A stretch of DNA of 64,000 nt from an uncultured bacterium. GTDB taxonomy: Bacteria; Chloroflexota; UBA5177; JANWHV01. Of this stretch, positions 1 to 64,000 are shown piece by piece. The notes under the pieces are model-generated. The model worked only from the letters and a program-made list of their open reading frames with translations. It searched no databases and was not told the DNA's origin. Numbering within the stretch: the first letter of the stretch is position 1; each line of letters starts with the position of its first letter. The DNA is taken from the NCBI GenBank assembly GCA_963729625.1, contig CAVSOU010000011.1:608001-672000 (forward strand). The letters are read 5' to 3'. A program made the translations under genes and the position numbers.

Positions 1-904
1 CGATACCATCACCGCCCATGAACATGGCGTTCACGCCGGCGGCCTTGAGGGCGTCGGCAAGGACCGTCCCACCGCCGGTTGACGCTGCCCATTCGCCGCC
101 AAAGAACACCAGATCCACTTTGCCGCCGGCAGCATGGGCGATGCTCCGGGCGATTGCGTCCGTGTTCAGCTTGGGCTTCCGCAGATCGAGCTGAGCATAG
201 CCCGCGACGGTGGCGCCCAATCTGAGGGCTTCCGACCTGAACGCCTGCGCGAGTCCTACGCCGTAGGCGCCGGTGTTGTCAACAATAAAGATTCGTGCAG
301 CATGCAGGACATGGACCGCATAGTACGCGTCGGTAGGTCCCTGAAACGCGTCGGTGGGCACCGTGCGGAAGAACGTCAGCGGCCCCAGCCCGGCGGCAGT
401 CCGCGGCTCGTACGTGGCACGCAAGCTGGGATCCGTCAGCTTTGGGCTCGAACAGGAGGGCGTGATTTGGGTTAGGCCGGCGGCATTGTCAACCGGTTCC
501 GAGGCCATCGCGGCACTGCTGTTGGCGGGACCGACCTCACCGATCACCGTGGGATCGGCGATAAATGCCTTCGCGATCGCCACGTCCTGCGCTGGGCTAT
601 ACGCGCCGCCCACAGCGTCGTCCTTTACGAGCACTCTGAAGGCCACGCCGCCAACGATACCGGCCTGGTTGGCCTGCGCAACAGCCACTTCCACACCATG
701 GACGATGCCGACGGATATTCCTTTCAATTCGCCCATGGGCACGCTGACGCCGATCGTGGCTACTGCACCGGTGTGTGCGGTGCCCGCGTAGGCGGAGCGC
801 GGCACGACAGTGCCGGCACTGGCGATCAGGAGGGCTGTGAACGCAAGACACGATAGCACTGCAGCAAACTCGGAATGCCTATGATTTGAATGTGTCGAAT
901 ACAT
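1..904 (-). CDS. Branched-chain amino acid ABC transporter substrate-binding protein (LivJ/LivK family), 3' end runs off the window
   Basis: Not in the ORF track; translated by hand from ATG 904: signal-like N-terminus, then IGVSVP, GVEVAVAQAN, VIGEVGPANS, FFRTVPTDAFQG, GAYGVGLA, FMGGDGI. Confidence 0.9.
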   Translation of the reverse strand, partial: MYSTHSNHRHSEFAAVLSCLAFTALLIASAGTVVPRSAYAGTAHTGAVATIGVSVPMGELKGISVGIVHGVEVAVAQANQAGIVGGVAFRVLVKDDAVGGAYSPAQDVAIAKAFIADPTVIGEVGPANSSAAMASEPVDNAAGLTQITPSCSSPKLTDPSLRATYEPRTAAGLGPLTFFRTVPTDAFQGPTDAYYAVHVLHAARIFIVDNTGAYGVGLAQAFRSEALRLGATVAGYAQLDLRKPKLNTDAIARSIAHAAGGKVDLVFFGGEWAASTGGGTVLADALKAAGVNAMFMGGDGI

Positions 905-971
905 TGCCCTGCCTTTCGTACCAGTTTGGCCGATGACGTGTGGTCTTGCCGACTCGTGCTTCCAGGTTCAG

Positions 972-1817
972 TCAGCGCCCCGGCTTTCCCCCTTTCCTGG
1001 CATGGAGCTCCTCGGCCACTCGGGCTTGCACCTTGGCTTGCTCGACGTGCCCGGCTTCGAGATAGGCGATGCTCAGGTCACGGCGCAGCCTTGAGTTCTC
1101 GGGGTCCTCCCCAACTTGGGATTCGAGCAACCCAAGATGGCCGGCGTTGCCTACAGAATCGCGATGCCGACGGGACGACAGGGTGCGAATAGTGAGCCAG
1201 GCAAGCAGGACGACGAGTAGAACCGCGCAGGCCAGTGCCAGGGCAAGCACGCTCAGGCCCGTCCCGGAAGCACCCTTGCCCTGCGGCGCGCTCGCGGCTT
1301 GATTCAGCTGAATGAGCTGGTTGAGACTGGTCATCAGTGTGGTGGTCGCCGTGATCTCCTGTCCGTGGGACAAGCTACTCGCGGCCAGAGAGTTGACGAG
1401 CCCTAGCGCGCCGACCCTGGCATCCAGGTCTATCCAGTCCTGCAGCTTTTGCAGCGTGCGATCGGCGAGGGTGGTCTCGGTCGCTTCGGCCCCAGGAAGG
1501 TGTTGGTAGGCCTCGAACTCCCTCAGAGCATCGGCACGGGCGGATGCCGCCTGGCGAAGCAGGGCGTTGCTCGTCGTCAGAGTGTCCGATGTGGCGACGC
1601 CACGGGACTCACCGACTGCCGCGTTGACGCGACCTTCAACCTGGGAGAGATACGCGATGCTGGTGCTTGATCGACTACCCTCTGGCGGACTCTGACCGGC
1701 GCTCCGCGCAACCGGAATGGCGCTACCCATCACGGGGAGGAGCACCACTACCAGGGCGAACGGCACTTTTCTCAGCCCAATGTATGCCAGTCGCGACACA
1801 AACCTATCGCCTGCCAT
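972..1817 (-). CDS. Hypothetical membrane-anchored protein with helical ectodomain and TPR-like C-terminal tail
   Basis: ATG 1817 with GAGGAGG RBS; N-terminal hydrophobic segment, a second TM helix (VLALALACAVLLVVLLAWL), tail DPENSRLRRDLSIAYLEAGHVEQA. Confidence 0.6.
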   Translation of the reverse strand: MAGDRFVSRLAYIGLRKVPFALVVVLLPVMGSAIPVARSAGQSPPEGSRSSTSIAYLSQVEGRVNAAVGESRGVATSDTLTTSNALLRQAASARADALREFEAYQHLPGAEATETTLADRTLQKLQDWIDLDARVGALGLVNSLAASSLSHGQEITATTTLMTSLNQLIQLNQAASAPQGKGASGTGLSVLALALACAVLLVVLLAWLTIRTLSSRRHRDSVGNAGHLGLLESQVGEDPENSRLRRDLSIAYLEAGHVEQAKVQARVAEELHARKGGKPGR

Positions 1818-2616
1818 GCTCCCCTCCTCGTGCGAGCCGCGGATCGTGACCACATTGTGCGTTCAACCCGTCGACCCGCGCCTTCACTGGGTGCGTGTCG
1901 CCGTTGGCACGCTAGCTACGGAGTCACGACCAACGAGGCTGGACCGGCCAGCGGGCATTGGTCATTGGCTGGCTGTGCTTCCCTTTTTGCCCCACCATAT
2001 TACAACACGGTCGGTTCGCTTCGAGATAGCCGAATGGAGGGATAATGAGCACACTTTTGGCTAAAGGCATGACCGTGGAGGCCACACGGCGCTCAGCCTC
2101 ACTGACTGCGCTGGACCTGTCGAGCGGTATTCCGCGCCAGCGGTCAAGTCAGGTCATCACAAGGACATCGACCGGAATCCACTGCGGATCGAACTTCCAC
2201 AGGAATTGACACGCAGCCGGTCGCACACTGGCAAGGACCGGCACATTTTCGCGCCGGCGATGTCCACAACACAGCCGCCTGCCTCCAGGCGCTGGCGTAC
2301 CATGCAGGCAACTACGAACCGCAAGCAACGACTTCGGGAGGCTTCCTCATGATCGAACATCGGCAACGGCCGACTGGCTATCGCCCCCACGCTGTGCGGA
2401 TACCGGAACAGACAGAGCTGTATGCGCGTCCCATGGCCGTGCGGGTCGGGACTCCGCTCGCCGGACCAAGTTCACGTCGGGACTGGCGGTCATCCGAGGT
2501 GCGCGGATTTCGAATGGTGCTTTGGCGCGCCGTGCTGAGCATGGTGCACACTATGTGGGCAGATTAGGGGCAGCTTTCCGCCCCAGCGCGTAACCTGCAG
2601 CGCCGATCAGCCACAT

Positions 2617-2655
2617 GTCATCGATTTGTCATGGCTGCCGTCATCGATTTGTCAT
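2617..2655 (+). promoter_or_regulatory. Tandem Pho-box-like (OmpR/PhoB family) direct repeats
   Basis: GTCATCGATTTGTCAT at 2617-2632 and 2640-2655; four GTCAT cores spaced 11/12/11 bp. Confidence 0.55.
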
Positions 2656-3032
2656 TGCCGGGCTGTACGGTTGAAAGACGGGTGGCTCCGCCGCCCCGCC
2701 AGCACCATGATGGAGCAGATCTCCGCGGACTGCGCAGGCGGCGCACGACGACGACGACGTCGTCAAGGCGCCGATACGCTCGGCCTGTGATCATCGGACC
2801 ACGTGGTGGATCGTGAGGACGCCGCACTGCTGGCCGGCAATGCGGCGTCCCCTGCCATATCGCACGCATACCCAGGGTTGCAAGATCCTCACGTCGTAGG
2901 ACGGCATGGCCGTTTTTCATGGGCGGCGAACGAAGTGCCATGAACAGCGCTATGAGCCGGACGTTGGCGCCTTCTGCCAGATTGTCATGCTGTTTCCCGG
3001 TGTCGAACCCGAACATGGTGGAGTGACTAACA

Positions 3033-4418
3033 ATGAGCGTCGAACTCGCACAGGATTGGCGGGATACCGTGCTTCTCAGTGCGCGCCGGCGGCGCCCAGG
3101 GTTTCAGACAGCGTCGGCATGGGCGTTCACGGCAATCGTCGTGGCCAACGCGCTGGCGATCGTCGGCCTGTGGGTTTACGGCAAGAATATCTCGGGCGTG
3201 CACGGCTGGGGCGATCTTTGGACCAGTATCGGGCGGCTGACCGGGCTGCTCAGTGCCTACCTGGCCCTGATCCAGGTGCTGTTATTGGCCCGGCTGCCCT
3301 GGATTGAGCGCGTCCTGGGCTTCGACCGGCTGACCGTCTGGCATCGGCTCAACGGCAAGATCTGCCTGTATCTGGTACTTGCACATGTGGCGTTCATCAC
3401 CGTTGGCTATGCGTCCATGGACAAAGTCGTGGTCCCGACGGAAGTCTCGCGGCTTGTCCTCGACTATCCTGGCATGGTCGCGGCCACGATCGGCACGCTG
3501 GTGATGATCGGCACGGTGGTCACCTCACTGGTCGTCGTCCGCCGCCACTTCCGCTACGAGGCATGGTATGCCGTACACCTGCTGGTGTATTTGGGCATCG
3601 CCCTGGCCTGGTTCCACCAGATCCCGACCGGGAATGAGCTGACAGCAGACCCAACTGCCGCAAGCTACTGGACCTCACTCTATGTGGCTACGGCAGTGCT
3701 GCTTCTGTGGTTCCGGTTCCTGCTGCCGATCATCCAGGCGATGCGGTACCAGATGCGCGTGGAGGCGGTGACGGTCGATGGTCCGGGTGTCGTGTCGCTG
3801 CGTGTCACGGGTCGGCACCTGGAGCGGCTTCACGCGCGCGCGGGCCAATTCTTGCTCTGGCGCTTTCTCAGCCGGGACCGCTGGTGGGAGTCCCACCCCT
3901 TCTCGCTCTCAGAGGCCCCAGGCAGGCGATCGCTGCGCATCACCGTCAAAGCGTCGGGCAACTTCACCGCGCGCATGGGCGAGATCCGACCCGGCACGCG
4001 CGTTGTGACCGAGGGACCCTTCGGCGTCTTCACCGACGCGGCGCGGCGTCATGAACGAGTGCTGTTCATCGCGGGTGGCATCGGCATCACCCCGATCCGC
4101 TCCATGCTGGAGGAGATGCCTGGTGACCTCACCCTTGTCTATCGCGCGATCGCGGCCGACGATGTGGTGTTCCGGGCGGAACTTGAACGGTTGGCGCGCG
4201 ATCGCGGCTTCACGCTCTGTTTCGTGCTCGGAGACCACGCCCGGCCAGAAAACAAAGATCTGCTGTCTGCCGCGCACCTGCACCGATTGGTGCCCGACAT
4301 CGTCGAACGCGATGTCTATCTCTGTGGTCCGCCGCCTATGATGCGTCTCGTCGAGCGCAACCTGCGCAGCGCAAACGTGCCGCGCAACCACATCCACACC
4401 GAACGCTTCGCGCTCTAG
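3033..4418 (+). CDS. Ferric reductase-like transmembrane oxidoreductase with FAD/NAD-binding domain
   Basis: About 6 TM helices with paired His (VWHR, LAHV, AVHL, WFHQ); HPFSLS, GPFG, IAGGIGITP, YLCGPP, terminal ERFAL. Confidence 0.92.
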   Translation: MSVELAQDWRDTVLLSARRRRPGFQTASAWAFTAIVVANALAIVGLWVYGKNISGVHGWGDLWTSIGRLTGLLSAYLALIQVLLLARLPWIERVLGFDRLTVWHRLNGKICLYLVLAHVAFITVGYASMDKVVVPTEVSRLVLDYPGMVAATIGTLVMIGTVVTSLVVVRRHFRYEAWYAVHLLVYLGIALAWFHQIPTGNELTADPTAASYWTSLYVATAVLLLWFRFLLPIIQAMRYQMRVEAVTVDGPGVVSLRVTGRHLERLHARAGQFLLWRFLSRDRWWESHPFSLSEAPGRRSLRITVKASGNFTARMGEIRPGTRVVTEGPFGVFTDAARRHERVLFIAGGIGITPIRSMLEEMPGDLTLVYRAIAADDVVFRAELERLARDRGFTLCFVLGDHARPENKDLLSAAHLHRLVPDIVERDVYLCGPPPMMRLVERNLRSANVPRNHIHTERFAL

Positions 4419-4460
4419 CAGTCGCCGAAGCACAGAGCCAACCAGACGGAGAAGAAGACC

Positions 4461-4922
4461 ATGCAGAACAAGATCCGCACCGCACTGTATGCCACGGCCA
4501 TCGTCGCCCTTCCGGCAGGCGTCGCCGTTGCCTGGCAAGGGCCCGCCCACGGCTACATCGCTGGCGCGGCGAGCAAGCCCAAGGTCACGGCCACGCGGAC
4601 GCCCGTGGCAAAGACGACGGCGAAACCGGTTGCCGCGCACAAGTACGTGGGACCCAGCGTGAACATGCAGTGGGGGCCGGTGCAGGTGACCCTGGTGGTG
4701 AAGGGCAAGACGATCACCGACCTCTCGGCCACGGCTCCTACGGAGCGAGCGCGTTCCGCCTTCATCAACAACCAGGCGATCCCGATGCTGCGCCAGGAAG
4801 TGCTGCAAGCCAAGACTGCGGCCAAAATCAAGAACATCTATGGCATCTCGGGTGCCACCATGACCAGCCAGGCGTTCTATCAGTCGCTGCTCTCCGCGCT
4901 GACGGCCGCGCACCTGGCCTGA
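4461..4922 (+). CDS. Exported FMN-binding domain protein
   Basis: Signal peptide, Thr/Lys/Pro-rich linker, WGPVQVTLVV...KTITD, SAFINNQAIPML, flavinylation motif GISGATMTS. Confidence 0.88.
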   Translation: MQNKIRTALYATAIVALPAGVAVAWQGPAHGYIAGAASKPKVTATRTPVAKTTAKPVAAHKYVGPSVNMQWGPVQVTLVVKGKTITDLSATAPTERARSAFINNQAIPMLRQEVLQAKTAAKIKNIYGISGATMTSQAFYQSLLSALTAAHLA

Positions 4923-5083
4923 CGGAATACCAGCAGCCAGCGCACGGGTTCGCCACACGCGTGCTGCTGCGGACCCGCGCGAGGCCCGCGGGCGTACCTC
5001 ACAGGACACATGTCGGCTGTCGCGCCTGCAGTGTTTGACCGGCCCATCGAAGCATCACCGTTCCTGAGAGGAATCCAGACAGC

Positions 5084-5830
5084 ATGAACACGATGACCAG
5101 AGAGCCCCAGAACGTACCCGGAAGGCCCTGTCGGCGTGCAGCGCGGCGGCGAACGCTGACTCTCGTCGGGATAGCGACGATTGGCTGCCTGCTCGGTGCT
5201 CCGCCGGCATGGGCGGCAGGCATTACCAGTCCGCCTGCCTCCTCTGGCCGTTTGTTGGCAGTCGGCCAAAGTACGCTGACCGTTCAGACGCGGGGTGGCC
5301 AGGGCACAATTACCACGTCGTCGAGCACGCGTTACTACCAAGCCCTGCCGACGACTCTCCGCGCATTCAGTAGCGGCCAGACGGTAGCGATCGTCACGTC
5401 GCGCGCGTCGACGGCTGCGGTCAGTGTGACCATTGCTGCCACAGGCACGGCCGTGTTTGTCCGCCCGTCCGGGCGCATCGGTGGCAGCCAACGTGGAGGC
5501 GGCGATGACGCCGGCACGGGCGATGGCGGTGAAGGACGCGGCATCGGGCAGGGCCTGACGGGCAGAATTGCCACGGTTGCATCCGGCGCGTTCACCATCG
5601 TGCTGAGCGGCGGCGCCAAGCAGACGGTCATGCTCTCCACGTCTACCAAGCTGTACCGTGTCGCGTCCATTACCCGCGCGCAACTGCGAACCGGCTCGTA
5701 TGTGACCGCGCGCGTTGGGTTGGGAGTGGGTGCTCCGGCCGGCATGGTCGTCGCGGCCGCCCCCGGGGCCACGGTCTCCTTTGCTGGCGCCGTGCTCGGC
5801 GCGAACCTTGGCGCGGGAGCGACCGGTTGA
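5084..5830 (+). CDS. Secreted protein with two beta-rich repeats (DUF5666-like)
   Basis: Arg-rich signal peptide ending AWA; two similar units (GRLLAVGQSTLTV...STRYY / GRIATVASGAFTI...STKLY) around a Gly-rich linker. Confidence 0.6.
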   Translation: MNTMTREPQNVPGRPCRRAARRRTLTLVGIATIGCLLGAPPAWAAGITSPPASSGRLLAVGQSTLTVQTRGGQGTITTSSSTRYYQALPTTLRAFSSGQTVAIVTSRASTAAVSVTIAATGTAVFVRPSGRIGGSQRGGGDDAGTGDGGEGRGIGQGLTGRIATVASGAFTIVLSGGAKQTVMLSTSTKLYRVASITRAQLRTGSYVTARVGLGVGAPAGMVVAAAPGATVSFAGAVLGANLGAGATG

Positions 5831-6057
5831 GCAGGTGGAGCGGACCCCGTCTGGCCAGGATCCATGTAGAAATCACTGCGCCTTGTCCACGACAATCCAA
5901 GGATTCACCTGCCTCCTGCAGGTGTCGCAGTCCTGACGGCCCAGCGCATGCCGAACTGCTTAACAGATGTGTGCCTTGGGGCAAGCGGCCACCCTGGCTC
6001 ATGGTGTACGCTAGGCCGGTAAGGTTCGAGTTGTGACCTAGGAAGGAGCCCAGACCG

Positions 6058-6585
6058 ATGCCTGATGGTGCGCCGCCTGAGGAGACAAACTCCAGCGAAG
6101 GCAACTCTGGAGGTAGCGGTGTAGCCTGGTACACGCCATGGTTGCGTCCCAAGAGCGTGCTACTCGTCCTGCTCGGGCTGTTTGTGCTCGCACAGCTCGT
6201 GCCGGTCTGGCTCCTGCAGACTAATCCTCCTGTGTCGGGTCAGCCAGCGTGGGACAGCGCGCGCACTGCCACGCTGGTGCGGGACGCCTGCTACGACTGC
6301 CACAGCAATGCCACGACCTGGCCTTGGTACAGCCACGTCGCACCGGTCTCCTGGCTGGTCACCTATGACGTCGTCAGGGGCAGGAATCGCCTGAACTTTA
6401 CCGAATGGAAAGCCGGCGTTGGCTTTGGTGGCAGGTCGCCGGCCCGACAGGCGAGCAGAGCGGCGGAGGCGGTGACGCGGGGCAATATGCCGCCCAGCTA
6501 CTACGTGCTTATGCATCCCAAGGCGTCACTGAGCACCGCTGAGCGACAGGAACTGGCGGCCGGACTGCTCAAGTCGCTGCACTAG
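6058..6585 (+). CDS. Membrane-anchored haem-binding (c-type cytochrome, Haem_bd) protein
   Basis: TM anchor, CYDCHSN (CxxCH), WPWYSHVAPVSWLV, GR..LNFTEW, MPP..Y...HP; AGGAAGGAG RBS. Confidence 0.9.
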   Translation: MPDGAPPEETNSSEGNSGGSGVAWYTPWLRPKSVLLVLLGLFVLAQLVPVWLLQTNPPVSGQPAWDSARTATLVRDACYDCHSNATTWPWYSHVAPVSWLVTYDVVRGRNRLNFTEWKAGVGFGGRSPARQASRAAEAVTRGNMPPSYYVLMHPKASLSTAERQELAAGLLKSLH

Positions 6586-6629
6586 CGTCACGAGCGGCGC
6601 ATGCCCAACATTGCCGTCAGTGGCGAGGT

Positions 6630-7077
6630 GCGACCGTGTGAGCGCGAACGCCAGGCAGACCAGCGCCCTGGCCCGTACCGTGGTGCGCGCTGCCGCCGCC
6701 GGTTGGGCCAGCAAGTCGGCCAGCCACTGCCGCCCTTCGCCCAGGTACGCACGCTGATGCCAGTACCACATGAGCGCCCCCGCCAGCCGCAACCCCTCCT
6801 GCGCGTCCCCCACATCGAGCGCCCAGCGCAACCCCTGGCGGATATTGGTGCTCTCGGCGTCCAGTCGGTCGAGCCAGGCCGCCTGCTGCGGGCCGAGCAA
6901 GGCCGGCTCCGCCTCCTCCGCCATCGCGCGATAGTAGCCGGCGTTCCGCAGATACAGCTCCTCAGCCTCGCCTCCGGCCAGGAGCCGTTCGCGCCCATAC
7001 TGGCGCAGCATCTCCAGCAGTCTGTAGCGCGTGAGCGTCCCCTCGTGCTCCTCAACCGCTACCAGCGACCGCTCCAC
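6630..7077 (-). pseudogene. Internal fragment of an ATPase/TPR (STAND, AfsR/NB-ARC-like) regulator
   Basis: VERSLV...[16 protein letters not shown]...[19 protein letters not shown]...[12 protein letters not shown]...EGRQWL; no 5' part; left boundary approximate. Confidence 0.85.
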
Positions 7078-7689
7078 TTCACGACCCTCGACACACATGA
7101 TGGGATCGGCGTCGTTGAGGTGCAGGATCTTTTGACTGGGGACGAGATCGAGGAAACCAAGCACTGCGTCTTCGCTCGCGGGACGAACGTGAAGCACTCG
7201 TACAGCACGACGGCCTACGAGAACCTCGACATCTATCAGCTGAACAGCACGTACTACTGAGCCATCGGCAACGATGACGCGGCGTATCTGCTGGCGCGGG
7301 CCGCGCAGTTCTTCACGCCCGGCATGCAGGTGTACTACGTGGGCTTGCTGGCTGGAGAGAACGATGTCGACTTGGTAGAACGGACGCTGGTCGGGCCAGA
7401 TATCAACCGCCACGCGTACACGCGGGAGGAGATCGAGCGCAGTCTGTCCAGGCCGGTCGTGAAGCAGTTGTTCTCGCTAATGCGCTTCAGGAATAGTTAT
7501 CTGGCGTTCGATGGGACGTGCGATGTGCAGGAGGAAGGCCCGGACGAGAATTTGCAGATCGAATGGCAGCATGGAGTGTCCACCGCAGCGCTGCACGCCG
7601 ATCTCAAGAGGCGCAGCTATGTGATAACGTACTTTGAGCCCGGGCTTGACAGGCGTGTGCAGCTGGCCGATGTGTGGGGTGACAATTGA
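7075..7689 (+). pseudogene. Sucrose phosphorylase family (GH13_18) C-terminal fragment with a nonsense codon
   Basis: [12 protein letters not shown]...[25 protein letters not shown]...QVYYVGLLAGEND...INRHAYTREEI; in-frame TGA at 7258-7260; 5' half absent. Confidence 0.9.
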
Positions 7690-7990
7690 CTGGCCAAGCC
7701 CACGTCCAGAGATCCGGGCTGTCCCAATCCGCGTGCACATCGGTGAGCAGGGTCGTAACACGCACGTCACTGCTATGCGGTATCGGGCTGAGCACAGGAA
7801 GCAGGCCCTGAGGCCCCGGACGGACCGCTCCGATCACTATCGCGAAGTCAACAGTCTCCGCATCCACATAAAGGCGGAAGCCGCCTGCCACTGTGGCTGT
7901 CGGTGCGGGCGTGCAACCAGACTGTGCGCCGCCATGTTGCGATCGCGTGTTTCATCTAGCGGCAGTGGCACGACTGTCGTAGCGCCAGCT

Positions 7991-8075
7991 GTGTTTGCGT
8001 GGACCTGCGACGTACTATTGCGTGCGGACTGTGCGTGCATCTTCGTCGACACGTCGCTGATCGCATGGCGATAAT
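7991..8075 (+). promoter_or_regulatory. Promoter A: TGCGTG box array plus sigma70-like -35/-10
   Basis: TGCGTG at 7996, 8019, 8032; TCGACA 8046-8051 and GATAAT 8070-8075; colinear with 12466-12550. Confidence 0.75.
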
Positions 8076-8188
8076 GCGCAGGTAGGGTGGGCTTTCCGCA
8101 CATACGATGCGCCATACGAGATTCCATGCGACGGGCATGCGGATAGTTGCCTCGAGAATATGTCGTGCGAGGTCGGTGGAGGACCGAA

Positions 8189-9322
8189 ATGAAGGATGTG
8201 CTAGGAGTTGGTGTCCTCGGATGCGGCGATATCGCGCAGACCATGTACCTACAGGGCATTAATGCGCTCGAAGATGAAGGCGTTTGCCGGCTGGTGGCAA
8301 TCTGCGATACGGACGCCTCGCGGCTGTCGCAAGCAGCGGCGCGGTTTGCCGGCGCGCGAGCCTACGCAGATTGCGATGGGATGCTTGCCGATCCGAACGT
8401 TCACGTGGTCGTTAATCTGACGCCTAATCAGGCCCATGCCGCCTGCTCGCTGAAAGCGATTGCCTCTGGCAGACATCTCTATACCGAGAAGCCGATCGCG
8501 ACGACGATGGACGACGCAGACCGCGTGATTGACTCCGCCGCCGAACAGGGCATAACGCTGGTGTGCGCGCCGGTGATCCTCCTCCATCCGGAAGTGCGCC
8601 AAGCGGTAGAGTGGGTCAAGAATGGCAGCCTGGGCAAGGTGGCGCTTGCCCGTGCTCGTGCCTCGCACGGTGGGCCCGCACGGCTCTACGATTTCACAAC
8701 TGATCCGACCTGGTTCTACAAGGAAGGGGGCGGACCACTGTTCGACCTAGCGGTATACCCGATCTCGGTATTGTGCGCGATGCTCGGGCCCGTGCGCCAC
8801 GTCTCGGCATTCGCTGGTATCTCTTCACCAGAGCTTACCGTGCGGTCCGGCATTGCGAAAGGAAAGACGATTCATGTCGAAGTCCCGGACAACGTCCCGA
8901 TGATGCTCGATTTCGGCAACGCGACCTTCGCCATTATAGATGCGGCGTTCACCGTACTCTCAGCGAAAGGGCCGCGAATGGAGATCTACGGCGATAAGGG
9001 AACTCTCAATCTCTATTCGCGCCCAGAGGACCCTCCATACGAGCGGTACGTGGACGATCCGGAGAAAGGTGTGCGCGGCTGGCTCCAGCACGAGCTGTCG
9101 TACCGCGGCTCAGCGATTCCATATTTCGGTGCGCCGACGCATACTTCGTGGTCATTCGCCCAGGGCGTGCGGCACCTGATCGAGTGCGTGGTTGGTAACG
9201 CCAAGCCGATCCCAAGCGGCGAGCTGGCCCGCCACGTCCTCGAGATCATTCTGGCTGCCATGGAATCGGCACGCTCCGGTCGTGCAGTGGAACTGCGGAC
9301 GCGCTTTGACTTGGCATGGTGA
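8189..9322 (+). CDS. Gfo/Idh/MocA family oxidoreductase
   Basis: VGVLGCGDIA, LTPNQAH, EKPIA, GGGPLFDLAVY; GGAGG RBS. Confidence 0.93.
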   Translation: MKDVLGVGVLGCGDIAQTMYLQGINALEDEGVCRLVAICDTDASRLSQAAARFAGARAYADCDGMLADPNVHVVVNLTPNQAHAACSLKAIASGRHLYTEKPIATTMDDADRVIDSAAEQGITLVCAPVILLHPEVRQAVEWVKNGSLGKVALARARASHGGPARLYDFTTDPTWFYKEGGGPLFDLAVYPISVLCAMLGPVRHVSAFAGISSPELTVRSGIAKGKTIHVEVPDNVPMMLDFGNATFAIIDAAFTVLSAKGPRMEIYGDKGTLNLYSRPEDPPYERYVDDPEKGVRGWLQHELSYRGSAIPYFGAPTHTSWSFAQGVRHLIECVVGNAKPIPSGELARHVLEIILAAMESARSGRAVELRTRFDLAW

Positions 9323-9329
9323 AGCGTGG

Positions 9330-12300
9330 CTACTCACCCAGCATTCTGGGCAGGTCGCCCGCAATGGTCTTCGCGATACGATCGGCTTCCAACCGGGCCC
9401 CCAGCCGCTCGAAGATACCAAGACTCGCTTCAAGACATTGCCGTGCCTTGTGCGGCTCTCCCCGGTCAGCATAGTACAGCGCATACACCTGCAACGTGCG
9501 TGCCTCGACGTGAGCGTACGGCATGCTGCGCGTCAGAGACAGGGCTTCGGACAGCGATCGCTCTGCCTCAACCCAGTTGCGCGAGCGTGTCAAGACAAGT
9601 GCCTGAACCTGCAACGCATGGGCCAGCGCGATCCGATCGTTGCCAGCGCGTGCGGTCGACAGAGCCTTAGCTGCGATGTCTACTGCGCGCCCAATCTCGC
9701 CCACCTCTGCGCTCGCCCAAGCCAAGGTCTTGAGCAGGATCGGATCCTCCAGCTCCTCCAGGCCCGGCCGCTCCAGCAGCGGGACCAGCCGCGCGTACGC
9801 CGCCTGACTGTTTCCCGAAATCAGATCGCGCTCAGCAAGCATCCACTGTGCCATATGCAGCAAGGCGAGATCATCGCTAGTCGCCGCTACGGCCCAGCAC
9901 TCGTCCAAGTAGCGTGACGCCTCTTCAGACCGTCCTTCAAGTGCGCAAAGGAGTCCGAGCGAGGCGAGGGGTGCAGTGAACCCCCATGACACGCCGATGT
10001 GCCGGTTGATAGCTACTGCTCTCTCAAAATCCGTGCGTGCTTGGGGCCAGTCGCCGCAAAACAGCGCAATGCATCCACGATTGCGCACGGCGTAAGCGAT
10101 TTGCACGGGGTCGCCTAGCTTGTCGGCAACCGCAAGGGCACGATCCGTACTCACCCTGGCTCGATACACGTCGCCTAGATACATACACACTACAGCCTGG
10201 CTACTGAGAGCGCGACTCAGCGTGTCAACGTCGTTCACGTCCTCGGCTAGGCGGCCTGCGTCCTCAAGTACCGGCAGCGCCTCTTCGAGGCGGTCCATCA
10301 TCCAGAGCGCGTACCCTCTGCTAGCCAACGCCCTGGCTAGAACCACCTTGTCATGCACAGCGCGCGCGAGAGCGGCCGCCCGGTCCGCCGCTACTAGCTG
10401 TTCTTTGTATTGACCGCTCCCATATAACAGCCGCGCAAGGGCCACATAGAGCGCTGCTAGGCCCCGCGAGGGCTCGCTGGCTTCAAGCAAATGCAGCAGC
10501 GGTTTCAACCGCAGGACTCCCTCCTCTGGGTACCCGCGCTCTGCATGCACCCAGCCGATTTGCGCCGCTACGCGCCGCATGCCCTCTATGCCTCCTGCCC
10601 TACGATAGCTGTCTTCGGCCTCCCCGAGCACGTGCAACGCTGCCGTATACTGCGCAACAGTAGAAAGCACTGCGCCGAGCTTCTCCCTCACGCGCGCTGC
10701 ATCGAGGGGCCGATTCATCGCGTCCAGCCGATGCACTAGTTCCCGGAAGTGGGCTTCTGCCGTACCGTTGGCACCCTGTGACTGTGCATGGTCACCGGCG
10801 CGCTCAAGATAAAGCGCTGCTTCAGCATGAGCGTCACTGCTCATGAAGTGATATGCCAATAGCTCAGAGGACGGCCGAATCTGGCTCCGCGCCAGGATTT
10901 CAGCCAAACGCTGGTGCAGGACCTTCTGCCGCGCCACACCGAGATCGGCCTCGACAACCTCGCGGATGACGTCATGTGCAAACTCGCATCCATCCTCCCC
11001 AGCGTATTTGAGCAAGCGTGCGTGCTGTGCTGCATCCAGAGCATTTACGACGTCTTCCTGTGGTCGGTTCACCATGGCAAAGAGCAGTTCATATGGCACC
11101 GTTCGCCCCACCGTCGCCGCCACAGCGAGCACCTCGCGTCCCGTTGCTGACAGTGCAGCAACACGCTGACGGATGCTCTGACGTAGGTCCCATGGCACAC
11201 TTTCTTCGCCATGTCCATTGGCCGTGCTCATTTGCAGGTTTTGCGCATAACTCACGAGGAAGAACGGAATGCCTCCGGACCGACCCAGTACACTGTTGCG
11301 GAGCTTTCGTTGCTGTTCCGGCAAGCCACGCACCAGGTGGTCCAACAGCTGACCAGCCGCCGCACCATCCAGAGGCAGCACGGCAGTGTGTGCGGCCAAC
11401 CCGGCCTGTGCTAGCTCGCCAAGAGTGTTCCAAAGCGGATCGCTGTCATGCACCTCAGTGTCACGATACGTCCCGATCACTCGTAGAGGAATCTCGGGCG
11501 CAGAGCGGGCCAGTGCCCCGAGCAACGCGAGCGCATCCAGTCCCGCCCACTGCAGATCATCCAGAAGCAGAAGGGCGCCGGTCGCCCCTGCAATATTGGA
11601 CAGAAATCGTGCTACCGCTGCGAACAGCAAACGGCGCACCTGCTCGGATGGCAGCGAATCGGTCGTGTACGGAGCGGTGTCGAAAACCCCATCCGCTAGC
11701 TCGGGCAGCAACTGCCAAAGCCAGAAGCACCCACATAGATCCGCACGTAGTTTGGTTGGATTCTGGCAGCGGATGTAGGACTCAAGTGCTTCCAAGACTG
11801 GCGCGTACGGTCCTTGACCCCCAGGGCGTTGACATCCACCCCGAAGTACCCGCATATTTCGACGCGTCGCTAAGTGTGCCACCTCGTCTAGCAGACGCGT
11901 CTTTCCAATACCTGGTTCCCCTGCAAGGAGAAGGATAGGTGGGCCCTCCCCTCGAACGTGGTGCTCCAGCCGAGCCATCTCGTATGTACGCCCAACCAAC
12001 GGGAGAGCGCTGAAGCTGGGTCGCAGCCCAGAGGACGCCTCCGGCACTCGTGCCACCGACTCTCCGTAGCCCTGGACAGCGACCTTGGTTGTCGAGCGTG
12101 ATGAAGGGGACTGACGCCTTGGGCGCTGCGCCGCGTCCTCGAGAGCTAGGCGATCCAACCCGGGTATTGGAAGCGCCGTGGCAAGACGAGCAACCGTGCT
12201 CTTCTGGGGAACGCTCCGACGTCCGCACTCGAGATCGCTAATACCGCGTGCGCTCATTCCGGACCGTTCGGCAAGCTCCTGCTGCGTTAGGCGAGAAGCG

Positions 12301-12371
12301 ATCCGGTATCGCTTCAGCAAGTCTCCGAACGCGGGGGAAGAATTGGGACCAGTGTCTAGTCGGATCTCCAT
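9330..12371 (-). CDS. XRE-HTH / AAA ATPase / TPR (STAND-class) transcriptional regulator
   Basis: FGDLLKRYR...LTQQELAERSG..ISDLE; LVGR; Walker A GEPGIGKT; Walker B LLLDDLQWA; FAHDVIRE; long TPR-like C-terminus without a LuxR HTH. Confidence 0.92.
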   Translation of the reverse strand: MEIRLDTGPNSSPAFGDLLKRYRIASRLTQQELAERSGMSARGISDLECGRRSVPQKSTVARLATALPIPGLDRLALEDAAQRPRRQSPSSRSTTKVAVQGYGESVARVPEASSGLRPSFSALPLVGRTYEMARLEHHVRGEGPPILLLAGEPGIGKTRLLDEVAHLATRRNMRVLRGGCQRPGGQGPYAPVLEALESYIRCQNPTKLRADLCGCFWLWQLLPELADGVFDTAPYTTDSLPSEQVRRLLFAAVARFLSNIAGATGALLLLDDLQWAGLDALALLGALARSAPEIPLRVIGTYRDTEVHDSDPLWNTLGELAQAGLAAHTAVLPLDGAAAGQLLDHLVRGLPEQQRKLRNSVLGRSGGIPFFLVSYAQNLQMSTANGHGEESVPWDLRQSIRQRVAALSATGREVLAVAATVGRTVPYELLFAMVNRPQEDVVNALDAAQHARLLKYAGEDGCEFAHDVIREVVEADLGVARQKVLHQRLAEILARSQIRPSSELLAYHFMSSDAHAEAALYLERAGDHAQSQGANGTAEAHFRELVHRLDAMNRPLDAARVREKLGAVLSTVAQYTAALHVLGEAEDSYRRAGGIEGMRRVAAQIGWVHAERGYPEEGVLRLKPLLHLLEASEPSRGLAALYVALARLLYGSGQYKEQLVAADRAAALARAVHDKVVLARALASRGYALWMMDRLEEALPVLEDAGRLAEDVNDVDTLSRALSSQAVVCMYLGDVYRARVSTDRALAVADKLGDPVQIAYAVRNRGCIALFCGDWPQARTDFERAVAINRHIGVSWGFTAPLASLGLLCALEGRSEEASRYLDECWAVAATSDDLALLHMAQWMLAERDLISGNSQAAYARLVPLLERPGLEELEDPILLKTLAWASAEVGEIGRAVDIAAKALSTARAGNDRIALAHALQVQALVLTRSRNWVEAERSLSEALSLTRSMPYAHVEARTLQVYALYYADRGEPHKARQCLEASLGIFERLGARLEADRIAKTIAGDLPRMLGE

Positions 12372-12465
12372 TATTCGTGCTGCCGACTGCCTGCGTTATC
12401 CTGGTCAGAACGACTAAGCCACACGCCGTCGCTTGTCGGATCATACCATGCGAATCGCGCAACTC

Positions 12466-12550
12466 GTGTTTGCGTGCATCCGCCTCGTGCAATTGCGTGG
12501 GGCAAGTGCGTGTATCTTCGTCGACCTACCGCACTCAGCGCAGCGATAAT
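12466..12550 (+). promoter_or_regulatory. Promoter B: TGCGTG box array plus sigma70-like -35/-10
   Basis: TGCGTG at 12471, 12494, 12507; ATCTTCGTCGAC 12514-12525; GCGATAAT 12543-12550; same spacing as 7991-8075. Confidence 0.75.
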
Positions 12551-12827
12551 TGGGTGATAGGCTGGACTGTCCACGGCTGCATGCTGGCATCCGACATGCT
12601 GCAATCGGACGGGACAGCATTCGAGGCCATCACTAGAATGAGCAGAGGAGGTGTATCACAGCCACAGTTCGGCTAGGTCAGCACAGACAACGCTGTAGAG
12701 ACAGCCTTCTAAGGCAGTAATCGCAATCTTGAGGAGGCCCTTGACCGTGGAGCACAATGAGCGCATCACATCGTCGTCTTCCCTGATTCCGTCGCACGGG
12801 CCCGAAGAGCTAACCGGCGACAACGAC

Positions 12828-14174
12828 ATGACTTCTTCCACCTCAATCAGCCGGCGCGCGCTCTTGACCACCGGCGCCAAGGTTGCCGCTGGGCTGGCAG
12901 GTGGAGGCGTAGCATTGGCCGCCATGCCGCCCTCGGTGCTCGCGGACCGAGATCGCATGCGTAGCATCGCTGTCCTCCGCAAGCCGGCGGTAACACTGAA
13001 TTTCACGTTCTTCGGCAACGTTGGCGAGGGTGGAACCTGGGAGCAACTCGCGAAAATGTTCCACGCGCAGAATCCGAACATCACCGTGAAAGTTGTCCCG
13101 GTTCCTGCCACGGCGTGGAGCGAGTACTTTCAGAAGGTCTTGACCATGATCGCCGGCGGAAACTCGCCGGATATCTGCCGCATCGCCACGGAAGGGGCCA
13201 AGCTCTTCGCGGCGAAAGATCTTGCGTTGCCGCTGGATGACTTCATCAAGCGCGACGCCAAAGTGATGGACGACTACCTCAGCGATGTGAGTCCGAAGCT
13301 GACCGAAACGTTCAAGTACAACGGCAAGACGTTGGCACTGCCATTCGAGTGGAACGACTGGCTGATCACCTACAATACTAAGGTCTTTCGGCAGGCCGGT
13401 GTCGCCGCCCCCAAGGCCAACTGGACTAGCGATGATTTTCTTGCCGCCGCAAAGAAGATCACCAAAGGTAGTGTCTACGGCTGCAATCTGTGGCAAGCCC
13501 CTGGCACGTTCTATATTTCGGGCTGGCTGACCGCTGCGGGCGGGGGGCTGCTAAACAAGGATTGGACTAAGTCCAACGCTACGAACCCGGTTAACATCAA
13601 GGCGATGCAGTTCGTACAGGATCTGGTCTGGAAAAATAAGGTCGCGCCGCGCCCCGGCTCACCGGACTTCCCGCTGCTGGAGGCCGGAAGGGTCGGCATG
13701 ATTACAGCCGGCCGCTGGGCAGTGAACACCTTCATTCTGGCGAAATGGAATGACTACAACGTGCAGCTCGCGCCGATCCTCGGGCCCGGGCGCAAAACGA
13801 CGTTCGGCGTGGGTGCCCACCCCATCCTGAAGAATGCCAAGTATCCCGAGGAGGCGTGGACCTTCCTGAAGTACCTCTCGACACGGCCCGCCATGGCCTA
13901 CACGACGAAGAATGGGTACAGCAATCCGTCCCGCCGCTCAGTGGCGAACGACCCCAGCCTGATGGTCCCGCCCGGCAACCCTGGCGAGAATTGGCGTGCC
14001 TATTACGGTGCGCTGGATTCGGCCGAGTCTCTCCCGGCCCCAGCACAGTTCAATGAGATGGAGTCGGCACTCATCGCCGCATACACCAAGATGATCGCGA
14101 ATGAGACGACCCCAGCCCAGATGCTGCAGAGCCTCGATTCGCAGATCAACACTATCCTGGCAAAGCCGGTCTAG
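12828..14174 (+). CDS. Carbohydrate ABC transporter substrate-binding protein, Tat signal
   Basis: SRRALL twin-arginine motif; NPNITVK, IAGGNSPDI, YNTKVFRQAGV, KYPEEAWTFLKYL; start codon uncertain. Confidence 0.92.
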   Translation: MTSSTSISRRALLTTGAKVAAGLAGGGVALAAMPPSVLADRDRMRSIAVLRKPAVTLNFTFFGNVGEGGTWEQLAKMFHAQNPNITVKVVPVPATAWSEYFQKVLTMIAGGNSPDICRIATEGAKLFAAKDLALPLDDFIKRDAKVMDDYLSDVSPKLTETFKYNGKTLALPFEWNDWLITYNTKVFRQAGVAAPKANWTSDDFLAAAKKITKGSVYGCNLWQAPGTFYISGWLTAAGGGLLNKDWTKSNATNPVNIKAMQFVQDLVWKNKVAPRPGSPDFPLLEAGRVGMITAGRWAVNTFILAKWNDYNVQLAPILGPGRKTTFGVGAHPILKNAKYPEEAWTFLKYLSTRPAMAYTTKNGYSNPSRRSVANDPSLMVPPGNPGENWRAYYGALDSAESLPAPAQFNEMESALIAAYTKMIANETTPAQMLQSLDSQINTILAKPV

Positions 14175-14319
14175 CCGTCCGGCGCCATCGGTTATCGGTG
14201 CCATAGGCAACACTCGCAAGCGTCGCTACGCAAAACCTGCTTGAGGCGGCGAACTCTGATGCTGCAAGCGAGGTGGCGAGTGTTGCCTATGGCGGGGTCA
14301 ATCGAGGTCAGGCAGGGGT

Positions 14320-15270
14320 GTGGGAGGAAGAGCTGTGGGGTCCGACGTTCACGCACACCAGATTAGACCCGTTGGTGCTCCCAATGGCAGCCGTCGAGGG
14401 TGGCGAGCGTCGATCCGGCCTTATCTCTTCATTGTGCCCAGCGCGCTGCTCTTCCTGGCGTTCGTGGCCGGCCCCATGGTAGCCAGTTTTGTGATCTCGT
14501 TCTTCAGCTGGGACGGCATGTCGGCGGCTCATTTTGTCGGATTAGATAACTACGCGACTTTCCGCGGCGATGCACTGCTCCATACTGTGCTGGTCAACAC
14601 CTTTGTCTTCGTGATCGGCTCCGTTGCACTGAAAATGGTGCTGGCACTCCTGTCGGCTGTGCTAATCAACCGCTACGTGCCCCGGATTCTGCGTGCAGCA
14701 TTCCGAGCAGTCGTGTTCTTCCCAGTGATCATTTCCGGAGTGGCGATTGGCCTGATCTGGCTCTGGCTGATGAATACCAGCCTGGGGATCATCAATTACG
14801 TGCTCGGCATGGCTGGTGTGCCCGGTGTTGCGTGGTTGGACTCAAGCGACCATGCCCTCGGTTCCCTCATCCTGGTGGACGTATGGCGCAGTGTAGGATT
14901 CTCCTTCGTGATCTTTACTGCTGGACTGCAGGGTATTCCAGCCCAGCTGTATGAAGCGGCTGCAATTGACGGGGCTAATGGCTGGCAGCAGTTTCGCACC
15001 GTCACACTGCCCCTGTTGTCGCCCACAACGTTCTTCCTGTTGGTGATTAATCTGATTGGTGCATTTCAGTTCTTCGATCTCTCCTACGTGATGACGCACG
15101 CAGGACCGGGAGACGCCACGCGCACCATTGTGTACTACATCTACGACACTGCCTTTCAGTATTTCCGGTTCGGCTACGGCTCGGCGGTTGCCATGCTACT
15201 CTTCGCGATCCTCATCGTGTTGACATTCCTCCAAGTGGGAATGAGTCGCCGCTGGGTGTTTTACCATTAG
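14320..15270 (+). CDS. Carbohydrate ABC transporter permease (MalF-like)
   Basis: FVGLDNY, EAA motif LYEAAAIDGA, TLPLLSPT. Confidence 0.95.
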   Translation: MGGRAVGSDVHAHQIRPVGAPNGSRRGWRASIRPYLFIVPSALLFLAFVAGPMVASFVISFFSWDGMSAAHFVGLDNYATFRGDALLHTVLVNTFVFVIGSVALKMVLALLSAVLINRYVPRILRAAFRAVVFFPVIISGVAIGLIWLWLMNTSLGIINYVLGMAGVPGVAWLDSSDHALGSLILVDVWRSVGFSFVIFTAGLQGIPAQLYEAAAIDGANGWQQFRTVTLPLLSPTTFFLLVINLIGAFQFFDLSYVMTHAGPGDATRTIVYYIYDTAFQYFRFGYGSAVAMLLFAILIVLTFLQVGMSRRWVFYH

Positions 15271-15314
15271 AAAGCCGCGACACGCGTTCGCGCCCGTGCT
15301 GGGGGACAATTCCG

Positions 15315-16202
15315 ATGAGCACCTCTGTTCCCGGTGGCCACACCGCGCACCGATGGGGTACCTCGAGCGCCGCCGCAGCTCTTCGCCTGCTGCGTGCCGC
15401 TCCGGTGTACCTGGTATTGGCGCTGATTATTGCGCTTATCGTGGCACCCTTCCTGTGGATGGTGTCTAGCGCGTTCAAGGACCAGACGGCGATCTATGCA
15501 AGCCCGCCGGAATGGATCCCTTCAGCGCCGACCACGGTAAATTTCTTCGACGCTTGGACACAAGTTCCGTTTGGCTGGTTCTTGACCAACAGCTTGAAAG
15601 TGGCCACATCGATCACCGTCGGGCAGTTGATTACCTGCTCCCTGGCGGCCTATGCCTTCGCACGCCTACGCTTTCCCGGAAGGGAGATCATCTTCGGCAT
15701 CTACTTGTCGTCGCTGATGGTGCCTAGCCAGGTGACCATCATTCCTCAATTCATCCTGATGCGTCACCTAGGCTTGATCGATAACCATGCGTCACTGATA
15801 CTCCCGGGACTTGCGAGCGCCTTCGGCACGTTCCTGCTGCGCCAGTTCTTCATGACCGTGCCGAGAGAGCTGGAAGAGGCGGCAATCATAGACGGCTGCG
15901 GACTGCTGGGCGTGTTGCTGTATGTAATTCTGCCTCTCTCTGTATCGGCGCTGGCGGCTTTAGCGATATTTACGTTCAATGGTGCCTGGAACGACTTCTT
16001 CAATCCCCTGATCTTTCTAAGCTCGCCTCAGAACCTTACGCTTCCAGCCGGCCTGGCGTTGCTGCAGGGGCAGTTCTCAGCGACCAGCCCTGCGATCATG
16101 CTGGCGGGCGTTTGTATGGCTGTCCTCCCCGTGCTGTTTGTATTCATGATCGGCCAGCGCTACATCGTGGAAGGAATCACTATGACAGGACTCAAAGGCT
16201 GA
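15315..16202 (+). CDS. Carbohydrate ABC transporter permease (MalG-like)
   Basis: AAYAFARLRFPGR, ELEEAAIIDG, WNDFFNP, EGITMTGLKG. Confidence 0.95.
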   Translation: MSTSVPGGHTAHRWGTSSAAAALRLLRAAPVYLVLALIIALIVAPFLWMVSSAFKDQTAIYASPPEWIPSAPTTVNFFDAWTQVPFGWFLTNSLKVATSITVGQLITCSLAAYAFARLRFPGREIIFGIYLSSLMVPSQVTIIPQFILMRHLGLIDNHASLILPGLASAFGTFLLRQFFMTVPRELEEAAIIDGCGLLGVLLYVILPLSVSALAALAIFTFNGAWNDFFNPLIFLSSPQNLTLPAGLALLQGQFSATSPAIMLAGVCMAVLPVLFVFMIGQRYIVEGITMTGLKG

Positions 16203-16357
16203 AGGAGCTGGCCGGCGGCCTGCTTGACGCCTGAACCCGGCACGGGGATGCCGAGAGATCGCGCAGTCAGTCAAATCCGGCGCCTAGCGGAGGTTCTTCG
16301 GCTTAGGCTGCCCTGCACCTGAGTCGACCGAGGAAGCAGGAATCTGGTGAGGCATAG

Positions 16358-17308
16358 ATGACGTACATGGCAGCACAAACGCTACCGCTCCAGGCCATTG
16401 GTCGCGATGGACAGTTGGTGTCGCGGATTGCACTTGGATGCATGGGCCTCTCTGGAACGCAGAATCCTGCGGGTATCACGCAGGGCCTCAGACGCAACGC
16501 CATCTTGGCCTTTGAAGCGGCGTTGGATGCTGGCATCACCTTCTTTGATCATGCGGATATCTACGGTGGCGGCAGTTGCGAGGAGGTATTCAAGGAATGC
16601 TTGGCTGCTGTTCCAGGGTCCCGACAGCGTATTGTCATAGCCACCAAGGGCGGCATTCGCTCCGGCTATTACGACCTTAGTGCTCCTTGCATTACGTCAT
16701 GCGTAGAGCAGTCGCTTACTCGCATGGGCATCGACTACATCGACCTATACCAGCTTCATCGGCCGGACCCGCTCACGCACCCGGGCGAGGCCGCCGGTGC
16801 CTTAAACGATCTGTTACGCCGCGCACTCATTCGGTCCGTGGGTGTGAGCAATTACTATCCTGAGCAGGTGCGTGCACTTCAGGGTTTCCTCGACGTACCC
16901 TTATGCAGCAATCAGATCGAGATCAGCCTCCTCCGCCTGGATCCCCTCTACGAGGGTGTGGATGGCGGCGATGGCACCCTCGACTATTGTATGGCGACGG
17001 GCATGACACCATTGGCGTGGAGCCCACTGGGGGGCGGCGCGCTGATGGGGGGCACCAGGCGTGAAGCCGACCAGTCACGTGTCGAGCGCGTTCGCGCTGC
17101 GCTTACCGCGCTCGCACCGACCTACGACGCTACACCAGCTCAACTGGCATTGGCGTGGCTGTTGGCCCATCCCTCCGGCATTCTGCCCCTCGTGGGTAGT
17201 ACCAGTCCTCGCCATATCGGCGAGGCAGCTGGAGCGGCCAAACTCGTTCTGACCCGCGAGGACTGGTATCGCCTGTGGATCGCTGCACGGGGGCGTGAGG
17301 TGCCATAG
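16358..17308 (+). CDS. Aldo/keto reductase (YdhF/YcsN-like)
   Basis: FDHADIYGGG, DYIDLYQLHRPDPL, GVSNY, AWSPLGGG. Confidence 0.93.
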   Translation: MTYMAAQTLPLQAIGRDGQLVSRIALGCMGLSGTQNPAGITQGLRRNAILAFEAALDAGITFFDHADIYGGGSCEEVFKECLAAVPGSRQRIVIATKGGIRSGYYDLSAPCITSCVEQSLTRMGIDYIDLYQLHRPDPLTHPGEAAGALNDLLRRALIRSVGVSNYYPEQVRALQGFLDVPLCSNQIEISLLRLDPLYEGVDGGDGTLDYCMATGMTPLAWSPLGGGALMGGTRREADQSRVERVRAALTALAPTYDATPAQLALAWLLAHPSGILPLVGSTSPRHIGEAAGAAKLVLTREDWYRLWIAARGREVP

Positions 17309-17376
17309 AGAGGATCGGCGTGTGAAGAAGGCGCGCACCGACACCAGCAATCGTTACATGCACCGGCATCCTGTTT

Positions 17377-17433
17377 GTCGACAGACTATGTGACGAGACG
17401 CGACTTCTCTGGCGTGGCGACATAGCTGTCGAC
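17377..17433. repeat. Intergenic inverted repeat / stem-loop
   Basis: GTCGACAGACTATGT ... ACATAGCTGTCGAC, 14-bp stem with one bulge; no U-tract. Confidence 0.45.
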
Positions 17434-17528
17434 TCCGTGATCGTGTCACACGTGAGCGGTGTCTGTTTGGACTACTGATTCGCAGGGTACTGGGGTGATT
17501 CGAGGAAGTGTCTCATAAGAGGTTATCC

Positions 17529-18695
17529 ATGGAACAGCGTTCGACTACGACACAACCTGTTCGCGTAGCAATCATCGGCGCATCCGCGCGTTCCGACTAC
17601 ATATACGGCCCAATACTCAAGGCACTACCGAAGGACGTAGAATTGGTAGCGGTCTGGGGCCGCAGCGAGGAATCGGCGCGGCGGCGCGGTGCGAGCCTCC
17701 AGGTGCCCTGGTACACCGACATGGATCGCTTGGCTCGCGAAACGGAGCCGCAGATCGGCGTAGTGTCCGTGGCCGCCGAGGCGAATGGCCAGGTGGGCCT
17801 CATGGCCGTCGAGCACGGCTTGCACGTACTCCTGGAGACGCCTATCGCCCACAAGCTTCGCGAGGCTGACAACATTATCGCCGCCGCTGCGCACCGCGGC
17901 GTCAAGATCGAGGTTGCTGAACAGTTCCACCGTCGGCCTCTCGAGCAGATCAAGTTACGGCTGATCGCCTCAGGACTCTTCGGGCGCGTCTATACAGCGT
18001 TTAATGACTTTGCAGGCCATGGCTACCATGGTGTAAGCGTGCTGCGCAGCTACTTGGGATTCGACGCTGTGCCGGCCCAGGTGACCGGTGCGGTGCGCTC
18101 CTTCGACCTGGCGCCACACTGGTCGCGACTGGCCGAAACCAGGGGGCCACGTACGGAAACACAGGAGTATGGCCTTATCGAATTCGCCGACGATCGGTTA
18201 GGCATTTTCCAATGGACCGACGTGGGCTATGACTCGGCACTGCGGTGGTGGCGCAGTAGCCGGTTCTTGGCGGAGAAGGGTATGGGTATCAGCGTGGGCG
18301 TCGGAATTGAGGTGGACGAGCGCTTATCGCTCCTGGCACCGGGCGATGAGGCACCACGTTTCATCACGCTGGAACGACGGTGGGAGCGGAATGATGGCGG
18401 TGCCCTCGTGGCACTTGTCGCACACACAGGCGATCCCGATCAGCCTCTCGTACGATGGGACAATCCGTTCGCCTCGAAGGTCAGGGGCCACGGTGTGCAA
18501 TGGCATGATGACGAGATCGGCGTCGCCAGTTGTCTGATGAGCCTGATCACAGCGGTGCGGGAAGGCGTCAAGCCGAGCTACGGTGCGGACCAGGCACGGC
18601 TGGATCAGGAGATTGTCCTGGCTATACGCCAATCGTCATGTGACGGTGGCCGGCCGGTCGCCCTCCCCTTGGATCCGGACACGGAGATCCTGTAA
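17529..18695 (+). CDS. Gfo/Idh/MocA family oxidoreductase (divergent)
   Basis: VRVAIIGASAR, HVLLETPIA (EKP variant), IEVAEQF, YHGVSVLR. Confidence 0.85.
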   Translation: MEQRSTTTQPVRVAIIGASARSDYIYGPILKALPKDVELVAVWGRSEESARRRGASLQVPWYTDMDRLARETEPQIGVVSVAAEANGQVGLMAVEHGLHVLLETPIAHKLREADNIIAAAAHRGVKIEVAEQFHRRPLEQIKLRLIASGLFGRVYTAFNDFAGHGYHGVSVLRSYLGFDAVPAQVTGAVRSFDLAPHWSRLAETRGPRTETQEYGLIEFADDRLGIFQWTDVGYDSALRWWRSSRFLAEKGMGISVGVGIEVDERLSLLAPGDEAPRFITLERRWERNDGGALVALVAHTGDPDQPLVRWDNPFASKVRGHGVQWHDDEIGVASCLMSLITAVREGVKPSYGADQARLDQEIVLAIRQSSCDGGRPVALPLDPDTEIL

Positions 18696-18943
18696 GGCAG
18701 CTCGATGGAAAGCTGTGTGACTGCCGATTCGCGCAAACGCTGTGCACTTGCAGGGCAAGGGCCAGGCGTTCACCTATTTTGGTCAGCGGCGCACGGTTCT
18801 TACTGACTGATGGCCTGGTTCTCGCTCCATATCGGCTGCTGTGGTTGGTCCCCAGTGACGCTCTGTGATCGATGCCGCGTGATGCAGACGGACGCAACCG
18901 GCTCCAATACGCGGGTAAAGAAACACAATGAGGAGACGCAAGC

Positions 18944-20308
18944 ATGGAAACCGGAACGAGGGGCGACCTTCTAGCGGGTCTCACCCACTGGCGCGAGGCA
19001 CGCAGCGCCCGTGCCTCAAGCTGGGATCCTAGCGGTCGTAACCAGGACAACTGGATCATTCCGCCTGGAGAAAGCATCGTACTGGCCGACATTGAAGGGC
19101 CTGGTTGCATCACGCACATCTGGATGACACAGTTCTGTCGCCGTGTGCTTGGGCCTAGCCTACTCAACCCGGTGCAGGTGGGTCAGACGGTACCTGTTTT
19201 GGAGATACATAACGCGCTTGGTCTGAACTGGGAGGCACCTGATCCCGACTACTATCGCAAGGTGCTTTTCAAGATCTATTGGGACGACCAGGAGCACCCA
19301 GGCGTGCTGGCTCCCTTGGGCGACTTTTTCTGTATCGGGCACTCAGTGCCCGGGAACTTCGCCTCGACCCCCTTCACGGTCTCTTCCAAAGAAGGGGAGC
19401 GGCACACTTTCGGCGGGACTGCGGCGCTCAACTGCTACCTACAGATGCCGTTCAATGCGCGTGCGCGAATCGAGATCGAGAACCAGAACGACATCCCGTA
19501 CGGACAGTACTTTTACATTGACTACGAACTGTACAAGGAGCCGCTGGCGGCCGACGTTGTCTATTTGCACGCGCAGTGGCGACGCGAGAATCCGTGCTCG
19601 GGATGGGCTCCAGATATCCAGGTCAACAGTCCCGAGGCCAATGTCGTGAACCTCGACGGCAAAGACAACTATGTGCTTCTGGAAGCAGAAGGTCGTGGCC
19701 ACTACATCGGGTGCAATCTCTCGGTGAACCACTTCCAGGGCAGCTGGTGGGGTGAAGGCGACGACATGATCTTCATCGATGGCGAAGACTGGCCGCCCAG
19801 TCTACATGGCACCGGCAGCGAGGACTACTTCGGCCATGCCTGGGGTATGCAAACGAACGCGTATCCTACGAATGGGTCCATCCTGCACGAGAGCGTCATG
19901 CCCGGCTATCAGGTGAGCTATCGCTTCCACTTGGCGGACCCAGTGCGGTTCCAGAGAGGCATCCGCGTCACGATGGAACACGGACACGGCAATCACTTAT
20001 CCGATGACTGGTCATCCACCGCGTATTGGTATCAGTCACTGCCGTCCAAACCATTTACCATTCTTCCAGTTGAACAACGCCTGCCTATCCACCCGACCTT
20101 TTCGGCAGTGCCCGCAGGCGGGGCCGGCCCGATCGGCACTGTGGAACTGAATGACGAGATGCGCAGAATGCGTGCCAGCCAGCAAGAGCGCTACGCCACG
20201 TATCTGGAAAACCGCAATGCCGTGCTTGATAGACGGATCGAGGACACACGCATGCGGTCAGAGTTGAACCGCGAACATGCTCAGCGGATCCGGCGCGCGT
20301 TCCGCTGA
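18944..20308 (+). CDS. Glycoside hydrolase family 172 (DUF2961)
   Basis: SSWDPSGRNQD, GPGCITHIWMT, PLGDFF, WWGEGDDMIFIDG, HGTGSEDYF, YRFHLADP. Confidence 0.9.
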   Translation: METGTRGDLLAGLTHWREARSARASSWDPSGRNQDNWIIPPGESIVLADIEGPGCITHIWMTQFCRRVLGPSLLNPVQVGQTVPVLEIHNALGLNWEAPDPDYYRKVLFKIYWDDQEHPGVLAPLGDFFCIGHSVPGNFASTPFTVSSKEGERHTFGGTAALNCYLQMPFNARARIEIENQNDIPYGQYFYIDYELYKEPLAADVVYLHAQWRRENPCSGWAPDIQVNSPEANVVNLDGKDNYVLLEAEGRGHYIGCNLSVNHFQGSWWGEGDDMIFIDGEDWPPSLHGTGSEDYFGHAWGMQTNAYPTNGSILHESVMPGYQVSYRFHLADPVRFQRGIRVTMEHGHGNHLSDDWSSTAYWYQSLPSKPFTILPVEQRLPIHPTFSAVPAGGAGPIGTVELNDEMRRMRASQQERYATYLENRNAVLDRRIEDTRMRSELNREHAQRIRRAFR

Positions 20309-20546
20309 GGTCTTCCAGCAACGAGTCTAGACCGAATGCCCCCATCCCACGTGTCGGCCCTGCTGTATGAACGCGAATCCAGAGTATACCCGGTAGACGA
20401 TGCGGTTGCCGTACGTTGGGCAATTCATGTAGCAATGACTGACCAGAGGGCACCGTGCGCAGGAATATGCCTCGAATTACTATGGGCGGAGATTCTGACG
20501 GGTGAGCGCAGACCGCGTCGACTCGGCTCGATGGTAGGAGGAATCT

Positions 20547-22064
20547 ATGATTGATGCTGATAGACCTCGTTGTCACCTCACAGCGCCGGCCGGGTGGATG
20601 AACGATCCAAACGGCGCAATTCAGTGGAAGGGCCGCTACCACATCTTCTACCAGCACAACCCAGAGGGTCCGTATTGGGGGTCCATCCACTGGGGACATG
20701 CGGTGAGCTACGATCTCGCCCACTGGACGCATCTTCCCGTGGCTTTAGCGCCAACGCCCAACAGTCCTGATGCGAACGGATGCTGGTCGGGTTACGCGGT
20801 GGTGCAGGATGGCGTTCCGCATCTGATGTACACGGGCGTTCGCAAGAGCCCAACCGGGGACTACTGCCAATCGCAGTGCATCGCCAGCAGTAACGACGAC
20901 CTACTTACCTGGAACAAGGCGCCCGACAACCCGGTCATCGCCGCGCCCCCAGACGGGATGAAGGTCCTGGGCTTCCGAGACCCCTTTGTATGGAGAGAAG
21001 GCGCTCACTGGTACTGTATTCTAGGCACAAGCGTCTTGGGCGTGGGGCCAGCCGCCTTCCTGTACACGTCGACTGACCTGCGTCATTGGGACTATCTCAA
21101 GCCCCTGCTTGTGGGCGACGTCAGGCAGACTTCGCCAGTCTGGACTGGCTCCCAATGGGAGTGTCCTCAGTTCATTCCTCTGGGCGAAAAGTATGTCCTC
21201 CTTGTCGGAATCTGTGACGACGTTGGCCCGCGCTTCAGCACTGCCTACTTCGTTGGCACGTATGCCAATCAGACGTTCGTGCCGGAGGCGGTGAGGAGGT
21301 TCGACCTTGGCCCGGACTATTACGCTCCAATGGCCATGCGCGACGACACCGGGAGAACACTCCTTTGGGGCTGGGTGCGCGAGGCCCGATCTACGCGCGA
21401 CCAGCAGGTTCTCTGGCAGGACAGTCCGGCCCAGCGGCAAGCGGGCTGGGCTGGCGTGCTAAGTGTGCCCCGCGTGCTCACCTTACGCACCGATGGTCTG
21501 CTTGGGGTGGCGCCTGCGCCCGAGCTGGAGTTGCTGCGCGCCCACCACTGGCGACGCACCCACCTCGACCTGACCCCAGCTTCGCGCCATCTACTCCAAG
21601 ACATCAGCGGAGACTGCCTGGAGATAGCTGCGGTCATCGACATGGGTGAGGCTGACGTGTGCGGCATGAAGGTGCGGTGCTCGCCCGATGACGAGGAGCA
21701 AACCGTGATCTCGTACTCCAAATCTGCACAGGAACTTAGTATTGATAGGACCCGGTCGAGCCGCAACCTCGAGGCCGTGGGCGCTCGCGAGGGCGGCACG
21801 CTCGTGCTATATGACCATGAGCCTTTGACCCTGCGCGTGTTTCTCGACCGCTCGATCATTGAGGTGTTTGCCAACGAGCGCGCGTGCCTGACCGCACGCA
21901 TCTACCCCACGCGGCCCGATAGCCTCGGCTTCGATCTGTTTGCCGTAGGTAGGCGCGCCCACGCCGAGTACATCGACGTCTGGACTCTAGAGGTTGGCGA
22001 TGACGCTAACTCAAGAGGCGCCGATAAAGCGACTGCAGGCAGCGCAGGTTCGGTCGATATCTGA
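20547..22064 (+). CDS. Glycoside hydrolase family 32 (beta-fructofuranosidase / sucrose-6-phosphate hydrolase), cytoplasmic
   Basis: WMNDPNG, WGHAVS, WSG, FRDP, WECP, C-terminal DRSIIEVF. Confidence 0.95.
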   Translation: MIDADRPRCHLTAPAGWMNDPNGAIQWKGRYHIFYQHNPEGPYWGSIHWGHAVSYDLAHWTHLPVALAPTPNSPDANGCWSGYAVVQDGVPHLMYTGVRKSPTGDYCQSQCIASSNDDLLTWNKAPDNPVIAAPPDGMKVLGFRDPFVWREGAHWYCILGTSVLGVGPAAFLYTSTDLRHWDYLKPLLVGDVRQTSPVWTGSQWECPQFIPLGEKYVLLVGICDDVGPRFSTAYFVGTYANQTFVPEAVRRFDLGPDYYAPMAMRDDTGRTLLWGWVREARSTRDQQVLWQDSPAQRQAGWAGVLSVPRVLTLRTDGLLGVAPAPELELLRAHHWRRTHLDLTPASRHLLQDISGDCLEIAAVIDMGEADVCGMKVRCSPDDEEQTVISYSKSAQELSIDRTRSSRNLEAVGAREGGTLVLYDHEPLTLRVFLDRSIIEVFANERACLTARIYPTRPDSLGFDLFAVGRRAHAEYIDVWTLEVGDDANSRGADKATAGSAGSVDI

Positions 22065-22230
22065 AAAGTGATGGCTTTCTCGACGAGGCTATGAGGCATC
22101 AGCAGGGAGCCGCCGGCGGCAAGGCCGCCAGCCGCCTTGGCTACGTGGAGAGGAAGGTGCGACGATCCATGCGGTTCCCGCTAATGGAGGGCACGCTCGG
22201 CGGAATAGAACGCTGAGGCAGAGCTTTCAT
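22020..22230 (-). pseudogene. Frameshifted 5' remnant of a Tat-exported protein resembling the SBP at 12828
   Basis: MKALPQ...MDRRTFLST then, in a shifted frame, AKAAGGLAAGGSLLMPHSLVE; compare SRRALLTTGAKVAAGLAGGGVALAAMPPSVLA; left boundary approximate. Confidence 0.6.
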
Positions 22231-22372
22231 GTCCAGTCCCCCAATACCTACTGGTGGCCGACCAGGAATCTTGCTGCCGCGCGTGGGTGCTGAGTGCGGC
22301 GCCCGGCACGGGTCGATCGCTGCAGTGCGGCCACTTGGCGATGGGCGTCCTCAAGCTCACCCTCAACCCGCA

Positions 22373-23723
22373 CTAGCGTAGATTGGACAATTGAGCCTCG
22401 CAATAAGGAAGGATCGCGCATCCTGGAAGGTAGTATCAAAGCCAAAACCAGGAAGGCGATCCCATGGCAAGTGTACCAAGCGGCCGGATGTCGGCGAGCG
22501 GACCGACCAATGTCGTGCAACTGCCCGCGCTCTTGGCGTATGCGCAAGGGCTGGGTTTGGAGCGGTATTTGCACCGTGCCAAGCGGGGGCTGTCCAGTCT
22601 GAGCCTGGCGTTGCTCTGGCTGGTGTTGGCCTGGCGGGGCAGCGGGCGGCCGTACCATCTGCGGCTGCTGGCGGAGCCCTTACTGCCGGTGCTGCTGGGA
22701 CTGCGCCGCCTGCCCTGTGCGCGGACCCTGGCACGGAGTGTGCGAGCGTTCTCCGCCCACGACCTGCGCCGGGCGGTGGAGGCCACCTACCAGGCCAGTC
22801 TGACGCGCCGCTGCGGGCGGGTGTGGGTGGCCCTGGATGCCCACCAGCTGCCGTACTGGGGCCGGGGCAAGCTGACGCGCTTCCTCAAAGGGTGGGCGGG
22901 CGGACGCAGTCGGCGGCTACGCGGCTATCGCCTCTACCTGGCCGTGGACACCGGCACGGGCCAGGTGATCACCTACGTCCTGGGGCGGGGCCGGCACCGG
23001 GAAGCGGCCTTGGCTGCCGTGCTCGCCCGCCGCGTGCGCCCGGTGCTGGGACAGCGGCGACTGGCCGGCATCGTCGCCGATTGCGGCTTTACCAGTCGCG
23101 CCTCGGTGGCCGCGCTCGCTGCCACCCGCATCCCCTGCATCGTGGGTTTCGCCCGCTCCAAACCCATTCGTGCTCGTCTGGCCGCACTCGGGCCGCAGCA
23201 GTGGCGCTGGCTGCGCCGGGGCGGTGCGGTGCGCCTGGGTGCCTGCCCCTGGGATGACCGCCTGCAGCTCTTCGCCTTAGGTGCCCGCACCGGCAGCGAC
23301 CGCCGGGGACCATGGGTCTACTGCACCAGCCTGCGCACCGTGGGTCCCCAGCGCCTGGCTGACCTCTATCGCCAGCGCTGGCGGGTCGAGCAAACGTTCG
23401 AGGAACTCCTGCACGGCCATGACCTCGACCACCTGGTCAGCTACCGCCTCCATCCCAACCGCATCGCCGTCGGCTTTCGCCTCCTGGCCCGCAGCCTGGC
23501 CCTGGGTTACCAACTCCACCAGCAGGCTGGCCGCGCCGCTCCCCTGGCCGAACCCTTGGCCTTCCGGGCTCGCTGTGTCGACGGCCTCGGCATCTTCACG
23601 CTCGAGCAGCACGCCATCACCCTTGTCGCCTGGGATGGGGCGCAGGTGCCCTCCTGCCACTTGCCTTGGTCCGGCGTCACCATCGCGGCCGCCGCCTGAC
23701 CCCAAATGTCCAATCTACGCTAG
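22373..23723 (+). mobile_element. Insertion sequence with DDE transposase and CTAG-bounded terminal inverted repeats
   Basis: Left CTAGCGTAGATTGGACAATTG; right CAAATGTCCAATCTACGCTAG; 17-bp perfect inverted match including CTAG. Confidence 0.93.
22464..23699 (+). CDS. DDE transposase (IS4/IS1380/IS701-like superfamily)
   Basis: VALDAH, IVADCGF, LYRQRWRVEQTF (Y-x2-R-x3-E signature). Confidence 0.88.
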   Translation: MASVPSGRMSASGPTNVVQLPALLAYAQGLGLERYLHRAKRGLSSLSLALLWLVLAWRGSGRPYHLRLLAEPLLPVLLGLRRLPCARTLARSVRAFSAHDLRRAVEATYQASLTRRCGRVWVALDAHQLPYWGRGKLTRFLKGWAGGRSRRLRGYRLYLAVDTGTGQVITYVLGRGRHREAALAAVLARRVRPVLGQRRLAGIVADCGFTSRASVAALAATRIPCIVGFARSKPIRARLAALGPQQWRWLRRGGAVRLGACPWDDRLQLFALGARTGSDRRGPWVYCTSLRTVGPQRLADLYRQRWRVEQTFEELLHGHDLDHLVSYRLHPNRIAVGFRLLARSLALGYQLHQQAGRAAPLAEPLAFRARCVDGLGIFTLEQHAITLVAWDGAQVPSCHLPWSGVTIAAAA

Positions 23724-23815
23724 CCGCGCGCAAGCACATGGGCTACCAGACGCTGCTCAAGCAGTTCATCAACGAACGCCTCTACGAGGAGGAGAAGCGG
23801 GCGGGTATCCGCTGA
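23720..23815 (+). pseudogene. C-terminal remnant of a CopG/BrnA-type (RHH) antitoxin
   Basis: LAARKHMGYQTLLKQFINERLYEEEKRAGIR* starting at the IS right end. Confidence 0.65.
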
Positions 23816-24404
23816 GGACGACACGAAATGCAGGCTCCCTCAGCTATTCGCGCTGCGGGACCAATACTGGCACTCTGCGCCGCCTGTTGCCATTTGCACG
23901 GAACTCTGTGCCGCCCGTTGCTTGAGTCACGGCTTGTCGAGTGATCGGTGGCCAAGAAGCACCTTATGCCAACTTGTCCTACGCCGAAGCGCCAACTCAT
24001 CTCCGCGCGCAAGAGCGGCACATGCTGGTCGTGAAGCAGCTTGAGGACCGCGCGCAGCTCCTTCACCAACCATAGATCATCCAGCAGGATCGTGCACAAC
24101 TGATTAGGCGTTGCCTTGAGCAAGCCACGCCGGTCACGTTGCGCATGAATACGAAGCGTACGGCCAGGGTAGCGCGGTGCGCGCGTCCTGAAGGACGATG
24201 CCGGCCCGGGCAGAAGTGTGCCCGGATCAGCTCAACGCCGACAGTCCATGCTGATACGAGTGCGCGGTGCCTGAGCTCCCCGCTTGTGACGTCCAACCCC
24301 CTCACAATGTACTGTCAGTAATATCCTATGTACTGATGGTCATGCACTTGCTATCATGAGTGCCTGATGGATGCGCCCCGCAGACGAGAGACAAGGCGAG
24401 GACC

Positions 24405-24620
24405 ATGGTCAACGAGACAGCGATACAGGCACGTTTGCGACAGACCGAACAGCAACTGGAGGCTATCCACGCGCGCATAGGCCCGCTGCAGCAAGCGGTA
24501 AGCTGCGGCTCGGCCGGCTGGGAGGCGGCGCTCGAAGCGCTGGCATTCTTCTACAAACGCCGGCGAGCGCTGGAAGCCGAGCGGGAGAGCCTGCACTGGG
24601 TGCTTGCGCCCGAGCAGTAG
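24405..24620 (+). CDS. Small hypothetical coiled-coil protein
   Basis: GAGGA RBS, 71 aa amphipathic helical hairpin, AT-richer upstream region. Confidence 0.5.
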   Translation: MVNETAIQARLRQTEQQLEAIHARIGPLQQAVSCGSAGWEAALEALAFFYKRRRALEAERESLHWVLAPEQ

Positions 24621-25120
24621 GTACCAAGGCTGGACGCCGTCATCGGGCGCATTGAGTCCGAGGTCGGCAGCCTGAGCGCGCACACCGTCATGCACATGGC
24701 TGGCGCGCTGTGCGTCCAGTCGCAACGCTGATCATGCATGCACACGAACGGTCTGCGTCCCGAACACGGCCCAACCCATCGAACCGGTGTACACCTGCGG
24801 CACTGCTCACGCGCGAAACAACAGGTCCATGGCCTCACGATCGCTGCTTGGCGCCATCCGCCGTTCGACCGGGCCCAAGCAACTCGTCGTGGTCGGCCAA
24901 TCCGTGGCTGTCGATGCGTGCGCCTATCGGCAAGGATGAGCGCTCGGCCATAAGTTCTATCTTCTCACAGGTCGCTTCGAGAGCATGCTATGTTCAAGCG
25001 TGTCCCGCGCGCAAGCTGTGGCCCGTGCAGATCGCCAGGTCCGTGGCCCGCGCTTGACGGAGCGACTGGCAGCCGGGACGCAGGCGATGCCGGTAGAGGT
25101 AGCCCTTTGGCCCCCCGCCG

Positions 25121-25201
25121 CCACCGCTTGCCGCCAGCCCATTTGAGCGGCGGCTTCAGGCTGCCAGCGCCCGCTGACGTGGGCTCAGTGGTCTTCGGCA
25201 T
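25121..25201 (-). pseudogene. N-terminal fragment of a Dam-family DNA adenine methyltransferase
   Basis: LKPPLKWAGGKRW; no EPF.G or DPPY motifs follow. Confidence 0.7.
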
Positions 25202-25318
25202 GTCGCGCACGAACAGATTGATCGCCGTGCCGCCCTTGACCGCGAACGTGTCGTCGACGAGCACCAGCGGCACGACGCGCGTCAACAGCCGCGCGCTGTC
25301 GAGATAGACCTGGTTCAT
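25196..25318 (-). pseudogene. N-terminal fragment of an AbiEii-type nucleotidyltransferase toxin
   Basis: MNQVYLDSARLL...FAVKGGTAINLFVRDMP, cut just before the expected RLSVDxD motif. Confidence 0.85.
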
Positions 25319-25458
25319 GGCTTCAACACCAGAAGCCTGTCAGCCGAGCGCGACACCCAAGGCCGGTCGCTGCCCTTCGGCCATTGCGACGGATCGAGCT
25401 TGCCGGCCCAGGGCTGGGAGAGCTCGCGGCCGAGCTGTAGGCAGAGGCGGACAGTCTT
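25315..25458 (-). pseudogene. C-terminal fragment of an AbiEi-type antitoxin
   Basis: KTVRLCLQLGRELSQPWAGKLDP...GSDRPWVSRSAD.LLVLKP*, ATGA overlap with the toxin start. Confidence 0.7.
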
Positions 25459-25546
25459 GCTTGCGTTTAGCGAACGGAACGGTGAGGCGCGCGGCACGCG
25501 GTCCCAGTCGTCGCACAATGCAGCCAGCGATGTGTGCGGCCGCGCC

Positions 25547-27298
25547 TCAGCCGACGACGAACGGCGCTTTGAAGCTCGTGACGTTCTCGCCATCGCTGGC
25601 GATCAGCCGCAGCAGATAATGGCCGGGTTTCATGGGCGACGCAGGCTGCACGATGACGGTCCTCCCCTTGACAATCGGGTCCTTCATCTCCGGCAGCTCT
25701 GCCGCGACCGGCGCGCCAGACGCATCCGTCGCGAGCACCACCGCTTCCACGCTCGCGTCGGCCGGTAGCGGCGCCGCGAATGTGACTACGATCGGCGACG
25801 TGGGCGACATGCGGCCTCCAGGAGGCGGGCTCATCTGCACAACGGTCGGGAAGGTCCCGATAATTGTCACACCCGGCAGTGGTTTCGTCGGCAGGACGGT
25901 CGGCCCGACGACGGGCGTGGGAGCGGCGCGCACGGTATAGGTCGCCTTGTAGAACACGCTGCCGCCCGAGAGCGTGGTCACGCCGACGCTAAGGATGTAC
26001 GTGCCCGGCTTCAGGGACTGCTGCGGCAACAGCGCGATCGTCGCCGTGTTGCCGCGCACCACCGGATCGGCCACCGGGCCCGGCTTGCTCGAGCTACGCA
26101 GCATGATCACGATACTGGCTCCCGTGGGGAGCGGCAGCGCGAACGTAACCGTCAAGGTGGGTGATGGGGACAGCACCGCGCCGGGCGGCGGCGTCACGCT
26201 GGTAATGCCCGGCACGTTGCCGCTGCCGATCGCGGGCAGCGGATCCGATTGCGCGGCAGCCGACAGCGCCCGTCCATAGGTGAGGATCGCGCCGCGGTCG
26301 CCGGCCGCAAACGTTGCCTGCCGTAGCCCGCATGCCGCCATGGCCAGCGAGCCCTGCACCGAGGCGTCCGACAGCTGTTCGCTCACCGTCGTGGCGTCTT
26401 GCGTGCTGGCGCCCGAACACCGACCGATCACGCTCACAGTGCGGGGGATGCCGGTGCCAGTGAACACCAGGTGTGCCTTGCCCAGGTGACCGGAGTACGC
26501 GAGCGTGACTGTCCCGGTCGCGTCGGTAGTGAGGCCGGTTGACGGCAGTGCGTCTCCGGCGAAGGTCCGGTAGGCGACGAGCCCGAGCGCCGCATTGCTG
26601 CCGGCGTACGCGGTGAGACGGACCGTGCCGCCGCCGCTCGATGCCCCTGCGTCAATCGACACGCCCGCGGAAGGCGCCGCTGCTTTCGCCGCGCTTACAT
26701 TTGTCGCGTAGGTCGCGAGCTGCGAGACGTCGCCAGATCGCGGCAGGGACACATTCGTGCCGCTGTAGAGATACGATGCCTGCGACCCCAGTGTAGCATG
26801 CAACGCGCCTTCGCAGGGGAGGCTGAGGTCAAGCTTTGCCGCCGCCACGGAGACCGCGCGCGTGACCGTTGTGGCAGCGAGGCCTAGGCAGGGATCCGCG
26901 GGCATGCTTATATACGCGGGCCTGCCGGTGGTGGTCCAGCGCACGGCGATATGTCCATAGCGTCCGAGGTCGGCGTGCGTGTCGAGCGTGGCGCCAGTGG
27001 CGCTCAGCACGAGATCGGCCGCGGGCACCAAAAACGTGAAGCTGCCGCCGGACAGGCCCGACGATTCGCCGAGGGACACGACGATGGACACGGTCTTGTC
27101 GTCGTTGGCGCGGCGGACTGCCAGTGACACTGCTCGTGGGGCCGCTACGCCGGGCAGCGAGCCCTGGAGCGACGCGGCGAAGTCGCTGCCGGCAGGCGAT
27201 GCCGGCGCGGCATGCGATCGTGCCGGCGACGGCATGCCGGGCAACAACGCCGCCAGGACGGCAGCGCATCCGATGCGGAGTAATCGTCGATCAGCCAC
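25547..27298 (-). CDS. Secreted protein with two C-terminal Ig-like (Big_5/CopC-like) repeats
   Basis: Signal peptide; repeats ITSVTPPPGAVLSP...LTVTFALPLP...LKPGTY and VVQMSPPPGGRMSP...IVVTFAAPLP...MKPGHY. Confidence 0.65.
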   Translation of the reverse strand: MADRRLLRIGCAAVLAALLPGMPSPARSHAAPASPAGSDFAASLQGSLPGVAAPRAVSLAVRRANDDKTVSIVVSLGESSGLSGGSFTFLVPAADLVLSATGATLDTHADLGRYGHIAVRWTTTGRPAYISMPADPCLGLAATTVTRAVSVAAAKLDLSLPCEGALHATLGSQASYLYSGTNVSLPRSGDVSQLATYATNVSAAKAAAPSAGVSIDAGASSGGGTVRLTAYAGSNAALGLVAYRTFAGDALPSTGLTTDATGTVTLAYSGHLGKAHLVFTGTGIPRTVSVIGRCSGASTQDATTVSEQLSDASVQGSLAMAACGLRQATFAAGDRGAILTYGRALSAAAQSDPLPAIGSGNVPGITSVTPPPGAVLSPSPTLTVTFALPLPTGASIVIMLRSSSKPGPVADPVVRGNTATIALLPQQSLKPGTYILSVGVTTLSGGSVFYKATYTVRAAPTPVVGPTVLPTKPLPGVTIIGTFPTVVQMSPPPGGRMSPTSPIVVTFAAPLPADASVEAVVLATDASGAPVAAELPEMKDPIVKGRTVIVQPASPMKPGHYLLRLIASDGENVTSFKAPFVVG

Positions 27299-27494
27299 CT
27301 GTCGATCCCTTCGCTATGCCGCAACATTCCCCGCGTTCTCCCGCGCGACGTGTGCCGGTGCCCGGGCCGCGGAACGCACGTCGCGGCAGCCGGCCAGGGA
27401 GAGCCGACGGCGTCTGTGTGTTGGCCCAAGCGTCCGGAAGCGCCGGCCGGCAAGGCGCCGCGAGCCAGCTCACCTGCGCGGGTTGATTGCGCGC

Positions 27495-28709
27495 TCACGG
27501 CGTGCCGGACCTGCGCGGGTTCCTGAGCGTGAGCGACCACGACTCGTTCACGGTAATGGTACCTGCCTCGTCTTCGTACTTCTTCTCCGGCGGCTTGCCC
27601 TCTAATTTGTATGGATTCTTGGGATCAACTTCCCCGCTAAGCTCGGCACCGGCGATTTGGCTCAGGCCGGATGTGAAAGCCGGCGGGTGCTGCTCCACCT
27701 TGCCGCAGGGCTTCTTGGAGAAATTGGATGCACGGGACGTGGCTATCTGCTGCGTCGGCACATCATGTCCGTTCAGATGTATGACGTATTTGCCGGTCGA
27801 CCGATTCACAGCGACGCCGATCGTGTCACGCCACGTGTCCTGCTGCGATATCTTCAGCGTTCCTTCATTGGTGTAGGCAATGTTCTGCAGCGCGCCTTTG
27901 CAGGAGTCGAGCAAGAACAGCGTGCCTATGCTGTGGAACTCTGTCCTGGCTTGGTATTCGTACGCAGCCCTCGGCTCGCTGAGGTCGCCAGGATTGCTCA
28001 TGAGGCTTTTTGGCGGCGACAAGGATACTGACTCGTAGGTATACTTTGTGACCGTCATGGTGCCGGAGTCCGCGCTCTTCCCGGCTTTGCTCGAGCCGCC
28101 GGACTCATGCGTGATAATGCTCACCATGCCGGTCCAGTATGACCGGCATAGGCCTATCGACAGCTTGTCGACGGCTCCTTTGGCTAAGTCGAAGAGCGTA
28201 AAGGGATCGTTGCCCGCTGCGGACTCCATGTCCGCGTCCACCGTCGTGCCAGAAGCGGCGTCCTCGACCAACACGGTGACAGACAGCGTGTTACCGATCA
28301 GCTCGTACCGGCCCAATACGATGGTGCTTGACCCCAACGCCCCGGCGACGCCGTGCATCAGCTCTTCCTGCTGCTCCGGCGTGGTCGCACCGAGCAGGTC
28401 ACGCTGTTTGTTGAAGCCAATGATCGCGGCAAGGGCTTGCGAGTCGCTGATATCCGCGCAGGGGTACTTCTGCAGCATCGCGCTTGTCACCATGTCCTGG
28501 ATTTTGTTCGCCAGACTCTGTGCGCCACCAGGCCAGGCGTCGGGCGGGCTCATGACGCCCGTGAACGGTGCGATATAGACCTGCTCCGCAGGCGCGGCGC
28601 CGGCCTGGACTGCCGCCTGGCTCGCCAGTGCGTTGCCGGGGCACAGGACAAACACCGTGACCAGACAGGCAGTCAGGCGCAGCGATGCACGATACCACAG
28701 TTGGCACAT
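27495..28709 (-). CDS. Secreted hypothetical protein with a TolB-N/CsgG-like N-terminal domain
   Basis: AAGGGAG RBS, signal peptide; VYIAPF...LANKIQDMV...ALGSSTIVLGRYELIGNTLSVTVLVEDAASG. Confidence 0.55.
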   Translation of the reverse strand: MCQLWYRASLRLTACLVTVFVLCPGNALASQAAVQAGAAPAEQVYIAPFTGVMSPPDAWPGGAQSLANKIQDMVTSAMLQKYPCADISDSQALAAIIGFNKQRDLLGATTPEQQEELMHGVAGALGSSTIVLGRYELIGNTLSVTVLVEDAASGTTVDADMESAAGNDPFTLFDLAKGAVDKLSIGLCRSYWTGMVSIITHESGGSSKAGKSADSGTMTVTKYTYESVSLSPPKSLMSNPGDLSEPRAAYEYQARTEFHSIGTLFLLDSCKGALQNIAYTNEGTLKISQQDTWRDTIGVAVNRSTGKYVIHLNGHDVPTQQIATSRASNFSKKPCGKVEQHPPAFTSGLSQIAGAELSGEVDPKNPYKLEGKPPEKKYEDEAGTITVNESWSLTLRNPRRSGTP

Positions 28710-28757
28710 CGACTGTACTCCCTTGTACTCTCTCACGCACGGCACGCGGCGTGTGGT

Positions 28758-30013
28758 CAGGGTTATATAGTTCTCCGGAGGGTGAGGCCCAGCAGGGCCA
28801 GGGTGTGGCGAGGATGTGCTGCGGTACGGCGGCAAGCACTCGCGATGTTCGTCTCGCCGGCTAAGCGGTGCAGAGCGATGGCGGCGTTGCGCAGGGCGGC
28901 CATCACCTGGGGCGTGTTCCCGACACGCACCTGAGAGTGGTCCTCGTCGAAGGTGACATCGCGCACATGGTGCGATCGGTTTTCAATCGCCCAGTGCCGG
29001 CGGACGTAGGCGAGGAGGCGGCGGGCATCGGCCTGGCTGGGGAGCAGGCTGGTAATGCCGTAGAGCGTCTCCATCTGCACGACTCCCGTCTTGAGGATGG
29101 TCCGCTGGCGCACGAGCTGGAAGACCTGCCGGTGACCGGGCCAGGCCAGGAAGCCGACGAGCGCGCTGCTCAGGGTGAGGGTGCGCCGCTCCAGCCGGCC
29201 GTGGCCACGATCCAGGCTGGAGGCACGGCTCAGGCTGTGTTGGGCCAGGAGGGCGGGGTCGGCGAAGGCGGTGGCGATGGCCTCGCGCAGGGCGGGCTGG
29301 TTGTCTTTCACGACCATGACGTAGTCGGCGCCGGCGGCCAACACGGCGCGGGCGATGGCCTGCTGCGTGAGCAGCGCATCCATGGTCACGACCTGCCCGC
29401 GCAGGGGCAGCTGGCGCAGCAGCGTGTGGATGGCGGTGGTCTCGTTGGTCTTGGCGGGGACGGCGACCTGGCCCAGCGTCAGGCCCAGGTGGTGGCTGAC
29501 CGCGCTCAGGAGGTGGGTGAGCGCGGCACCTTGTTGCCGACTGCCGCGTAAGGTCTTGCCATCGATCGCCAGCCCGATGCGGGCCCTGGTCCTGGCTGTG
29601 GAGTGCTGCGCCAGCACCAGCGCCGCCCAGCGGCCCAGACACCCCTCCAGCACCGTCCGGTCCAACCGCCGAAAGAGCAGGGAGAAGGTCGCGGCACAGG
29701 GCATGCGCTCGCCGGAGAAGCCCAGCGCCTGACGCACCACCGCCCCTTGGAGGCGCCCCCACTCGGCGATGGCGCTGTAGCTGGAACAGCCGGCAAGTGT
29801 CGCCGCCACCGCCAAGGACAGCAGGGCGACCAGGGAATAGCGCCGTCCACTCCTGGACCGTGGATCGGGCAGGGCCGCGATAGACTGGACGAACGGGAGA
29901 CCGGGGGCCATTGACGTTCTCCTCACTGCTGGACGTAGGAATCTCAGTGAGTGAGAGGATGGCTTCCTGTCTCCCGCGTTTTTACCTCAACTGTGGAGAA
30001 CTAAATGCCCCTG
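28758..30013 (-). mobile_element. ISAs1-family insertion sequence
   Basis: TIRs CAGGGTTATATAGTTCTCC (28758) and revcomp CAGGGGCATTTAGTTCTCC (ending 30013), 16/19 match; no flanking direct repeat seen. Confidence 0.92.
28763..29926 (-). CDS. ISAs1 family transposase
   Basis: LPDPRS, AIDGKTLRGS, KTNE, TMDALLTQ, VKDNQP, HGRLERR, RRHWAIEN, RDVTFDED. Confidence 0.96.
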   Translation of the reverse strand: MRRTSMAPGLPFVQSIAALPDPRSRSGRRYSLVALLSLAVAATLAGCSSYSAIAEWGRLQGAVVRQALGFSGERMPCAATFSLLFRRLDRTVLEGCLGRWAALVLAQHSTARTRARIGLAIDGKTLRGSRQQGAALTHLLSAVSHHLGLTLGQVAVPAKTNETTAIHTLLRQLPLRGQVVTMDALLTQQAIARAVLAAGADYVMVVKDNQPALREAIATAFADPALLAQHSLSRASSLDRGHGRLERRTLTLSSALVGFLAWPGHRQVFQLVRQRTILKTGVVQMETLYGITSLLPSQADARRLLAYVRRHWAIENRSHHVRDVTFDEDHSQVRVGNTPQVMAALRNAAIALHRLAGETNIASACRRTAAHPRHTLALLGLTLRRTI

Positions 30014-30144
30014 CGCAAGGCCAGGCAGGGATTGACATGCCAAAGCGCCCAGTGCATGCCGGCACCTTTCAGGCGGGCTTCCACGAGCAGCTTGTTCGCA
30101 CTCTCCACCGCCCCGCTGCCAATCGTGTAGCCCGCCGCCCGAAA
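30014..30144 (-). pseudogene. Fragment of an ISKra4/ISLre2-like transposase
   Basis: FRAAGYTIGSGAVESANKLLVEARLKGAGMHW...VNPCLALR, cut by the ISAs1 end. Confidence 0.8.
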
Positions 30145-30278
30145 TGGCACTGCAGATGTACAGTGTTCGTGAAGACACTGCGCGCGATCATCTTGGCACG
30201 TTGGAGGCTGCAACCGACATCGGCTACCGCGCCGTAGAGTTTGCCGGCTTCGCCGACCTGCCCGTCAGGCAACTGCGT
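30144..30278 (+). pseudogene. N-terminal fragment of a sugar phosphate isomerase/epimerase (TIM barrel)
   Basis: ALQMYSVRE...DHLGTLEA..DIGYRAVEFAG; similarity ends after about 45 codons. Confidence 0.75.
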
Positions 30279-30463
30279 GGGACGAGGAGACCGAGTGGCG
30301 AACTGGGCAGTCCCGATTCCAACGCACGTATGGCTGCGGCCCAGTCTGGCCGGGCAGGCTTTGGAGGCTACGATCTAGCGCGAGGTGTCGCTCATGCTGC
30401 ACGGCTCTGGTGCCGGGTAGAACACGACGATCGATGCACTACGCACAGTGGAAGGAGTTAGCC

Positions 30464-31576
30464 ATGGTCCAACGAGCGGCGAGCGAGGTAGCGGCTCCGG
30501 CGATCCCGCGCACCATGCGTGCAGTGGTAGCGCACGCTCCTGGAGACTACCGGCTTGAAGAGGTTCCCGTACCCGCGCCGGGTTTCCAGGAGGTGTTGGT
30601 CAAGGTCGAAGCCTGTGGGATCTGTGCCGGGGACATCAAGGCGTTGCACGGCGCGCCTTCCTTCTGGGGACTTGAGGGGCAGCCGCCCTACATCAAGGCG
30701 CCCATGATTCCCGGTCACGAGTTTGTTGGCCGTGTTGTCCTCGCCGGGCCCGGCGGTGCCGAGAAGCAGCATGTCGCTCTCGGGGACCGCGTGATCTCCG
30801 AACAGATTGTCCCCTGCTGGGCATGCCGCTTCTGCCTGAGCGGGCGCTATTGGATGTGTGAGAAGCACGACGTCTACGGCTTCCAGAAGAACGTCAACGG
30901 CGGTATGGCCGAGTACATGCTGTTCCCTCAAGAGTCGCTCACGCACCGTGTGCCGGACGACATCCCCATCGAAGAAGCCGTACTGATCGAGCCGTTGTCG
31001 TGTTCGCTGCACGCGGTGCAGCGAGCGCATATCGAACTCGGCGACGTCGTGGTGGTTGCCGGCGCAGGCACGCTCGGTCTTGGCATTATCGGTGCGGTGC
31101 GCCTCAAGAATCCCGGCACACTGATCGCTCTCGACGTGCGGCCCATGCGCCTCGAGCTGGCGCGCCGCCTCGGCGCGGACCTCGTTCTGAATCCGCTGGA
31201 GGATGACGTACTGGGCGTCGTCAAGCGGCTCACCGGCGGCTATGGCTGCGACACGTTTATTGAGGCGACTGGAGCGGCGCCTGCGGTCGCCCAGGGTCTT
31301 CACATGCTGCGCAAGCTCGGGACGTTCGTTGAGTTCAGCGTGTTCAACGAGGATGTCAAGGTCGACTGGTCAATCATCAGCGACCGCAAGGAGCTGAACA
31401 TCCTGGGAGCGCATCTGGGCCCGTACTGCTACCCACTGGCGATCGACTTGATCGGCAAACGGCGCATCGATCTGCGCGGTGTGGTTACGCACACCTTCCC
31501 CTTGGCGGACTTCGCGAAGGGATTCGAACTCATGGAGGCAGGGAAGGACTCCTTGAAAGTCGCGTTGGTTCCCTGA
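30464..31576 (+). CDS. eltD: Zn-dependent polyol dehydrogenase, erythritol/L-threitol dehydrogenase-like
   Basis: CGICAGDIK, PSFWG, PMIPGHEF, structural Zn Cys cluster, YGFQKNVNGGMAEYM, DWSIISDRKEL, HLGPYCYP; adjacent to RpiB and DhaKL genes. Confidence 0.8.
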   Translation: MVQRAASEVAAPAIPRTMRAVVAHAPGDYRLEEVPVPAPGFQEVLVKVEACGICAGDIKALHGAPSFWGLEGQPPYIKAPMIPGHEFVGRVVLAGPGGAEKQHVALGDRVISEQIVPCWACRFCLSGRYWMCEKHDVYGFQKNVNGGMAEYMLFPQESLTHRVPDDIPIEEAVLIEPLSCSLHAVQRAHIELGDVVVVAGAGTLGLGIIGAVRLKNPGTLIALDVRPMRLELARRLGADLVLNPLEDDVLGVVKRLTGGYGCDTFIEATGAAPAVAQGLHMLRKLGTFVEFSVFNEDVKVDWSIISDRKELNILGAHLGPYCYPLAIDLIGKRRIDLRGVVTHTFPLADFAKGFELMEAGKDSLKVALVP

Positions 31577-31788
31577 ACTTCGCAGGCGCCAGTTCCAAAT
31601 GGGCGGACGCAGGTTCGACAACCTGAAGGCTGATCCGATCATGAGGTCCGCCGCCAATTCCTTGCCGGTGGTGCCAGACACCTCGTAGGCGCAGTTGGCA
31701 GCGGGAGCCGTCCACACGGCGTCGCGATCCCACCAAGGGTTCCGAGACAATCGACGTTGAGTTCCACTACCCCTCTCCGAGCGGTTCC

Positions 31789-32520
31789 TCAGCGAGTGGC
31801 CAAGAAGCCGCCGTCGATGGGAAGCGTCACGCCGTGGATCATGCTCGCCGCGTCACTCAACAGGAAAGCAACCACGTTTGCCACTTCACGCGGCGTGGCA
31901 AAACGTCGGAGCGGTATCTTGCTCAGCATCGCCGCGCTCTTTGTCGGGTCGCTCCACGCTTTCCTGCCCAAAGGAGTCATGGTCACGGTAGGGTTGACTG
32001 CATTCACCCGAATCCCGTATGGGCCGAGTTCCAGGGCCATGATACGCGTGAGTTGATCGACTGCGCCTTTTGATGTGCAGTAGGCGGTGTGGTCGGCAAG
32101 ACCAACCTTGGATGCCTGAGAGGAAATGTTGACGATGGCGCCCCGGCGTCGCTCTACCATACCGGCTGCTACCTTCTGTGCCACGAGGAAGCTAGCGCGC
32201 ACGTTGACTGCCAGCGTCAAATCGAAGCTGGCGACGCTGGTGTCGAGGAATGACTCCAAGATCACAATGCCGGCACTGTTCACCAGCAGATCGACAGGTC
32301 CTGCTGCGACTACGGCACGGGACGCGGCATCCGGGTCGGCAAGGTCAACGACGATAGTCTCCCCGCCAATCGCCTCCTTGAGCGACATGAGATCGGCAGC
32401 AGACCGGTCGAGCGACACTACCGTCGCACCGCACTCGCCGAGAACCGTCGCTACCTCTCGTCCGATACCGCTGGCTGCGCCGGTAACGAGAGCACGCTGC
32501 CCGTCAAAACGGATCTCCAT
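31789..32520 (-). CDS. Short-chain dehydrogenase, L-xylulose/D-erythrulose reductase-like
   Basis: TGAASGIG, SSQAS, YCTSKGA, VNPTVTMTPLGRKAWSDP. Confidence 0.85.
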   Translation of the reverse strand: MEIRFDGQRALVTGAASGIGREVATVLGECGATVVSLDRSAADLMSLKEAIGGETIVVDLADPDAASRAVVAAGPVDLLVNSAGIVILESFLDTSVASFDLTLAVNVRASFLVAQKVAAGMVERRRGAIVNISSQASKVGLADHTAYCTSKGAVDQLTRIMALELGPYGIRVNAVNPTVTMTPLGRKAWSDPTKSAAMLSKIPLRRFATPREVANVVAFLLSDAASMIHGVTLPIDGGFLATR

Positions 32521-33053
32521 GCACCTACCTCCCCTTTCACAGATACAAGCGGTTGAAACCGCGCCCTGCGTTCGGCCAGGGTGGCGCCCCCCAAGGCTCG
32601 GTGACCGATACGGCCTGCTGTGCACATCGATGTTGCCGAGAACAGCGTGTCTCCGTCAATGCATGGGCGATCGCCGGACTGCTTCGAGGTGTTGGACAGG
32701 CGGGAGGGGCCAACATGGCACGGGAGGGTGCGTCCGCAGAGCACACGGGCACCCGGTGTGCGAACCCTTCCCTCACCACTGACAAGCTGGTAGCTGTACT
32801 GGCTACCGGATCCTGCCGTCGACGGCGAGGGATCACCGTTTGCGGCATAGGGGTACCGCCGCCGTCTCGGCTTGGATCAGCACGTCGACCGCGGCGCCAA
32901 GCAGCTGCTCCCGGAACCGCGTGGCGTCCGCCGCACAGCGCGGCGGCTGAGCGAGGGGAAGAGCAGACGCGATGCCATCCGGGTGTGAGGATAGCCGGTC
33001 GAACGCAGTGTCACGTTGCGACCATCCGCGCGGCTGTAGCCACGCTCACTGGC

Positions 33054-33536
33054 TCAGCGTGAAGCCGGTCCGGTGACGCTGGAGCGATAGTCCGCATCCA
33101 CGCGGTTGATCTTCTCGACCTTGCGCGCCGACGTGCCGCCTGCAAACTCGGATTCCAGCCAGGCGTCCACGATCGATTTCGCAAGTTCCAGCCCGATGAC
33201 ACGAGCTCCCAGGGCCAGGATCTGGGCGTCATTGCTCTTGCGCGCTCGTTGCGCTGAATAGACGTCGTGCGCTTGTGCCGCGCGCACACCAGGCACCTTG
33301 TTGGCCGTGATCGCCATGCCGATGCCCGTGCCGCACACCAGGATTGCCCGCTCCTCGCTTCTGCGGGCCACCGCTTCAGCAACGTCCCGCGCAATGTCGG
33401 GGTAGTCGACCGTCGCTGACGGAATAGCCGACGCCACGCCAAAGTCGTGGATGTCGATCCCCTTGGCCTCCAGGTAGCGCCGGATCTCTTCTTTCAAGGC
33501 GTAGCCAGCATCGTCGCTTCCCAGTGCTACTCGCAT
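33054..33536 (-). CDS. RpiB/LacAB family isomerase, probably D-erythrulose-4-phosphate isomerase (DerI-like)
   Basis: GSDDAG (instead of SDHAG), DYPD, CGTGIG, ANKVPGVRA, HDVYSA.RARKSNDAQ. Confidence 0.85.
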   Translation of the reverse strand: MRVALGSDDAGYALKEEIRRYLEAKGIDIHDFGVASAIPSATVDYPDIARDVAEAVARRSEERAILVCGTGIGMAITANKVPGVRAAQAHDVYSAQRARKSNDAQILALGARVIGLELAKSIVDAWLESEFAGGTSARKVEKINRVDADYRSSVTGPASR

Positions 33537-33604
33537 GATCTCCTCCTTAGCCAGCAGGACTTCGACTCCACGTGCCCGGTCACCGATGTGCTGGCACACC
33601 GCTC

Positions 33605-34240
33605 CTAGGTCGCCTCCTGACAGGCACGAACTGCGGCGGCGAGGATGATCGCCACCGACGTTGCCCCCGGGTCCTGGTGGCCGATGGTCCGCTCACCCAA
33701 CCGGCTCGCGCGCCCGACCCGTGCCACCATCGCGCGTGTTGCCTGCGCGCCGGCCTCGGCTGCCTCCGCCGCCGCTCGCGCTGCCGTCAAGGCGTCGCAG
33801 CCTTCGTCCACCGCCACCCCGGCAGCCCGGGCCGCCGGCTCGAGCGCGTCGAGCATCGTCTTGTCGCCTGGTTGTGCCTTGCCACGATGTGCCACCCCCT
33901 GCACAGCCGCATCCAGCATCCGGGCTACCAGATTCGGCGTGATCGTCGTCTGGCCTGCGCTCACCTTCCCCGCCTCGATGAATGCGGTGCCGAAGAGCGG
34001 GCCCATGGCGCCACCCACGGCGGTGAGCAGCGTCTTGCCAACCTCCTGCAGGATCACGCCGATGTCCCGCGAGACCACGCCTGTCAGGCGACTCTCAGCC
34101 GCCCCGAATGCTTTGGCCATCGAGATCCCGTGATCGCCATCGCCCAGCGCCGCGTCGAGCGCACACAGCTCATCCTTGCGCTCCTGCAGGTCGCAGCACA
34201 CGGCATGCAGGGCATGCACGAGAGCGTCCGCATCGTTCAT
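33605..34240 (-). CDS. dhaL: Dihydroxyacetone kinase family, ADP-binding subunit
   Basis: LDAALGDGDHG, GGAMGPLFG, GDKTMLDAL, GRASRLGERT.GH.DPGA. Confidence 0.92.
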   Translation of the reverse strand: MNDADALVHALHAVCCDLQERKDELCALDAALGDGDHGISMAKAFGAAESRLTGVVSRDIGVILQEVGKTLLTAVGGAMGPLFGTAFIEAGKVSAGQTTITPNLVARMLDAAVQGVAHRGKAQPGDKTMLDALEPAARAAGVAVDEGCDALTAARAAAEAAEAGAQATRAMVARVGRASRLGERTIGHQDPGATSVAIILAAAVRACQEAT

Positions 34241-34265
34241 CTTCTGTGCCCCCCGTCTGCAGTAG

Positions 34266-35294
34266 CTACCGCTGCACGAAGCAGGGCGTGGCGGCAGGCG
34301 CGTCCAATAGGCCCTTGAGCTCGTCGTCCAGCTTGAGCAGCGTGATCGAGAATCCGGCCATCTCCAGCGCCGTGAAGTACTCGCCGACAAAAGAGCGAGT
34401 GATGGCGATCGATCGGTCCCCCAGGTTGCGTGTGAGCCGCCGCTGGGCGATGTACAGCTCGAGCTGTGGCGTGGCGCCCAGCCCGTTGATCAGCGTCACC
34501 ACCTCATCGCCCGCCTGGAAAGGCAGGTCGGACACGACCTCCTGCACCAGGCGGTCGACGAGCGCATCGACCGGGACGAGCGGCTCGGTGCTCGTGCCCG
34601 GTTCCCCATGGTGCCCCACGCCCACCTCCATGGCGTCATCGGCCAGGGTGAAGGTCGGTCGCCCGGCTGCCGGCACGGTGCACGGCGCGATCGCCACACC
34701 CATGGTCCGCGTACTGGCGTTGACGCGCTCGGCGATCACTTTGGTCTGCGCCAAGGTCGCACCCCTCTCGGCCGCCGCGCCGCAGGCCTTCCAGATGAGG
34801 AACTGTCCCACCACGCCACGGCGCATCTCCGGCCTGTCGTGGAATCCCGCCCCCACGTCATCGGTGGCAATCGCCATCTCTACCTCGATGCCTTCCTCAC
34901 GTGCCATCTCCGCGGCCATCTCGAAGTTCATGACGTCTCCGGAGTAATTGCCGAGAAGCAGCAGAACCCCTTTGCCCCGGTTGACGGCACGGATCGCGCT
35001 CAGCACGCCCGCGGCGGGCGGTGAGGTGAAGATGTCGCCCACCACCACGGCATCCAACATCCCTTCCCCGACGTAGCCGATGAAGGCTGGTTTGTGGCCC
35101 GAGCCGCCGCCCGTGACGAGCGCCACCTTGTCCGCAGGCTTGGCGCGGACGAGCACGCGGGAATCCTGGAGCCGCTGCACTTGTCGCGCGTGGGCCTGCA
35201 CGAACCCCTCCAGCATCTCGTCCACCACATCGCCAGGGTTGTTGATGAACTTCTTCATCGCCCGCGGGCGGTCAGCATTGCTCGGCATTGTCAT
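34266..35294 (-). CDS. dhaK: Dihydroxyacetone kinase family, substrate-binding subunit
   Basis: MKKFINNP, GGGSGHKP, NYSGDVMNF, RRGVVG, GHHGEPG, NGLGATP. Confidence 0.92.
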   Translation of the reverse strand: MTMPSNADRPRAMKKFINNPGDVVDEMLEGFVQAHARQVQRLQDSRVLVRAKPADKVALVTGGGSGHKPAFIGYVGEGMLDAVVVGDIFTSPPAAGVLSAIRAVNRGKGVLLLLGNYSGDVMNFEMAAEMAREEGIEVEMAIATDDVGAGFHDRPEMRRGVVGQFLIWKACGAAAERGATLAQTKVIAERVNASTRTMGVAIAPCTVPAAGRPTFTLADDAMEVGVGHHGEPGTSTEPLVPVDALVDRLVQEVVSDLPFQAGDEVVTLINGLGATPQLELYIAQRRLTRNLGDRSIAITRSFVGEYFTALEMAGFSITLLKLDDELKGLLDAPAATPCFVQR

Positions 35295-36635
35295 CGCTAC
35301 TACTCCCCGTTCCAAAAGCACCTACAACCGAGGCCCGAGACCGTCAAGCGGCCACACCTCTAGCGCTCACCTCAGTATCTTGGGACACCAGGCCGGGCAG
35401 TCAAGCTAGTCGCTCCCGCTAGCTGACGCCCAGAGCTCCCGGGAACACGTCCGCATCCTGCAAGGGCGGCGAGCAGAATCGGCCCGCGACTGCCGGTAGT
35501 GCGCGAGCAAGGCGTCCTTGTCTTCGGCCAAATCTTTCCCCTCCGCTCCGCACCATCCAGATTATCCCGAGGCTGGGTGCACTGAGGCAGTGCTCGCCGG
35601 CGAAGCAGGTACCAGTGGTCGGCGCGGCACGTCACGAACACCAACGAGTGCGGCGCGAAACAACCGAGCGACTGCTACCTGAAGTCTGCTCATTGTACAG
35701 CCGCGAGCGCAGACGAGGCACGCAGCGAGCCGCACACGCGCGACCAAGCTTGCAATACCTGCGTCCGCGGCACAAGTCACTCGGCGGCTCTCGGAGGACT
35801 TCGAAGCAGAGTATGACGATCGTGTCGAAGGACCATGTCGGCGTCGACGTGCTGGATGCTCACGCAGCCAGACCAGTTCCTGCCGCGGTCATCAGCCGCC
35901 AATACGGCGCCCACAGGCGGAGAAGGCAAGGTCTGGGTCCACCACGTGCCTTGACCGGATATAACTAGCTGAGTAAGCGGCATGCGATGAGCTAGACTGT
36001 CCACGCGTTGGGAGCTGCGTCCGGGCCCTGGGCAGGGGAGAGGCACGTGACGTGTCGTGTTTCCTGACCAGGAGGAGTCCGACCTTAGCCGTGCCCGCTG
36101 CATCCTCGTGACGGGAGCCGGCAGCACCACGAGTAGCAACCGCCAGTGCGACGACATGTCGCATCTGCCATGAGCGTCCAGTCTGGCGTAGCGGCGACGT
36201 CGACGATGGCCAGGGCACGTGCAAGCGGTGCTATCACGTGTCGGTGTGGCCCGGCCGTCCCCTGGCCAAGCGAGCCAGGACGACCACGAGGGCATCGGCA
36301 ACAGCGCTCTGGGAATTGGGGATGCAACTGGAGATAGAGCGGCTGTCCTAGGAGGGCGACAGCGACGAAGCGACGCCATAGCTGCGCCAAGGTGAATGCC
36401 ACGGCGAGCGCCTGCGCGCTGAGGCCATATCCTCACACATCGTGTGCTACGCTCGAAGCCGGGTTGTCTGCCAGAAGCAGGGCATCCCATGACGGCGAAG
36501 CTCCGGCACCCGCAGCTCCAGCGCTTTCCCGTACCCAAGCAGATCCTGGCTCGGTGCGGCGTACCCATGTGCTATGCTGGTCCTGCCATTCATGTGGCCA
36601 CGTAAAATGTCTCGTGCACGCACCGAGTAGAGGCG

Positions 36636-37244
36636 ATGGAGACGGCGCAGCCGGAAGACACCGGTCAGCCACACACCTTCGCGAAGTTGCTGCGACACTA
36701 CCGTACCGCGGCCGGCTTCACTCAGGAGGAGCTGGCTGAGCGCGCCGGCCTGAGTCTGCGCGGCGTGCTCTACCTGGAACGCGGCGGCCGGCAGCCCTAT
36801 CGAGATACTATCCGTCGCCTGGCCGACGCGCTGGCGCTCAGCCAGGAGGGCCGTGCCGCCTTGCTGGCGGCGGGACGCCGGCACGGCAGCGGCGATGCGG
36901 CAAGTCCCGCCGCAGGAGCGCAGCTGCCGCGCGAGGATGAGTCGGAGGCGGTGCAGCCCGGGTGGGTCTACGTAGTCCATACCCAGGGAGATCGCGGGCC
37001 GGTCGAACGGCTCCAGGCCGACCTGCAGCGACGCGGCACCACCACCTGGGTGGACCAGGATGACCTGCCGGCCGGCACGCCGAGCTGGGAGCAAGCGCTG
37101 CGCGAGGCCGTCCGCGGCGCGCTGGCGGTGCCGCTCATCGCCTCCCCGCACACGCGCTCCTCACGCTATGTCGCCGATGAGCTGCGCATCGCCGAGCTGT
37201 ATGGGCGGCGCGTGTATCCGCTATTCGGCGCAGGGCGCTCCTGA
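36636..37244 (+). CDS. XRE-HTH fused to a TIR-like domain, apparently 3'-truncated
   Basis: FAKLLRHYRTAAGFTQEELAERAG; then VERLQADLQRRG..TWVD..DLPAGTPSWEQALREAVR...ASPHTRSSRYVADELRIA...RVYPL. Confidence 0.75.
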   Translation: METAQPEDTGQPHTFAKLLRHYRTAAGFTQEELAERAGLSLRGVLYLERGGRQPYRDTIRRLADALALSQEGRAALLAAGRRHGSGDAASPAAGAQLPREDESEAVQPGWVYVVHTQGDRGPVERLQADLQRRGTTTWVDQDDLPAGTPSWEQALREAVRGALAVPLIASPHTRSSRYVADELRIAELYGRRVYPLFGAGRS

Positions 37245-37302
37245 GCTACTGCGCAGCGAAGGCGGACGAATGTTTTGAGGCAAACGCGAGGGAGGACATT
37301 GC

Positions 37303-38901
37303 ATGAAGGCGGGGGATGACGCCAGCGTGGAGCAGTGGGGACTGTTCGAGGTCACACTGCACGGGAGCGAAGAGGGCAATCCGTTCCAAGACGTCGATCT
37401 CTGGGCGGAGTTCACGCACGAGAGAAACACAATGAGAGTCAGCGGATTCTACGCCGGTGGCGGGCGGTATTGCGTTCGCTTCATGCCACCATCGCAAGGC
37501 AACTGGCAGTACCGCACGCAGAGCAACCTGCGTGAGATCGACGGCGTCGCCGGAACATTTGCGTGTGGTGCACCGTCGAAGGAGAACCACGGCCCAGTGC
37601 ACGTCGCCGACCGCTACCACTTTGCCCATGCGGATGGCACACCGTTTCATCCTATCGGCACTACCTGCTACGTGTGGACCCTGCAGGGTGACGCGCTCGA
37701 AGCGCAAACGCTGGAAACACTTCGGCACGCCCCGTTCAACAAGCTGCGGTTCTGTGTATTTCCTAAACGCTACGTGTTCAACCTGAACGAGCCGCCAGCC
37801 TACCCGTTCCCCGGGGAGCTCCCGCGGGACCGCGTGATTGCAGTGCCCTCATTCACGAGCCGGCCGGCACCGCCGCCCGATGTCTGGGACTTCACCCGCT
37901 TCAATGTCAGTTACTTCGACCACCTCGAGCAACGCATTGTCGATCTGCAAAGGCTTGGCATCGAAGCCGATCTCATCCTGTTCCACCCCTACGATTCCGG
38001 CGCCTGGGGCTTTGATCAGATGCCGCACGAGGTCAACACCCGCTATCTGCGCTACTTGGTTGCACGCCTCTCCGCGTTCCGCAACGTCTGGTGGTCCTTC
38101 GCCAACGAATATGACTTGATGTTCAGTCACACAGAGAACGACTGGGACTTCTATTTCAAGTATGTGAGGGATCTGGATGCGTTTGACCATTTACGTTCGA
38201 TTCACAACTGCGTGGCCTTTTACGACCACAGCAAGGCGTGGGTCACGCACTGCAGCGTGCAGCACCATGACCTGGCGCGCGTGGCTAAATGGCAACGGCA
38301 ATATGGCAAGCCTGTTGTGGTGGACGAGTGCGGCTATGAAGGCAACATCGATCAACTCTGGGGCGATCTGCCGGCAGAGGAGCTGGTAAGGCGGTTCTGG
38401 CTTGGCTTCGTTGAAGGCGGATACGTGGGCCACGGCGAGACGTACTGGAACGAAGCAGAAGTCCTCTGGTGGTCAAAAGGCGGCGAGTTGCGAGGCGACA
38501 GTGTGCCGCGCATCGCCTTTCTTCGCCACGTGATCGATGGAGTGCCCGGCGCAGGTCTCGTCCCGCTCTCTCCGGTCCGCTTCTCGGAGTTCGATTCTAT
38601 CAGTGAAGCACGGGAATTCATCCAGTCGCAGGACCGGGAGAGAACGCCATTGGCGAATGACGCTCTCGGCTTTGAGGCGGCGGGGCGGTCCGGATCGGAC
38701 TATTTCCTGCTCTACTTCGGCGCGCATGAGCCGCTGTGGCGAACACTCAATCTTGGCCAGGGGGATTTCGCCATAGATGTGATCGACACATGGAATATGA
38801 CGGTCACGCGATTCGCGGAGCACGCCAACGGGCAGGTGCGGGTGGCACTGCCGGCCAAGCCGTATCAGGCCATCCGCATCGAACGGGCCTGGCTATGTTA
38901 A
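37303..38901 (+). CDS. DUF5060-DUF4038-DUF5605 putative glycoside hydrolase
   Basis: VEQWGLFE, GNPF, GTTCYVW, NKLRFCVFPK, WWSFANEYD, VVDECGYEG, GHGETY, IDTWNMT. Confidence 0.85.
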   Translation: MKAGDDASVEQWGLFEVTLHGSEEGNPFQDVDLWAEFTHERNTMRVSGFYAGGGRYCVRFMPPSQGNWQYRTQSNLREIDGVAGTFACGAPSKENHGPVHVADRYHFAHADGTPFHPIGTTCYVWTLQGDALEAQTLETLRHAPFNKLRFCVFPKRYVFNLNEPPAYPFPGELPRDRVIAVPSFTSRPAPPPDVWDFTRFNVSYFDHLEQRIVDLQRLGIEADLILFHPYDSGAWGFDQMPHEVNTRYLRYLVARLSAFRNVWWSFANEYDLMFSHTENDWDFYFKYVRDLDAFDHLRSIHNCVAFYDHSKAWVTHCSVQHHDLARVAKWQRQYGKPVVVDECGYEGNIDQLWGDLPAEELVRRFWLGFVEGGYVGHGETYWNEAEVLWWSKGGELRGDSVPRIAFLRHVIDGVPGAGLVPLSPVRFSEFDSISEAREFIQSQDRERTPLANDALGFEAAGRSGSDYFLLYFGAHEPLWRTLNLGQGDFAIDVIDTWNMTVTRFAEHANGQVRVALPAKPYQAIRIERAWLC

Positions 38902-39174
38902 GATTCGCGATGGCGAGCGGGGGCGTCTCGCTTCGGTTGTGCCACGGTGCGATTACGGTTATGGCAGAGAACCATCGAATCACGCTCGGCTCCAGCCGCC
39001 CTGGTGGCTGGTTTGATGGGATAGTCATTCGAACGACACCAACGCCTGGCGACTGGCGCGTCCTGCCTTCGTCCGACAACAGGCATAGGCGTGCGGTTGC
39101 AGGGCCCGCAACCGCGGCTGTTCCGCCGCCCACAACTCGCACCACGCGGGGAACGCGTCATCGACACACGTGTG

Positions 39175-40698
39175 CTATTCGCGGCTCACCTCAAGCAGTG
39201 TCACGCCATGCGGTTCGACCGTGCACGACCAATCCAAGATCCCGCCGTGCACGTTCAGCCTCTGGACAGAGACCGAGGGTTCCATGACACGTCGCAACGC
39301 TTTCAGATCCGCAGGCCGGATGTGCTCTGGGGCTCCCATCGCAAGCCATGCATCATAGACGCTGCCCCGATCGCGGTCGAAGCGCGTCGTCTGCACACGA
39401 ACGGGACCGTCCAGGCCGGAGAAGCGCATCGAAAACTGCTTGGGAGGTCGGCGCTCAAATAGCTCATATACCCTGCTGCCTTCGGCCAGCTGAAACGACC
39501 GGCTATCGTTTCCTTCCGTGCTGTAGTGGCAATAGTTCCAGAGCAGGACCACGAGCGCACCGTCAGGGCGCCGCGTAACAGCAAACGAGTCACCGCTACC
39601 CAACTCCTCCGGTCCCAGGCGGGATAGGAACCAGTATCCATGATAAGCTGGCTTCTTCAGACCCTGGGCGTTGACCAGACCGAATCCGCCATGGAAGGGT
39701 CTGTCTCCGAGCCGATTCTCTTCGAAAATATCGCTTACCGTCCAGAAGGAGAGGGAGTCGGCGAGCCCACGTGCCAGCCAGTTGTTGCGCACGATAAAGG
39801 AGGCCATGAACGCCGTATCGTGAGACGGATCGCGAGAGCTGGGGCTACTGCTCCATTCAGTGAAGTGCCTTTCCAGAGTTGCAAAATCCGGCGATACCGT
39901 GTTACGAACGCCGCCGAGATCGGTCAGTAGCCGATCCGGACCGTCCCACGTCATGTAGCCGTGACCCTCGAGGTCTACGGGATGCAACGTCGGGTAAGGA
40001 TGCGTGGAGAAGAAGTCGATGGGCAGATCTTGGTTGCGACAGGCGGCAAGGAATTCGTCGCCCCAGGGCGCCTGGCCGGCAACAGCGCCCGACCCCGATG
40101 AGGCCGGCCCGCCAACACGCAACATGGTGTCAATACGCTTGATGGCGTGGGCCGTTCGACTGTAGAGTTCCACGTACGCGCGGAAGTCGGCGCCCTGCCA
40201 GAAGATCGGCAGGTTGGGCTCGTTCCACACTTCAAAGTACCAGCGCCGGACCTCGGCAAGCCCGTAGCGATCGATGGCGTGCCGCACGAACTGCTCGACC
40301 AGCCACTCCCAGCGATTCCAATCTCTGGGAGGCGTGATGTTGGCTTTCCACCAGAAGACGGTCTCCGAGCCGCTGGCAAGATCGTAGGGCATGAAGCCAA
40401 GTTCGACGAATGGCCGGATGCCGAGGGCAAGCCAATGATCGTACACCAGATCGACGTACTGCCAGTTTAGAACAGGCAGCCCGTTGCTTTCGTGGTATAC
40501 CATCATATCCTCATGGAATAACCCGTGCATGCGAAGGTAGTCAAACGGCATGTCATGCTGCACCATCTCCAAGTGCTTCTGGAAGTCCGCCCGAAGCGCC
40601 TCCGCGACCCGACCGCCGCCGATGCAGACACGCCAGTGGGGCAACAGGTCCACGCCCGGCATGCCGCAGTCAATGGTGATATGAATGTGGTCGATCAT
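39175..40698 (-). CDS. Glycoside hydrolase family 39 (beta-xylosidase-like)
   Basis: RMHGLFHEDM, PFVELGFMP, EVWNEPN, FTEWSSS, SDIFEE, FHGGFGL. Confidence 0.93.
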   Translation of the reverse strand: MIDHIHITIDCGMPGVDLLPHWRVCIGGGRVAEALRADFQKHLEMVQHDMPFDYLRMHGLFHEDMMVYHESNGLPVLNWQYVDLVYDHWLALGIRPFVELGFMPYDLASGSETVFWWKANITPPRDWNRWEWLVEQFVRHAIDRYGLAEVRRWYFEVWNEPNLPIFWQGADFRAYVELYSRTAHAIKRIDTMLRVGGPASSGSGAVAGQAPWGDEFLAACRNQDLPIDFFSTHPYPTLHPVDLEGHGYMTWDGPDRLLTDLGGVRNTVSPDFATLERHFTEWSSSPSSRDPSHDTAFMASFIVRNNWLARGLADSLSFWTVSDIFEENRLGDRPFHGGFGLVNAQGLKKPAYHGYWFLSRLGPEELGSGDSFAVTRRPDGALVVLLWNYCHYSTEGNDSRSFQLAEGSRVYELFERRPPKQFSMRFSGLDGPVRVQTTRFDRDRGSVYDAWLAMGAPEHIRPADLKALRRVMEPSVSVQRLNVHGGILDWSCTVEPHGVTLLEVSRE

Positions 40699-40753
40699 CG
40701 GGTCTCAGCCCCAGAACAGCCTCCCCGCTCGACGCCGGTTGGTTCCCAAGCCT

Positions 40754-43150
40754 TCATGCGAGGTGCTCCTTATGACCGCGCCAAGGGCCGCGCCTGGCTT
40801 CTACGATAACCGCAGTCTCCTTCAGGAGCACCAGCGAGACGCGCGAAGCTCCATCGTTACCTAGCACCTGGCCAGATGACGCACAGGCAATCGTAGATGT
40901 ACCGGCAGGGAACGTCACGTTCACCGGCTGCGTCTTGGCTGAACGCAGCACGGCGCGAATATGCGTGGCGTTCCAAGTCAGGCTGTCGACAATGACCTGG
41001 CCGCGACAGGCAACACCCTCGATCGACCCGGTCGTCCATTGGGTTGGCAACGCGGGCAGCAGCTCGAGCGCGCCGCGACTCGACTGGACCAGCATGGCCA
41101 CAATCAGTTCTGGCAGGCCGCCGCCAATATCGACGTTGAAAATAGTACCAGCATCGTGCGTGGGCACGAGCGACGAGTTGAAGTAGCGTGAGGCGAGCAT
41201 GCCGACGATCGCGTACGCCTCATCGACCATGCGCAGATGTGCCGCCGCGAGGCCAAGCTGCACGAGCCCGAAAGCCATGTCCCCACCGTCTTGCTCGCGT
41301 CGCCACGCCATGCGCGCGTGGACGGCACGGCGGCACGCCTCCAGCAGATCAGGCCGGCCCGCGATCTCCGGGTCCACTTCGTACAGCACCGGATAGAGGT
41401 GGGACGCGTGCCGGTGAGCATGGTTGTCCTGCAGGCTCGGCCAGGCCCACTCCGCCAGAGCGCCGTCCTTGTTAACCGGATAGTCCGGCATTCTCCCCAG
41501 CATCTCGGCCCACTGTGGCACCATATCGGCATTGACGCGTAGCGTCTCGCTGGCGGTGATGAGGTTGCGCAGCAGGTCCTTGGCTACGGCGATGTCCATC
41601 GTCGCGTTCACGCAGGCCTGGGATGAAGAATTGGCTGGATGATTCTCCGGAGAGTAAGAGGGCACGAACACATACTTGCCATCTGGACCCTCGACGAGGA
41701 AGTCCTCGTAGAACTCCGCGACCTGTTCCATGAACGGGAGGGCACGGCTCGCCAGAAAACCGTCGTCGCCCGTGTACTGCCAGTAGTCGTAAAGGAATCG
41801 CGCAGCCCAGCCGGCACCGGCCGTCCAGAAGGTATGGCACCACGTTGCGTTGAAGTGATTCTGCAGCCCGTGGGTGCTCGTATGTGCCGGCAAGTAGATG
41901 CCGCGACAACCATACAGGCGCCGGGCATTCTCGCGCATATCGTCAACAAACGATTCGAGATAGGTGAAATAGGGCTGCAGCAGCTCGGGCGTGTTTGTAC
42001 TCAGCAGCGCCGCCAAGGCGGTCGGGCAGTTGCCGTTGTGCACGTAGCCGCCCGACCAGGCCGGGGCCCACGTGGCGGACCAGACACCTTGCAATGTAGG
42101 CGGTAGTTTCCCGCTACTGGAAATAACGGCGTAGCGGCATGCGTCGAATTCCTTCTCGAGTAGCGCCGGCAGCGGGCCATCTTGCCGCGACATAGCCAGA
42201 AGCTCTTCAGCCGGAAGCAGGCGCTCGTTCTCGCCGCCCAGGTCAAGCCGGGCACGATTGAAGAGGTCGCCGTGCACCGCGGCATGTCTGGCAAGTAGAC
42301 GCTCGAAGCTCAGGTCGAGTCTGCGGAGCCTACGGCGCAGGGCGGCGAGCGGCAGCGGGGCCGTATCGCTCACGTCGAGGGCGGCAAGCACGACGACCTC
42401 GTCGGCACCCCGGACTACCACGCCACGACCGTCGCTGGACGTGCTGCCGCCAGTTGCCACGATCCACGCGACCCCCGCATATCCGTACAGGCTGCCGGGC
42501 CACTTCCTGCTGAAGCGGCTGCGGTAGCTGAGCATGTCGCGTGAAATCCCGTACTCCACGTTCTTCACGCCCTCGCTGAAAACCTGGTTGTACTGCGGTC
42601 CACTCGTACCTGGCGGGGTGGTGTCCAGTTGGATGACCACGTCGATCTGCCCTCGGCCCGGGCCGCTAATCGACAGTGCGAGCACGTCATCCGGGCGAGA
42701 GACGAAGAGCCGTCGCGTGAACGCACCCCGATCGTCGGCCCAATGCACGGTGACGACCCCGGTGCCGAAGTCCGTGCCACGGCTGTAGCCCTTGATCAGT
42801 CCCACCGACCGCATGTGCAGGCGGAGGTCAAAGCCTGGCACCAGCGGATCGATCCAGCGCAGGCTGCTGCCGTACCCTTCCTGCGTTGCCTGTGTGACAA
42901 CCGCTTCGGAGGCGGCCTGGTACTGTCCCGCCAGCAGTTGGTCCCGGATCTTCGCGAGGAGCTCGGCTGTGTGCACAGGCGGCAGCGGCCGGTTCAGGGG
43001 CAGGAACAGTCGCTCGTGGCTGAGCGTGATGGTTTCATCGGTCGGGTCGCCGGCGACCAGTGCCCCCAGGGAGCCGCCGCCGCTGATCAGCCTGTTCTCC
43101 CACGAAGTCGCGGGAGCCAAACTCACAAAGCCACGATCGTCGGCGACCAT
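40754..43150 (-). CDS. Glycoside hydrolase family 95 (alpha-L-fucosidase/galactosidase-like)
   Basis: PPTLQGVW, HNGN, SYSPEN, HRHASHLYP, FNVDIGGG, LLPALP..W..GSIEG. Confidence 0.9.
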   Translation of the reverse strand: MVADDRGFVSLAPATSWENRLISGGGSLGALVAGDPTDETITLSHERLFLPLNRPLPPVHTAELLAKIRDQLLAGQYQAASEAVVTQATQEGYGSSLRWIDPLVPGFDLRLHMRSVGLIKGYSRGTDFGTGVVTVHWADDRGAFTRRLFVSRPDDVLALSISGPGRGQIDVVIQLDTTPPGTSGPQYNQVFSEGVKNVEYGISRDMLSYRSRFSRKWPGSLYGYAGVAWIVATGGSTSSDGRGVVVRGADEVVVLAALDVSDTAPLPLAALRRRLRRLDLSFERLLARHAAVHGDLFNRARLDLGGENERLLPAEELLAMSRQDGPLPALLEKEFDACRYAVISSSGKLPPTLQGVWSATWAPAWSGGYVHNGNCPTALAALLSTNTPELLQPYFTYLESFVDDMRENARRLYGCRGIYLPAHTSTHGLQNHFNATWCHTFWTAGAGWAARFLYDYWQYTGDDGFLASRALPFMEQVAEFYEDFLVEGPDGKYVFVPSYSPENHPANSSSQACVNATMDIAVAKDLLRNLITASETLRVNADMVPQWAEMLGRMPDYPVNKDGALAEWAWPSLQDNHAHRHASHLYPVLYEVDPEIAGRPDLLEACRRAVHARMAWRREQDGGDMAFGLVQLGLAAAHLRMVDEAYAIVGMLASRYFNSSLVPTHDAGTIFNVDIGGGLPELIVAMLVQSSRGALELLPALPTQWTTGSIEGVACRGQVIVDSLTWNATHIRAVLRSAKTQPVNVTFPAGTSTIACASSGQVLGNDGASRVSLVLLKETAVIVEARRGPWRGHKEHLA

Positions 43151-43210
43151 CTCCCCCTCTAGATCAAAGGGTACGCAACAGCGGCGCGCCCGGCACCGGG
43201 CGAATACGCC

Positions 43211-44137
43211 TCATTTGTTCTTTCGCCAGGAATGCCGGGGCATGTAGCCCAACCTCTGGCGCGCGCGCTCGATGCTGATGAGGAAGTCGTCCGGGCCCAT
43301 ATGAGCGGTCATCTCGGCCAGCTCCGGGTAGAGCCGGCGCACCGCGTCCCGCGGTGATTCACCCGTCGTGCGGTCGCTTGCCAGGTAGAATCGCTCATGC
43401 GGCTCCAGACTCGGCGTCTCAAGCGCCAGACGAAATGCCTGCGCCGCGTCTCTTCCATCCACATAGAGCCACCCATCGAAAGGAACAATAGTGGAGCCTT
43501 TGGGCGCTTGCACCCGATCGTGGAACCGTTGGGCGCTATCGTCGCGGTGTGCATAGTAGACACCCATCAAGCGGAACGCGACAGTGCGCACTCCGTAGGC
43601 GCGGGTATAGGCGGCAAGCATCTCCTCGTTCAACATCTTAGATAGGCTATACGAATCCTCGGGGGTTAACGGGTGGTCTTCGTCAATAGGCAGGTAGCTT
43701 GGATTCCAGGTGGCATCGCTGATGCGGAATCCCAGGCCCAGCACAAAGAACGTGCTGGCGAAGACAACCGTCTTCACCCCTGCGCGGCGGGCTTCGTCGA
43801 GGACGTAGTAGGTACCAAGGGTATTGACGCGGAACGTCTCGTCGTCCGGCGGGCTCTGCACACCAGGGCGCGAAAACCTGAGTGTAGGGTGATCGGTTGC
43901 GTACGGCATCGCACCGACATGGCAGACCGCCTCAGCATTCGCCGCGGCCAGTGCGGCACGGCAGTCTTCCGCGCTCGTCAGATCGCCTTGTACAAACGGC
44001 AGATCAGTCTGCCAGGGAACGGGCGCCTGTAAGGGCGCAAGGCGATCAAAGAGTGTGACGCGGTACCCGTGCTCAACGAGTTCTTCGGCGATACAACGTC
44101 CGAGATTCCCAGCGCCACCCGTGACCAGAACGTTCAT
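43211..44137 (-). CDS. NAD-dependent epimerase/dehydratase family protein
   Basis: VTGGAGNLG, LPIDEDHP, YSLSK, YVDGRDAAQA. Confidence 0.88.
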   Translation of the reverse strand: MNVLVTGGAGNLGRCIAEELVEHGYRVTLFDRLAPLQAPVPWQTDLPFVQGDLTSAEDCRAALAAANAEAVCHVGAMPYATDHPTLRFSRPGVQSPPDDETFRVNTLGTYYVLDEARRAGVKTVVFASTFFVLGLGFRISDATWNPSYLPIDEDHPLTPEDSYSLSKMLNEEMLAAYTRAYGVRTVAFRLMGVYYAHRDDSAQRFHDRVQAPKGSTIVPFDGWLYVDGRDAAQAFRLALETPSLEPHERFYLASDRTTGESPRDAVRRLYPELAEMTAHMGPDDFLISIERARQRLGYMPRHSWRKNK

Positions 44138-44197
44138 GAGCACCTACTCCCCTCCCCTCTAATGTCGCCCGCCGACCAGTGCAACGCGTGCCGCAGG

Positions 44198-44896
44198 CTA
44201 GTCTGCGGGCCACTCGGCCAATACCTGCTCACCAAGCTCCGAAATATGTGCGGACATTGATTCTTCCGCCTGTGCGATGCCGCCCTCGCGCAGCGCGGCC
44301 AGCAAGGGACGGTGACGTTCGGCAATATACAAGGGCCCGCGCCCGGCGAGGACGCGCACGCTGAGCATCGTCCAGTTGGAGGGATTGATGCTCGCCCAGG
44401 TCTCATGCAGCAACCGGTGTCCGCCCCGCGAGTAGAGATGGTCGTGGAAGCTGACATCGACGTCGACCATCCCCTCAGAGTTGCTTTCCTCGGCAAACGC
44501 CACCATCTGGTCGACCAGCCGTTCCAGATACTCGAAGTCCTCCCCGGTCAGGCGCGGCAGCGCCAGGCGTATGGCAAGCCGATCCAGGTGGGCGCGCAAA
44601 GAGTACATCTCGTGGATGTCCTGCCGCGTGAGCTGACGTACTACGGTGCCCCGGTGCGGCTGCGAGACGACTAGCCGGGCGCTCTCCAATCCACGCAGGG
44701 CCTCGCGAACCGGTGTAATGCTCACGCCGAACTGCCGAGCCAGATCTGCCTCGAGCAGGCGATCGCCCGGCTTCAGTTGCCCGGAGAGAATCGCGTCACG
44801 CAGCTGTTCGCGCACCTGGCGCGGTATGCTTCGAGCCACCGGGCGCAATCCGCTCCCGGTGTCGTCGCTGTTGCCCCACCCAGGTCGCGGCGCCAG
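44198..44896 (-). CDS. GntR family (FadR/FCD) transcriptional regulator
   Basis: LRDAILSGQLKPGDRL.E.DLARQFGVSITPVREAL; FH and H motifs of the FCD domain; start codon uncertain (frame open to 45049). Confidence 0.92.
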   Translation of the reverse strand: MAPRPGWGNSDDTGSGLRPVARSIPRQVREQLRDAILSGQLKPGDRLLEADLARQFGVSITPVREALRGLESARLVVSQPHRGTVVRQLTRQDIHEMYSLRAHLDRLAIRLALPRLTGEDFEYLERLVDQMVAFAEESNSEGMVDVDVSFHDHLYSRGGHRLLHETWASINPSNWTMLSVRVLAGRGPLYIAERHRPLLAALREGGIAQAEESMSAHISELGEQVLAEWPAD

Positions 44897-44989
44897 CCTC
44901 CCCCCCTCAAGCTTAAGGCGGGACGTCGTGGGAACTGCACTACTCGACGGGATCCTGATCAACCTGGTAGCCCCTTGTTCCGATTGCTT

Positions 44990-45057
44990 ATGAATTACAT
45001 CTTGCAATTCACTACTTATAAGATATATACTGTCAGTCGGATAATACACGGGTCAAG
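44990..45057 (-). promoter_or_regulatory. AT-rich promoter/operator region between divergent operons
   Basis: Minus strand TTGACC-18bp-CAGTAT; palindrome ACTGTCAGT 45029-45037; inverted repeat TGAATT-n9-AATTCA. Confidence 0.4.
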
Positions 45058-45252
45058 CCAAATCGTCAACCGGCCTACACGAGCCGACGGTAAAGGCTGG
45101 AGCATCCGCACTGCAACTTGGCTACTCAGCCGGCACAGCCCGCTGGAGGACGGCGGAGATACGGCACGCCTGCAATGCGGGGATGGCGGTTGTAGCACGA
45201 TGGCTTGGAAGATGGTTCACGTGCGCCGACAGCGGCGCGGTAGGAGGCTAGG

Positions 45253-46149
45253 GTGAAGATCGGATGCGTCGGAGTGCTGGTGCCGGAGCACGTCAAGCCT
45301 GCGGAGCGCCCGTACTACCAGATCCAGAAGGTCGCGGATCTCGGCGGGCAGATCACGGGTGTGATGGCTTGGGATCTGACCCCAGATGAGCGCAAGCGCT
45401 TGCGCGAGTTCGCCGACAGCAAAGGCATTGAGCTCGAGTGTTGGGTGGCCGGTGTGTTTGGCCTGGCCAGCGGCGATCCGGGACGCAGCGACGCGCGTGC
45501 CGACCTCGAGCATAGCCTCGACGCCGCGCTCGACCTGGGCGGCCCTGTGGTGCATACGGGTTACGGGCGCCTGCGGAAGCTGAGCAGCCGATTCAACCGC
45601 GATATCCCAGTCCCGGCCCACCTGGCGCGCCTGGCCGCCAGTCTGCGCGAGGCCGCCAAGCTCGCCGAAGAACGGGGCCAGACTATCGCCGTGGAGAATC
45701 ATTGCGACTTCAGTGGAAAGGAGCTGGCCTGGGTGCTCCGCGCGACGGAGTCGAAGGCCGTCGGAGCCGCGTTGGACACGGGCAACGCCTACACCGTTCT
45801 TTGCGATCCCTGGGAAGATGCGCTGGCGCTGGCACCACTCACGGTCACTACTCACCTCAAGGATATGAAGATCGTGGAGTTCCGCGACGAGATCGCCTTG
45901 ACCCCCGAGGATGACCGCGTCCCATTCCTGCCTATCGGCTGCGCCCTGGGCGAAGGCAACGTCGACATCATGGCAACGGTGGAGTTGCTGGCGAAGCAAT
46001 GCCCGCGCGGGTGGGACCTGCCACTAATTGTGGAGACCGGGTGGCTACCCAACGTGGCCGGCAAGACCAGGGCTGAACTGATCGAAGATGTCTTCCGGGC
46101 GAGCCTCGCCTACCTGCGCGCCAATCTGTCCGCTTACCTGTCGGCGTAG
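45253..46149 (+). CDS. Sugar phosphate isomerase/epimerase (xylose-isomerase-like TIM barrel)
   Basis: AVENH, LDTGN, HLKD, LGEGNVD; AGGAGG RBS. Confidence 0.88.
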   Translation: MKIGCVGVLVPEHVKPAERPYYQIQKVADLGGQITGVMAWDLTPDERKRLREFADSKGIELECWVAGVFGLASGDPGRSDARADLEHSLDAALDLGGPVVHTGYGRLRKLSSRFNRDIPVPAHLARLAASLREAAKLAEERGQTIAVENHCDFSGKELAWVLRATESKAVGAALDTGNAYTVLCDPWEDALALAPLTVTTHLKDMKIVEFRDEIALTPEDDRVPFLPIGCALGEGNVDIMATVELLAKQCPRGWDLPLIVETGWLPNVAGKTRAELIEDVFRASLAYLRANLSAYLSA

Positions 46150-46398
46150 CCCGTGCCGCGCCGGAGCGCGTTGAGGTTGGGAGCGATGGATCCTCGCCGA
46201 GGAACGAAGCCGGCACCGGTCATCGTTGCCACTTTGTCCCTGCTCGTCTTGCGCATCCTGCAACGGCGCGACGCCATCAAAAGCTTCACCGCATGACCGC
46301 TCAACGCCGAGTGAGGAGAGGGGGGGCACTGTGCACGTCTACCGGTCGTGGAGCAGTGGCGAGGTGAAGTCGAGACGGCGAGCTGTTGTTGAGGCGCA

Positions 46399-47193
46399 AT
46401 GGAGGAGACGATGATAACTGCCGAGTGTCCCCCGTTCAGCGAGCAGGCTACGATCCGCTTCTTTGGACGTCAGTGTAGCGTCACCGATCTCAGCCACGTC
46501 ATCGCGACGGACGATCCAACGTTCCCCGGTCACCAGCGACCGGTGATCTGGCAGCACCTCAGCCACGAGGAGACGCAGCGCTTCGGGCTGACCAAGCCGC
46601 CGTATTCCTATCAGGTCGTCGGCTTCACACTGTGCGACCACTCGTCGACACATGTCGACGCCATCAATCACATCGTCGCCCGCCCGGACGCGCGCTCAAT
46701 CGATCAATTGCCGCTGGCGTGGTTCATGGCCCCAGCAGTATGGCTGGATTTTGGCCACAAAGAGCCGAGCTCCTATATCACGCGCGAAGACGTGCAGCGG
46801 GAGATCGAACGTACCGGCGTGACCATTCAGCCTCAGTCGGTAGCTCTGTACCACACGGGCTGGTACCGCAAGTACCGCACCGACCGCTTCGGCTACATTC
46901 GCGACTATCCGGGCCTGGACCGTGGGGCGACCGAGTATCTGAACGATCTGGGCGCCATCTCGATCGGGGCAGACGCGCCGTCGATCGATTCATGGCATGA
47001 GGTCTCCGAGGTTCGGGTGCAGCCAGCCCACATCGTCTGTCGCGAGCGGGAGATTCTCAACATCGAGAACCTGGCTAACGTCGACACGATACCCTCCCAC
47101 GCATTCTGGTTCATCGGATTGCCGCTGAAGATCAAAGGGGGAACCGGCAGTCCGTTCCGGGGTGTGGCGATCGTGGACCTTGGTGCGGACTAG
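46399..47193 (+). CDS. Cyclase family (kynurenine formamidase-like) metal hydrolase
   Basis: DLSH, HSSTHVDA, YPGL, GADAPSID, IENLAN, LPLKIKGGTGSPFR. Confidence 0.9.
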   Translation: MEETMITAECPPFSEQATIRFFGRQCSVTDLSHVIATDDPTFPGHQRPVIWQHLSHEETQRFGLTKPPYSYQVVGFTLCDHSSTHVDAINHIVARPDARSIDQLPLAWFMAPAVWLDFGHKEPSSYITREDVQREIERTGVTIQPQSVALYHTGWYRKYRTDRFGYIRDYPGLDRGATEYLNDLGAISIGADAPSIDSWHEVSEVRVQPAHIVCREREILNIENLANVDTIPSHAFWFIGLPLKIKGGTGSPFRGVAIVDLGAD

Positions 47194-47257
47194 GGCGTAC
47201 ATCGATGCAGCGTGCGCTCCAAGTGCTGGCAACTCGCTGCCGGGAGAGGTAGTAGCA

Positions 47258-48175
47258 GTGACGATGGTAGCTGAAGTGGGATTCATCGGCATGGGACGGA
47301 TGGGCGGCCGCATTGCCAAGCGCCTGCTCGACGCTGGATATGTCGTCACCGGCTACAACCGGACCAAGTCCAGGTGCCAATGGCTACTGGATTTGGGCAT
47401 GCGGTGGGGTGCGACTGCGCGCGACACCGCCCGCTCGGCCGACCTTATCTTTAGTATGGTCGCGGACTCGGACGCACTCCACGCCATCGCCGAGGGACCC
47501 GATGGATTGCTAGCCGGCTTGGAAGCGGGAACAGTCTATGTGGACATGAGCACGGTGGCGCCGGCCGCGAGCCGGCAAGTGGCGGAGCAGGTCAGGGCTC
47601 GGGGAGCATGGATGCTCGACGCGCCTGTCTCAGGCAGTCCGCTCACCGTGGAGCAGGGGCAGCTGTCGATCATGGTCGGTGGCGAGCCGGCGGCGTTTGA
47701 ACGCGCCAAACCGGCGCTCCTGGCTATCGGACCGCGCGTGGCCCGCGTCGGAGCCAACGGCACAGCGGTCGCCATGAAGATCGCCATCAACCTGAGTCTT
47801 CCGGTGCAATTCCTGGCGTTCTCCGAGGGCGTGCTCCTTGCCGAGAAGAGCGGTATCGAGCGCGCGGCCGCCGTAGAGGCATTGCTCAACAGCGTCATAG
47901 CCTCGCCAGCGCTGCGCTATAGGGGACCGTTTGTGCTGGGACTGCCCGATGAGGCCTGGTTCACGGTGAACCTGATGCAGAAAGACATGCTACTGGCCCT
48001 GGAACTCGGACGCGAAGTTGGGATGGCGCTGCCTACCGTGGCCCTTGCGAACGAATGGCTCACTGCGGCGCGAGCCGCGGGCCTTGGTGAGCGCGATTTC
48101 GCCTCGCTCTTCCAGGTGGTGGCTCGGATTGCGGCGGCGGATGGCGCGAGCACCGCCATGCGAGGCACGGGCTAG
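47258..48175 (+). CDS. 3-hydroxyisobutyrate/2-hydroxy-3-oxopropionate reductase family dehydrogenase
   Basis: GFIGMGRMG, YNRT, DMST, DAPVSG, MK, QKDM. Confidence 0.9.
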   Translation: MTMVAEVGFIGMGRMGGRIAKRLLDAGYVVTGYNRTKSRCQWLLDLGMRWGATARDTARSADLIFSMVADSDALHAIAEGPDGLLAGLEAGTVYVDMSTVAPAASRQVAEQVRARGAWMLDAPVSGSPLTVEQGQLSIMVGGEPAAFERAKPALLAIGPRVARVGANGTAVAMKIAINLSLPVQFLAFSEGVLLAEKSGIERAAAVEALLNSVIASPALRYRGPFVLGLPDEAWFTVNLMQKDMLLALELGREVGMALPTVALANEWLTAARAAGLGERDFASLFQVVARIAAADGASTAMRGTG

Positions 48176-48301
48176 TTCTGGTTTCTAGGTCTACAACTGG
48201 GCACTTGGGTTTCGGTAGGTCGCTCTGAGCGTGGCCTCAGTCAAGGAGGTGGCCGCGGCCACGGCAGACGGCGAACACTGAATGAGGGAGGAGTACTGCA
48301 C

Positions 48302-49150
48302 GTGGATGTCAGCAAGGTGGGTCACACCGCGATTACGTGGCCCTTCACGGCCGACGGGGCGCACCAGGCAATGCAGGACCTTGGTGCCCTCGGCTATCGC
48401 GGCATCGAGCTGTTTGGCTTCGTCATGGACGTCTATCCCGGAGGTGTCGAGGGCCTGCGTACTCACCTGGCGGAGCACGGCCTGCAACTGGCGGCGGCCT
48501 ATTGTTCCGCCAGGCTTATCGATCCGGACACGCGGGCCGAGGACGTGGAGAAGATGACAGGCTGGGCGAGAAACGTGAGCAGCCTGGGCGGAAGCGTAAT
48601 AGTAGTTGGCGCCGATTCGAGCGAGAAGCCTGCCTATGAGCGCAACGAGTATGCCGGGCTCTGCAGGACGCTAAACGAAATTGGTTTGCGCTGTGCCGAT
48701 CTCGGGGTGACGGCGTGCTTCCACCCGCACACCGGCACGCCTGTTGAGACACGTGAACAGATCGATCTCGTGATGACGGGCGTCGACCCACGGGTTGTGT
48801 CTATGGCGCCCGATACCGGACAGATCGCCAAGGGCGGGAGCGATCCAGTGGAGGTGGTACGCACCTACCGAGAGCTAGTCGGCCACATGCACTTGAAGGA
48901 CTACGTGGGTGGCGAGAGCGTCCTCGATGCAGGCGGCAATCTGGTCGATCGAACGGGCTATCTCGATTACGTGCCGCTTGGAGATGGGGTTGTAGATCTG
49001 CCGGCCATCGTGCAGACACTGGAGACCGCCGGGTTTGCTGGCTGGTGGATGGTCGAGCTGGACGGTACCCCGCAAGCACCGCGCTCTGCCATGGAGGCAG
49101 CATCGTTGAGCAAGCGCTACCTGGAACGGCTAACCGCCGCGGCGCAGTGA
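48302..49150 (+). CDS. Sugar phosphate isomerase/epimerase (IolE-like)
   Basis: AITW, FHPHTGT, DTGQ, HLKD, VPLGDGVVD, MVELD. Confidence 0.88.
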   Translation: MDVSKVGHTAITWPFTADGAHQAMQDLGALGYRGIELFGFVMDVYPGGVEGLRTHLAEHGLQLAAAYCSARLIDPDTRAEDVEKMTGWARNVSSLGGSVIVVGADSSEKPAYERNEYAGLCRTLNEIGLRCADLGVTACFHPHTGTPVETREQIDLVMTGVDPRVVSMAPDTGQIAKGGSDPVEVVRTYRELVGHMHLKDYVGGESVLDAGGNLVDRTGYLDYVPLGDGVVDLPAIVQTLETAGFAGWWMVELDGTPQAPRSAMEAASLSKRYLERLTAAAQ

Positions 49151-49237
49151 CGAGGAGCACTGAGTCGACGCCACGTGAAGAGGAGTGAACCGCCCCGGAG
49201 GTAGAGAGTCTGCCGAACCAGCGTGGGGGAGAGCGAG

Positions 49238-49993
49238 ATGAGACTGAGCAACAAGGTCGCCCTGGTGACGGGAGCAAGCCGCGGCATCGGCCGCGCTATC
49301 GCCCTGAGCTGCGCCAGGGAAGGCGCGGATGTAGTAGTCAACTATGTGAGCCGGTCGGAACAAGCCCGCGAGGTCGCGAACGAAATCGTAGCGATGGGCA
49401 GACGAGCCCTGGTCGTCCACGCAGATGTGGCCGATCGGCCGGCTGTCGAAGCCATGGTCGAGCAGGCGTGGCGCGAACTCGGGCCAGTCGACGTACTCAT
49501 CAACAATGCTGGTATCGAGACGATCGTACCGCTCGTAGAGCTCACAGACGAACAGTGGGATCGCGTGACCTCGGTGAATCTAAAGGGGAGCTGGCTTTGC
49601 GCGCAGGTGGTGGCCCGTCGCTGGATCGCCGCTCGCAGGGGTGGCGTGATGGTCAATCTGGGCTCTATCCAGGCGGGCCTAGCCATGCCTGGGCGCACGC
49701 ATTATGCGCCGACCAAACGCGGGGTCGAAGCGCTGACTCGTAACCTCGCCGCCGAGCTGGCTCCATATGGAATCCGTGTGAATTGCGTGCATCCCGGAGT
49801 TATTGAGACGGATATGACGCAGTGGGTGATCGGCAATCCAGAGATCTTGCCGGGTGTGCTTGACAAGATTCCGTTGCACCGCCAGGGCCAGCCCGATGAA
49901 GTAGCTCCGGCTGTGATCTTCCTCGCTTCGGACGAGGCAAGCTACATTACCGGCCAGTACCTTTACGTGGACGGGGGAATGCTGGTCGTCTAG
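49238..49993 (+). CDS. Short-chain dehydrogenase/reductase
   Basis: TGASRGIG, NNAG, YAPTK, VDGG. Confidence 0.92.
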   Translation: MRLSNKVALVTGASRGIGRAIALSCAREGADVVVNYVSRSEQAREVANEIVAMGRRALVVHADVADRPAVEAMVEQAWRELGPVDVLINNAGIETIVPLVELTDEQWDRVTSVNLKGSWLCAQVVARRWIAARRGGVMVNLGSIQAGLAMPGRTHYAPTKRGVEALTRNLAAELAPYGIRVNCVHPGVIETDMTQWVIGNPEILPGVLDKIPLHRQGQPDEVAPAVIFLASDEASYITGQYLYVDGGMLVV

Positions 49994-50160
49994 GTACCGC
50001 GACCCGCACGGCACGATCCCGCCGGATACGTGCTTGCCACCGACGCCATCAGTGCCTGTGGTCCTGCAGGCGGCCGCAGAGAACGAGAGGCTGCGAGCTC
50101 ACTCCCGGATTTGGGGCGAGCAACATGCGTGGACCGTGCCAGAGGATCTGAGGAGAGACC

Positions 50161-51072
50161 ATGACAGGTGCGTCAAAGGTTCCGGCGCTGGATGACGCCG
50201 ACGTGCTGAGAGAAGCAAATCAAGACAGGAAGATCGCGCTGATGCAGTGCCTGGCTCAGCAGTTCCGGGTTGAGGTCCTGGATGTCTTGCACGAGCGGCA
50301 GACCGGCCACTGGGGCGGCGCTGCCTCCGCCGCGGAGCTGCTGGTGACGCTGTACTTCGCCGTGATGAACGTTCGCCCGGAGCAGCCTCAGTGGCCCGAT
50401 CGGGATAGGCTGATCGTGAGCAAGGGGCATGCATCCTGCATGATCTACACCGCTCTGGCGCATCGCGGGTACTTTCCGGTTTCCGAGCTGAACACGTTCC
50501 GGCAATTGAACAGTCGCCTCCAGGGGCATCCGTCGATGCATGCCACACCGGGTATCGATATGTCGACCGGCTCGTTGGGCCATGGTCTGTCGGTCACGCT
50601 CGGGATGGCCCTGGCGGCTAAGCTGCTGGGCAAGCACTACTGGAGCTACGCGCTGATCGGCGAAGGGGACCTCAACGAGGGTCAGACGTGGGAAGCGATC
50701 ATGGCCGCGGCCAAGTTCAGGCCTGAAAGGATGGTGGCGCTCATCGACTACAACAAAGTGCAACTGGACGGACCAAGCGATGAGATCATGCCGCTAGATC
50801 CATTGCCGGACAAGTTCCGCGCCTTCAATTGGAACGTGGCGCCCCAATCGTACGATGGGCATGATGTCCGTGCGATTCTCAATTCATTCGATTGGATTCG
50901 CGCTCAGTCCACCTGGCCGGTCGCCGTGATCTACAGCACCCACAAAGGCAAGGGCGTTTCCTTCATGGAAGATAGCGCTTACTGGCATGGATCCGTCGTC
51001 GACGATGACAGCTACGCGAGAGGGAGATCCGAGCTCCTGAGCACGCTCAGCACGTTGGAGGCCGTCCTGTGA
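50161..51072 (+). CDS. Transketolase, N-terminal (TPP-binding) subunit
   Basis: GHWGG, DRDRLIVSKGHA, LQGHP, TGSLGHG, GEGDLNEGQTWEA. Confidence 0.93.
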   Translation: MTGASKVPALDDADVLREANQDRKIALMQCLAQQFRVEVLDVLHERQTGHWGGAASAAELLVTLYFAVMNVRPEQPQWPDRDRLIVSKGHASCMIYTALAHRGYFPVSELNTFRQLNSRLQGHPSMHATPGIDMSTGSLGHGLSVTLGMALAAKLLGKHYWSYALIGEGDLNEGQTWEAIMAAAKFRPERMVALIDYNKVQLDGPSDEIMPLDPLPDKFRAFNWNVAPQSYDGHDVRAILNSFDWIRAQSTWPVAVIYSTHKGKGVSFMEDSAYWHGSVVDDDSYARGRSELLSTLSTLEAVL

Positions 51073-52004
51073 GCACTCAAGTTGCCATGCGCGATGCTTT
51101 CGGGGAGTCTCTTTTGGCGATGGCGTTGCGGTGTCCGGAGATGGTCGTGCTGGATGCCGATGTCGCGACAAGCACCCGCACGGCGGCATTTGGCCGGGCG
51201 TTCCCCGACCGATTCTTCAATGTGGGCGTGGCTGAAGCGAACATGATCGATATCGCGGCGGGTTTGGCGACGTGCGGTCTCAGGCCGATCGTGAGCACGT
51301 TCGCCATCTTCATCTCGCTCAAGGGCCTAGACCAGGTCCGCAACACGTTGTGCTACAACAAGTTGCCCGTCGTCCTGGCCGGTTGCTATGGCGGGTTGTC
51401 CGATTCCTACGACGGCGGAAGCCACCAAGCAATCCTCGATCTGGCGATCCTTCGGGCCATGCCGAATATGGTCGTCGTCGTGCCTGGAGACGCCGTCGAG
51501 GTGAGCCAGGCCTTGGCCGCAGCGTTGTTGCGCCAGGGTCCTACATACATACGGATATGCCGAAATCCGACGCCCGTCCTTTTCGAGGGCGAGGAGACCC
51601 TACAGATCGGCAAGATTCGCAAGATCCGGGACGGAAATGACCTCACGCTGGCAGTCTGCGGGATTGCCACCTCTATGGCGATGGAAGCTGCTGAGCGGCT
51701 TGCGCGCAGCAACGTTGCGGTCGACCTGCTCGAGATCTCAACGCTCAAACCGATTGATAGAGAAACCTTGATTCAATCCGCGCGGAAGACCGGGAAGGTC
51801 CTGACAGTGGAAGAGCATACGGTCTTCGGTGGCTTGCGAGGTGCCGTGGCGGAGGTGCTCAGCGAAGAATTCCCTGTAGCGATCGCTTCAATTGGCATCC
51901 AGGACTGCTTTGGTGAGTCGGGCGAGTACGGGGCTCTGCTGCGGAAGCACAACCTCTCCGCGGATCAGATTGAGGCGCGAGCCAAAGCGATAGTGGTGAA
52001 CTAG
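51069..52004 (+). CDS. Transketolase, C-terminal subunit
   Basis: GVAEANM, DGGSHQ, LKPID, VEEH; GTGA overlap with the N subunit. Confidence 0.93.
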   Translation: MSTQVAMRDAFGESLLAMALRCPEMVVLDADVATSTRTAAFGRAFPDRFFNVGVAEANMIDIAAGLATCGLRPIVSTFAIFISLKGLDQVRNTLCYNKLPVVLAGCYGGLSDSYDGGSHQAILDLAILRAMPNMVVVVPGDAVEVSQALAAALLRQGPTYIRICRNPTPVLFEGEETLQIGKIRKIRDGNDLTLAVCGIATSMAMEAAERLARSNVAVDLLEISTLKPIDRETLIQSARKTGKVLTVEEHTVFGGLRGAVAEVLSEEFPVAIASIGIQDCFGESGEYGALLRKHNLSADQIEARAKAIVVN

Positions 52005-52041
52005 AGCCACAACCCTGCCTGGCACGGAAGGCGAGATCGGC

Positions 52042-53109
52042 ATGACACAAGCGGGACGGCGCACTCGGGTGGCGATACTGACCGATGTGCAGACGTTTCA
52101 CGTCGAGGATGTCGACTTGCAGTATCCAGAGGGGGACCAGGTATGCGTCGCCGTTGAGGCGTGCGGGATCTGCGGCTCCGATCTCCATATGTATCTAGGG
52201 CACCACCCCGTTCTACGGCCTCCGCTTATCATGGGCCATGAGTTCGTGGGGCATGTGGTAGAGACCGGCACGTCCGTGACGAGCCTCGCCGACGGCGATC
52301 GGGTGGTTGCTATCGCGGGCCGCGGCTGCGGTGCCTGCCGTGCCTGCAGAAGCGGTCACTTCAACCGGTGCCCACGTTTGCAAACCGTGGGAGGCCAGAT
52401 ACCCGGTGGCCTCAGCGAGCGCGTCGTGCTGCCGGCCGATCAGTTCGTGCGGGTGTCAGAGAGTCTGTCCGTGGCGACGGCAGCCCTGATCGAGGTCGCG
52501 GCGGTCGCGATACATACCGTCGGTCGCTGCGGACCGGTCAACGGACAGTCGTGCTTGATCCTAGGCGCCGGGCCCATCGGACTCGTGCTCACACGCGTGG
52601 TGAAGGCTCTGGGCGCGTACCCTGTTGCCGTAAGCGACGTCAGCGCAGTGCGGCGCGACCTAGCGACTAGTTCGGATGCCGACATGGTATTTGACGGGAG
52701 CGATGCCGCGGCAGAGGCAACGGTCATCAACACGTTCCCCGACGGCTTCGACATCGCCTATGAATGTGTTGGACGACAGGATACACTGTTGCAGGCCCTG
52801 CGGCTGACTCGGCGGGGCGGGACGGTAGGCCTGGCCGGGATTTTCCCGGGAGACTGTGTCGTGCCGATGCTCCAGCTCCAGCGTGGAGAGCGCTCGTTGC
52901 TCGGCGTCCAGATGTATGACCGGGCGGACTTCGATACGGTGATCCATATGCTCGCCGAGGGTGCGCTTAGCCTGGACGGCATCGTCACACATGAATACCC
53001 ACTCGATAGAGTCAGCGAGGCGTTTGCGCTGTTGATTGCTCCCCGTCCAACTACTGGCAAGATCTTGGTGCGCTTGGCGTCCGCGGCGTCTCAGGAGACA
53101 CAATCGTGA
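52042..53109 (+). CDS. Zn-dependent (sorbitol/threonine dehydrogenase-like) oxidoreductase
   Basis: CGICGSD, GHEF, CGACRAC..C, GAGPIG. Confidence 0.9.
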   Translation: MTQAGRRTRVAILTDVQTFHVEDVDLQYPEGDQVCVAVEACGICGSDLHMYLGHHPVLRPPLIMGHEFVGHVVETGTSVTSLADGDRVVAIAGRGCGACRACRSGHFNRCPRLQTVGGQIPGGLSERVVLPADQFVRVSESLSVATAALIEVAAVAIHTVGRCGPVNGQSCLILGAGPIGLVLTRVVKALGAYPVAVSDVSAVRRDLATSSDADMVFDGSDAAAEATVINTFPDGFDIAYECVGRQDTLLQALRLTRRGGTVGLAGIFPGDCVVPMLQLQRGERSLLGVQMYDRADFDTVIHMLAEGALSLDGIVTHEYPLDRVSEAFALLIAPRPTTGKILVRLASAASQETQS

Positions 53110-53128
53110 TGGGTGACGAGAGAGAAGG

Positions 53129-53920
53129 GTGTTACGGGTGCAAACTGCAGATGATAGTGTGGGTTTGGCAGGCAAAGTAGCGATTGTCACCGGGGCCGCA
53201 AGCGGCATCGGCGAGGCCATCGCCACCGACCTGGCCATCAACGGCGTGCAGGTCGTGCTGGCCGACGTCGATCGTGCCGCAGGCGATTCCGTCGCGGCAA
53301 GGTTGGCCGGCGCGCGGTTCGTCGCCGCCAATATCGGCGATCGCCGCGATTGCTATGATCTGGTCACCCGCACCGTCGACCTACTGGGCCGGATCGATAT
53401 CCTGGTGAACAATGCTGGCATGCAGAAGGTAGCGCGCATCGAGGAATTCGACGATGCCGATTGGGACCGCATGCTAGCCGTGATGCTCACAGGCGCGTTC
53501 ACTCTCATCAAGGCAGCGATCCCGCACATGTACGCGACCGGGTCGGGTCGTATCGTCAACATTGCGTCTGCGCTCGGACTGCGCGGTGCGCCGTTCAAGC
53601 CGGCCTATACGGCGGCCAAGCACGGTCTCGTAGGTCTGACGCGGAGCGTTGCTCTAGAGTCCACGAGCCGCGGCGTCACTTGCAACGCGGTGTGCCCAGG
53701 CTGGGTGCGCACGCCGCTGGTGGACCGTCAGCTGGCGGACCAGTCGCGCGTCAAAAACATCCCTGTCGATCAAGTGCAGGCTGGACTGCTGGAGCCCGGG
53801 GTGCCGAGGATGCTGGAGCCATCTGAGGTAGCGGCAGTTGTCACGTTCCTGTGCAGTGAGCGGGCTTCCGCCATCAGCGGTGCGGCCATCGGCACTGACC
53901 TTGGCTGGAGCGCGCAGTAG
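53129..53920 (+). CDS. Short-chain dehydrogenase (3-hydroxybutyrate dehydrogenase-like)
   Basis: TGAASGIG, NNAGMQKVARIEEF, YTAAKHG, CPGWVRTPLV. Confidence 0.88.
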   Translation: MLRVQTADDSVGLAGKVAIVTGAASGIGEAIATDLAINGVQVVLADVDRAAGDSVAARLAGARFVAANIGDRRDCYDLVTRTVDLLGRIDILVNNAGMQKVARIEEFDDADWDRMLAVMLTGAFTLIKAAIPHMYATGSGRIVNIASALGLRGAPFKPAYTAAKHGLVGLTRSVALESTSRGVTCNAVCPGWVRTPLVDRQLADQSRVKNIPVDQVQAGLLEPGVPRMLEPSEVAAVVTFLCSERASAISGAAIGTDLGWSAQ

Positions 53921-54107
53921 GTCAGACGTGCATTCTGCGCTTACCCGAGCGTTGACGTTAGGGGCAGAGATCTCGTGCCATTTCAGCGACCTATGCGGAT
54001 GCGGACTGGAACCAAATTGAAGAGGCTGAGGAGTTCATCGAAGCCTCCCAACGCCAGTTCGCCCGGGCGAGCCCATACCGGCACGACCTGAGCAGGCGAC
54101 CACGAGT

Positions 54108-56246
54108 TTGCCGTTTGAGAGGAGAGTAAGGTTGGAGCGCGGGGTCTACTTCGACGGGTGGTTCCATCGACAGCATTGCTATCATCCCAGTTTGCCGGCG
54201 CGTCGGCTGCGCATGCTCGACGATCTTGACGCCTACCACGCCACCGTGCTGGTCTGGTCGGCACTGGGTGGCGGTTCGCTTGCGTTGCCCTACCTCGAGC
54301 AGGAGGCCTGGGGCCCGATCGAGCCACGCTTCCGCTTTTACGGCTTCGTAAACGACGCTGAGTTCATTCAGGAGTGCCGGAAGCGCGGCATAAAGACGTT
54401 CGGCATCGTCTTCGAGGCGCAGGGTTGGGAGTTTCCTGCCGTGCTGAGCGATGCAGAAGATCGCATTCTGGCGCTGAATGAGTCGCGAGGTGAGGGTAAG
54501 CCGGTCAGCCTCGGACTGCGCGAGTTCTCCCAAAATCGCTACCCAAAACTGTGGGCCCCCTTCGAGAGATACTTTCCAGACGGAATCCTTAATAGCGACG
54601 GCGAGAAGGTTACCGATCTGCTGGAAGAAGCCTGCTCGCGCGACATCCATGGTTTGCCCTGTCACGCGCGTTGGGTCGAGGTTCCAGACCGCGAGAGCTA
54701 CGCCTATATGATGGACCGCAATAACCCGGTATGGCGCGAATATCTCAAGGCGGTTATCCGGATACAGATCGATGCCGGAGTCGACGGCGTTCAGCTGGAC
54801 GAGGCCGAATTGCCGATTACCGCCCTGCAATATGGCGGCTGTTTCTGCAAGGACTGCATGAAGGGCTTCCGGGCATACTTGCGTGGGCTGCCCCTTGAGC
54901 AGCGCCCCGCGGAGCTGGAGGGCGTGGATCTAGCCACCTTCCATTACGGAAGATGGCTACTGGAACGCGGCTACGACTTCATGGCCGAGCGTGATACGAC
55001 GCCGCTGTTCTGGGACTACCTGCGTTTTCAGCGCGCGGCCATCGCCCGCTACTTCGGAGAGTTGGCTGACTACGTGCACGAGTACGCCGCGGGCAAAGGC
55101 CGAACGGCGCTGGTGTCGGGCAACTTCTTCAACCTGTTCGACCACTACTACCCGCTGGAGCCGAAGGTCGACCTCATCATTACCGAGATGCGCAACACGG
55201 CTTACCGCCAGCCGGCCTGGTACCGTTATCTGGCCGGCTTTGCCGGGTCCAAGCCGGTGATAGTCGCAGAGAACCCGTACGGTGGCGTGGTGCCAGAGTT
55301 GGCCGACAAGCTCAAGATTGGTCGGGGCTACGACCTGTTTCGCCTCATGCTCTTCGAAGCTGCGGCGCTCGGCGGCGCCAACATGAGCGTGCCATACGGC
55401 GCCTGGATGGGAGGCGTTATCGAGGACGCGCTTTACCCACCGCACGACCTGTGCGTTGAAATCCAGCGCTTCCTGGCCAATCACGACCGGCTCTATAGCT
55501 GGCGCACGTATGCGGACACCGCCGTCGTCTTCAGTGTCGAAAGCATGTTCCAGCATGTGGCGCGCCGGGATCTCCTGTCCGATGTTCGTTGGAACCAATC
55601 AAGCAACACGCGTGTGCCGTTCTGGATGGTCTGCGAAGCGTTGAGCGATGCGGCACAACCCTACGACGTGGTCTTCTTTCCCGATGGCACGCTACGCCTC
55701 GATTCTCTGTCCGCGGAGGATCTTGGCCAATATCGCACGCTTATCCTGCCTGAGTGCCGGTATCTGACCCCGCGCCAGGCAGAGCTGCTCCAGGCACATC
55801 TTGCCAGCGGCGGCAGGCTTCTGGTGCTGGGCGAGATGGGGAGCAATCTGCCAGCCAGCACACGGACAGCTATCCTAGGCCACAGCCGGGTAACTACGGC
55901 TCCCACCGACGACTTCCAGGTGCCCCACCTCGCGGACAGTCCGCAGGTGCGCTTCTCCAACTCAGCCCGCGTCGCCGTCAACGTCCAGCGCATTGAAAGT
56001 GGCGCTGCGGTACACCTCATCCGGTACGACTACGACGAGTCGAGCGACACCGTGCCCGTCCTGGCTGAGCTGAGTCTTGAATTGCGCCTGGCCGAACGGT
56101 TCGGCTCAGTATCAGCCTGCAGCCCGTCTTGCGTGTCGTCGGTATCCCTAGAGGTTTCAGGGCAGGTGCATCGCTTGACCCTGCATGACGTGCCACTCTA
56201 TTGCATTGTCGTGCTAACTAACACGGAGGCTCAAGTCACAGCGTGA
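54108..56246 (+). CDS. Uncharacterised glycoside-hydrolase-like protein (barrel plus GATase-like C-terminal domain)
   Basis: 712 aa; GVDGVQLDE, CFCKDC, QPYDVV, YRTLILP..YL, GGRLLV; start uncertain. Confidence 0.6.
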   Translation: MPFERRVRLERGVYFDGWFHRQHCYHPSLPARRLRMLDDLDAYHATVLVWSALGGGSLALPYLEQEAWGPIEPRFRFYGFVNDAEFIQECRKRGIKTFGIVFEAQGWEFPAVLSDAEDRILALNESRGEGKPVSLGLREFSQNRYPKLWAPFERYFPDGILNSDGEKVTDLLEEACSRDIHGLPCHARWVEVPDRESYAYMMDRNNPVWREYLKAVIRIQIDAGVDGVQLDEAELPITALQYGGCFCKDCMKGFRAYLRGLPLEQRPAELEGVDLATFHYGRWLLERGYDFMAERDTTPLFWDYLRFQRAAIARYFGELADYVHEYAAGKGRTALVSGNFFNLFDHYYPLEPKVDLIITEMRNTAYRQPAWYRYLAGFAGSKPVIVAENPYGGVVPELADKLKIGRGYDLFRLMLFEAAALGGANMSVPYGAWMGGVIEDALYPPHDLCVEIQRFLANHDRLYSWRTYADTAVVFSVESMFQHVARRDLLSDVRWNQSSNTRVPFWMVCEALSDAAQPYDVVFFPDGTLRLDSLSAEDLGQYRTLILPECRYLTPRQAELLQAHLASGGRLLVLGEMGSNLPASTRTAILGHSRVTTAPTDDFQVPHLADSPQVRFSNSARVAVNVQRIESGAAVHLIRYDYDESSDTVPVLAELSLELRLAERFGSVSACSPSCVSSVSLEVSGQVHRLTLHDVPLYCIVVLTNTEAQVTA

Positions 56247-56511
56247 ACACGTTTTGGAAAGGGACGCCGTGCTGCTGGCAAACCTGTTTGGGCCAACAGG
56301 ATTGAAGCAAAGCAGGGACGAGGCGCGACATACGCCGCTCCGGAGCGTGAACTCATCCCGGCGTGCGAACGGTGCCGCCTGGGACTGATTCCGCAGAGCC
56401 CACCCGCAGGTGGCACGCTGGATGGCGCCCTGCGGAAGGCAACGGAAGGCCGCGAGCACGTGCGGCATCCGACTAGGTCTTCCTGTCCTCAGAAAGGTCC
56501 ATCAGGAATAG

Positions 56512-57573
56512 TCAAGGCGACATCGTCAGTATGCTGCCGTCAGCGTCGAAGTGCAGCTCCTGGTATTTGATGCAGCGCAGATTGTCCTCGTGCGACAAGG
56601 AGGCGTCGTGGTAGAACAAGTACCATTTCCCCCGAAACTCGACAATAGAACCCTGCGTCGTCCAGCCGATCACGGGCTCTAGTATGCGGCCGCGATAAGT
56701 GAACGGCCCAAGCGGGCTTTTCCCGGTTGCATAGACCAGGTAGTGAGTATCGCCGGTCGAATACGAAAGGTAATAGGTCCCTCGATATTTATGCATCCAG
56801 GAAGCCTCGAAGAAGCGCTTGTCCGTTTGCCGGGCTTCCAGGGGCTGCCCGTCCTCGTCCAGGATGGCCGCCTCCCCGATCGGGCCATCGAACCCAAGCA
56901 TGTCGGGCGAGAGCCGGACGACGCGGGGCGAGAGCGCCTTGGCCTGGCCCGACGGCACCGCGCCGTTCGCGTCATACGTCCCCGTCTGCCACCGTTCGAG
57001 CTGTCCGCCGAACAGGCCGCCGAAGTACATATAGGCCGTGCCGTCGTCGTCCACAAATACTGCAGGATCGATACTGTAGCTGCCCTTAATGGGCCGGGTC
57101 TCGGGCGCAAACGGACCGGCCGGCGTTCTGGCAGTCGCCACGCCGATGCGGAAGACACCCTTCTTGTCATGCGCGGGGAAGTAGAAATAGTAGATGCCGT
57201 TCCTGAACGCCACGTCCGGCGCCCACATTTCATTGGACGCCCAGGGCACGTCCTTCACATTGAGCGCCACGCCGTCATCCTGGACGGGTGTCATGAAATG
57301 CGTCAGGGTGAGCACGTGGTAGTCCTTCATATCGTACTGGCTGCCGTACATATCGGGAGGGACAGTCGTCGGGATGTCATGAGATCCATAGATGAAGATT
57401 TTGCCCTCGAAGACGTGGGCTGAGGGATCAGCGGTGTAGAGCGTGGTAATGAGAGGCTGGCGTTCGGCCAGCAGCGGCTTCGCCGGCTCCGACTCTTGGC
57501 AGGCGGATAAGGTGAACGCCACTGGGAGAAGAGGGAAGAAAGCCATGCGATACATGCGCCGGCATCGATCCAA
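56512..57573 (-). CDS. Glycoside hydrolase family 43 (xylosidase/arabinosidase) with lipobox-like signal
   Basis: YTADPSAHVF, MWAPD, SIDPAVF, FFEA, YSTGDTH; LSAC. Confidence 0.93.
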   Translation of the reverse strand: MDRCRRMYRMAFFPLLPVAFTLSACQESEPAKPLLAERQPLITTLYTADPSAHVFEGKIFIYGSHDIPTTVPPDMYGSQYDMKDYHVLTLTHFMTPVQDDGVALNVKDVPWASNEMWAPDVAFRNGIYYFYFPAHDKKGVFRIGVATARTPAGPFAPETRPIKGSYSIDPAVFVDDDGTAYMYFGGLFGGQLERWQTGTYDANGAVPSGQAKALSPRVVRLSPDMLGFDGPIGEAAILDEDGQPLEARQTDKRFFEASWMHKYRGTYYLSYSTGDTHYLVYATGKSPLGPFTYRGRILEPVIGWTTQGSIVEFRGKWYLFYHDASLSHEDNLRCIKYQELHFDADGSILTMSP

Positions 57574-57692
57574 AGGAGACCCCTCTCCGGCAATATGACA
57601 CCTTATTCCCGCCGTTCGGCTGCCACTCGCTCTGCTTACGGAATGCGGGGCGGAATTGTGCCGAACTGAATCGCCCTCTCGCGGCGCTATCG

Positions 57693-59012
57693 TTACTTGA
57701 TCCCAACGAACGAGGTCACGCTCTCTCCGGCCAGGGTGGCCGCAACGACCGCACCGTGCACGGGCAGCGTGGGTAGCGGCGCGAGATCTTCATTGCGTGA
57801 GGTTCGGAACGGCCTCACCTGTGTGACCGGCGGAAAGCCGTCGAGTTGAAAGTCGATCCGCGCGGTGGCAGCGGCCGTGTTCACTGCGACGAGCACAAAG
57901 GCATCGCTCGAGGTATCTCTGAAGGCTGTAGTGCGGATGCGCTCCTGCGGTTCGGCATCGGCGTCGATGCGCGTCCAACCTGGCCTGACAAATCGGCTGA
58001 AGTTACCCATCACGTACAGCGTCTTGAGTACCTTGTAGGTTTGCGTCTCGAGGTCGAGCTGAAGCAAGCCACCACCCTGCTTCGGCTTGCACGAGGCCAG
58101 CCACCAATAGCACCAGGCGCTCACCCCAGTAATGGTCATGTGCTCGTGAATCATCGTGGCGATTCGCAACGCATCTGCGATCGTCCACTCGCCTTCGCTT
58201 TCTGCGCAGATTTCCGTCTGCCAGATCGGCATTTGGTGCGCCTTGGACAATGGAAACGCGTTCTTGCCGTAGTCATAAGCGTGCGTTCCGACGATGTCGA
58301 CGGCTCCGCGAGCTTCCGAGTCCTCGAATGTCTCGACCGCAAGCTCCTCGCTCAGCTTGGTCATCTCGGGCATGATTACCTTCGCGGCGACTTGATCCCT
58401 GGCCAGCGTCGGTCCGAGGTAATGCTTGATGAAGTCCCGGAGCTGCGCGCCGCTCCACCGGCACGAGGAGTAGCCAATCGTCAGGTCCGGCTCGTTGGTC
58501 GGCGAGATTGCATAGATGTCGAGGCCGTGCTGCTCCTTGTAGCCGGACACATACCGCGACAGGTAGTCGGCAAACGCCTGGTACTTGTCGGCTCGCAGCT
58601 CACCGCCATCCGTCACGCTGTTGTTGGTCTTCATCCAGGCGGGCGGACTCCAGACCGTGCTCATGAACCGCGTGCAGCCACGCCGCGCGGCCTCGCGCAT
58701 GAGCCACACCTGCTCCTCGTCGCCGGTCCAGCTCCAGACCCCTTCGCTGGGCTCGATGCTGGGAGTCGGGCCATCGATCTCGTCGCCCCACTCGCCGCCG
58801 TCGCCCACGACATTCCGCACGATACTCAGGCCGATGCCCTGATGCGGCGAGAAGAGGAGGTCCAGCATGGCGGAGCGCGCCGGCTCCGGGTAGCGCATCA
58901 GGTGACCCGCCTGGTGGAATGCGCCGCTAGCGCCGAACCCATCTATCTCCTGCCGCTGCGTCTGCCACGAGGCCGTGCAGGTTGCCGTGTCGATTCGCCC
59001 TTCCGCCACCAT
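57693..59012 (-). CDS. Glycoside hydrolase family 30 (xylanase-like), no signal peptide
   Basis: QEIDGFGAS, GIGLSIVR, WSPPAWMK, NEPD, WQTE, FSRFVRPG. Confidence 0.9.
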   Translation of the reverse strand: MVAEGRIDTATCTASWQTQRQEIDGFGASGAFHQAGHLMRYPEPARSAMLDLLFSPHQGIGLSIVRNVVGDGGEWGDEIDGPTPSIEPSEGVWSWTGDEEQVWLMREAARRGCTRFMSTVWSPPAWMKTNNSVTDGGELRADKYQAFADYLSRYVSGYKEQHGLDIYAISPTNEPDLTIGYSSCRWSGAQLRDFIKHYLGPTLARDQVAAKVIMPEMTKLSEELAVETFEDSEARGAVDIVGTHAYDYGKNAFPLSKAHQMPIWQTEICAESEGEWTIADALRIATMIHEHMTITGVSAWCYWWLASCKPKQGGGLLQLDLETQTYKVLKTLYVMGNFSRFVRPGWTRIDADAEPQERIRTTAFRDTSSDAFVLVAVNTAAATARIDFQLDGFPPVTQVRPFRTSRNEDLAPLPTLPVHGAVVAATLAGESVTSFVGIK

Positions 59013-59115
59013 TCCTTCCCCCTCCAGCGGGGATCCTGCTGCGGCCACCACCGCGTGCTACAGGTATCCATACGCGCATGGGGCCACGCTCGCGGTCGCA
59101 CATGCAGAGCAATAG

Positions 59116-59997
59116 TCACACTGCATTGAGCGCGCCCATGGTGAGGCCCTGGATGAAATTGCGCCGCTGCATCAGGTAGAACAGCACCAACGGCAAGGCT
59201 GAGAGCATGACCACCGTCAAGATCATAGGCATGTTGGAGCTGTACACCCCCACGTAGTTGGACACCGCCAAGGGCAGCGTCCGGTTGGTGTCCGACGTCT
59301 CCAGCACCAATGGAAAGATAAAGTTGTTCCAGTCGCCGATGAACGTGAAGATCGCCACCGTCGCCAGCGCCGGGCGAGCCAGAGGCAGGGCGAGCTGGAG
59401 GTACCGCCGCAGATAGCCGGCGCCGTCGATGCTCATGGCCAGCTCCAGCTCCTCCGGGATCGAGCGCATGAACGCCGCCAGAATGAACACGGTGATCGGA
59501 AGGCTCGTGCCCGCCAGGGGCAGCAGCAGCCCGATCAGCGTGTCGTACAGGCCCACGGAGATGGAGATGCGGTAGGTCGCGACGATCACGGCGTACACCG
59601 GCACCGCGAGGCCCGCCACGAACAGCATGTACAGCAGCCCGTTCAGGCGGCCGGGAATGCGCGCCAGCGCATAGGCGGCAAGGGAGCCGACAAACAGCGA
59701 GAGGAGCACCGCTCCGCATGAGGTGATCACGCTGTTGAGGAAGTAGTGAAGGAACTGCCCCGTAAGCGCCGTCTTGTAGTTGTCGAGCGTGGGATTGGAT
59801 AGGCTCCAGGCTGGGGTGTTCATGGCGTCCGCCTGCGACTTGAACGTCTCGAACACGACAAAGGCGAGCGGCAGGCCCACCACGGCCAGCCAGGCGATGC
59901 CGCCGAACAGCGCAAGAGAGCCTGTCGATGCTCGCTGCGGGTTGATGCGCCGCCATGCAGGGCGCTTGGAACGCTGCTGTGGGTACGCGACAGCCAT
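59116..59997 (-). CDS. Carbohydrate ABC transporter permease
   Basis: AAYALAR, IPEELELAMSIDGA, WNNFIFP, FIQGLTMGA. Confidence 0.94.
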   Translation of the reverse strand: MAVAYPQQRSKRPAWRRINPQRASTGSLALFGGIAWLAVVGLPLAFVVFETFKSQADAMNTPAWSLSNPTLDNYKTALTGQFLHYFLNSVITSCGAVLLSLFVGSLAAYALARIPGRLNGLLYMLFVAGLAVPVYAVIVATYRISISVGLYDTLIGLLLPLAGTSLPITVFILAAFMRSIPEELELAMSIDGAGYLRRYLQLALPLARPALATVAIFTFIGDWNNFIFPLVLETSDTNRTLPLAVSNYVGVYSSNMPMILTVVMLSALPLVLFYLMQRRNFIQGLTMGALNAV

Positions 59998-60010
59998 GGG
60001 CCGCTCCTTC

Positions 60011-60904
60011 CTACTCCTGGATCAGCCGGGAGAACCGGATGACAACCGCGGATATGACAATAGAGATGATGAACAGCAGGACGGCCAGCGCCGAGCCGTA
60101 CCCGATGTCCTGCTCCAGGAAGGCGGTGTGGTAGACGTAGTAGGCGAGCGTGTACGAGGACTGGCCAGGCCCGCCCGATGTCATGATGAAGATGAGGTCG
60201 AAGTAGCCGAGCGATCCGACGGCGATCAGTACGAACGCAGTGACGAAGGTCTTCTTGAGCAGAGGCATGGTGAGCCGGCGGAAGCTGGCCCAGGTCCCGG
60301 CGCCGTCGATGGCGGCCGCTTCATAGAGGTCGTGCGGGATGCCGACCAACCCCGCGTTGAAGATGAGGATGTAGCTCGGGATAAACTCCCAGAGCACCAC
60401 ACCGGAGATGGCCCAGACGGCAATCGAGCTATCGCCGAGCAGTATGGGTGCCGGTTGGCCGAAGGCGTCGAAGAGGTAGTAGAGCGGGCCAAACTGCGGA
60501 TCGAATATGTTGGCCCACGCCACGCCCACCGCGATTGAGGAGATCAGAATGGGAATGATGTAGATGGTGGAGAGCGCCGCTCCCAGCCGTCCTAGTCGCC
60601 GTATGACCAGGGCAATCGCGAGCCCGAAAGGTATCTCCAAGAGGGAGCCAGCGAGAATGATCCCTGTATTGCGCAGTGACGCCCACACTGTGCTGTCCTG
60701 GAAAAGCTGCCGCCAGTTATCCAGACCGACAAACTTCGGTGTGGCAATACCGTTCCAATCCAGGAGCGAATACCAGATCGAAGCGACCAGGGGATACAGG
60801 AGATAGACGCCGTAGAGCAGGAGCGCCGGAATCACGAACAGCAGGACGGCGGCATCCCGGCGCAGGGCTCGGCGCCTACGACCTGCGTTGACCTGCTCGA
60901 TCAC
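60011..60904 (-). CDS. Carbohydrate ABC transporter permease
   Basis: FVGLDNW, LYEAAAIDGA, GYGSALAV. Confidence 0.94.
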   Translation of the reverse strand: MIEQVNAGRRRRALRRDAAVLLFVIPALLLYGVYLLYPLVASIWYSLLDWNGIATPKFVGLDNWRQLFQDSTVWASLRNTGIILAGSLLEIPFGLAIALVIRRLGRLGAALSTIYIIPILISSIAVGVAWANIFDPQFGPLYYLFDAFGQPAPILLGDSSIAVWAISGVVLWEFIPSYILIFNAGLVGIPHDLYEAAAIDGAGTWASFRRLTMPLLKKTFVTAFVLIAVGSLGYFDLIFIMTSGGPGQSSYTLAYYVYHTAFLEQDIGYGSALAVLLFIISIVISAVVIRFSRLIQE

Positions 60905-61038
60905 CGTCTATTCTCCCTTCTCCTGGCGGATCACGCTCGCCGCCAGACCTACGCTGTGGCACGCAGCACCTTGTCCGCCGGATCTGGGCTTCAGTGTACT
61001 ACCTGCGCTTCCACAGCATTGATTTCCTGCTCGCCAGG

Positions 61039-61076
61039 AGGAGGAGAGCGTCGCCGGGTCCGGGCGCTCTCCTCCT
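61039..61076 (-). terminator. Stem-loop between SBP and permease genes (transcript stabiliser or partial terminator)
   Basis: AGGAGGAGAGCG (61039-61050) pairs perfectly with CGCTCTCCTCCT (61065-61076); no U-tract. Confidence 0.6.
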
Positions 61077-61111
61077 TCCGGCCCAGTTAACGGAGGTCTG
61101 CCGCTAACCGG

Positions 61112-62422
61112 CTAGGGGTTCTTGGCCCAATACGTGTCCAGACTGGCCTGCATCTTGCTGCAGAACTGCGCCGGCGTGATCGATAGGTTGAACAGCGTCC
61201 CCGTGAAGGTGTTTAGGTCATTGCCAGGACCGAGCGGCAAGAGCCGGTCGCCGGAGAGCTGGAAGCTCGTGGAGCCCTGCACCATCTTGATTTGCTGGGC
61301 CTCGACCGGATCCTTGACGGTGCTGAGATCGAGCGTCGCAACCGGGGGAATCTCGCCGTTCGCGAGAAGTTGCGTGACGAGGCTCGGGTTCAGGGCAGTC
61401 TTGAGATACGCGATCGCCGCGGCCGGGTTCTTGGAATCCTTGGTGACCGAGTAGTAGTTCGCCGGGTTGCCGATGAGATCGGTGATCTTGCCCTTGCCGC
61501 CGGGAACGGCGGGAACGGAGAATATGGAGATATCGGGAACGAGTTTGGGCGCGCTATCGCGTGCCATGCCGAGCTCCCAGACTCCCATGAACATCATGGC
61601 CGCACGGCCTGACCAGAGCAGCTTGTTGGCGTCCACGCCGGAACCCCAGTTGTACCCGGCGAAGCCCTTCTGGAAGGCACCCGCCTTCACGAGGTCCTGC
61701 GCCATTGTCGCCGCCTGGAGCCAGGCCGGCGAGTTGAACGAGGCGCCTGCCTTATGCGCCGAGATGTCGTTGAACGCGCTCGGCCCGCCGACGCGGTCGG
61801 CCAGGTATTGCACGATCTGCATCTCGGTCCACCCGGCCTGCCCACCGAGGGCGAAGGGAATGACGTTGTGGCTCTTCAGCGTGGCGACCACCTGCAGGAG
61901 TTGTGGCCAGGTGGTCGGTACCGAGAGACCATACTTGGCGAAGATAGCCTTGTTGTAGATGACAACCTCTGGCTGCGAATTGTTGTACGGCACGCCGTAG
62001 ACATGGCCATTGAACGTGGCGGTGGCAAGCACGGCGGCCTGATAGCGCGCCTTCCAGGCAGGATCGGCGTTGAGCACGCTGGTCAGGTCGACCACATCGC
62101 CGGCATCGACGAAGCTCTTCAGGCCGCCGCCGCCCCAGCCCATGAAAATGTCCGGCCCATGATGCGCGCCCATGGCCACGTTGAGCGCGGTGTCGTAGGC
62201 CGAGGTAATGGTGTTGTATTTCACTGTGATCGACGGATTTGCCTGGTGGAACGCGTCAGCCTCGGCCTGCAGGGCCTTTTGCTGCCACCCGGTCTGAATA
62301 TCCCAGACGGTGATAGTCGTGGCCGCCGCTGCCCGCGTAGGCACAGCGTGAGTGGCCGGGGTGACGAGAGAAATCAGGAGAACGGCAGTTAGCGCAACTG
62401 CAAGCTTAAAGTGGCTCCTCAT
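61112..62422 (-). CDS. Carbohydrate ABC transporter substrate-binding protein
   Basis: Sec signal peptide, PDIFMGWGGG, YNKAIFAKYG, LVKAGAF, GRAAMMFMGVW. Confidence 0.93.
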   Translation of the reverse strand: MRSHFKLAVALTAVLLISLVTPATHAVPTRAAAATTITVWDIQTGWQQKALQAEADAFHQANPSITVKYNTITSAYDTALNVAMGAHHGPDIFMGWGGGGLKSFVDAGDVVDLTSVLNADPAWKARYQAAVLATATFNGHVYGVPYNNSQPEVVIYNKAIFAKYGLSVPTTWPQLLQVVATLKSHNVIPFALGGQAGWTEMQIVQYLADRVGGPSAFNDISAHKAGASFNSPAWLQAATMAQDLVKAGAFQKGFAGYNWGSGVDANKLLWSGRAAMMFMGVWELGMARDSAPKLVPDISIFSVPAVPGGKGKITDLIGNPANYYSVTKDSKNPAAAIAYLKTALNPSLVTQLLANGEIPPVATLDLSTVKDPVEAQQIKMVQGSTSFQLSGDRLLPLGPGNDLNTFTGTLFNLSITPAQFCSKMQASLDTYWAKNP

Positions 62423-62709
62423 CAGTAAAACCCTCTCTGTTGTCCAACTGGTGATCCGCCTTCGAATCGGGACCGCATACAAATAATGCGATTGGCTGAG
62501 GGGTCGTCGCGGGCCTCGGCACTCGTACGAACCGGCAATCGCTCGTACGGCAAGGGGGCACGCGGCTATGGATAGCAATTCCGCGACAGGATTGTCAGAA
62601 CCGGCGCCCACGGGCGTCCGGTGTGTTGCATCTTCCCTCCTTTCTGGCTCCGGTCATGCCTATCGCGGCAAGTACACTGCAACAATCGGCTTGATCCGCG
62701 TGCGCTGAC

Positions 62710-62721
62710 TGAAACGCTCCG
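62710..62721. promoter_or_regulatory. Candidate LacI-family operator
   Basis: TGAAACGCTCCG, imperfect palindrome with central CG, between lacI and the SBP gene. Confidence 0.35.
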
Positions 62722-62831
62722 CGATCATGTGTTGCACACGTTTTCGGGTCGTCGCGACACTATCCTGGTTATCGAGCGCCTTCTTATGGTCGGAACAGAT
62801 GAGCGTGAAGCCATCGCGATGAATCTCCTGG

Positions 62832-63872
62832 CTAGCATGCATCGACTTGCGCGCAGGACTCCCTGGGTATCAGGGTCGTGGGCAATACCACGCCCATGCT
62901 GTCAAGGGACTCGTCATTGATCAGGCGCACGAGCATGCTCGTCGCCATGCGCCCCATGTCGGCAAGCGGCTGCCGGATGGTCGTGAGCGGCGGGGTCGAG
63001 ATCGCACTCATCGGCACGTCATCGAACCCCACCACGCTGAGGTCGCGCGGAACAGAGAGGCCGCGCACACGCAGCGCGCCGTAGACACCCATGGCTTGCA
63101 GGTCGCTGCCGGCAAAGATGGCCGTAGGCGGATCCGGCTGATCGAGTAACGCCGATGCTTGGGCAAAACCTGTCTCGTAGACGAACCCTCCCGGTCGGAT
63201 ATAGGCGGGAGCAACCGGGAGCCGAGCGGCGTGTAGCGCGGCCTTGTACCCTTCCTCTCGCTCACGGCTGCACTCGTAGGACGGAGGACCGCTGATCATC
63301 GCTATCCGCCGGTGCCCCAGCGACAGAAGATACTCCGTTGCCGCTCGCGCGCCGGCCCAGTTCGTGGCCCCCACCGACGGCACCCGCGCGCCAAGCCCGC
63401 CGCGATGGTCGATCACCACGAACGGCACGCTGTGTCGAACCAGCGTAGCAAGCCGATCGGACTCCCCATGGGCCAGAACCAGGATCGCGCCATCCGCGGC
63501 CCGGTCAATCACGGTCTCCAGCCACCGCCGCTCCCGCTGCAGCTTGTCGTGCGTCACGGTGAGCGCCATGCTCAGGCCGGCGCGCGACAGGCCATCTTCG
63601 ACGCCGACGATGATCTCGAAGATGTACGGGCTGTCCAGCCGCAACACGACCAAGTCGACCACGCCGGTCTGGCCACGGCGGAGACTGCGCGCTGCTCTGC
63701 TGCTCACATAGCCCAACTCCACGATCGTGCGGTGCACCCGTTCGCGTGTCGTCTTCGCGACCCCGTCTTGGTCGTTGAGCACTTTGGAGACGGTCGGGAT
63801 CGAGACCCGCGCAGCGAGTGCGACGTCGGCAATCGTGCGCCTGCGGGCAACGGTTACGGACTTCTCACCCAT
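62832..63872 (-). CDS. LacI family transcriptional regulator
   Basis: TIADVALAARVSIPTVSKVLN, PTAIFAGSD, DLSVVGFDD, LTTIRQP. Confidence 0.96.
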   Translation of the reverse strand: MGEKSVTVARRRTIADVALAARVSIPTVSKVLNDQDGVAKTTRERVHRTIVELGYVSSRAARSLRRGQTGVVDLVVLRLDSPYIFEIIVGVEDGLSRAGLSMALTVTHDKLQRERRWLETVIDRAADGAILVLAHGESDRLATLVRHSVPFVVIDHRGGLGARVPSVGATNWAGARAATEYLLSLGHRRIAMISGPPSYECSREREEGYKAALHAARLPVAPAYIRPGGFVYETGFAQASALLDQPDPPTAIFAGSDLQAMGVYGALRVRGLSVPRDLSVVGFDDVPMSAISTPPLTTIRQPLADMGRMATSMLVRLINDESLDSMGVVLPTTLIPRESCAQVDAC

Positions 63873-64000
63873 ATCCTGCGTCCGGGTCGTATATTGATAT
63901 CGGTAATTTTCTTCCCGACTCTAGCACCGATTTCCCACGCTGTCAAGGCATCCGGCAGCAGGAGCGGGGGGACAGGGATCGCCGTCGCGCCATGCCCCGG

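What the first reader, a model, noticed from the sequence alone, without database searches (positions are those of the whole stretch)
7991..12550. Twin colinear promoters with TGCGTG box arrays flank an XRE-HTH/STAND regulator: a candidate MalT-like regulon with readable operators
Seen: 7991-8075 and 12466-12550 align without gaps over 85 bp (about 61 identities by hand count). Conservation concentrates in GTGTTTGCGTG, CGT(A/G)C, ATTGCGTG, GTGCGTG, ATCTTCGTCGAC and GCGATAAT, while the spacers have diverged. The CGT cores sit 13/10/13 bp apart directly upstream of a TCGAC(A/C)-18bp-GATAAT promoter. One copy precedes the Gfo/Idh/MocA gene and the other the sugar ABC operon, with the 1013-aa XRE-AAA-TPR gene between them. 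Established: MalT, a STAND ATPase, oligomerises on inducer binding and activates promoters through arrays of asymmetric direct-repeat boxes, using a C-terminal LuxR HTH. Inference: this protein is an architecturally inverted analogue (N-terminal XRE HTH) that senses a sugar and binds these boxes. I know of no described operator for this regulator class. A minus-strand TATGAT at 12440-12445 would put the regulator's own -35 under the first box, suggesting autoregulation.
Basis: partly seen in the sequence, partly recalled or inferred. Interest (0 to 1): 0.85.

Follow-up and report, generated by a model that had tools for sequence, protein, structure and literature searches.

The report
Twin promoters sharing TGCGTG box arrays
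Two promoters on either side of a large sensor-type regulator gene in a Chloroflexota sugar-use locus carry the same array of short repeated DNA boxes, which makes them a good but untested candidate for that regulator's binding sites.

Summary
Positions 7991-8075 and 12466-12550 align without gaps at 61 of 85 bases. This is the best direct 85-mer pair in the 64-kb window; the next best is 51 of 85.

Both copies hold three exact TGCGTG boxes at identical offsets (0, +23, +36) and two weaker CGT-core boxes, giving spacings of 13/10/13/10. A fully conserved ATCTTCGTCGAC block contains a -35-like hexamer, followed by an 18-bp spacer and GATAAT.

One copy faces a Gfo/Idh/MocA gene. The other faces an ABC/GH172/GH32 operon. 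The only regulator gene in the locus lies between them. It encodes a 1013-aa protein with an XRE HTH, a disordered linker, a STAND NTPase module and a TPR sensor. Its best structural match is the STAND transcription factor PH0952.

The shared cis-regulatory module is well supported. That this protein binds the boxes rests only on adjacency:
- Orthologous DNA could not be fetched.
- 80 loci of distant relatives lack the array.
- A contig-length proxy gave no sign of conserved synteny.
- The autoregulation idea is weak, because there is no -35.

STAND regulators with an N-terminal DNA-binding domain are already known (GutR, AfsR, PH0952). This is a plausible new variant of a known kind and worth a bench test.

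The parts
7982..8100 (+). Promoter unit P1 (copy A): box array, -35, -10 and about 20 nt past the likely start site. It faces the Gfo/Idh/MocA gene.
   Evidence: 81 of 119 identical to 12457-12575. nhmmer profile E 3.9e-33. Lies in non-coding DNA: the overlapping ORF 7634-8074 has GC2 0.59, against 0.43-0.51 in the real genes.
7996..8001 (+). Box 1, TGCGTG (within GTGTTTGCGTG)
   Evidence: Exact in both copies
8011..8015 (+). Box 2, weak: CGTAC (CGTGC in copy B)
8019..8024 (+). Box 3, TGCGTG (within ATTGCGTG)
8032..8037 (+). Box 4, TGCGTG (within GTGCGTG)
8039..8051 (+). ATCTTCGTCGAC block, 12 of 12 conserved. Holds the fifth CGT core (8044) and the -35-like TCGACA (8046-8051).
8070..8075 (+). 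-10-like GATAAT, 18 bp after the -35-like hexamer
   Evidence: 10 of 12 to consensus
8189..9322 (+). Gfo/Idh/MocA oxidoreductase gene, 377 aa. ATG 8189 follows GGTGGAGGA.
   Evidence: Pfam PF01408, PF22725, PF02894. Frame checked.
9330..12371 (-). Regulator gene, 1013 aa. XRE HTH (residues 14-82), disordered linker (85-121), STAND NTPase module (about 124-495; Walker A GEPGIGKT 151-158; LLLLDDLQW 267-275), TPR sensor (about 500-1012).
12457..12575 (+). Promoter unit P2 (copy B). TGCGTG at 12471, 12494, 12507; CGTGC at 12486; ATCTTCGTCGAC at 12514-12525; TCGACC at 12521-12526; GATAAT at 12545-12550. It faces the ABC operon and lies in the divergent intergenic region shared with the regulator gene.
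12747..22064 (+). Putative operon behind P2: solute-binding protein (12747-14174), two permeases (14320-15270, 15315-16202), aldo-keto reductase (16358-17308), second Gfo/Idh/MocA (17508-18695), DUF2961/GH172 (18944-20308), GH32 beta-fructosidase-like (20547-22064).
   Evidence: DUF2961 = GH172 from the search listing.

Best explanation
The two units are paralogous sigma-70-type promoters that share one upstream control module. The module is an array of same-strand TGCGTG boxes: three exact and two degenerate, with CGT cores 13/10/13/10 bp apart. The last box is fused to the -35 region. The module puts a stand-alone Gfo/Idh/MocA dehydrogenase gene and an ABC-transporter/GH172/GH32 operon under common control. 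The operon probably handles fructose-containing oligosaccharides.

The most likely reader of the boxes is the XRE-HTH/STAND/TPR protein encoded between the two promoters. The inferred mechanism follows the known STAND logic of MalT, GutR and AfsR. In the resting state the protein is a closed, ADP-bound monomer. A ligand bound by the TPR sensor, together with ATP, opens the NTPase module and drives multimerisation. This brings several N-terminal HTH domains together. Each HTH hangs on a flexible linker of about 37 residues, so they can bind the irregularly spaced direct repeats cooperatively. From the promoter-proximal box at the -35 they would help RNA polymerase.

Shown: the DNA anatomy, its non-chance duplication, the promoter-like hexamers, and the protein's domain architecture and fold.

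Inferred: who binds the boxes, activation rather than repression, the inducer, and the start sites.

The confidence given is for the whole chain. For the shared cis-regulatory module alone I would put it at about 0.8.
For: - DNA: 61 of 85 ungapped identity, the best pair in the window, with 51 of 85 next. A 56-position consensus has 2 matches against 0 expected. The only TGCGTG pairs and triples in 64 kb are these arrays, at identical offsets. An nhmmer profile of the unit finds only these two copies in the window plus 80 loci.
- Promoter-like hexamers are called at the same place in both copies. Both copies are intergenic and point into the first gene of a transcription unit.
- No Rfam family lies in 7300-12900, so the unit is not a known riboswitch or sRNA.
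- The ATCTTCGTCGAC block is conserved 12 of 12, which is longer than a -35 hexamer needs.
- The regulator is the only DNA-binding protein found among the ORFs scanned from 8189 to 22064.
- Its architecture: HTH_31 E 1.2e-12, AAA_16 E 8.8e-21, TPR_12 E 1.6e-16. The model has pLDDT 86 and a disordered 85-121 linker. The top fold match is PH0952, a STAND-TPR predicted transcription factor (6mfv), followed by Avs3, Apaf-1 and CED-4.
- No antiphage Avs family matches in PADLOC; only generic HTH and TPR models hit.
- Literature: inducer plus ATP activation of MalT and GutR, and AfsR/SARP binding to direct repeats that overlap the -35 (PMC10936776, abstract and passages). Oligomerisation is needed for cooperative MalT binding to promoter sites (PMC10427625, passages).
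Against: - No evidence of binding. The link is adjacency in one genome.
- No phylogenetic footprint.
- None of the 80 loci has a TGCGTG triple, and only 1 has a pair within 30 bp, in 1.27 Mb.
- The 16 loci of fuller-length relatives (40-44% identity in the closest) were checked for direct twin-promoter similarity around the regulator, and 11 of them also in inverted orientation. None shows it.
- The neighbours of 10 such relatives are Ser/Thr kinases, patatin, ATP-grasp, ABC exporters and one GH3, not sugar-uptake operons.
- The four closest regulator relatives (70% in the alignment) sit on contigs of 13371, 21609, 20527 and 26745 bp. No SBP relative (68 listed) or Gfo relative (120 listed) reports any of these lengths. 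Conserved linkage is therefore not evident, although this is an indirect proxy.
- The promoters already match the consensus at 10 of 12 and 9 of 12. That is better than typical activator-dependent promoters and fits repression as well as activation.
- XRE HTH proteins usually bind inverted repeats as dimers; these boxes are direct repeats.
- The block pattern of conservation is only marginally non-random with two copies (p about 0.05).
Confidence: 0.42

Rival explanations
1. The shared module is real, but a different transcription factor encoded elsewhere reads it, for example a global carbon regulator or an alternative sigma factor. The neighbouring XRE-STAND protein would then control something else.
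For: Relatives of this protein family sit in very varied, mostly non-sugar contexts. The closest relatives show no sign of linkage to the SBP or the Gfo gene. Only 64 kb of the genome could be searched for further copies.
Against: Both copies flank this gene and no other regulator gene lies from 8189 to 22064. The array is absent from the other sugar loci of the window, for example the LacI-linked ABC locus at 56.5-63.9 kb.
Confidence: 0.25
2. The XRE-STAND protein binds the boxes but as a repressor, or as a dual regulator. It would occlude the -35 and the upstream region of two promoters that are strong on their own.
For: The hexamers match the consensus at 10 of 12 and 9 of 12. Boxes 4 and 5 abut or overlap the -35. 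From general knowledge, many XRE-family proteins are repressors; the weak PDB sequence hits to the HTH are an immunity repressor and Stl.
Against: In the known STAND regulators the ligand-bound multimer is the DNA-binding form (PMC10427625 passages; PMC10936776). Repression would then shut a catabolic operon off when its substrate is present. The 18-bp spacer and the non-TTG -35 leave room for activation.
Confidence: 0.12
3. The similarity is a decaying relic of an old promoter duplication with no shared operator. Only the -35 and -10 are constrained, and the TGCGTG boxes survive by chance.
For: There are only two copies. Clustering of mismatches is marginal (p = 0.051 and 0.055). Triples of some hexamer are common (25 in 64 kb).
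Against: Three exact TGCGTG at identical offsets are kept in both copies, while the spacers between them have diverged. Conservation runs 50-80 bp upstream of the -35, where a bare promoter needs nothing. By the top-five-runs statistic p = 0.006.
Confidence: 0.1
4. The unit is a small mobile or genome-wide repeat (MITE-like), or the att-like ends of an inserted 4.5-kb segment.
For: Direct repeats bracket a gfo-plus-regulator segment. Transposase genes lie at 22464-23699 and 28763-29926.
Against: There are only 2 copies in 64 kb and none in 1.27 Mb of relatives' loci. No inverted-repeat arms are reported at these coordinates. No integrase lies inside the segment. Identity of 72% concentrated in promoter-like blocks is unlike att cores.
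Confidence: 0.03

Closest known systems
MalT (E. coli maltose regulon activator; STAND)
   Same: It is a STAND NTPase with a TPR-like sensor. Inducer and ATP drive multimerisation, which allows cooperative binding to several sites in target promoters (PMC10427625 passages). Here 3 of the 4 closest relatives carry the MalT-like TPR Pfam family. The target genes are for sugar uptake and breakdown.
   Different: The DNA-binding domain here is an N-terminal XRE HTH, not a C-terminal LuxR-type HTH. The box sequence is unrelated. MalT did not appear among the listed fold or sequence matches. Binding here is untested.
AfsR and other large SARPs (Streptomyces)
   Same: An N-terminal DNA-binding domain is followed by a NOD and a TPR region. 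Targets are same-strand direct repeats that reach the -35 (PMC10936776 abstract and introduction).
   Different: SARPs use an OmpR-type winged helix plus BTAD, and neither was found here. The NCBIfam AfsR model hits only the TPR region, at 44.6 bits against a cutoff of 1430. SARP repeats are 11 or 22 bp apart with the last one 8 bp from the -10. Here the spacings are 13/10 (23) bp, and the last strong box ends 32 bp before the -10.
GutR (Bacillus subtilis glucitol activator)
   Same: It is a sugar-alcohol-sensing STAND activator with an N-terminal HTH and a nucleotide-binding domain, activated by inducer and then ATP (PMC1524751 passage; PMC10936776 discussion). It is the nearest functional precedent for an N-terminal-HTH STAND that controls sugar catabolism.
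   Different: Sequence relatedness and HTH type were not tested, because the GutR sequence was not fetched. The primary GutR papers were not held. From recall only, its site is an imperfect inverted repeat upstream of the -35, not a direct-repeat array.
PH0952 (Pyrococcus horikoshii STAND with TPR sensor, PDB 6mfv)
   Same: It is the best structural match of the model (E 4.4e-13). [quoted passage not shown]
   Different: Its effector domain is ArsR-like, not XRE. It is archaeal. Identity is 14%. In the passages read it is called only a predicted transcription factor and no DNA target is given.
RRNPP regulators (PlcR, Rgg, ComR, NprR)
   Same: An N-terminal XRE HTH is fused to a C-terminal TPR sensor (PMC5131891, abstract seen in the listing).
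   Different: They have no NTPase module between the HTH and the TPR region. They sense peptides. From recall, their sites are palindromic boxes.

Membership tests
STAND NTPases | P-loop NTPase core with Walker A and Walker B | tested here: met
   GEPGIGKT at 151-158 and LLLLDDLQW at 267-275 in the translation. G151, P153, G154, G156, K157, D271 and D272 are invariant in 70 homologues. AAA_16 E 8.8e-21.
STAND NTPases | NBD-HD-WHD module followed by a repeat sensor, with a fold like Apaf-1/CED-4/MalT-type proteins | tested here: met
   The model has pLDDT 86 and pTM 0.70. Foldseek hits: 6mfv PH0952 E 4.4e-13, Avs3 8dgc, Apaf-1 1z6t/3shf, CED-4 4m9s. TM-scores are low (0.17-0.31 by query length) because domain orientations differ.
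STAND NTPases | Ligand- and ATP-dependent multimerisation | not testable with these tools
   Needs biochemistry.
MalT family / LAL regulators | C-terminal LuxR (GerE)-type HTH | tested here: not met
   No GerE/LuxR hit. The only HTH is N-terminal: HTH_31/HTH_3, residues 14-74.
MalT family / LAL regulators | MalT-like TPR/superhelical sensor (Pfam PF17874) | tested here: inconclusive
   The window's protein has no PF17874 hit at E <= 0.001. 3 of its 4 closest relatives, and many of the 120 listed, carry it in precomputed Pfam.
XRE (Cro/C1-type) HTH family | Pfam HTH_31 / HTH_3 domain above the gathering score | tested here: met
   HTH_31 48.4 bits (cutoff 27) and HTH_3 34.6 bits (cutoff 23). 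Five short helices at 15-82 in the model.
SARP (AfsR-type) | OmpR-type winged-helix DNA-binding domain plus BTAD | tested here: not met
   No Trans_reg_C or BTAD hit. The AfsR equivalog scores 44.6 bits against a cutoff of 1430, over the TPR region only.
RRNPP quorum-sensing regulators | XRE HTH directly fused to the TPR sensor, with no NTPase | tested here: not met
   A STAND NTPase module of about 370 residues lies between the HTH and the TPR region.
Antiphage Avs/STAND defence proteins | Match to a defence STAND model, with an enzymatic or pore-forming effector domain | tested here: not met
   PADLOC gives only generic HTH (HTH_VI, capH, RmrA) and TPR hits with E >= 1e-7, and no Avs model.
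MITE / dispersed repeat | Many copies, terminal inverted repeats | tested here: not met
   2 copies in 64 kb and 0 in 80 relatives' loci. No inverted arms at these sites. The whole genome was not available.
Activator-dependent (class II-like) promoter | Activator site overlapping the -35; mapped start site; dependence on the activator | tested here: inconclusive
   The fifth box and the conserved block overlap the -35-like hexamer. The hexamers are already 10 of 12 and 9 of 12 to consensus. Start sites and dependence on the protein were not testable.

The most novel reading that the evidence does not exclude
XRE-HTH/STAND/TPR proteins form a very large family, mostly from Chloroflexota: more than 4400 hits at E <= 0.001 among the 8000 candidates scored. 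My searches found no characterised member. Under the boldest reading they are ligand- and ATP-gated activators whose tethered HTH domains read arrays of same-strand hexamer repeats ending at the -35. This locus would then give the first operator (TGCGTG, offsets 0/+23/+36) and a tractable regulon, with a fructose-oligosaccharide or difructose-anhydride inducer. An XRE-type HTH working on direct repeats through STAND multimerisation, rather than on palindromes as a dimer, would be a new DNA-recognition mode for that fold.
Probability: 0.3. Interest if true: 0.7.

Novelty: new variant of a known kind. Interest (0 to 1): 0.45.

Why it matters
STAND transcription factors are understood mainly through MalT, AfsR and a little of GutR. 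The XRE-headed form found here is abundant in Chloroflexota, and the relatives fetched include Actinomycetota. Three literature searches found no study of it.

A pair of short, readable, near-identical promoters next to such a gene is a ready substrate for EMSA, footprinting and reporter work. It would tie a DNA motif, a ligand class and a regulon to the family. It would also test whether an XRE HTH can be used on direct repeats.

If the boxes belong to another factor, the finding is an ordinary two-promoter regulon.

Tried and rejected
- Orthologous footprinting. 
- Exact box-pair patterns in the 80 loci: 0 of 80 for both patterns. TGCGTG triples 0 and pairs 1. nhmmer gave one insignificant hit, E = 0.82, in L017.
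- Twin-promoter similarity around 16 relatives' regulator genes, direct orientation, and 11 of them inverted as well. The top pairs were coding paralogy: kinase domains in L004 and tandem regulator C-termini in L009.
- tblastn of the regulator against plasmids: 104 records, all below 60% identity, none covering 80% of the query.
- Rfam on 7300-12900 at E <= 1: 0 matches.
- Palindrome reading of the boxes. Copy B has GCAATTGC between boxes 2 and 3, but copy A does not (GTACTATTGC). The direct-repeat reading is kept (by eye).
- A possible extra distal array at 7903-7962 scores 32 of 60 against copy B, which is at background (30-31). Dropped.
- Synteny by contig-length matching: no shared lengths. 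Indirect only.
- The GutR primary papers PMC205503 and PMC205502 are not held. What is said about the GutR site is recalled.
- Complex prediction was not used, because no protein-protein claim is made.
Full report
**What is in the sequence**

Positions 7991-8075 and 12466-12550 match at 61 of 85 positions without gaps. I compared every direct offset in the 64-kb window. This is the best 85-mer pair, and the next four score 51, 51, 50 and 50. The repeat finder lists it as the longest direct-repeat family. The similarity runs a little further on both sides: 7982-8100 against 12457-12575 gives 81 of 119.

Each copy holds the following:
- Three exact TGCGTG hexamers on the same strand at offsets 0, +23 and +36 (7996/8019/8032 and 12471/12494/12507).
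- A weaker CGTAC/CGTGC box between the first two.
- A 12-of-12 conserved ATCTTCGTCGAC block.
- A -35-like hexamer inside that block (TCGACA or TCGACC), then an 18-bp spacer and GATAAT.

The CGT cores fall at 7998, 8011, 8021, 8034 and 8044. Put another way, there are two and a half turns of a 23-bp unit.

**Is it more than chance?**

- A 56-position consensus of the two copies has 2 matches in the window against 0.00 expected in 100 shuffles.
- Of the 68 TGCGTG in the window, the only pairs within 30 bp and the only triples within 60 bp are the two arrays.
- An nhmmer profile of the unit finds only the two copies, at E 8e-34 and 4e-33.
- The controls matter. TTGCGTG alone (15 against 11.8 expected) and a loose 13-bp-spaced pair (15 against 14.8) are not enriched. 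Triples of some hexamer are common, 25 in 64 kb. The signal is the same array twice with identical geometry.
- With only two copies, the impression that identities sit in blocks and mismatches in spacers is just marginally significant. The p value is 0.051 by squared run lengths, 0.006 by the five longest runs, and 0.055 on the extended span.

**Setting**

Both units are non-coding. The ORF 7634-8074 that overlaps copy A has a second-position GC of 0.59, against 0.43-0.51 in the real genes.

Copy A points into a Gfo/Idh/MocA oxidoreductase gene. Its start is ATG 8189, behind GGTGGAGGA, not the TTG at 8147.

Copy B points into a solute-binding protein gene. This is followed by two permeases, an aldo-keto reductase, a second and only distantly related Gfo/Idh/MocA gene, a DUF2961 protein and a GH32 enzyme. 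DUF2961 is glycoside hydrolase family GH172, whose known members include an alpha-fructofuranosidase/difructose-dianhydride enzyme and D-arabinofuranosidases (titles and abstracts in the listing). Together with GH32 this suggests fructose-containing oligosaccharides, but the substrate is not established.

The leaders would be about 107 nt and 190 nt long. No Rfam family matches them.

**The regulator**

The 1013-aa ORF on the minus strand (12371-9330) lies between the two units. It carries HTH_31/HTH_3 at residues 14-74, AAA_16 at 124-299 and TPR repeats. Walker A (GEPGIGKT) and an hhhhDD Walker B are intact and invariant among 70 homologues.

An AlphaFold model built on that alignment has mean pLDDT 86. 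It shows five short helices at 15-82, a disordered stretch at 85-121, an alpha/beta NTPase module with helical and winged-helix parts up to about residue 495, and then a continuous TPR solenoid.

Its best PDB match is PH0952 (6mfv, E 4.4e-13), the STAND-with-TPR-sensor protein. Avs3, Apaf-1 and CED-4 follow. So the STAND assignment is supported.

PADLOC gives no Avs-type match, only generic HTH and TPR hits.

The family is very large. More than 4400 hits reached E <= 0.001 among the 8000 candidates scored. Those that carry a name are called Chloroflexota, and many carry the MalT-like TPR Pfam family.

**Does this protein read the boxes?**

This part is inference.

For it:
- The gene is the only regulator gene found between 8189 and 22064.
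- It sits exactly between the two copies.
- The array occurs nowhere else in the window, not even at the other sugar loci.

Against it, or at least not for it:
- I could not obtain orthologous DNA. The metagenome collection that holds the roughly 71% relatives was closed.
- None of the 80 loci (1.27 Mb) has the array.
- None of the 16 fuller-length relatives' loci examined shows any twin-promoter similarity around the regulator gene.
- The neighbours of 10 of these relatives are Ser/Thr kinases, patatin-like lipases, ATP-grasp enzymes, ABC exporters and one GH3. The family as a whole is not a sugar-operon regulator family.
- As an indirect synteny test I compared the contig lengths that the protein searches report. 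The four closest regulator relatives sit on contigs of 13371, 21609, 20527 and 26745 bp. None of the 68 SBP relatives or the 120 listed Gfo relatives reports those lengths. The 81-85% SBP relatives sit on contigs of 137607, 5653 and 1775 bp, and no listed regulator relative reports those. This gives no sign of conserved linkage, though the proxy is crude.
- In the HTH, the positions that vary among paralogues are 41, 43 and 51-58, around the presumed recognition helix. That would allow each paralogue its own site, but this is only compatible with the model, not evidence for it.

**Mechanism**

The geometry consists of same-strand repeats, with the last one fused to the -35, lying about 35 to 85 bp upstream of the likely start. 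It resembles what is known for STAND activators:
- MalT needs inducer- and ATP-driven oligomerisation to bind cooperatively to several promoter sites (PMC10427625, passages).
- SARPs, including AfsR, bind direct repeats that overlap the -35 (PMC10936776, abstract and introduction).
- GutR is activated by glucitol and then ATP (PMC10936776 discussion).

A disordered tether of about 37 residues between the HTH and the NTPase module would let HTH domains of a multimer reach boxes 10-13 bp apart.

Two things fit less well. XRE HTH domains usually act as dimers on palindromes. And both promoters are already close to the consensus, at 10 of 12 and 9 of 12, which would suit repression as well. I therefore keep activation as the preferred but uncertain reading.

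**Autoregulation**

The minus-strand TATGAT at 12445-12440 is there. However, the hexamers 16-18 bp upstream of it (CACGAG and neighbours) do not resemble a -35, and the scan does not call this promoter. It calls instead a minus-strand TGGACA-16-AATTAT at 12573-12546, back to back with the -10 of copy B. The regulator's own promoter is thus unknown, and autoregulation is an open guess.

**Comparison and novelty**

The protein is not a MalT-family member, because it has no C-terminal LuxR HTH. It is not a SARP, because it has no OmpR-type domain and no BTAD; the AfsR model scores 44.6 bits against a cutoff of 1430. It is not an RRNPP regulator, because an NTPase module is inserted.

A STAND regulator with an N-terminal DNA-binding domain is not new in kind. 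PH0952 has an ArsR-like one (PMC6468293), AfsR a SARP domain, and GutR an HTH (PMC1524751).

Three full-text searches for XRE-headed STAND regulators or their operators found nothing relevant: 71 papers, 15 listed, none on this class; 6 papers, none relevant; 0 papers. The GutR primary papers were not held, so what I say about its binding site is recalled.

**Verdict**

This is a real, well-defined shared control module. A plausible but unproven assignment links it to an uncharacterised variant of a known regulator kind.

Noticed in passing
window 8081-8100 and 12556-12575: The similarity continues past the -10 into the first ~20 transcribed bases (TAGGnTGGnCTnTCCnC, 14 of 20). Copy B holds a perfect 5-1-5 palindrome TGGACtGTCCA at 12563-12573; copy A does not. 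It could be a second operator at the start site or part of the leader.
   Followed up: partly
window 9330-12371 (-): The public protein collection holds this gene only as an 821-aa form that starts at residue 193 (P0002). That form lacks the HTH and the Walker A motif. The full 1013-aa frame is open in the window, and the closest relatives cover it from the N-terminus. This is probably a start-codon miscall.
   Followed up: partly
window 36636-37244 (+): A 202-aa protein combining an XRE HTH (HTH_31) with a TIR domain (TIR_2). It is an unusual small fusion, possibly a signalling or defence gene.
   Followed up: no
window 22464-23699 (+) and 28763-29926 (-): Two DDE transposase genes lie just downstream of the GH32 gene. 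They mark the end of the sugar locus and suggest local rearrangement.
   Followed up: no
window 7324-7689 (+): A 121-aa ORF has gene-like codon-position GC (0.62/0.36/0.75) but no Pfam match. About 500 bp of non-coding DNA lie between it and the Gfo gene.
   Followed up: partly
window 16202-16358, 17308-17508, 18695-18944, 20308-20547: Gaps of 150-250 bp separate the later genes of the putative operon, so internal promoters are possible. None of the gaps carries the box array.
   Followed up: partly
L001 5099-17906 and L004 5252-17774: Two Ktedonobacterales relatives of the regulator (43-44% identity) sit in the same conserved cluster: patatin-like lipase, a Ser/Thr kinase of about 1070 aa, the XRE-STAND gene, an ATP-grasp protein, and an ABC exporter fused to an FHA or cNMP-binding domain. 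This context is quite different from the window's.
   Followed up: partly
L009 4399-7452 and 7775-10858: Two XRE-STAND-TPR genes lie in tandem on one strand.
   Followed up: no
window 56512-63872: A second sugar locus on the minus strand holds GH43, a GH30/59-like enzyme, two permeases, an SBP and a LacI-family regulator. It has no TGCGTG array.
   Followed up: no
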